Source: an uncultured virus (IMG/VR IMGVR_UViG_3300018417_002450)
Lineage: Duplodnaviria; Heunggongvirae; Uroviricota; Caudoviricetes
DNA: 20,000 bases
IMG/VR virus record: IMGVR_UViG_3300018417_002450
Reading direction: 5' to 3' (one strand)
Below are positions 1-20,000 of the stretch, piece after piece (positions within the stretch are counted from its first letter, which is position 1; every line of letters begins with the position of its first letter). The notes under the pieces are model-generated. The model searched no databases, had not been told where the DNA came from, and worked only from the letters and a program-made list of their open reading frames with translations. The translations under genes were made by a program, and so were the position numbers.

Positions 1-512
1 GAAGCTTTATTATCATATTGATTTTGTAGCGCATCCCTTTTATTATCAAAACGCTCTTCAGCATTTTGAATTACTTGTCTTACGTCTGCTTCTGTATCAC
101 GCACGAGCTTTTCGACACGGCGAACCTGCGAGTCCATGTTGTTAATCTGATCTCTCATATCAACTTTATTTTCTCGTGTGCGTTTTTCTAGATCATCTAA
201 TTGTTTTTGGATAGAAGCAATTTGTACTTCGAGTTCGGACTGCACATTGCCGACCAAAGTTTCGATTTCGTTATTTCGTGTTGTAATTGCATCAACATCG
301 ATATTTTGGACAATTTCTTTCATGTCCGTGTAGTCTTTGTATACCTCAAACGCCCCGTATAGGGATCCGCCAATCGCGCCAAGTAGCGCAAAAGCAGCAC
401 CGATCGTAGTTGGTGTCATAGAAATACCAAATAACTTAAACTTGGTATTCTTTAATTTTTCAACTTCTTCGTCAAACTGTTCGAGGCCATCCCCTAGGTC
501 TTTACCGGCCAT
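1..512 (-). CDS. Membrane-anchored coiled-coil protein, partial (runs off left edge; not in supplied ORF track)
   Basis: ATG at 512-510 with AGGAG RBS just upstream. Manual translation MAGKDLGDGLEQFDEEVEKLKNTKFKLFGISMTPTTIGAAFALLGAIGGSLYGAFEVYKDY... stays open to position 1. One hydrophobic segment, then a long E/K/Q/R-rich heptad region. Confidence 0.85.
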   Translation of the reverse strand, partial: MAGKDLGDGLEQFDEEVEKLKNTKFKLFGISMTPTTIGAAFALLGAIGGSLYGAFEVYKDYTDMKEIVQNIDVDAITTRNNEIETLVGNVQSELEVQIASIQKQLDDLEKRTRENKVDMRDQINNMDSQVRRVEKLVRDTEADVRQVIQNAEERFDNKRDALQNQYDNKA

Positions 513-523
513 TCAAACTCCTA

Positions 524-946
524 TTAGTTTTCAAACACGTCGGTATCCTCACTAGACTCATTCAAACGACGAAGTTGCTCTAATTCTTGTTGTAATTTCA
601 AGACTTCGAGACGCTTCTTTCTCAATTCTAATTCATACAAATCGTTGCAATTAATTCTTTCTTTTGGCCCGTCAAGCGGAATAATAATTCTAGCATAAAC
701 ACCGACATCCCTACTGCTATCAATATCGCTTCCGCCATTAAAAGGACTATTATAATTATCAATAATACCGGTAACACCAAATTCTAAATTTGTAGAGCCA
801 CCGATTGAGTTTTTACAATCAATGTCACCTGAGCGAATACTATCTTGTCCATAGGACTGACCCATATTGGGTAATTGCAATCCAATATTGTCTGCCCACG
901 CTGCTGGACTAAATAGTACCACCGCTAATAATATATATCTTTTCAT
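524..946 (-). CDS. Exported protein: signal peptide, Cys-bracketed amphipathic beta-hairpin, C-terminal coiled coil
   Basis: MKRYILLAVVLFSPAAWA signal peptide. DC...NLEFGVTG...VGVYARIIIPL...NC, then LELRKKRLEVLKLQQELEQLRRL. Start overlaps the upstream stop by 1 nt. Confidence 0.8.
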   Translation of the reverse strand: MKRYILLAVVLFSPAAWADNIGLQLPNMGQSYGQDSIRSGDIDCKNSIGGSTNLEFGVTGIIDNYNSPFNGGSDIDSSRDVGVYARIIIPLDGPKERINCNDLYELELRKKRLEVLKLQQELEQLRRLNESSEDTDVFEN

Positions 947-1347
947 TAATCTTCACCGGATCTTTTCACCTTAGAACAAATTCTAGATGAAACTGCCGTC
1001 CTTGTCATGTTGCTCTTACGTAGTTTAGACTTTGAGCATATATATCTCACCTTATATTTATCATCCACTCGTATATAAACATCAAAAGATACTGTACTTA
1101 AGTACGGAACTTTCCATATTTTATAATTGGAAACAAATTTAACGGGTTCCCAATTATCATCATATACGCCAATTTCATAATATTCAACTTCAGGTCTTTT
1201 ATTAAACATAGTCATAGTTGTCGTATAAAGACCATCCATGTACGACTGTTTTAATTTTGGGTACGTTGGTACCATCTCATGCGCGCTAGCTTTACTAACA
1301 ACTAGTAAACCATATAATATAATAGCTAGCGCAAACAAATATCTCAT
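946..1347 (-). CDS. Exported Ig-like protein, possible single-domain fimbrial chaperone-like protein
   Basis: Signal peptide ending ASA. Beta-rich pattern (TMTMFN, YYEIGVYD, VSFDVYI, YIC...RIC) reminiscent of a pilus chaperone N-domain. GAGG RBS. Lies directly after the pilin-like gene. Function is inferred. Confidence 0.6.
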   Translation of the reverse strand: MRYLFALAIILYGLLVVSKASAHEMVPTYPKLKQSYMDGLYTTTMTMFNKRPEVEYYEIGVYDDNWEPVKFVSNYKIWKVPYLSTVSFDVYIRVDDKYKVRYICSKSKLRKSNMTRTAVSSRICSKVKRSGED

Positions 1348-1366
1348 AGCAAATACCTCAGCTTAA

Positions 1367-1876
1367 TTATTGAGCGATACACTCAGCTTGTACTATTGCC
1401 GTGTAATTACCGCCTGGGAACGCTTTGTTGCCACCCATAACCGCAACCGATGAAGTTGTAAACCATGTTGAACCAGTTGCCGTCATATCATAACGATCCA
1501 TCATACCGATTTCTACTTTATTTGTTTCGTAATCGGCCATATTAGTGGCATCTGACAATGAGTCAACTTCAGTATCTCCAGTCCATGTAATTACATCTGG
1601 AAGATTAGGAGATGATGAAAACTCTGAAGGTGCAGTAATTTCAACGTAGTAAGCATTTGCTAAAGATACGTCAACACGAATTCTTGCATCCTCACCACCA
1701 TCTGAAGCAGAAGTGGTTAGTGTATAAGCGTTTGGGTTGGCATAAGTACCAGATGTATCAGTTTGAATAATACATCGTGATTGTACTGTACCGTTAATTG
1801 GTGTATCTGCAGCTAAAGCTATTCCACACGACGTGAATAACGCACCTACAGTTACTGCTAAATTTAATTTGAACAT
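1367..1876 (-). CDS. Exported pilin/fimbrial-subunit-like protein
   Basis: Signal peptide ending ALA. Mature N-terminus INGTVQSRCII and C-terminus FPGGNYTAIVQAECIAQ resemble the first and last strands of chaperone-usher/Csu-type pilins. Thr/Ser/Ala-rich. AAGGAG RBS. Confidence 0.65.
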   Translation of the reverse strand: MFKLNLAVTVGALFTSCGIALAADTPINGTVQSRCIIQTDTSGTYANPNAYTLTTSASDGGEDARIRVDVSLANAYYVEITAPSEFSSSPNLPDVITWTGDTEVDSLSDATNMADYETNKVEIGMMDRYDMTATGSTWFTTSSVAVMGGNKAFPGGNYTAIVQAECIAQ

Positions 1877-1887
1877 AGAAATTCTCC

Positions 1888-2817
1888 TTATTGTCCTGTA
1901 CTTAGTTTATATTGCATATCAATCATTTGTTGATGTAAAAGTTGTTGGGCAAGTCCATTACGTAAACCACTTTGGTTTTCAGGAAGTTTGGTATCTAATA
2001 AAACAACAGTATCATTATATGTACCACCCGGAATTTCTGCACTATAATAAGTTTGCATATTTAAATTTACCGCGTCTGTCATTTGACCCCTCGCAAAAGC
2101 CAACGCGAACAGCTCGGCACGGCCAGCTTCAAACATTGCCTTTTCTAATCGGTCGTTCCTTTCACGTTCTTCTTCATCAAGCTCTGCTAGCTTTTCATCT
2201 TCCGTCTTTTCATCTTCCTGTAATTCTTCTTCTTCATAACTATATTGTTCACGATCTGCGTCACCTTCAGCAAAGGCATCGTAGATTTCATAATCAATTT
2301 CTGGTGGTTCCACATATGGAACCTCGTAACCTGGGCAGTTCGGATCAAACTGCGGGTTGTAACATGGATCGACTCTATAAGTGTAGATTACACTAGGATT
2401 TTCTACAGATCCATTACCTTGTACATCTATTTCTCCGTCACCCCAAAGATCACGGGGTAAATTACCAACAGGTATTACTTTACGTACTTCCTGTCCTGAT
2501 GGCGATGTAGGAGACCAATCTTCTCGATCTCTAAAAACATATTGGTCAGTTGAACCAGCCAATCTGTTTTGAACATATACTGTAACAGCTTCACCATCTT
2601 CTTTAATAATAGTATAACTATACAATACGTTCTGAATATCTAATCCTGGAGGTGTAGGCAATACGCTGCCCATAGACCATGATAGTCCATTTGCAGCAGC
2701 ATTTGGTGTAGCTCCGTAGTAAGGCTTAATACTCTCAGAGTAAGAGTAAGAAGGCCAAAATACCAAGCCCAGCAAAAGGAGCGTTATCTTTAACGCCTTG
2801 TTTGAAATCGACACCAC
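1888..2817 (-). CDS. Exported protein with beta-rich N-domain, DPCYNPQFDPNCPGY motif and acidic linker
   Basis: GTG start with AGAGGA RBS at 2823-2828. Hydrophobic signal LLLLGLVFWPSYSYS. Overlaps the upstream gene by 83 nt, so the exact start is uncertain. Confidence 0.75.
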   Translation of the reverse strand: MVSISNKALKITLLLLGLVFWPSYSYSESIKPYYGATPNAAANGLSWSMGSVLPTPPGLDIQNVLYSYTIIKEDGEAVTVYVQNRLAGSTDQYVFRDREDWSPTSPSGQEVRKVIPVGNLPRDLWGDGEIDVQGNGSVENPSVIYTYRVDPCYNPQFDPNCPGYEVPYVEPPEIDYEIYDAFAEGDADREQYSYEEEELQEDEKTEDEKLAELDEEERERNDRLEKAMFEAGRAELFALAFARGQMTDAVNLNMQTYYSAEIPGGTYNDTVVLLDTKLPENQSGLRNGLAQQLLHQQMIDMQYKLSTGQ

Positions 2818-3298
2818 CAGTTTCCTCTTTTATTTTCTCTTCGTGTGTTTCCCATCCTAATTTAGCAGCTTCACCAATTTGTCCATCGTATGGGCATGGT
2901 GTTCCAGCTTGCATCATAGCGTCAAAAACATTTTCATCTTGACACATTACAGATACAGCAGCAACTTTCATTCCCATATCATATAAAACTTTCGCATTCT
3001 TTAAACGCTTACAATTTTCTTCTGTAAACGTTCCACCACCACTAATACCCAAAATTTGGGTTTGCACCGCAGCAGCCACACCAATAGTACACAAATCGTT
3101 ATTGTTTCCAGCACTAAATTGGGGGGAAACTGCAGATGGTGGCGGTTGAACTATTGTTGTTGTCATCTCTCCATTAGACGTAATAGTACTATCTGTGCCC
3201 GATTGAGTACATACATACCCTGTCGGACAATCCGGAACTTCTTGAGCCACTGCAGCAGACCCAAGAAACAACATACAAAGTAATAACAAAAAGCGCAT
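2735..3298 (-). CDS. Exported Cys-rich protein with beta-hairpin and C-terminal membrane anchor
   Basis: GGAGGA RBS (3305-3310). Signal peptide MRFLLLLCMLFLGSAAVA. C-TIGVAAAVQTQILGISGGGTF-TEENC hairpin, MCQ...GTPCP, C-terminal AGLGILAFLLLL. Confidence 0.8.
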   Translation of the reverse strand: MRFLLLLCMLFLGSAAVAQEVPDCPTGYVCTQSGTDSTITSNGEMTTTIVQPPPSAVSPQFSAGNNNDLCTIGVAAAVQTQILGISGGGTFTEENCKRLKNAKVLYDMGMKVAAVSVMCQDENVFDAMMQAGTPCPYDGQIGEAAKLGWETHEEKIKEETGGVDFKQGVKDNAPFAGLGILAFLLLL

Positions 3299-3346
3299 CG
3301 TTTATCCTCCAAAAAAACATGAATATAACTTCAATTCATTCAATGT

Positions 3347-3354
3347 TATTTATA
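3347..3354 (-). promoter_or_regulatory. T4-type late promoter (TATAAATA) for the leftward operon
   Basis: TATTTATA on + strand reads TATAAATA on - strand, about 50 nt upstream of the ATG at 3298. Confidence 0.75.
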
Positions 3355-3368
3355 TGAATGCAACTGAG

Positions 3369-3435
3369 AATAAATACTCTCATATGTGTATTTATTTGAC
3401 GGTTAATTTCTGCTGTCAAAAATTTGACAGTTAAT
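3369..3435. repeat. Cluster of inverted and direct repeats in divergent intergenic region (operator-like)
   Basis: AATAAATAC(3369-77)/GTATTTATT(3388-96) inverted repeat. CTGTCAAA-AA-TTTGACAG palindrome (3413-3430). ATTTGACGGTTAAT (3394-3407) vs ATTTGACAGTTAAT (3422-3435) direct repeat. Confidence 0.7.
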
Positions 3436-3451
3436 ATGTACAATATACACT

Positions 3452-3459
3452 TATAAATA
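3452..3459 (+). promoter_or_regulatory. T4-type late promoter (TATAAATA)
   Basis: Exact TATAAATA about 55 nt upstream of the nuclease ATG. Confidence 0.7.
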
Positions 3460-3513
3460 TTCTTGTGATTTCTTTGCCATGATAATAATAATAACGCTAA
3501 GGTGGAGGAACAC

Positions 3514-3993
3514 ATGGCAACGCAAAATGAATATGACGTAACAGTCGTTAAAGTAGTTGATGGTGATACTGTAGATGTAGATATTGATCTAGGTTTTGGT
3601 ATCTGCCTTAAAGACGAAAGAGTTCGAATTATGGGTATTGATACACCCGAAAGTAGAACATCAGATAGAGTAGAAAAGCTCTTCGGTAAAGCATCTTCTA
3701 AAAGATTAGGTGAATTATTAGAAGAAGGTGCAAAACTCATTACTACCGAAGATAAATCAGGTGAAGATATGAAGGGTAAGTTTGGTCGTATCCTTGGCGA
3801 TTTTCGCGCTGCAGATGGCCGCTTGGTGACTGACATCATGATCGAAGAAGGTCATTGTGTACCTTATTTTGGTGGATCTAAAGATGAGATTCAAATGAAG
3901 CATATGGCAAATAGAGAAAAGCTTCTAAGAGAAGGTATTGTCGATCGTGAAGATTACGACAAAATGGTAATAGCCGAAGCCAACGAAAAATAA
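3514..3993 (+). CDS. Thermonuclease (staphylococcal nuclease, SNase-like) family protein
   Basis: Motifs VVKVVDGDTV, VRIMGIDTPE, GKFGRILG. GGAGG RBS at 3504-3508 favours ATG 3514 over the track's 3502. Confidence 0.9.
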   Translation: MATQNEYDVTVVKVVDGDTVDVDIDLGFGICLKDERVRIMGIDTPESRTSDRVEKLFGKASSKRLGELLEEGAKLITTEDKSGEDMKGKFGRILGDFRAADGRLVTDIMIEEGHCVPYFGGSKDEIQMKHMANREKLLREGIVDREDYDKMVIAEANEK

Positions 3994-3997
3994 TTTC

Positions 3998-4010
3998 TAA
4001 GCCATTGATT
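3998..4010. promoter_or_regulatory. IHF consensus binding site
   Basis: TAAGCCATTGATT matches YAANNNNTTGATW exactly and lies 18 nt upstream of a sigma70 -35 box. Confidence 0.55.
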
Positions 4011-4028
4011 TGTAAGGAAACGTTTTTG

Positions 4029-4058
4029 TTGACATTTCCTTCAAATCTGTGGTATAAT
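4029..4058 (+). promoter_or_regulatory. sigma70-type early promoter
   Basis: TTGACA (4029-34), 18 nt spacer, TATAAT (4053-58), with extended -10 TG. Confidence 0.85.
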
Positions 4059-4086
4059 ATACATATATTCAAATGGAGATGTATGT

Positions 4087-4506
4087 ATGAATATGGTAGA
4101 AGTCAAAGGTGGTCCTGCTAAAGAACGGGAAATCGTTGAGCAAACCGTGTACTGGTGTATTAAGAAATTAATGCCAAGAGTTCGCACTTTAGATATTGAA
4201 GTCAAATTGACAAAGTGTGACGCATATGGCTATTGCTTAATGACTGACAATCATAAAACATTTGAGTTAGAAATTCGTAAAGGAATGAACTTATACGATT
4301 TAATTAGTACTGTTTGCCACGAAATGGTTCATGTTAAGCAATACTATCGTAAAGAAATGGATGATGATAGCAATCGTTGGAAGTCTAAGCAATTAGGTGA
4401 TATGAATTATGTGGATCGTCCTTGGGAAAAAGAAGCATTTCGTATGGAAGAAAAATTGGCTGTTGAATGCTTCAAAAATATTGCAATAAATTTTGCAAAA
4501 AAGTGA
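4087..4506 (+). CDS. Zincin-like metallopeptidase domain protein (HExxH)
   Basis: TVCHEMVHVKQY and downstream PWEKEA motif. GGAG RBS at 4075-78. Confidence 0.8.
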   Translation: MNMVEVKGGPAKEREIVEQTVYWCIKKLMPRVRTLDIEVKLTKCDAYGYCLMTDNHKTFELEIRKGMNLYDLISTVCHEMVHVKQYYRKEMDDDSNRWKSKQLGDMNYVDRPWEKEAFRMEEKLAVECFKNIAINFAKK

Positions 4507-4526
4507 AAAAAAGTGAAAAAAAGGGT
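4497..4526 (+). repeat. 10-bp-phased A-tract repeat (UP-element-like)
   Basis: AAAAAAGTGA AAAAAAGTGA AAAAAAGGGT directly abutting the -35 box. Confidence 0.7.
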
Positions 4527-4553
4527 TGACATTTCGTAGAAAAGGTATATATT
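4526..4553 (+). promoter_or_regulatory. sigma70-type promoter driving the structured RNA
   Basis: TTGACA (4526-31), 16 nt spacer, TATATT (4548-53). Shares GTTGACATTTC with the 4029 promoter. No protein start follows. Confidence 0.7.
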
Positions 4554-4561
4554 AATAATAT

Positions 4562-4910
4562 AAGGAATGAGGGAATAGGCCACGACGCTATCACCTTCGG
4601 GTAAAAAAGCATGACGGTAACGAATCTTATTCCTTTTATCTGGTGAATATACCGCCCGTGAAATACCGGTGACGTGAAACCCAGATAGTCTGTAGCCTGG
4701 CGCAGACGTTAAACTTCGCCCAGGTAGCAATTCAAAGTTTTCACTCGACGGAGTGAGATTGTGGTGACTGAATAATCCCTTACAAACGGGGATAAGGTAA
4801 TATCGAAGGATCTTAGCGGATCGCCTTAGCGGGTGCAGGTAGGTACGGGCCGAGTCGGACAGGTAGTTTGTCAGTGGCGCTGTTGAAGGAAAACCTAATC
4901 CTTCCCACAC
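4562..4910 (+). ncRNA. Large structured non-coding RNA A (~350 nt), family unassigned
   Basis: GC-richer, no + strand ORF, own promoter. More than 10 helices found by eye, e.g. 4562-71/4626-35, 4637-43/4681-87, 4688-93/4702-07, 4711-16/4735-40, 4741-46/4751-56, 4760-64/4905-09, 4885-90/4899-4904. Two loop pairings and a cUUCGg loop. Confidence 0.7.
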
Positions 4911-4916
4911 ATTTAT

Positions 4917-4924
4917 TATAAATA
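4917..4924 (+). promoter_or_regulatory. T4-type late promoter (TATAAATA)
   Basis: Exact box 27 nt upstream of ATG 4952 (GAGG RBS). Confidence 0.75.
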
Positions 4925-4951
4925 GTGGTATGAACACTAAAGAGGAATAAA

Positions 4952-5221
4952 ATGCCAGTTACAGCAAATACAGATCTAACCGCGTTAACCGTTGCTCAAA
5001 TTAATGAATTACTAGACGACGCAGGATCTGAAATTATAGTTGATGGTGCTACCTATATTGGTAGAAATGCTTCTGATGAATATCAGTGGGAAGTAACTTA
5101 TGACTCTCCACAAGCAAATGCATATGTCACGAATCATGCTTTTGTTGATGTTCATTTAGATGGCGAACCATTTATAGCATTAAATGATTTGGTAGAAGAA
5201 GACGATATTTTTGCTGAATAA
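4952..5221 (+). CDS. Small, extremely acidic hypothetical protein (89 aa)
   Basis: AGAGGA RBS and late promoter. 19 Asp/Glu, 1 Arg, 0 Lys. Confidence 0.8.
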   Translation: MPVTANTDLTALTVAQINELLDDAGSEIIVDGATYIGRNASDEYQWEVTYDSPQANAYVTNHAFVDVHLDGEPFIALNDLVEEDDIFAE

Positions 5222-5226
5222 GAATT

Positions 5227-5492
5227 CTCTGAGGCAGCGGCGACAATTATAAGAGCGCCAGTCTAAAACTCAGAGCAGACGATGTGACTTAGGTCGTTAT
5301 ATCATTTGTCTGATACGCGGTAACGACCTATGCCTGAATTGCCCGTCGGTTCAGGAAGAAATCTAAATACGTGCTCATTGCACACGAGACGTATAGGGCG
5401 GGCCATATTTGAGATAGGCAAATCCCAAGGCAACCACGCCGCCTATCAATCGGCAGAGTAAGACTCGGATTAACAATGGGTGTCACTCAGAC
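5227..5492 (+). ncRNA. Multi-pseudoknot non-coding RNA B (~265 nt), family unassigned
   Basis: Helices 5227-33/5269-75, 5276-82/5306-12, 5333-38/5350-55, 5367-72/5389-94, 5413-19/5441-47. Loop pairings 5290-99/5321-30 (10 bp perfect), 5341-47/5397-5403, 5421-25/5467-71. Ends at a terminator. Confidence 0.7.
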
Positions 5493-5495
5493 GAG

Positions 5496-5524
5496 AAAGG
5501 GAGAGCTTCGGCTCTCCCTTTTTT
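5496..5524 (+). terminator. Rho-independent terminator, possibly bidirectional
   Basis: AAAGGGAGAGC-TTCG-GCTCTCCCTTT then T-tract, between convergent transcripts. Confidence 0.92.
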
Positions 5525-5526
5525 AT

Positions 5527-5838
5527 TTACTTACGAATAGCGTCAGCACCAAAGAAGGCTGCAACTAAAGCTGAAATAGCAACAAAATATGTTGGAGCAA
5601 TATCACCAACAATAGCTGCTGCAGTATCTAAACCAAAATATGATGTTAAGACAATTGCAAATGGATAGAGTAGCATGCCAAATAAAGCAAACCATGTCAT
5701 TCCACGCATCGCATCCCGCTGTGCGTCTTTATCTTCTAATTCTTTTCTTTTAAATTCAAGATACATTTCGCGCTCAACGTCGTCTACAACGCCATCGCCA
5801 TTTGTATCTGCTGGATGATAACTTTTATCTTCAGCCAT
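5527..5838 (-). CDS. Small two-TM membrane protein with N-terminal EF-hand-like loop (holin-like size and topology)
   Basis: DTNGDGVVDDVE loop. Hydrophobic segments WFALFGMLLYPFAIVL and YFVAISALVAAFFG. AGGAG RBS. Confidence 0.75.
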   Translation of the reverse strand: MAEDKSYHPADTNGDGVVDDVEREMYLEFKRKELEDKDAQRDAMRGMTWFALFGMLLYPFAIVLTSYFGLDTAAAIVGDIAPTYFVAISALVAAFFGADAIRK

Positions 5839-5888
5839 TTTAGTCTCCTATATTATTAAAATCAAACATGCCGAAGAATTCACCTAAC

Positions 5889-5900
5889 TATTTATAAATA
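5889..5900. promoter_or_regulatory. Overlapping divergent T4-type late promoters
   Basis: Palindromic TATTTATAAATA gives TATAAATA on - (5889-96) and on + (5893-5900), between divergent genes. Confidence 0.8.
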
Positions 5901-5904
5901 TACT

Positions 5905-6120
5905 ATGTATATAACACCATGCATAGGCGTTTGCATAGCAGATCCAGAGACTCGGCTATGTCGAGGCTGCAAAAGAACTGTATGGGAAATACGAAATTGG
6001 AATAATTATACAGATGAAGAGCGCATGAAAGTAATGCGTAGACTTGGCTATGGAAAACGAAAAAAACGTATAAATAATAAAAACGCTAATAGTCATATAG
6101 GAGACGAAGATGGCACTTAA
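5905..6120 (+). CDS. DUF1289-family small Cys-rich (metal-binding) protein
   Basis: TPCIGVC...LCRGCKRTVWEIRNW...ER pattern characteristic of DUF1289. Confidence 0.8.
   Translation: MYITPCIGVCIADPETRLCRGCKRTVWEIRNWNNYTDEERMKVMRRLGYGKRKKRINNKNANSHIGDEDGT
6069..6076 (+). promoter_or_regulatory. T4-type late promoter (TATAAATA) for structural/enzyme operon
   Basis: Exact box 33 nt upstream of ATG 6110 (AGGAG RBS). Confidence 0.75.
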
Positions 6121-6304
6121 AGTAACGGGCAATACAGTCGTATCTGATACACTTATTTTATCAAACATCGCCAACACAGATGTAACCACAGATACTACAA
6201 TTAATTCATCTATTATCAAGCAAGGTAATGTTTTACGTATTTACGATTCTGCTGGAGATGAGATTAGAACTCTTTGGTGCGCTGCAACAACAGCAGTGAC
6301 TTAA
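6110..6304 (+). CDS. Small Thr-rich putative virion protein
   Basis: Good RBS and late promoter. MALKVTGNTVV start and beta-rich composition resemble small fibre-associated proteins. Confidence 0.65.
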   Translation: MALKVTGNTVVSDTLILSNIANTDVTTDTTINSSIIKQGNVLRIYDSAGDEIRTLWCAATTAVT

Positions 6305-6319
6305 TAAGGAGTCAAAATC

Positions 6320-8131
6320 ATGGCAGTACGTTTACCTTTAGCCGCACAACCAGTAGACGGCGATACCGCAGGTCTTCAAATTTTTGAAATGGCAAGTGCA
6401 GGCGTTGATAACATTCATAAATTTGCTACTTATGCATATGCTCAAGATCCTTCAGTAAATCTTGAAGTTGATACAGCAAATGGTACTCTATTAAGTGGAC
6501 AACCTTTTGTCGATACTTACTATGTTGCTGGCGCTTATAGTACTAGAATAGATCGTTATGCTACAGAAGCAGAAACAGCTAATATTGTATTAACAACAGA
6601 TAATTATAACAGATTAAGATATGTTCTTGATTCTGTTACGTTACCAACTGGTGACACGAACGATACTCAATTTCCTCTTTATCTGTATAATGCTCAAGGA
6701 ACTTATGGCGGAGAAAATCCAAATAATCCAAATACGCATATGAGATGTATGACTCGCCAGGACTTTATTGATACATTTGTACTGCCAGCATTATCGATGA
6801 TGGATTCCGACGGTTTTTATAACGGAACAAACAATATAGAGCAAAACGGTACTTATTTTTTAACTACGACCAATACACCGACTAATGCTACAGTTGTTTC
6901 AAACACTCCCGTAGCAATCAACAGTGAAGCTAATGCTGGTGCTTATCAAGCTGCTCAAATTCCTGAAGCTGTAAAGCAAACTGTTGATGTAAACTATTAT
7001 ATCGCAAAAGTAGATTTCCCAGCAACATCGTACGCAATTTATGACGCTGTTTTAGGAACTTATGACTTGCCTTTATATTTTAATTCAGGCGATGAGATGA
7101 TATATCAGCATACACCAACAACTTGGTCAAACCTAATAGGACCTTTCCTAAGATATTATTTTGGAACTGCTGGCTCAGGATATGATTATACGTATAGTTT
7201 ATCGGCCGGCACACAAAAAGGAACAACATACGTTGATACTCGTTTGACTAACTCAAGCACATACGAGCAGCGTTTTGTTAATGCAGATGATTATCGCACG
7301 CAAGAATTTCCTAATGGTACGCAAACAACAATTAGCGCCAACCAACAAATTCTTTATATTAACAGAGCAGGAACACCATCTTATGGTGCATCTTCTAATC
7401 CATCAGGTTCAGTAAGTGAAGGTGCATCAGTTACATTTACACTCACTACAACGAACGTATTAGATGGAACAAACTTTAATTACGCAATTACGGGTATTAC
7501 GGCTGCAGACATTACATCTGGAAGCTTGACCGGCACAGTAACCACGAGCTCAGGTGCTGCTTCTACATCCATCACACTTAAAGTAGATGGATTAGCAGAA
7601 AGCGAAACAGCAACATGCACATTTACTACTCCAGGCGGTGATAGATCTGTAGCGGTAACTGTCACTGATGTCGCTGAATCAGTATCTCTAGAAGGTACAA
7701 CTTCCACTGCGCATTCTACAGGTCATCTACCATTATCTGATGGCGGTATTGATATGGGTTGGAGATTTAATTCTGATGGTACTATTGATGATTGGGATGA
7801 AGATGCAACACCTCAGTTCTCTGGTGGCCGCAATGCCGTTACACACCAGGATTGGTGTAATGTATCACCGCCAGTTGGAACGTATTGGATTAGAGCAACA
7901 GAATATGCATCAACTACTGGCGGTAATCATAGTTGGACCAATTCTACACATAATCTAAATACATGGTATCAATTAAATACAAACCGTTTATGGAATTTTG
8001 AAGATAATAGTTTGACTGCTTCGTATGTTGGTAGATCAGTAACACTTAAAATTGATATCGCTTCAGATTCAGGTGGTTCGACCATTGTTGCAACAGGATA
8101 CTATATGAGTTTTTATGAAGGCGGAGCATAA
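6320..8131 (+). CDS. Virion structural / tail-fibre-associated protein with Calx-beta/Ig-like domain
   Basis: TAAGGAG RBS. T/S/G/A/Y-rich and Lys-poor. SVSEGASVTFTLTTTNV...TGITAADI...ITLKVDGLAESET resembles a Calx-beta-like Ig module. Trp-rich C-terminal domain. Confidence 0.7.
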   Translation: MAVRLPLAAQPVDGDTAGLQIFEMASAGVDNIHKFATYAYAQDPSVNLEVDTANGTLLSGQPFVDTYYVAGAYSTRIDRYATEAETANIVLTTDNYNRLRYVLDSVTLPTGDTNDTQFPLYLYNAQGTYGGENPNNPNTHMRCMTRQDFIDTFVLPALSMMDSDGFYNGTNNIEQNGTYFLTTTNTPTNATVVSNTPVAINSEANAGAYQAAQIPEAVKQTVDVNYYIAKVDFPATSYAIYDAVLGTYDLPLYFNSGDEMIYQHTPTTWSNLIGPFLRYYFGTAGSGYDYTYSLSAGTQKGTTYVDTRLTNSSTYEQRFVNADDYRTQEFPNGTQTTISANQQILYINRAGTPSYGASSNPSGSVSEGASVTFTLTTTNVLDGTNFNYAITGITAADITSGSLTGTVTTSSGAASTSITLKVDGLAESETATCTFTTPGGDRSVAVTVTDVAESVSLEGTTSTAHSTGHLPLSDGGIDMGWRFNSDGTIDDWDEDATPQFSGGRNAVTHQDWCNVSPPVGTYWIRATEYASTTGGNHSWTNSTHNLNTWYQLNTNRLWNFEDNSLTASYVGRSVTLKIDIASDSGGSTIVATGYYMSFYEGGA

Positions 8132-8144
8132 GGAGTAAAACAAT

Positions 8145-8723
8145 ATGGCAGAATTTAGTGGAAAAATCGTAAGTGCTTTTTATGCAAACGAAGCACGCGA
8201 TTTAGTTAAAATTAGATGGGACGATAATGGTACTTTAAATGTGTATCATCTTCCTGTAGACGAAAATAATGCAGAATTTCAAGAGCTTTTAGATGAAGGA
8301 TGGGACCTTGAAAAGATTGCAGATGAAACAGCCGAAGAATTAAGGGGCCAAAGTCAAGCATTTAATATACAAGTTAATGAGGCAGCAAAAGCGCTCGCCA
8401 AAGAAATGCTTGGTATGAAAGTTCTTCAGGATGAGCGAGATCGTCTTGCAGCAGAAAAAGAAAAGCTGGGAGAGCAAGTTAGTTCAAAAGAAGAAACTTT
8501 AATTGGACTTGATAAAGAGGTTAAAATTAAAACAAACCAAGTTGATAGCGCTTATTTTGAATATCTATGGGAAATAAATGAAAACAAAGAAGAGCTTTTT
8601 AAGTTTAAATTATGGGCACTTGAATTAGATGCTGTTAAAGATGCAGGTAAAGAAATTAAATCATCTATTAGAAAAGCTACACGCATTTCACAAGGCTTAG
8701 CGATTGTTGACGCATTAATTTAA
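8145..8723 (+). CDS. Hypothetical protein with central coiled coil
   Basis: TAAGGAG RBS. E/K-rich helical middle region. Confidence 0.75.
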   Translation: MAEFSGKIVSAFYANEARDLVKIRWDDNGTLNVYHLPVDENNAEFQELLDEGWDLEKIADETAEELRGQSQAFNIQVNEAAKALAKEMLGMKVLQDERDRLAAEKEKLGEQVSSKEETLIGLDKEVKIKTNQVDSAYFEYLWEINENKEELFKFKLWALELDAVKDAGKEIKSSIRKATRISQGLAIVDALI

Positions 8724-8724
8724 A

Positions 8725-9426
8725 ATGCCTTATATAGATAATGAGCTGACAGCGATGGTTGACCTTTCAACGTATTGCAACGCATCTTGTCCCCAATGTC
8801 ATAGAACAGACCAAGAAGATATTTCTAAAAAAAACTATTGGCTTCCTTTAGTTCAATGGTCGTTTGAGACTTTTAAAAAAAGATTTCCAGTACAATCTCT
8901 TTATAGATACAAGCAAATAATTTTTTGCGGCACTTGGGGTGACCCAATGATGAATAAAGACATTATGGAAATCATAAGATATGTTTTATCAAGTAATAAC
9001 AAAACTATTGTCATTGTTAACACAAACGCAAGCCTAAGAGATGAAACTTGGTGGTGGGAACTTGGCATGTTAAGTTACAAATATCATCACAGGCTTGAGG
9101 TCATATTTGATGTTGATGGCATTACACAAGAGCAGCATGCTAGATATAGGGTAGGAACGGAGCTTGATAAAGTTTTAACTCATATGCGTGCTTATACAGA
9201 GTCTGGATCAATTGCTAAATGCTTCACTATCGTATTTGAACACAATCAAGACGACGTTGAAAAAATAGGTGAATTAGCTAAAGCAAATGGTGCAATAAGT
9301 ATGTACATCCAACCGTCAAATAGATTTGATAAAAATCCAGAGCAGTTTAGATATATACAAGAAGGAAAAATACGACACTTAAAACCACCTACAAAATATA
9401 CTGAATTTAAGGTAATAGGACTATGA
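8725..9426 (+). CDS. Radical SAM protein (core domain only)
   Basis: CNASCPQC (CxxxCxxC), FCGTWGDPMM, VNTNAS, FDVDG. Confidence 0.9.
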   Translation: MPYIDNELTAMVDLSTYCNASCPQCHRTDQEDISKKNYWLPLVQWSFETFKKRFPVQSLYRYKQIIFCGTWGDPMMNKDIMEIIRYVLSSNNKTIVIVNTNASLRDETWWWELGMLSYKYHHRLEVIFDVDGITQEQHARYRVGTELDKVLTHMRAYTESGSIAKCFTIVFEHNQDDVEKIGELAKANGAISMYIQPSNRFDKNPEQFRYIQEGKIRHLKPPTKYTEFKVIGL

Positions 9427-9809
9427 AAAAAATACGATGTTCTTTCTTTGAAAAAAATGAATTAAATATAAATCCAGATGGTCAGGTGTATCCATGCTGC
9501 TTTTTTGCTAATACTCTTTTTCTAGCAAAACAATTTGGATATCCTAAAAGGGGTGATATAGATCTTAGAGAAATAGATAGTAATCATATTCAAAACGGAT
9601 TGCAAAACTCTGAAGCTATAGCCGTAGGAGTCATAGATAATAATCCAATATATAAAGAGTACGTTGAAAATGAAGCTGATTATAATTTAGATAATAAAAG
9701 TATTACTGAAATCGTAAACTCTGAGTGGTATACTAAACTTGAAGAGTCTCGTAAAACTTGGGATACTGCCCCTCAAGTATGTAAAAATTGGTGCACTATT
9801 AGTGACTAA
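9423..9809 (+). CDS. Stand-alone SPASM/twitch-like Fe-S domain protein
   Basis: RC...INPDGQVYPCC...NLDNKSITEIVNSEWY...VCKNWC. ATGA overlap with upstream stop. Confidence 0.8.
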   Translation: MKKIRCSFFEKNELNINPDGQVYPCCFFANTLFLAKQFGYPKRGDIDLREIDSNHIQNGLQNSEAIAVGVIDNNPIYKEYVENEADYNLDNKSITEIVNSEWYTKLEESRKTWDTAPQVCKNWCTISD

Positions 9810-10494
9810 ACTTATTAATTTCTATAATCGTTCATATGGCAAAGCTGAGCATTTAAGAAAGCCTGGTACTAGAAATATTAATATGGACATAACTAATAGA
9901 TGTACTCTAGCATGCCTAACATGTGAAAGACAATGGCGTATTCAATTAAAGGGAAAAGTTGCGGGCGAAGTTTTATCAGTGTCTGATTTTGAAAAATACA
10001 TACCGTGGTTTGACCATTTTGATTTTTGTGGACAAGTTTCAGATCCTAGCATGCATCCTGAGTTTGATAAAATTTTAGAACTTGTAGCAAAAAATGATAA
10101 GAGTGCTGATATTCATAACACTGCTTCTCAAAGACCAGAGAAATGGTATAGAAGAATGTTTGATATATCAGCAGGTACTAGAATAGCCTGGCGTTTTGGA
10201 ATAGATGGATTACCAAAAGATTCGCATAAATACAGGACAAGGCAAGACGGACAAAAGTTATTTGAAATGATGTCTATTGCTGCAAAATACAATCCTAAAA
10301 TTACAATTTATTGGAAATACATTATTTTTAATTATAATCAAAATGATATAGAAGTGTGTAAACAAACGGCCAAGGACTTAGGAGTAATATTTAATACCGT
10401 CAACTCAAGAAGACATCCGCCAGGTTTAAGGCCAGACGAGGCATTGACTTCAAAACTTGCTATGGACAATTCGTATTTTTATCCAGATGACTGA
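9802..10494 (+). CDS. Radical SAM protein (core domain only)
   Basis: CTLACLTC, FCGQVSDPSMHP, HNTAS, FGIDG. GTG 9802 overlapping the upstream gene end is a more likely start than the track's 9739. Confidence 0.88.
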   Translation: MTKLINFYNRSYGKAEHLRKPGTRNINMDITNRCTLACLTCERQWRIQLKGKVAGEVLSVSDFEKYIPWFDHFDFCGQVSDPSMHPEFDKILELVAKNDKSADIHNTASQRPEKWYRRMFDISAGTRIAWRFGIDGLPKDSHKYRTRQDGQKLFEMMSIAAKYNPKITIYWKYIIFNYNQNDIEVCKQTAKDLGVIFNTVNSRRHPPGLRPDEALTSKLAMDNSYFYPDD

Positions 10495-10828
10495 AAAATT
10501 TAAACCAATATGTATGACCAACACAGAAGGCATGGCTCACACTTGCTCAGGTCATTTAATTCCGTGCTGTCACCTTGATTATGTTGCTAATTGCGATCCT
10601 GCGTATAGAGAATTACTTAAAGACGAATTAAAACTATCAAACAACGATAGTGTAGAAGACATATTAACTTCTGATGAATGGCTAAATTTTGGGCGAGCTG
10701 TTTTTAAAGGATTAAACGAAGGAATAGAATATGCTCCTACGTCTTGTCAAAGAAAATGCGGTCCAAAAGATGGTTGGGATCCAAAACAGACTTTTAAACT
10801 AAACGAGTATCCCAAAGGTTGGAAATGA
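10487..10828 (+). CDS. Stand-alone SPASM/twitch-like Fe-S domain protein
   Basis: PIC...GHLIPCC...SVEDILTSDEW...SCQRKC. ATG 10487 chosen as start. Confidence 0.78.
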   Translation: MTEKFKPICMTNTEGMAHTCSGHLIPCCHLDYVANCDPAYRELLKDELKLSNNDSVEDILTSDEWLNFGRAVFKGLNEGIEYAPTSCQRKCGPKDGWDPKQTFKLNEYPKGWK

Positions 10829-11925
10829 AACATTATTGTGCAGCTCCTTTTACACATATATCTATTGACCCACGAGGCGTGCTGCTTCCATGTTGTAGAT
10901 ATAAAAAACCTTTATCAAACTTAGATGAAGAGAGAATAGACGAAGGTTGGAATAATCAAAACTTTCAGGATTTAAGAAATCAATTTTTAAATGGTGAAAA
11001 GCCCGAGGCTTGTTCTGATTGTTGGCACGCTGAAGAGTCAGGTAACCAAAGTTTAAGAAGTGTTATTAATGGTTGGGCTCGTAATAAAAAGTTTGACTCA
11101 GCAATAGTAACAGACGGACCTGTTTATTATGAATTTAAAACAACTAATGTATGTAATCTTAAATGTCGCATGTGCGGTTCTTTTAATTCAAGTCAAATTG
11201 CAAAAGAAACAGAATTAATAGCAACACGTAAGCATTATTTAAAACATAAATTGATAGGTACACATCATGAGCCTATCGTATATGAATGGCTTAAGAAAGC
11301 AGATTATATTCTCTTTGCTGGCGGCGAGCCATTTGTTAATGAAGAAATCAAAGAGATCATGTCTTATATCGATGATCAAGATTTAAATCATATTAGAACT
11401 TTAATAGTAACAAATGGAACTCATTGGAATGATAAGTTTGTAAAGCAATTAAAAACGTTGTGGGATTTAGATATAAGGATTAGCTTAGATGATATATATG
11501 AAAGAAACGATTACCAAAGGGAAGGTTCTGATTTTAATATAATTGAACAAAACTTTATTAAGTTTTCAAAAAACTTTTATGGAAAGGTGACGTTTAATTG
11601 CACTTTAAATTGGTATAATATATATCATATAGATGAATTTTTAGAATATGCTGACGACTTTAATACGCCCGTGTCAATACAATACGTGGAAAATCCGTCA
11701 TATTTAAATATTAGCAATTTACCGATAGCTATAAAAGAAATTGTTTGTAATAAATTTAAAGATACGAAAGACGAAAGAATTAAAAAAATTATAAGACGAA
11801 TGATGATTGATGGCGAAGATCAATCTGATAAATTTTGGAAACATATAAATTATTATGATAAGCTGAGAGGCAACGATTTTAGAGTTGCTTTCCCAGAGTG
11901 GAGTAAGATTCTTGAGAGCGTGTAA
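10825..11925 (+). CDS. Radical SAM protein with N-terminal SPASM/twitch domain
   Basis: YCAAPF...LPCC...CSDC, then CNLKCRMC, AGGEPF, VTNGT, ISLD. ATGA coupling at 10825. Confidence 0.9.
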   Translation: MKHYCAAPFTHISIDPRGVLLPCCRYKKPLSNLDEERIDEGWNNQNFQDLRNQFLNGEKPEACSDCWHAEESGNQSLRSVINGWARNKKFDSAIVTDGPVYYEFKTTNVCNLKCRMCGSFNSSQIAKETELIATRKHYLKHKLIGTHHEPIVYEWLKKADYILFAGGEPFVNEEIKEIMSYIDDQDLNHIRTLIVTNGTHWNDKFVKQLKTLWDLDIRISLDDIYERNDYQREGSDFNIIEQNFIKFSKNFYGKVTFNCTLNWYNIYHIDEFLEYADDFNTPVSIQYVENPSYLNISNLPIAIKEIVCNKFKDTKDERIKKIIRRMMIDGEDQSDKFWKHINYYDKLRGNDFRVAFPEWSKILESV

Positions 11926-12961
11926 CGCACCCTTCAACAACATGTATATTACACTTCAAGGCAGGGTTTCCCCTTGCTGGAAACTGCCTGGGTTTTGCGA
12001 GACTTGGAGTAAAGATAAATCTTTAATGGATATATGGCAAGGTGAAACGTTTCAAAAATACAGAGATGCTTTAAGTCAAAATGTATTTTTAGATCGGTGT
12101 ATGGAATGCAAAAAAGATATTGATAATAATATCTGGCCATTGGCGAAAGCATACGAAAAGTTTCCAGTAAATACTATGCCATCTCTTATGGAAATTGAAT
12201 TAAGCAATCAATGTAATCTTGAATGCATTATGTGTAATGGTAATTTAAGTTCCGGCATTAGAAAAAACAGAGATAAGCTTCCTCCTTTACCTCAAATATT
12301 TGATAATTCGTTTTTAGAACAAATGCGAGAGTTTATTCCACACCTTACTGAATTAAGAGTAAATGGTGGTGAGCCTTTTGCTCAAAAAATATTATTAGAT
12401 TTACTTGATGTTGTAGCTGAAATTAAACCGGAGCTTAAAGTTAATATCGCGACTAATGGTACTGTTTATAACAAAAGAGTTCAAGGAATACTTGATAAAT
12501 GTAATATCCATTTAAATATTAGTATTGATAGTTTAATTCCAGAACGATATGAAGAAATACGAGTAAATGGTAACTTTGTTACGCTTATGAAATACTTTGA
12601 TATATTTAAAAATTATTGTCATACAAATAACCGAAGTTTATCCATTATGGTTAACCCTATGAATATGAATTGGGATGAGATGATAGAGTTTGTAAGGTTT
12701 ACTGATAAACACAAATGCAATCTTTGGTATAATACTATTTTATATCCAACACATGTTACGCTTAAACATTTACCCGGCACAAAGCTTGCTGCGATTATTG
12801 ATGATATGAAAAAAGAACTAAATACAATTATAGGTTTTAGAAACTATGACAAAGCAGAACATCTAATAAGCCAATTAGAAAACTGGTGCTTAGATTCTTT
12901 AGATGGAACTCGAATTGATTTATATACTGATGGAGGGAGTTTGATTAATGCAACCCGATAA
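11912..12961 (+). CDS. Radical SAM protein with N-terminal SPASM/twitch domain
   Basis: CNAPF...SPCW...CMEC, then CNLECIMC, NGGEPF, ATNGT, ISIDS. TTG 11912 has GGAG 8 nt upstream (track start 11885). Confidence 0.9.
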   Translation: MRACNAPFNNMYITLQGRVSPCWKLPGFCETWSKDKSLMDIWQGETFQKYRDALSQNVFLDRCMECKKDIDNNIWPLAKAYEKFPVNTMPSLMEIELSNQCNLECIMCNGNLSSGIRKNRDKLPPLPQIFDNSFLEQMREFIPHLTELRVNGGEPFAQKILLDLLDVVAEIKPELKVNIATNGTVYNKRVQGILDKCNIHLNISIDSLIPERYEEIRVNGNFVTLMKYFDIFKNYCHTNNRSLSIMVNPMNMNWDEMIEFVRFTDKHKCNLWYNTILYPTHVTLKHLPGTKLAAIIDDMKKELNTIIGFRNYDKAEHLISQLENWCLDSLDGTRIDLYTDGGSLINATR

Positions 12962-13556
12962 TATTATATTTGTAAAACATGGTACTAAATATAATGCTGA
13001 GCATGTAAACAGATTACGTGACCAACTTATGGAATATTATAAGTGTGCTTATATGTGTTATACCGATGATCCGATTGGTGTTGAAATTGAAACAATACCA
13101 TGTTTTAAAAAACCAACTTTAAAATATTGGTGGAACAAGTTGGCCATGTTTAGTAAAGATTTTCCAGCACGAGGTAAATGTTTATTCTTTGATTTAGATA
13201 TGGATATAAAACGCGATCCATCAGAATATCTGAAGTGGAATGGCTTAACAATAATAAAAGACTATTGGAAAGATGATTTGTATATGGCCCCGCATGCTTA
13301 TGACGTGCACATAAATAGTTCTGTAATTACGTGGACCGCAGGTGAACAAAATCATATATGGGAACACTTCTTATCTAATAAAGATTATTTTATGAGAAAG
13401 TATGCAGGCATTGATAGATTTTTAGTTCACGAAGGTTTAAAATTTAACACGTTTGAGCACGGGCTGGTTAACAGCGTCGCTAATCCTTCTGAATGGAATG
13501 CGCCAATTGATATGTATAATGGATTAAAATATGATGTACAAAGAAGAAGTTTATAA
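12948..13556 (+). CDS. GT-A fold glycosyltransferase (GT8-like)
   Basis: VKHGTKY, CYTDD, WWNKLAMF, FFDLD (DxD), INSSV, GIDRFL. Confidence 0.8.
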   Translation: MQPDNIIFVKHGTKYNAEHVNRLRDQLMEYYKCAYMCYTDDPIGVEIETIPCFKKPTLKYWWNKLAMFSKDFPARGKCLFFDLDMDIKRDPSEYLKWNGLTIIKDYWKDDLYMAPHAYDVHINSSVITWTAGEQNHIWEHFLSNKDYFMRKYAGIDRFLVHEGLKFNTFEHGLVNSVANPSEWNAPIDMYNGLKYDVQRRSL

Positions 13557-14181
13557 AAATGCTTTAGAAATAATCCGGCAAATATATGAAGAGTCGAAGT
13601 ATAATCCAGATGTGGATTTATACAGAAGCTTAGATATTATTACTGCAACTAATGATGCCCAATTAACGAGCAAAGAATGGCTGGTTAATAATCTAATTCA
13701 ATACTTAGGCAAAAAGTATCTTGCGTTTCCATTGCGAGATGTTTTAATAATGGGCAGTTGGTATGGATTAACAAGCGCTATATTGCGTCAACATATTTCG
13801 GATAATGTTAAAATATGGAATATAGATTCTGATCCTTTATGCGCTGAATACGGATATAAACTAAACCATCACGAAAATACTATTCACGTATCAGACGACG
13901 CTATTGAATATTACTTTGATAGAGCAGATGCATTCCAATTAATTATTAATACAAGTTGTGAGCATATGGAGCAAGAGGATATTCGTATGATATTGAATTC
14001 AAAACCTATTGATACTATAGCTTGTTTTCAAAGCAATAACTATCATAACGAGGCAGAGCATATTAACACACATAATAGTTTGGATGAGTTTGTTGACTCG
14101 TTACAATTAGCTAGTGTTTATTATAAAGGTAAAATGAGCCCTTCTGAGGACTATACAAGGTATATGGTGATAGGAATATGA
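13531..14181 (+). CDS. Class I SAM-dependent methyltransferase
   Basis: VLIMGSWYG glycine loop, NIDSD, IINTSCEHM, FQSNNY. Confidence 0.8.
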   Translation: MMYKEEVYKNALEIIRQIYEESKYNPDVDLYRSLDIITATNDAQLTSKEWLVNNLIQYLGKKYLAFPLRDVLIMGSWYGLTSAILRQHISDNVKIWNIDSDPLCAEYGYKLNHHENTIHVSDDAIEYYFDRADAFQLIINTSCEHMEQEDIRMILNSKPIDTIACFQSNNYHNEAEHINTHNSLDEFVDSLQLASVYYKGKMSPSEDYTRYMVIGI

Positions 14182-15887
14182 GTAGAGTAGTCTTTACAAC
14201 GTATGATGATATTGATCACGTGGTCGATCGATGGGGCGGGAACGTACACCAAATAGATCAAATAAAAGAATACAAAGATCGTTTACTAGATAATAAAAAA
14301 ATGTACGCTGATAAAATTGGTGCTGACTTTAAGTTTTATGATAATACTATGAAAGACTTTGAGGTTGATGCTGGATTTGATTTTGCTAAGGTAAATTTAT
14401 ATAAACATTATTTAATGGCTCAATTAGCTGAAGAGTATGACGAAGTAATGTATGTTGATATGGATGTTTTATTTAATACTGAGCTTAATGTATTTGAAGA
14501 GCTTGACTTAGAAAAAGGCATTCATATTAAAGATCAAGACGATAAAATTGTTAATAAAAATATTAAAGAAATAATATTTCAATCAGTCGGTCAACGCAGT
14601 CCTACAATTAAATACCATATTACTAAAGACTTATTAGATGGACAAGATAACCATGTAATGAATACAGGTATTATGATTGGTAAATCCAAACATATAAAAC
14701 AAATTCATTATTACGATCGTATGATGGAAGCAATAACAAAAATAGAACAAATTAAATCGGATAACCTTGAAAGAGAAGATGGATCTTATTTAAGAGTTTA
14801 TTATTATCCAAATAACGAAAGCATATTTTCTTATATCATGGAAAAGTATAATGTGCCATATGTATTAATGGATAAAGAATGGCATTATATTATTAGTGAT
14901 CCAGAAAAAATTAACTTTGATGACATTAAAATAGCTCATTTTGTTAACAAAAAGTTTAATATGTATTTTAAAGATAAAACAAAACTTATCTATTCAATTT
15001 ATATTGAAATACCTGATGAACGATTAGATAATCCAAGAGGACACAGTGACGATCCTGTTAATAAAAGCTTGAGAACAAAACAGCGTTTAAGTAATTACAA
15101 AAAAGAACTAATTAAAAATCATATGGATTATGCTGCAAGTGTAGGTGCAGATTATATTAACTTTAGGCGAGACGACGAGTATGAAGAGTTTTTTAATAGG
15201 TTTCCAGATTTATCTGAATATGATATTATTAATTTATATAAAGTTCACCTTTTAGATAAGCTTACAAAAACCACGGATTTAGTTTTGTATATAGATTATG
15301 ATGTGGTATTTAACAAAGACATTGACGCGTTTAATTTCTTAAAGGCCGAATCGTGTCTTTGCTGTGATATATCGTCAGGCGAAGATGCTGGTGTTACCCC
15401 TAGCGTTCGTGGTTATTTTGAAAAATATGAAAAAGACTTTCGGAATCCTCAAGCTAAATATTGGAATTGCCATGCGCTGCTGCAAGAGGAAGACCTTGAT
15501 GGAGACAATAAAGTGTTTAACACCGGTATTATGATGGCAAGCAGAAAAGTAATGGATAGTTTAAATTATTTTGATGGTATAGATAACGTTCTTGAAACAA
15601 TGAAAGAGCTTAAAGAATTTTCAATGTATCCACCAGCTATACAAAAATCGTTTGGTTATGATAATGAAACTATTATGTCTTATAAAGTTCAGATGAATAA
15701 TGTACCAGTATATCCGTTATCCGAAACTTGGCATTATAAGCATGATACTCATAAAATTAAAACCTACGATATAAATACTATTGAGTTTCAACAAGAAAAA
15801 GCAAAATATAATAGTTCAGTAAAAGAACATAACGTAATTATGACACATTTTATCTCTAAGAATTTTGGATTAGTATTTGATGCATAA
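14178..15887 (+). CDS. Tandem two-domain GT-A glycosyltransferase (GT34/GT8-like)
   Basis: Duplicated motifs NLYK..YVDMD..NTGIM..NESIFSY..EWHY..HF and NLYK..YIDYD..NTGIM..NETIMSY..TWHY..HF. Confidence 0.8.
   Translation: MSRVVFTTYDDIDHVVDRWGGNVHQIDQIKEYKDRLLDNKKMYADKIGADFKFYDNTMKDFEVDAGFDFAKVNLYKHYLMAQLAEEYDEVMYVDMDVLFNTELNVFEELDLEKGIHIKDQDDKIVNKNIKEIIFQSVGQRSPTIKYHITKDLLDGQDNHVMNTGIMIGKSKHIKQIHYYDRMMEAITKIEQIKSDNLEREDGSYLRVYYYPNNESIFSYIMEKYNVPYVLMDKEWHYIISDPEKINFDDIKIAHFVNKKFNMYFKDKTKLIYSIYIEIPDERLDNPRGHSDDPVNKSLRTKQRLSNYKKELIKNHMDYAASVGADYINFRRDDEYEEFFNRFPDLSEYDIINLYKVHLLDKLTKTTDLVLYIDYDVVFNKDIDAFNFLKAESCLCCDISSGEDAGVTPSVRGYFEKYEKDFRNPQAKYWNCHALLQEEDLDGDNKVFNTGIMMASRKVMDSLNYFDGIDNVLETMKELKEFSMYPPAIQKSFGYDNETIMSYKVQMNNVPVYPLSETWHYKHDTHKIKTYDINTIEFQQEKAKYNSSVKEHNVIMTHFISKNFGLVFDA
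15770..15777 (+). promoter_or_regulatory. Possible internal late promoter upstream of the desaturase
   Basis: Exact TATAAATA about 100 nt before the desaturase start, inside a CDS. Could be chance in AT-rich DNA. Confidence 0.35.
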
Positions 15888-16599
15888 CACAACAAAACTT
15901 ATAATTAACCACGGTTTCAGCCATTTAATGCTAATACCAGCATTTATGTATGGCGAGCTGTGGATGTGGGCTTTTGCATTTCTATGGTGGTATGTGATTG
16001 CTATTGTGGCTATTAGTGGTGGCTATCATAGATATTATTCGCATAGAACATATACTTGCAGTAAGTGGTATCAAGTTTTAATTAATGTCCTTGGAATATT
16101 TTCAGGTGCTGGACCAGCGCTAACTTGGGCCGCTGTTCATAAACAGCATCACGCATATGCAGATAAAGAAGATGACCCACATTCTTATCACCACAAAGGA
16201 TGGTTTTCAGTTTATGTGAACACTTGGGGATACAACTCTAAAATTAAGCGTAGGTTCATTAAAACTCTATGGAGAGATCCAATTCTTAAATTTTTCCATA
16301 AGCAATATTTTACATTGAATTTGTTTATTATTATATTACTCTTTTTAATAGACCCAATGCTTATGGTATTTGGATATGCTATACCCGTAGTATTTGCATT
16401 TCATGGTTACGGTTTACTTAATATACTTGGCCACAAGGATGGGCCTACTAATACTTTCGTTGGAAATATTTTAACAGCTGGTGAAGGATGGCATGCCAAT
16501 CACCATAAGAAGCCTGGAAGTTATAAAATTGGAATGAAGTGGTGGCAGTTTGATCCCACCGCATATTATATCGCTCTCATGTTTAAGGAGAAAAAATGA
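15877..16599 (+). CDS. Membrane-bound fatty-acid desaturase, delta-9 (DesC/Ole1)-like
   Basis: Three His boxes HRYYSH, HKQHH (WAAVHKQHH...DDPHS) and GEGWHANHH. WWQFDPT motif and TM segments. Confidence 0.92.
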   Translation: MMHNTTKLIINHGFSHLMLIPAFMYGELWMWAFAFLWWYVIAIVAISGGYHRYYSHRTYTCSKWYQVLINVLGIFSGAGPALTWAAVHKQHHAYADKEDDPHSYHHKGWFSVYVNTWGYNSKIKRRFIKTLWRDPILKFFHKQYFTLNLFIIILLFLIDPMLMVFGYAIPVVFAFHGYGLLNILGHKDGPTNTFVGNILTAGEGWHANHHKKPGSYKIGMKWWQFDPTAYYIALMFKEKK

Positions 16600-16618
16600 T
16601 TTAAGGAGAAGAAATGAT
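16583..16618 (+). repeat. 18-nt tandem duplication of RBS+ATG
   Basis: TTAAGGAGAAAAAATGAT followed by TTAAGGAGAAGAAATGAT (17/18 identical). Confidence 0.8.
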
Positions 16619-17297
16619 GGGTGAATTGAGATATAAAAATGAAGATCGCTTTGCTGAAACTATGGGCTACGAAGGATTCGAAGCAGATAAAGAAGAACTA
16701 AAAGCAATCTATCAAAGAATTAAACCTACTTGGGAAAGTAACGATAAGATTGGTATGGATGACGATCAGATTATATATCATGTAAGCTATGACGATAATA
16801 TGGTTTTATGGGATGAGATTTTCCAAGTAGTAAAAAGAATTGGTGAGCGTTGCGGTGTTAAAATTGTTTGGGAAGAAGTTAAACACGTGATGAAATTTAC
16901 TTTTATGTGGACTAAACCGCATGGAGTTCTTCATCCGCATACTGCTCATAACCTAAGAGCTTTGTCTGCTTTTAATATTCCTTTGATTGGTAGAACTGAA
17001 ATTATTCTATATCATAGAAAAAAAGAAAAAAATCTAATGTTTCCTGGCAGCGATACTTACGAGTATGCAAGACATGAATACTTTAATCCTTGCTTTTTAA
17101 ATGTAAACAAATTGCACGGATTAGTTAATGACAGTGATGAAGAACGTGTAATTTTGAAATGCCATATGCTTATTACTCCAATTGAAACTATGATTGAAGC
17201 AGTAGAAGGCGACAAAGAAATTCGTCAATTACCATATGCTCCTTGGTTAGAATCTAAGTTTAAACAAAAATTATGGATAGGTAAAAGTTCTACATGA
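16614..17297 (+). CDS. Cupin/DSBH-fold Fe(II)/2OG oxygenase-like protein with HxA variant motif
   Basis: FTFMWTKPHGVLHPHTAH...AFNIPL...FLNVNKLHGLVN...ERVILK follows the DSBH layout. Ala sits where Asp is expected. Confidence 0.6.
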   Translation: MMGELRYKNEDRFAETMGYEGFEADKEELKAIYQRIKPTWESNDKIGMDDDQIIYHVSYDDNMVLWDEIFQVVKRIGERCGVKIVWEEVKHVMKFTFMWTKPHGVLHPHTAHNLRALSAFNIPLIGRTEIILYHRKKEKNLMFPGSDTYEYARHEYFNPCFLNVNKLHGLVNDSDEERVILKCHMLITPIETMIEAVEGDKEIRQLPYAPWLESKFKQKLWIGKSST

Positions 17298-17860
17298 CAT
17301 ATCCAACCAACCTCAAAGTATATAGGATGGATTTTACAAATGAATATATTTTTGTTGATAAACTAAAAGAGCTTAAACAAACTGATGCTAGTAAGAACAA
17401 AGATTGGTGGCCGAACTTAATTGAAAACTATAAAAGATACGATCAATGGTATTTAGTTTTTCATAAAGAAGAAATAATATCTTTTTCTTGTGTACAATTA
17501 TTTAGTAAAAGTACTGCCAGACTTGCAACTAGATTGTGGAATGGCGTTAAGAAAAAAGGATTAGAAAGGGGAGTTATTTTAGATGAAGTATCTCCTGCTA
17601 TGTTAATGATTAAAATGCAGTTAGAAGATTATAAAGATTATAATGTTTTCTTTTCGATGCAGCTATTAAATAGAAGAAAACACCTTGAGATGTTTGCTGA
17701 AAAGCTCAATATTAAATTAGGTAGATCTTTTAAATTGAATGATGGCATGTATCAAACATGTCCGTATGATAGTATTAATTGTTGGCAAAGTACAATATCT
17801 GAAAAAGAATTAAACTTGCCTGAAATGCCAATTGAAGAATGGAAAGAAAAGTATGTCTGA
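17294..17860 (+). CDS. Hypothetical protein, possibly GNAT/acyltransferase-like fold
   Basis: WYLVFHKEEIISFSCVQ...ARLATRLW strand pattern resembles GNAT beta2-beta4. Weak evidence. Confidence 0.45.
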   Translation: MTYPTNLKVYRMDFTNEYIFVDKLKELKQTDASKNKDWWPNLIENYKRYDQWYLVFHKEEIISFSCVQLFSKSTARLATRLWNGVKKKGLERGVILDEVSPAMLMIKMQLEDYKDYNVFFSMQLLNRRKHLEMFAEKLNIKLGRSFKLNDGMYQTCPYDSINCWQSTISEKELNLPEMPIEEWKEKYV

Positions 17861-18476
17861 ATGCTTAATTGAAAAAACCAAAAGAACAAGAGTAAAAGGT
17901 CCTGGTCCTCGTAGAACTGAGATGGTTACTTTTGCTAAGATCGGCGATGTTGATCCAGCTCTTTTAGATCAGCTTAGATTTATTTTATTAAGAAATCCTC
18001 AAAACGATCTTGGCGGAGACGGATACAATATTTCTCAGCAATGCGATCTTGAAGGAGTTTTTAATGCGGCTGGTAGTTATAGACAAGTGCTTATTCAAAA
18101 ATCTATTCATGACCATGCTACTGCTTCAGAATTTGATTACACTGAATACACTGAAGACGTGAATATTCCTTGGTTTGAAAAGATCTATAGATTAAGACTG
18201 TCACATATGGGACCACGTCATACTATTAGTTGGCATATTGATACTGACACGAGTGTAATGTGTCGTGCTCAAATTTGTCTAAATGAAAACGATTCAGTGT
18301 TTAAATTTAAAACAAAAAATGGAATAGAAGAGTTCACTATGAAGCCTGGCGAAATGTGGTTTATTAATACTGGTTGGCCGCATAGTGTTGAAGGCGGAAA
18401 AAAGCAAAGAGCAGTTGCGATATTTGGATTTGAATATAAGGATTACAATGGAGATACTCACTTATTGCGCTCATAA
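17853..18476 (+). CDS. Fe(II)/2OG oxygenase, aspartyl/asparaginyl beta-hydroxylase-like
   Basis: RLRLSHMGPRHTISWHID...GEMWFINTGWPHSV...R. ATG 17853 chosen as start. Confidence 0.8.
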   Translation: MSECLIEKTKRTRVKGPGPRRTEMVTFAKIGDVDPALLDQLRFILLRNPQNDLGGDGYNISQQCDLEGVFNAAGSYRQVLIQKSIHDHATASEFDYTEYTEDVNIPWFEKIYRLRLSHMGPRHTISWHIDTDTSVMCRAQICLNENDSVFKFKTKNGIEEFTMKPGEMWFINTGWPHSVEGGKKQRAVAIFGFEYKDYNGDTHLLRS

Positions 18477-19041
18477 TATAGAAGTAGATCACGATAAAAT
18501 AGAACAAGAAATTTTATCAATACCACTTACTTCATATCATTATGACAAATTTAGAAACACATATATACTTCCTTTATTTAATCCTGCGGGCAAAACGGGT
18601 AAAGTGGATATTAACCTTGATGGAAATATGAAATGGTCTATGTATTTACCAGAAGTTCAAAAAGCTTTTAGCCCAATATTAGAAGAGCTTCCGGGTAGAT
18701 TTACAATTCTTTACACTCCTCATAATCGAGAAATGAATGTTCATCTTGATTGTAAGAAAGCAGAGGTTGGAACTCGCCAATATAAATGGCGTTATGTGGT
18801 TAAAGGTGATTTAAAAGGATTATATTTTTTAAATGAAAACATGGAAAAGGTTTATCCAAACCAAGGCGAAAGAAGTTATATAATGGATGGAGGACATCCA
18901 CATTCTATTGATGTTTCAGATAAACCAAAGTGGACTCTATGTATCGGATCTCCTTGGCGTGATAATTTACCGAGTGATTTAGACACATCAAAATCATATA
19001 TAATTAGTAGACCTAAAATAAAGGACCAATGGTGTGTTTGA
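18448..19041 (+). CDS. Fe(II)/2OG oxygenase-like (cupin) protein
   Basis: GRFTILYTP..MNVHLDC...YIMDGGHPHSI...KWTLCIG. AAGGA RBS before ATG 18448. Confidence 0.7.
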   Translation: MEILTYCAHNIEVDHDKIEQEILSIPLTSYHYDKFRNTYILPLFNPAGKTGKVDINLDGNMKWSMYLPEVQKAFSPILEELPGRFTILYTPHNREMNVHLDCKKAEVGTRQYKWRYVVKGDLKGLYFLNENMEKVYPNQGERSYIMDGGHPHSIDVSDKPKWTLCIGSPWRDNLPSDLDTSKSYIISRPKIKDQWCV

Positions 19042-19810
19042 ACAAGTAATGAATAAGTGCTTTTATCTCCAAGAAAATATAGATTTAGATGAACAAGCAT
19101 TTGTAAACATGTCTGCTCAGTTTGGAAAACTATGGAATGAGGAAGACCATATTACGGCTAAAGAACCTTTGGGCGGTAAAGTTGTACAATGGACGTCAAA
19201 AAATAAATTCATACGTATGAGCATTCCTTGGCATGCCGACAATTCAGCTAGTAAAGAATACAAATATCCACTTAGATCATTTTATGCAGTATCCATACCA
19301 GACTCAGAAGATTCTAAATTATTTTTCTTAGATACAACTGCAGCTTTCGAAATGATGAGCAAAGACAGACAACAATACTTAAGAGATTGCTCTATAGTAG
19401 TTGGTGACAATCCAACGTTTAAACAAACCGGAAACTGGACCTTTGAAGATCCTTGGGTAGAGCCATTCACTAAAATACATCCTATTACTGGACGAGAAAA
19501 TATTAATTATGGATGTATAGCGTTAGCCAGTGATGTCTTTGGATTAACCCCAGATGAAGGTTACAACGGAACTGAATCTTATAATAAGGCTATATTACAT
19601 CCCGATGGTTCTAAATGGTCTGATAAAGAAATATCAAAACTGTTTGAAGAAATGATAAATAAAGCGGGAGTATATGAACATAAGTGGAAGGAAAAGCAAT
19701 TCTTAGTTATGAATAATTGGGTTGGATTGCATTATAAACAAACCACTAAAATCATAGACAAAGAACGGTTAATCTGGAGAAGGACGATATTTCAACAATG
19801 GCATACATAA
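19034..19810 (+). CDS. TauD/TfdA-family Fe(II)/2OG dioxygenase
   Basis: IPWHAD, FLDTTAAF, KIHPITGR, YEHKWKEKQFLVMNN..LH...RLIWR. Confidence 0.85.
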   Translation: MFEQVMNKCFYLQENIDLDEQAFVNMSAQFGKLWNEEDHITAKEPLGGKVVQWTSKNKFIRMSIPWHADNSASKEYKYPLRSFYAVSIPDSEDSKLFFLDTTAAFEMMSKDRQQYLRDCSIVVGDNPTFKQTGNWTFEDPWVEPFTKIHPITGRENINYGCIALASDVFGLTPDEGYNGTESYNKAILHPDGSKWSDKEISKLFEEMINKAGVYEHKWKEKQFLVMNNWVGLHYKQTTKIIDKERLIWRRTIFQQWHT

Positions 19811-20000
19811 CAACAATGGTTTCTACGGCAGGACCAGATGGAGACTCTGACTTTTTTAGTGATTACATAAACAATCCTGAAAAACGCTATCAAGATTGGT
19901 CAGCACCTGTATTACCAGCAACCTTTTGGGAAAACTACGACTCTGTTTACTTGAGCTACAGAGATGCTAATAAAATTCTTTTTAGATCAAAATATGTTGA
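19798..20000 (+). CDS. Hypothetical protein, partial (runs off right edge; not in supplied ORF track)
   Basis: ATG 19798 overlapping the end of the upstream gene. MAYITTMVSTAGPDGDSDFFSDYINNPEKRYQDW... stays open to the window end. Confidence 0.65.
   Translation, partial: MAYITTMVSTAGPDGDSDFFSDYINNPEKRYQDWSAPVLPATFWENYDSVYLSYRDANKILFRSKYV

Follow-up and report, generated by a model that had tools for sequence, protein, structure and literature searches.

A probable early transcript of separately folding RNA modules, including a divergent manA RNA, in an uncultured marine T4-like phage

We analysed a stretch of 20,000 nt from an uncultured virus (the window), in which positions 4556–4914 of the plus strand are non-coding and hold no conserved ORF. 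This segment probably opens an early phage transcript in which four separately folding modules, M1 (4562–4635), M2 (4637–4687), M3 (4688–4725, or to 4740 with a hairpin present in the window only) and a manA RNA (4741–4914), lie upstream of an 89-codon ORF. The closing stems and the pseudoknot of M3 covary (the M1 stem with one-sided changes only), M1, M2 and M3-type modules occur separately and reshuffled in related phages, and related arrays run from the promoter to a terminator hairpin without any ORF, or into tRNA genes. The manA RNA is known, and M1–M3 together with the cassette-like shuffling look new.

Judged by its proteins, the source is an uncultured marine T4-like phage, a protein-level relative of Pelagibacter phage Mosig and Methylophilales phage Melnitz (protein searches gave 33% identity over 350 residues and 50% identity over 124), and sister contigs imply genomes near 190 kb by CheckV-type estimates. 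A DNA search of 50,697 phage records returned no match to 4500–4950 in distant mode or to the whole window in near mode. Further along the window, at 8725–13556, the phage carries a run of ORFs with radical-SAM/SPASM domains and, behind it, glycosyltransferase-like ORFs.

Promoter, terminator and transcription unit

Downstream of a 139-codon ORF on the plus strand (4087–4506), which forms the upstream flank of the RNA stretch, lies a sigma-70-type promoter, TTGACA-16-TATATT (4526–4553, plus strand), that matches the consensus at 11 of 12 positions and has a predicted transcription start near 4560, with M1 beginning 2 nt later. A promoter scan is uninformative by itself (8 sites observed versus 8.2 expected). 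A near-identical promoter, flanks included, heads arrays in several of the related loci that we compared (L185/L186, L173/L175, L250–253, L255 and L259), and this sharing, together with the absence of a conserved ORF, bears out an earlier sequence-only reading of the region as a structured non-coding RNA behind its own promoter. No terminator-like site was found on the plus strand within 4556–5492, and the first one after the promoter is an intrinsic terminator at 5493–5524 that combines a stem of 14 pairs with a T run; thus 4556–4914 is the front ∼350 nt of a ∼970-nt unit. This unit also contains the 89-codon ORF, directly downstream of the RNA (4952–5221, plus strand, preceded by the RBS AAGAGGA at 4940–46), and a second non-coding stretch (5222–5492), and past the terminator lies a convergent 103-codon gene (5527–5838).

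The product of the 89-codon ORF belongs to no Pfam or PHROGs family, and its structural look-alikes occur solely in virus-only clusters. Five of its eight strain differences fall at third codon positions, and a pattern search for its relatives in viral contigs gave 14 stretches, none of which was confirmed. The non-coding stretch 5222–5492 folds somewhat better than its shuffles (z −1.90, 8/200), matches no Rfam family, and among the loci compared has a homolog only in the window's own metagenome copy. An ORF of 176 codons on the minus strand (4407–4937) was considered as coding and rejected, as it has no Pfam family and, in the homologous M1–M2 stretch of L183, an indel and stops disrupt its frame. 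ARAGORN found no tRNA or tmRNA in the window, and 4300–6400 matched no such Rfam family.

The stretch is contained in 20 of the 24 public runs listed, and six of these 20 are RNA libraries; marine and salt-marsh metatranscriptomes are among the data sets that contain it. For the RNA libraries, assembled contigs only were compared, from four RNA runs of four studies. Contigs identical to the window span 4578–4873 and 4595–5093, and loose contig ends join M1 to the modules Z or X or to an M2 variant in co-occurring relatives. None of the 17 pieces lies in 4300–4547, their 5′-ends vary (4548, 4578, 4595, 4607 and 4680), and one of them carries letters of the promoter spacer, hence we infer from them neither where transcription starts nor whether the upstream gene is silent. 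These contigs attest presence and are no proof of a transcript, as they may derive from DNA, and their ends and strand are not shown.

The four modules

The 3′ half is manA RNA (Rfam RF01745) of a divergent phage subtype, since the covariance model matches 4741–4914 on the plus strand over its whole length (model positions 1–192 of 192) with 51.4 bits and an E-value of 1e-11. The curated (gathering) cut-off of RF01745 is 55.2 bits, which leaves the window 3.8 bits short, and for this reason manA is missing from the list at gathering thresholds, where the window has no Rfam match. The nearest relatives among the matches listed are L158 and its copies, L098 and L122. As L158 and L122, with 42 and 39 bits, fall below the cut-off as well, the window manA belongs to a divergent subgroup. 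The motif was first described in 2010 by Weinberg et al., whose account of it places it commonly in potential 5′ UTRs and gives no known ligand (PMC2864571), and it has been annotated in cyanophages (PMC9964418).

The window shares with the family the alignment to the whole model, a 5′ hairpin with a GACG loop (UCACUC-GACG-GAGUGA, 4741–4756), the junction words GUGACUGAAUAA and UAAGGU, which flank a hairpin (4764–4798), the closing helix of UGUGG (4760–64) with CCACA (4905–09), and the multi-helix junction. It differs from the family in that its middle helices are partly non-canonical, that the family loop–loop pairing is shrunk to 3–4 possible pairs in a shifted register, and that three further RNA modules precede it. 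Thus two helices noted in the sequence-only reading belong to manA, UCACUC/GAGUGA as its 5′ hairpin and UGUGG/CCACA as its closing helix, and what was seen there as a pseudoknotted multi-helix 3′ domain is manA, a family that has a loop–loop pairing.

The pattern of the two junction words found at least 120 stretches in viral contigs, from which 106 distinct full-length segments were cut. The alignment holds 27 of these 106, picked for diversity with window-type sequences forced in, and keeps at least two rows that resemble chance pattern matches (L090 and L119). Both GUGACUGAAUAA and UAAGGU are invariant in 27/27 aligned sequences, all of which were collected by that very pattern. In the closing helix, 95.4% of cells are paired and four of the five pairs show compensatory changes; for the family loop–loop pairing, which joins the last hairpin to the inner hairpin of the fifth helix, the figures are 81% of cells and three of four pairs. 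At that site the window offers only AGGU (4861–64) with ACCU (4893–96), one column out of register, and the three window-type sequences do not vary in these words. The alternative pairing of ACCUA (4893–97) with UAGGU (4840–44) that had been proposed for the last loop is not conserved in the family, with 45% of cells paired in the 27 sequences versus 59% for a control slid by one column. Moreover, a strain variant from an RNA library (96% identity over 4637–5700) has four letters of the manA 5′ hairpin changed with every pair retained, one of these changes being double (U4745C with A4752G).

M1, right behind the predicted start, is a domain closed by a 10-bp stem of AAGGAAUGAG (4562–71) with CUUAUUCCUU (4626–35), and its conserved core contains two CAYGACG words and a predicted ACC-UUCG-GGU hairpin that shows no variation in relatives; compared with shuffles, its fold has a z of −2.25 (9/200). 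Homologs with 91–95% identity are present in L173, L175, L250–253, L255 and L267, and M1 is always the first element behind the promoter. The 5′ strand of the stem is invariant, and four different 3′ strands stay paired with it via one-sided G–C/G–U exchanges, with a single A·A mismatch in L173/L175. The helix predicted earlier is therefore kept, and the one-sided changes are compatible with a helix and do not prove one. In L259 (760–809, minus strand), the M1 closing stem stands behind the same promoter and encloses another core, similar to that of module Y, which indicates that stem and content are exchangeable independently.

In M3, a hairpin of GUCUG with CAGAC (4688–92 with 4703–07) carries the loop GCCUGG (4695–4700), which pairs with CCAGGU downstream (4720–25); the fold compares with shuffles at a z of −2.47 (2/200). 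BLAST found no M3 homologs. The design of M3 recurs as the 3′ part of module X in five loci (L173, L174, L179, L259 and L261), with a shared layout of a hairpin with the loop UAGCCUG..., then GUUA..AAAC and then the loop-pairing stretch. Over six distinct sequences, three of the four pairs of the hairpin stem are compensatory, and the pseudoknot has two invariant pairs, two with one-sided changes and one compensatory pair (G–C to A–U in L261); because the window hairpin is one pair longer, it stands out of register in this alignment. The hairpin and the GCCUGG/CCAGGU pairing were both part of the sequence-only reading and are supported by these six sequences, the kissing loops described there are not: the AU-rich second hairpin (AAACUU/AAAGUUU, 4711–16 with 4734–40) exists in the window only, with no counterpart in relatives, so that the loop pairing is best taken as a pseudoknot. 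A scan for further M3/X variants gave 11 stretches, six of them the known loci and five chance matches.

In M2 (plus strand), the stem P1 of UAUCUGG (4637–43) with CCAGAUA (4681–87) presents a core of ∼37 nt (4643–4680), and its fold compares with shuffles at a z of −3.31 (1/200). P1, which had been proposed from the window alone, comprises eight pairs, is paired in 93% of cells and has three compensatory pairs in 13 distinct sequences, in which the core varies at just four positions. A degenerate pattern of the core (4652–4672) found 11 viral stretches, nine real and two by chance; looser patterns gave 20/61 real and 41/61 chance stretches in viral contigs and 26/30 real and 4/30 chance stretches in metagenomes. 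Across 185,579 prokaryote genomes the pattern hit three stretches, each of them within coding sequence and due to chance. A covariance model of M2 run on 44 sources (198,804 bases) gave 82.1 bits for the copy in the window, and otherwise three weak partial matches with E-values of 0.23–0.9. With L258, the metagenome copy of the window, counted in, M2 is known from 28 distinct flanking contexts: it is a stand-alone array hairpin in nine and an arm of a separate ∼190-nt RNA in the other 19.

This ∼190-nt RNA is seen at L196 (570–820, minus strand) and at 14 further loci (L172, L180, L182, L195, L202, L212, L226, L260, L262, L269, L273, L277, L283 and L286). A long, covarying helix (CCUC/GAGG, CUGC/GCAG and CAGC/GCUG) closes this RNA and in some loci covers AAGGAG just ahead of ATG. 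Downstream of it lie a MazG-like ORF of 93 codons, other small ORFs, or none. Neither M2 nor the ∼190-nt RNA has an Rfam match.

Arrays in related phages

The window array is composed of promoter, M1, M2, M3, manA, ORF, the non-coding stretch 5222–5492 and terminator. In L173/L175, the promoter is followed by M1, M2, X, a long tRNA-like element and tRNAs; in L250–253 by M1, Z, W and a tRNA; in L255 by M1, a tRNA-like element and a tRNA; and in L185/L186 by X, M2, Y, Z, a terminator hairpin and the convergent 103-codon gene. The L185/L186 promoter equals that of the window almost letter for letter, and the 103-codon gene downstream is the counterpart of window 5527–5838. RNA arrays that run from promoter to terminator without an ORF are seen in L185 (minus strand, ∼1270–1675), L186, L261 and L278, and these ORF-free arrays sit at the position of the window array relative to the convergent gene. 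In the L185 array the promoter is confirmed and the longest stop-free frame is 59 codons, so that it is a dedicated RNA gene, and the content of these ORF-free RNA genes is variable. The tRNA-like element of L173, L175 and L255 stands directly ahead of ordinary tRNA genes; it has a stem like that of an acceptor arm and a T-arm with GGUUCGAUUCC, and ARAGORN calls it neither tRNA nor tmRNA. The four modules of the window are known in a single order only, in the window, in its metagenome copy L258 and in one strain variant, which leaves room for cooperation among them. Among the 36 loci found via the upstream gene, L122 alone matches 4520–4950 by blastn, and within its manA only. In L121, the closest by that gene at 86% identity, the promoter region is immediately followed by a protein gene, and there is no RNA.

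Such an array would be transcribed early by the host polymerase. Each module would then be an autonomous unit that may bind a protein, a ligand or another RNA, where binding of a factor or ligand is suggested by fixed cores held on covarying stems. The modules might remain exposed on the transcript, or be freed from it as small stable RNAs like the tRNAs of the sister arrays, and M1, whose stem starts 2 nt past the predicted start, could serve as a 5′ terminal clamp. Recombination at the borders of modules, and at the promoter and terminator that the arrays share, may give rise to the variety of arrays.

The manA RNA, which ends 38 nt upstream of the start codon with no terminator between, may also influence the 89-codon ORF, and a cis-acting leader role is possible for this part. 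Extended to the whole stretch, the modules would form a multi-domain 5′ leader controlling the ORF in cis, with manA and perhaps M2 as ligand-sensing aptamers in a tandem riboswitch-like arrangement. We consider this unlikely. It agrees with the cis-regulatory type given to manA in Rfam, with the potential 5′ UTRs named in the account by Weinberg et al. (PMC2864571), and with the helix over AAGGAG that ends the M2-containing ∼190-nt RNA in some loci. However, the modules also occur in the ORF-free, terminator-ended arrays described above, inspection of 4905–4955 by eye gave no convincing alternative pairing for an expression platform, and no RNA-carrying relatives of the 89-codon ORF were found in viral contigs. 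Moreover, window-type manA adjoins or lies between tRNAs in L158 and its copies, lies ahead of tRNAs in L122, and lies between the end of an ORF and a terminator in L098. These positions, ahead of an ORF, behind one and between tRNAs, and the string of other RNA modules that it joins in the window speak against purely cis-regulatory action of manA, which has counted as an orphan riboswitch candidate from 2010 onwards, and favour a trans-acting or factor-binding function.

One RNA or several, and comparison with known systems

GOLLD and ROOL are large structured RNAs associated with phages that often lie close to tRNAs and have no assigned function. The sequence-only reading took the ∼350 nt for one ornate RNA with near-continuous pairing, a compact relative of these two, in which a single architecture would unite all helices. 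The parts are indeed co-transcribed from one promoter and adjacent without spacers, window-identical contigs from RNA libraries bridge M1 to manA, and the manA family has its loop–loop tertiary pairing. However, the whole stretch (4555–4915) does not outdo shuffles in fold stability (z −0.73, 23/100 shuffles as good; minus strand z +0.42), and only the pieces M1, M2 and M3 stand out. Every part is found without the others elsewhere, there is no conserved pairing between modules, and the long-range pseudoknot that had been proposed lies inside manA and is not conserved. Among the families named in that reading manA matched, whereas GOLLD, ROOL, RNase P and tmRNA did not, and no GOLLD, ROOL or other large-RNA match appeared at E ≤ 10 in scans of 4300–6400 and 4540–4760. 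The likeness to GOLLD and ROOL is that of phage-associated structured RNAs in general; membership would call for one conserved large architecture, whereas the stretch is much shorter, composite and without a match to their covariance models, and its parts occur apart and in other orders. We therefore regard a single large RNA as very improbable.

Equally hard to credit is the idea that the stretch is recombination debris, fragments of RNA genes in a hyperplastic region that are transcribed and functionless save perhaps for manA: the region is variable among close relatives (L121 lacks the RNA), window-type M3 is found nowhere else, and M2 of the window stands alone as a copy of one domain of a larger RNA, but the M2 core is conserved over 13 distinct stem contexts with a covarying stem, M3 is unchanged in the strain variant, which differs at 38 other letters and by two indels over 4637–5700, and M1 is kept at 91–95% identity in several types of array.

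Separately folding modules on one early transcript thus account best for these observations. A further step, which we put forward tentatively and hold to be plausible with a chance somewhat below even, is that M1, M2 (with the ∼190-nt RNA) and M3/X are new RNA families which, together with manA, make up promoter-to-terminator cassettes of marine T4-like phages that are swapped module by module, their invariant cores acting as decoys or docking sites for a host or phage factor. M1, M2 and M3/X have no match in Rfam 15, and a lax Rfam scan of the M1–M3 region (4540–4760) gave two chance snoRNA-like matches only. In the literature consulted, including the portions of PMC2864571, PMC9964418 and PMC9004378 that concern such RNAs, no description of M1–M3 was found; the Melnitz article (PMC9004378) mentions a phage tmRNA and a glutamine riboswitch. 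A catalogue of 2023 lists 8,495 candidate viral RNAs (PMC10690425), which may include M1–M3, and the M2 core has 0 occurrences in the non-alignment files of its supplement.

The tRNA region of phage T4 encodes the small stable RNAs species 1 and 2, which are structured and of unknown function. Like these, the modules are structured RNAs of T4-type phages, and in relatives of the window they are co-transcribed with tRNAs from an early-type promoter; unlike these, the window has no tRNA gene, and window-type modules are reshuffled between phages. A nearer parallel in layout is offered by PeSLs, promoter-terminator cassettes described as mediating modular shuffling in T4-type phages in the passages of PMC2839356 and PMC4122927 that deal with them. 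As in those descriptions, an early promoter and a terminator hairpin, both conserved, enclose content that varies strongly among closely related T4-like phages; the PeSL units are protein genes, whereas window-type units are RNA modules within one transcription unit. If the reshuffling is true, a mode of genome plasticity so far described for protein genes would extend to RNA domains, and the locus would be a compact place where abundant marine phages keep changing their toolkit of structured RNAs, resembling a hyperplastic region of protein genes built of RNA domains. For probing, pull-downs and ligand screens, M1–M3 offer concrete, inexpensive targets, the M2 core above all.

A bolder possibility is that the M2 core might imitate rRNA and titrate an rRNA-directed factor. 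A local alignment of M2 with E. coli 16S rRNA is not significant (62/500 shuffles), and shared 8-mers cover 27 of 44 nt, a value reached by 14/5000 shuffles and by 38/2726 random phage segments, so that the word sharing is modestly unusual as a post hoc observation without a mechanism. The words shared, of 8–10 nt, are GGTGAATA (at 1370 of the 16S rRNA), ACCGCCCGT (1398) and AATACCGGTG (715); they fall in conserved parts of the 16S rRNA, and ACCGCCCGT is the decoding-site strand.

What the first reader, a model, noticed from the sequence alone, without database searches (positions are those of the whole stretch)
5227..5492. Non-coding RNA B: a chain of up to three consecutive pseudoknots ending at a terminator
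Seen: hairpin CUCUGAG/CUCAGAG comes first. The loop UAGGUCGUUA (5290-99) of hairpin CAGACGA/UUGUCUG is the perfect complement of UAACGACCUA (5321-30). The loop GCCCGUC of hairpin CCUGAA/UUCAGG pairs with GGCGGGC (5397-5403) across a nested AUACGU/ACGUAU hairpin. Hairpin GAUAGGC/GCCUAUC has internal AAUCC complementary to GGAUU (5467-71). There is no downstream gene to regulate, so it is not a standard riboswitch. Known: serial pseudoknots occur in tmRNA and in marine phage motifs such as manA and wcaG. Inference: a trans-acting or nuclease-resistant RNA, possibly a decoy or antitoxin mimic, since type III antitoxins are pseudoknots.
Basis: partly seen in the sequence, partly recalled or inferred. 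Interest (0 to 1): 0.75.

Follow-up and report, generated by a model that had tools for sequence, protein, structure and literature searches.

The report
New double-pseudoknot RNA of marine phages
The flagged stretch holds a previously undescribed, strongly conserved small folded RNA of uncultured marine phages, followed by a second rarer RNA module and a terminator, and what either RNA does is still unknown.

Summary
Every quoted complementarity sits at its stated coordinates.

The region is two separate RNA modules plus a terminator.

**Module 1 (5226-5406)** belongs to an RNA family with no Rfam 15 match. I found 31 distinct sequences of it in phage-like contigs.
- 21 lie directly after a homologue of the small gene 4952-5221 ("ORF89").
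- 10 lie inside tRNA arrays, one of them beside GOLLD and manA RNAs.
- Compensatory changes support hairpins P1 to P4 and the first pseudoknot, 5290-5299 with 5321-5330.
- The second pseudoknot (5341-5347 with 5397-5403) never varies, so it is neither confirmed nor refuted.

**Module 2 (5413-5490)** occurs in only 6 loci, always just before a terminator. Its hairpin and AAUCC/GGAUU pairing have modest support.

**Most likely function (inferred).** Module 1 is a self-contained, trans-acting structured RNA. It is made from an early promoter-to-terminator unit (4526 to 5524) and has an invariant functional core.

**Rivals.** A cis-regulator of a GroES-like gene that follows it in 14 of 21 relatives, a 3' UTR element of ORF89, or a ribozyme. 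I found no support for an antitoxin mimic.

The parts
4526..4553 (+). Sigma-70-like promoter (TTGACA, 16 nt spacer, TATATT), the likely start of the transcription unit that holds the finding
   Evidence: 11 of 12 consensus matches. The same AAAGTGAAAAAAAGGGTTGACA block recurs behind module 1 in L092-L095.
4741..4914 (+). manA RNA motif (RF01745), upstream of ORF89 in the same unit
   Evidence: cmscan 51.4 bits, E 2e-12, full model 1-192. This is just under the gathering score of 55.2.
4952..5221 (+). ORF89, a conserved small acidic protein of unknown function with an invariant NASDEYQ motif. Module 1 begins 4-15 nt behind its stop in this window and in the relatives whose downstream sequence printed.
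   Evidence: 16 relatives at E <= 7e-7, aligned in A3. AlphaFold2 pLDDT 82.6, no PDB fold match at E <= 0.001. No Pfam or PHROG hit.
5227..5275 (+). P1 hairpin of module 1 (outer stem 5227-5233 with 5269-5275)
   Evidence: 84.5% of cells paired, 5 of 7 pairs changed on both sides. tRNA-array copies carry a different small hairpin here.
5276..5312 (+). P2 hairpin (5276-5282 with 5306-5312). Its loop carries the 5' strand of pseudoknot PK1.
   Evidence: A hairpin enclosing the PK1 strand forms in all 30 sequences folded, with very different stem sequences. Mean z = -3.0 against flank shuffles, but about 0 in L118, L121 and L122, whose stems are 6 bp. MAFFT columns are poorly aligned here (53% paired).
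5290..5330 (+). Pseudoknot PK1: 5290-5299 pairs with 5321-5330
   Evidence: 10 of 10 pairs in the window. Helix 93-94% paired over 30 sequences, and 6 of 7 variable pairs have compensatory changes (GC/AU/GU, CG/UA and others).
5333..5355 (+). P3 hairpin (5333-5338 with 5350-5355) with the invariant loop UUGCCCGUCGG
   Evidence: 97.8% paired, 6 of 6 pairs compensatory. The loop is invariant in all 30 sequences.
5341..5403 (+). Pseudoknot PK2: 5341-5347 (GCCCGUC) pairs with 5397-5403 (GGCGGGC) across the A-rich joiner 5356-5366 and hairpin P4
   Evidence: 7 pairs, 100% paired and invariant in 30 of 30, including a U-G pair that would be A-C on the other strand. The 16 distinct sequences found through the protein, not through this pattern, are an unbiased subset.
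5367..5394 (+). P4, a variable hairpin nested inside PK2
   Evidence: In 25 of 30 sequences a hairpin closes on or within 1 nt of the base before UAGGG (in 23 of them as a U-A pair). Pair positions 2-4 use 4-6 different pair types. Mean z = -1.5.
5413..5490 (+). Module 2: hairpin 5413-5418 with 5441-5446, inner 3-bp hairpin 5429-5431 with 5438-5440, probable pseudoknot 5421-5425 with 5467-5471, and a near-invariant stretch 5448-5486
   Evidence: 6 loci only (window, L115, L096, L081, L083, L084). 89-91% identical where the adjacent gene is about 75% identical. 91% paired, 4 pairs compensatory, 2-5 of 500 shuffles as high. A rival nested fold is weaker.
5493..5524 (+). Intrinsic terminator shared by the + unit and the converging gene
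   Evidence: 14-bp stem, loop of 4, T run. The inverted repeat 5496-5506 with 5511-5521 is 100% complementary.
5527..5838 (-). Converging 103-aa gene, widely conserved in marine T4-like phages. It marks the fixed right-hand border of a variable RNA-gene slot.
   Evidence: 596 relatives in viral contigs. 0 of the 80 fetched loci carry module 1. L002 carries tRNAs, manA and a two-piece tmRNA at the syntenic place.

Best explanation
**What it is.** Window 5226-5406 is one copy of an undescribed family of phage small structured RNAs, about 185 nt long. Its parts are:
- hairpin P1;
- hairpin P2, whose loop forms a 10-bp pseudoknot (PK1) with a downstream strand;
- hairpin P3, whose invariant loop UUGCCCGUCGG pairs with an invariant GGCGGGC strand (PK2) across an A-rich joiner and a variable hairpin P4.

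**How it is made.** It is read on the + strand as part of a roughly 960-nt early transcript. That transcript runs from the promoter at 4526-4553 to the terminator at 5493-5524. It also holds a manA RNA, the small gene ORF89 and a second RNA module.

**How it most likely works (inferred).** The RNA is a self-contained unit that acts in trans during infection.
- The variable helices are scaffolding.
- The invariant PK2 core with its A-rich joiner is the working surface for a host or phage partner (protein, RNA or small ligand).
- In phages where it lies between tRNA genes, the tRNA-processing nucleases would cut it free.
- In this window it stays on, or is trimmed from, the 3' part of the ORF89 transcript.

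**Module 2.** 5413-5490 is a separate, rarer 75-nt module that always sits directly before a terminator. It is most likely a 3'-terminal small RNA or 3'-end element with a near-invariant 40-nt single-stranded stretch.
For: **Shown: distribution.**
- The family has 31 distinct sequences (30 in alignment A4 plus L136) from 42 records.
- 20 of 25 loci fetched through ORF89 homologues carry it. ORF89 itself diverges to about 37% identity while the two core strands stay identical.

**Shown: structure.**
- Whole structure: 82.8% of cells paired against 73.0% in shuffles and 38-43% in slid controls. Covariation score 0.324 against 0.166. 0 of 500 shuffles reach the observed value on any of the five measures.
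- PK1 and P3 were also found independently by RNAalifold, with 12 of 17 pairs compensatory.
- P2 and P4 form in every sequence despite unrelated stem sequences.

**Shown: strand.**
- G-U pairs, including the invariant U-G in PK2, fit only the + strand.
- The RNA is co-oriented with ORF89 and with the flanking tRNAs.

**Shown: autonomy.**
- 10 of 31 copies lie in tRNA arrays without ORF89. In 8 of these 10 a tRNA-Pro(UGG) lies upstream, and in 3 a tRNA starts about 7 nt behind the RNA.
- In L116 it lies in one array with the 3' part of GOLLD, manA and 6 tRNAs.
- 7 of 21 ORF89-linked copies, this window included, have no gene directly behind.

**Shown: not protein-coding.** The distance between the two core strands varies from 61 to 73 nt in steps that are not multiples of three.

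**Shown: presence in RNA libraries.** Contigs assembled from RNA-seq libraries of three studies (X1, X6, X12) cover 5112-5508 with no differing letter. Contigs do not prove transcription.

**Inferred:** trans action, release by processing, and PK2 as the functional site.
Against: - There is no direct evidence for a discrete processed RNA, for stability or for any partner.
- PK2 has no covariation at all. The pairing is therefore only consistent with the data, and a 3-bp extension of P3 (U-G, U-G, G-C) competes with it.
- The invariance of the core in the 18 viral and 3 genome-collection loci is partly by construction, because they were found with a pattern that demands it. Only the 16 protein-anchored distinct sequences are unbiased.
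- In 14 of 21 ORF89-linked copies a GroES-like gene starts 27-33 nt (once 200 nt) downstream. An invariant core of this kind is also typical of ligand-binding aptamers, so a cis role remains open.
- A 10-bp second stem drawn from an 11-15-nt hairpin loop may be sterically strained (recalled pseudoknot geometry), so P2 and PK1 may not both be fully formed at once.
- The family was not found in any cultured phage, so no experiment exists.
- Module 2 rests on 6 sequences from 3 lineages, and an alternative nested fold pairs 93% of its cells.
Confidence: 0.5

Rival explanations
1. Module 1 is a cis-acting sensor (riboswitch or thermosensor) in the 5' untranslated region of the GroES-like co-chaperonin gene. 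This window and some relatives have lost or replaced the regulated gene.
For: - 14 of 21 ORF89-linked copies are followed by a GroES-like gene starting 27-33 nt (once 200 nt) behind the RNA.
- The invariant pseudoknotted core flanked by freely varying helices looks like an aptamer.
- The neighbouring manA motif is itself classed as a probable cis-regulator, and is reported upstream of chaperone genes (passages of PMC2864571).
Against: - 10 of 31 copies lie between tRNA genes.
- 7 of 21 ORF89-linked copies have a promoter, other RNAs or a terminator behind them.
- No terminator or anti-Shine-Dalgarno element overlaps the conserved 3' strand in the sequences printed.
- 5 of 25 ORF89 loci have the GroES-like gene directly behind ORF89 with no RNA at all.
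Confidence: 0.15
2. Module 1 is a 3' UTR element of the ORF89 mRNA. It would be a block to 3' exonucleases, a processing signal, or the binding site through which the ORF89 protein controls its own message.
For: - The RNA begins 4-15 nt after the ORF89 stop codon in the sequences printed. An ORF89 homologue lies just upstream in 21 of 31 distinct copies.
- The long P1 version with conserved internal loops is seen only in ORF89-linked copies.
- 20 of 25 ORF89 loci carry the RNA.
Against: - The P2-P4 core occurs without ORF89 in 10 copies.
- An invariant 11-nt loop and 12-nt strand are more than a nuclease block needs (inference).
- The ORF89 model shows no known RNA-binding fold.
Confidence: 0.15
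3. Module 1 is a new class of self-cleaving or processing ribozyme that cuts multi-gene RNA precursors in tRNA and ncRNA islands.
For: Invariant nucleotides are held in a double-pseudoknot fold, and the RNA sits in precursors that must be cut into several RNAs. This evidence is circumstantial only.
Against: - No match to any ribozyme family of Rfam 15, even at E <= 10.
- No mapped ends. The tRNA-processing enzymes already explain precursor cutting (established knowledge, recalled).
Confidence: 0.08
4. One reading: a decoy or mimic of a type III antitoxin RNA that neutralises a host toxin.
For: It is a pseudoknotted phage RNA. Abstracts listed describe ToxI as an antitoxic RNA pseudoknot.
Against: - No tandem repeat within 4524-5600. 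The only array found is a 10-nt unit at 4500-4523.
- No toxin-like family among the 30 window ORFs scanned.
- The family is about five times longer than the roughly 36-nt antitoxin units (recalled).
Confidence: 0.03
5. A chance accumulation of inverted repeats, or a DNA-level site such as a recombination or packaging site.
For: - Both strands fold about equally well by energy.
- The slot is a hotspot of gene replacement among relatives.
Against: - Covariation with G-U pairs fits one strand only.
- The fold is kept at 31 distinct sequences in two unrelated genomic contexts.
Confidence: 0.02

Closest known systems
GOLLD and ROOL RNAs (large phage and prophage ncRNAs)
   Same: They are structured phage RNAs of unknown function with several pseudoknots, 'often near tRNA islands' (passages of 10.1101/2024.12.08.627333). 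In L116 the new RNA lies in the same array as a GOLLD 3' part, manA and tRNAs.
   Different: - They are about 4-5 times larger.
- No Rfam model of either matches the window.
- Their homo-oligomeric cages are shown by cryo-EM. For the new RNA, self-association is only hinted at by palindromic loop sequences in some lineages.
manA RNA motif (RF01745)
   Same: It is a marine phage RNA with pseudoknots and no known ligand. It is present 300 nt upstream in the same transcription unit and in the tRNA islands of L002 and L116.
   Different: - The manA model does not match 5227-5492 even at E <= 10.
- The conserved nucleotides and the helix order are different.
Phage T4 stable RNAs rnaC and rnaD (species 1 and 2 RNAs)
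   Same: They are small stable RNAs of unknown function encoded beside the tRNA genes of a T4-type phage (GenBank annotation).
   Different: - No shared sequence blocks on reading.
- The family model finds nothing in the T4 genome.
- rnaD ends in CACCA, and rnaC carries a T-arm-like GGTTCGAATCC element.
Pseudoknot string of tmRNA
   Same: It has serial H-type pseudoknots. Relatives of this phage carry a two-piece tmRNA at the syntenic place (L002; Melnitz group, passages of PMC9004378).
   Different: - No tRNA-like domain and no tag reading frame.
- ARAGORN finds nothing in the window.
- No tmRNA model matches.
Type III antitoxin RNAs (ToxI and relatives)
   Same: They are pseudoknotted RNAs active in phage-host conflict.
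   Different: No tandem repeats, no adjacent toxin gene, and a much longer unit.

Membership tests
Any Rfam 15 family | A covariance-model match at or near the family's gathering score | tested here: not met
   - 0 matches at gathering score in the window.
- At E <= 10 the only hits inside 5227-5492 are weak extensions of terminator-type matches: MicX at 20.2 bits against a gathering score of 75, and SorY at 18.9 against 111.
- No hit on the motif in 9 homologous loci at E <= 0.01.
manA RNA (RF01745) | A match to the manA covariance model | tested here: not met
   manA matches 4741-4914 (51.4 bits), not the finding.
tmRNA (one-piece or two-piece) | A tRNA-like domain, a tag reading frame, and detection by ARAGORN or Rfam | tested here: not met
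   ARAGORN finds 0 genes in the window, and no tmRNA model matches. As a positive control, L002's two-piece tmRNA was found at 116-121 bits.
Type III antitoxin RNA | Tandem direct repeats of a short unit next to a toxin endoribonuclease gene | tested here: not met
   Tandem Repeats Finder at score >= 30 finds only a 10-nt unit at 4500-4523. No toxin family in the Pfam or PHROG scans of 30 ORFs.
H-type pseudoknot (structural class) | A hairpin loop pairs with a strand outside the hairpin, and both helices are supported | tested here: met
   For PK1, helix P2 forms in 30 of 30 sequences and the loop-to-downstream helix is 93-94% paired with 6 compensatory pairs.
H-type pseudoknot (structural class), second knot PK2 | Covariation in the loop-to-downstream helix | tested here: inconclusive
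   7 of 7 pairs never vary in 30 sequences. A scan anchored on PK1 instead of PK2 brought no new members.
Riboswitch or cis-regulatory leader | A constant position upstream of a regulated gene, with an expression platform | tested here: not met
   A gene follows in 14 of 31 distinct copies only. 10 copies lie in tRNA arrays. No terminator or Shine-Dalgarno-sequestering helix is seen at the 3' strand.
Phage tRNA-island ncRNAs (a kind, not a homologous family) | A structured RNA gene co-oriented with and adjacent to phage tRNA genes | tested here: met
   All 10 copies without ORF89 have a tRNA within about 400 nt. L097 and L113 have tRNAs in the ORF89-linked form. This window itself has no tRNA.
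Stable or processed small RNA | Discrete 5' and 3' ends, and accumulation in infected cells | not testable with these tools
   Only assembled contigs of RNA libraries were available, and these cannot show ends, strand or level.

The most novel reading that the evidence does not exclude
Module 1 is a new functional RNA class of phage tRNA and ncRNA islands. The coaxial stack of P3 and PK2 (about 13 bp, with a 3' tail emerging at its end) would mimic the acceptor arm of a tRNA, as pseudoknots do in plant-virus tRNA-like structures (recalled). The RNA would thereby capture or divert a host tRNA-handling enzyme or a tRNA-targeting defence nuclease. It might act as a self-associating particle: the loop between P2 and PK1 carries 6-8-nt palindromes of three different kinds (CCUAGG, ACCGGU, ACUAGU) in 9 of 19 distinct loop sequences. 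This recalls the kissing-loop assemblies of GOLLD and ROOL.
Probability: 0.15. Interest if true: 0.85.

Novelty: new variant of a known kind. Interest (0 to 1): 0.62.

Why it matters
Phage-encoded structured RNAs that sit among tRNA genes (GOLLD, ROOL, the T4 stable RNAs) are abundant, and their functions are unknown. This finding adds a compact, about 185-nt member of that kind.

It has features that make it a tractable model:
- a well-determined fold with two pseudoknots;
- an absolutely conserved core;
- two distinct genomic settings, behind a conserved small protein gene and inside tRNA arrays.

It is small enough for chemical probing, crystallography or cryo-EM, ligand screens and pull-downs. 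It occurs in a group of marine phages related to those of the very abundant SAR11 and OM43 bacteria.

It also shows that one promoter-to-terminator unit of this phage is a mosaic of at least four RNA modules that are exchanged between phages like cassettes.

Tried and rejected
- **Direct DNA searches of the finding.** These found nothing useful. blastn of 5200-5530 against 50,697 phage records hit only the 31-nt terminator in 3 E. coli phage records. blastn of a tRNA-array copy found no match. tblastn of ORF89 found no match.
- **Exact-word scans.** A 17-mer of module 2 gave 4 viral loci, of which L082 was chance. A 16-mer of PK1 gave 2 chance loci, L089 and L090, and the follow-up script stopped for want of any BLAST hit. 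A weak BLAST hit in L086 is a coding VLINNA motif.
- **Genome-collection scan.** 6 of 9 hits (L135, L137, L139, L140, L142, L143) are chance matches in GC-rich coding DNA. About 8 were expected by my own estimate.
- **Searches that brought no new members.** The search for related loci with ORF89 alone in viral contigs confirmed none. The scan anchored on PK1 gave only 3 known contigs. The relaxed module 2 scan also gave only 3 known contigs.
- **Family model R1.** It found no copy in 80 loci around the 103-aa gene, nor in the Melnitz, HTVC008M or T4 genomes, nor in two large viral contigs.
- **ORF89 function.** There were no leads from the PDB fold search or from the ESM Atlas, which returned only viral hypothetical clusters.
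- **RNA libraries.** In X1, X6 and X12 no contig covered 3900-4547 or 5844-6300, while 4548-5508 was covered. Contigs cannot show absence, so I do not use this as evidence of transcript borders. X7 holds a 2201-nt contig of a 95-99% variant that runs across the terminator. That contig may be DNA carry-over or read-through.
- **Base-pairing target for module 2.** None was found in the window for its conserved stretch. The host is unknown.
- **Whole genome and earlier notes.** No whole genome is held for the window. The scan's earlier notes held nothing.
- **Literature.** Four keyword searches turned up no description of this RNA. Keyword searches cannot find a motif by sequence, so prior publication is not excluded. 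Supplements were not read.
Full report
**Setting.** The window is a piece of an uncultured marine T4-like phage.
- It carries radical-SAM/SPASM, TauD, glycosyltransferase and baseplate-like genes.
- Its only DNA matches among 50,697 phage records are about 70% identical stretches in Methylophilales phage Melnitz and Pelagibacter phage HTVC008M, plus a short 78% match in Streptococcus phage PH15.
- The finding lies between a small + strand gene (ORF89, 4952-5221) and a strong terminator (5493-5524). Behind the terminator a 103-aa gene converges from the - strand.
- A near-consensus sigma-70-type promoter sits at 4526-4553. The unit from about 4560 to 5524 therefore holds, in order: a conserved hairpin RNA (4558-4639), a manA RNA (4741-4914, 51.4 bits), ORF89, the finding, and the terminator.

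**The observation.**
- The 10-nt perfect complement 5290-5299 with 5321-5330 is one of four such pairs in 20 kb.
- The region folds better than shuffles on both strands (z = -3.8 and -4.75).
- No Rfam family matches at gathering score. At E <= 10 only terminator-driven noise touches the region. ARAGORN finds no tRNA or tmRNA.

**Finding relatives.**
- Direct DNA searches failed.
- The 103-aa gene has 596 relatives in viral contigs. In the 80 loci fetched, the space beside it is filled with different things. L001 has an unrelated 220-nt structured stretch. L002 has a tRNA and a small ORF next to a manA RNA, with a two-piece tmRNA on the other side of the 103-aa gene. So this is a variable slot for RNA genes.
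- Only L068 shared anything, and only the last 75 nt.
- The break came from ORF89. It is a real protein family, with 16 relatives and an invariant NASDEYQ motif. Fetching DNA around its homologues in metagenome contigs gave 25 loci. In 20 of them (one, L091, is a 99.7% twin of the window) the gene is followed within 4-15 nt by a conserved RNA equal to window 5226-5406. In the other 5 it is followed directly by a GroES-like gene.
- Two absolutely conserved blocks then served as a search pattern. This brought 18 more loci from viral contigs, all of which show the other helices. It also brought 9 from the genome collection. Three of those are real and lie in metagenome-assembled bins. Six are chance hits in GC-rich coding DNA.
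- After removing duplicates there are 31 distinct sequences.

**Structure of module 1 (5226-5406).** On the 30-sequence MAFFT alignment A4, I counted the structure transferred from the window.
- 82.8% of cells are paired, against 73.0% in column shuffles and 38-43% when the partners are slid.
- The covariation score is 0.324 against 0.166.
- 0 of 500 shuffles reach the observed value on any of the five measures.

| Helix | Cells paired | Pairs changed on both sides |
|---|---|---|
| P1 outer stem | 84.5% | 5 of 7 |
| P3 | 97.8% | 6 of 6 |
| PK2 (GCCCGUC with GGCGGGC) | 100% | 0 of 7, never varies |

- RNAalifold found PK1 and P3 on its own.
- P2 and P4 vary in length and are badly aligned by MAFFT (53% and 58% paired), so I folded them sequence by sequence.
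- A hairpin enclosing the PK1 strand forms in 30 of 30. The mean z is -3.0 against shuffled flanks, but about 0 in three sequences whose stems are only 6 bp.
- A P4 hairpin closes on or within 1 nt of the base before UAGGG in 25 of 30, in 23 of them as a U-A pair. Four to six different pair types occur at pair positions 2-4.
- Because P2 and PK1 are both conserved and cross each other, the first pseudoknot is real.
- The second pseudoknot is consistent with the data but unproven. All 7 pairs are invariant, and a 3-bp extension of P3 competes with it.
- The invariance is not only an artefact of my pattern. The 16 distinct sequences found through the protein are identical in both blocks, while ORF89 falls to about 37% identity. 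A scan anchored on PK1 instead of PK2 brought no further members.
- G-U pairs, among them the invariant U-G in PK2, fix the RNA on the + strand.
- The distance between the core blocks varies from 61 to 73 nt in steps that are not multiples of three, which rules out a conserved reading frame.

**Context of module 1.**
- 21 of 31 distinct copies follow an ORF89 homologue. 14 of these are followed by a GroES-like gene, 13 at 27-33 nt and one behind an inserted tRNA.
- The other 7, including this window, are followed by a promoter and other RNAs, or by module 2 and a terminator.
- The remaining 10 copies have no ORF89 and lie in tRNA arrays, co-oriented with the tRNAs. In 8 of the 10 a tRNA-Pro(UGG) lies upstream. 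In L125, L129 and L136 the next tRNA starts about 7 nt behind the RNA.
- In L116 the order on one strand is: GOLLD 3' part, manA, tRNA-Met, this RNA, then five tRNAs.
- The 10 copies without ORF89 lack the long P1 that starts with CTCTG, and three of them carry a short hairpin in its place.
- A covariance model built from 29 sequences scores the window at 105 bits. It recognises two divergent copies left out of training (43 and 37 bits). It finds nothing in the 80 loci around the 103-aa gene, nor in the Melnitz, HTVC008M and T4 genomes.

**Module 2 (5413-5490).**
- It occurs without module 1 in three viral contigs, behind a different small ORF. It occurs with module 1 in L115 and, in a diverged form, in L096. 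A relaxed scan found no more.
- In all 6 loci it stands directly before the terminator region.
- It is 89-91% identical where the adjacent coding sequence is about 75% identical, which points to constraint on the nucleotide sequence.
- An alternative nested fold proposed by RNAalifold pairs 93% of its cells. Its only covariation lies in the inner hairpin that both folds share.
- With 6 sequences from 3 lineages this is modest support.

**Expression.**
- Logan contigs from RNA-seq libraries of three salt-marsh studies cover 5112-5508 with no differing letter.
- Contigs cannot show strand, ends or level, and DNA may be present in such libraries.

**What it is like.**
- *By position and kind*, it resembles the phage ncRNAs of tRNA islands. 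GOLLD and ROOL are 'often near tRNA islands', of unknown function, and form kissing-loop assemblies (passages of 10.1101/2024.12.08.627333). The T4 stable RNAs rnaC and rnaD are annotated beside the T4 tRNA genes. I saw no shared sequence with these on reading, and the model finds nothing in T4.
- *By neighbourhood*, it joins manA. Weinberg et al. found manA in marine metagenomes and cyanophages and classed it as a probable cis-regulator (passages of PMC2864571; also passages of PMC9964418).
- The Melnitz-like phages are known to carry a two-piece tmRNA and a glutamine riboswitch in one promoter-to-terminator unit (passages of PMC9004378). L002 shows such a tmRNA on the far side of the 103-aa gene, with tRNAs and a manA RNA in the slot itself.
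- It is not a member of any of these families (see the membership rows).
- The antitoxin idea fails on its defining features.

**Function.**
- *Shown:* a conserved, strand-specific, non-coding fold with an invariant core, occurring as a movable unit in two contexts.
- *Inferred:* it works as an RNA in its own right rather than as a switch for one gene. A third of the copies sit among tRNAs, where the tRNA-processing nucleases would release it, and a third of the ORF89-linked copies have no gene behind them.
- The invariant PK2 region with the A-rich joiner is the likely working surface. A-rich strands crossing a pseudoknot stem usually form minor-groove triples (recalled).
- I put about 0.5 on this reading. 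I put 0.15 each on a GroES-leader sensor and on an ORF89 3' UTR element, and less on a ribozyme.

**Open question: loop palindromes.** Palindromes of three different kinds occur in the loop between P2 and PK1, in 9 of 19 distinct loop sequences, against 2.7 expected from shuffles. Shared descent inflates this count. The window has only CGCG, and four lineages have none. This may hint at dimerisation or may mean nothing.

**Novelty.**
- No Rfam 15 family matches.
- There is no copy in 50,697 deposited phage genomes by BLAST.
- Four keyword literature searches gave no description, though such searches cannot find a motif by sequence.
- I rate it a new RNA class within a known kind: structured phage RNAs of tRNA and ncRNA islands with unknown function.

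Noticed in passing
window 4741-4914 (+): A manA RNA motif (RF01745) scores 51.4 bits, E 2e-12, just under the gathering score of 55.2. It lies directly upstream of ORF89. In L002 and L116 manA lies between tRNA genes rather than before a protein gene, which sits badly with a purely cis-regulatory role.
   Followed up: partly
window 4558-4639 (+): A conserved hairpin RNA lies right behind the promoter (stem 4558-4571 with 4626-4639). It is 98% identical over 58 nt in L096 and 82-86% in L093-L095. RNA-library contigs of high depth (38-92) cover just this part and then run on into unlike sequence of other phages.
   Followed up: partly
window 4624-4637 and 4940-4953: The 3' strand of that hairpin is also 86% complementary to the ribosome-binding site and start codon of ORF89 (AAGAGGAATAAAAT). 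This could be an alternative pairing that controls ORF89 translation across the manA RNA.
   Followed up: no
window 4639-4685; L001 3549-3595: A 47-nt element (CTGGTGAATATACCGCCCGTGAAATACCGG...) is 98% identical in L001, although the surrounding sequence is unrelated. It has a hairpin with a GCCCGU-containing loop reminiscent of P3 of the new RNA.
   Followed up: no
L001 3330-3550 (-); L093, L094 and L095 behind their second promoter; loose end of an RNA contig of X1 at window 4624: Another recurring structured sequence, with the consensus GGC..ACGG.GAAAGCCTG.CAATTACG..A..GTACCCA..AAATCC followed by a hairpin, fills the same slot in other phages. It has no Rfam match at E <= 0.001 in L001 or at E <= 0.01 in L093. 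It is probably a further undescribed RNA motif.
   Followed up: no
L002 2489-2911 (-), 3567-3975 (-): A close relative carries a two-piece (permuted, alpha-type) tmRNA at 116-121 bits, two tRNAs and a manA RNA around the same 103-aa gene. The slot is therefore a hotspot for RNA-gene cassettes.
   Followed up: partly
L116 693-1461 (-): One array holds a GOLLD RNA 3' part (65 bits, cut by the end of the locus), manA, tRNA-Met, the new RNA and five more tRNAs.
   Followed up: partly
L129 about 580-625 (+); L131 and L132 upstream of the RNA: Between tRNA-Pro and the new RNA lie further small conserved hairpins. One is GGTCCCCTATAAAATGGGGTC in L131 and L132. In L129 a minihelix with a T-arm-like GGTTCGAACCC ends in CCCA and looks like a truncated tRNA.
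   Followed up: no
window 8725-12961 (+): A run of five reading frames carries radical-SAM and SPASM domains. Several are split, or have SPASM ahead of the radical-SAM domain. Glycosyltransferase, fatty-acid desaturase-like, Asp/Asn hydroxylase-like and TauD-like genes follow (12948-19810). This is an unusually large modification or auxiliary-metabolism cluster for a phage.
   Followed up: no
window 5905-6120 (+): A 71-aa protein has a clear DUF1289 match (E 8.5e-18), directly beside the RNA slot.
   Followed up: no
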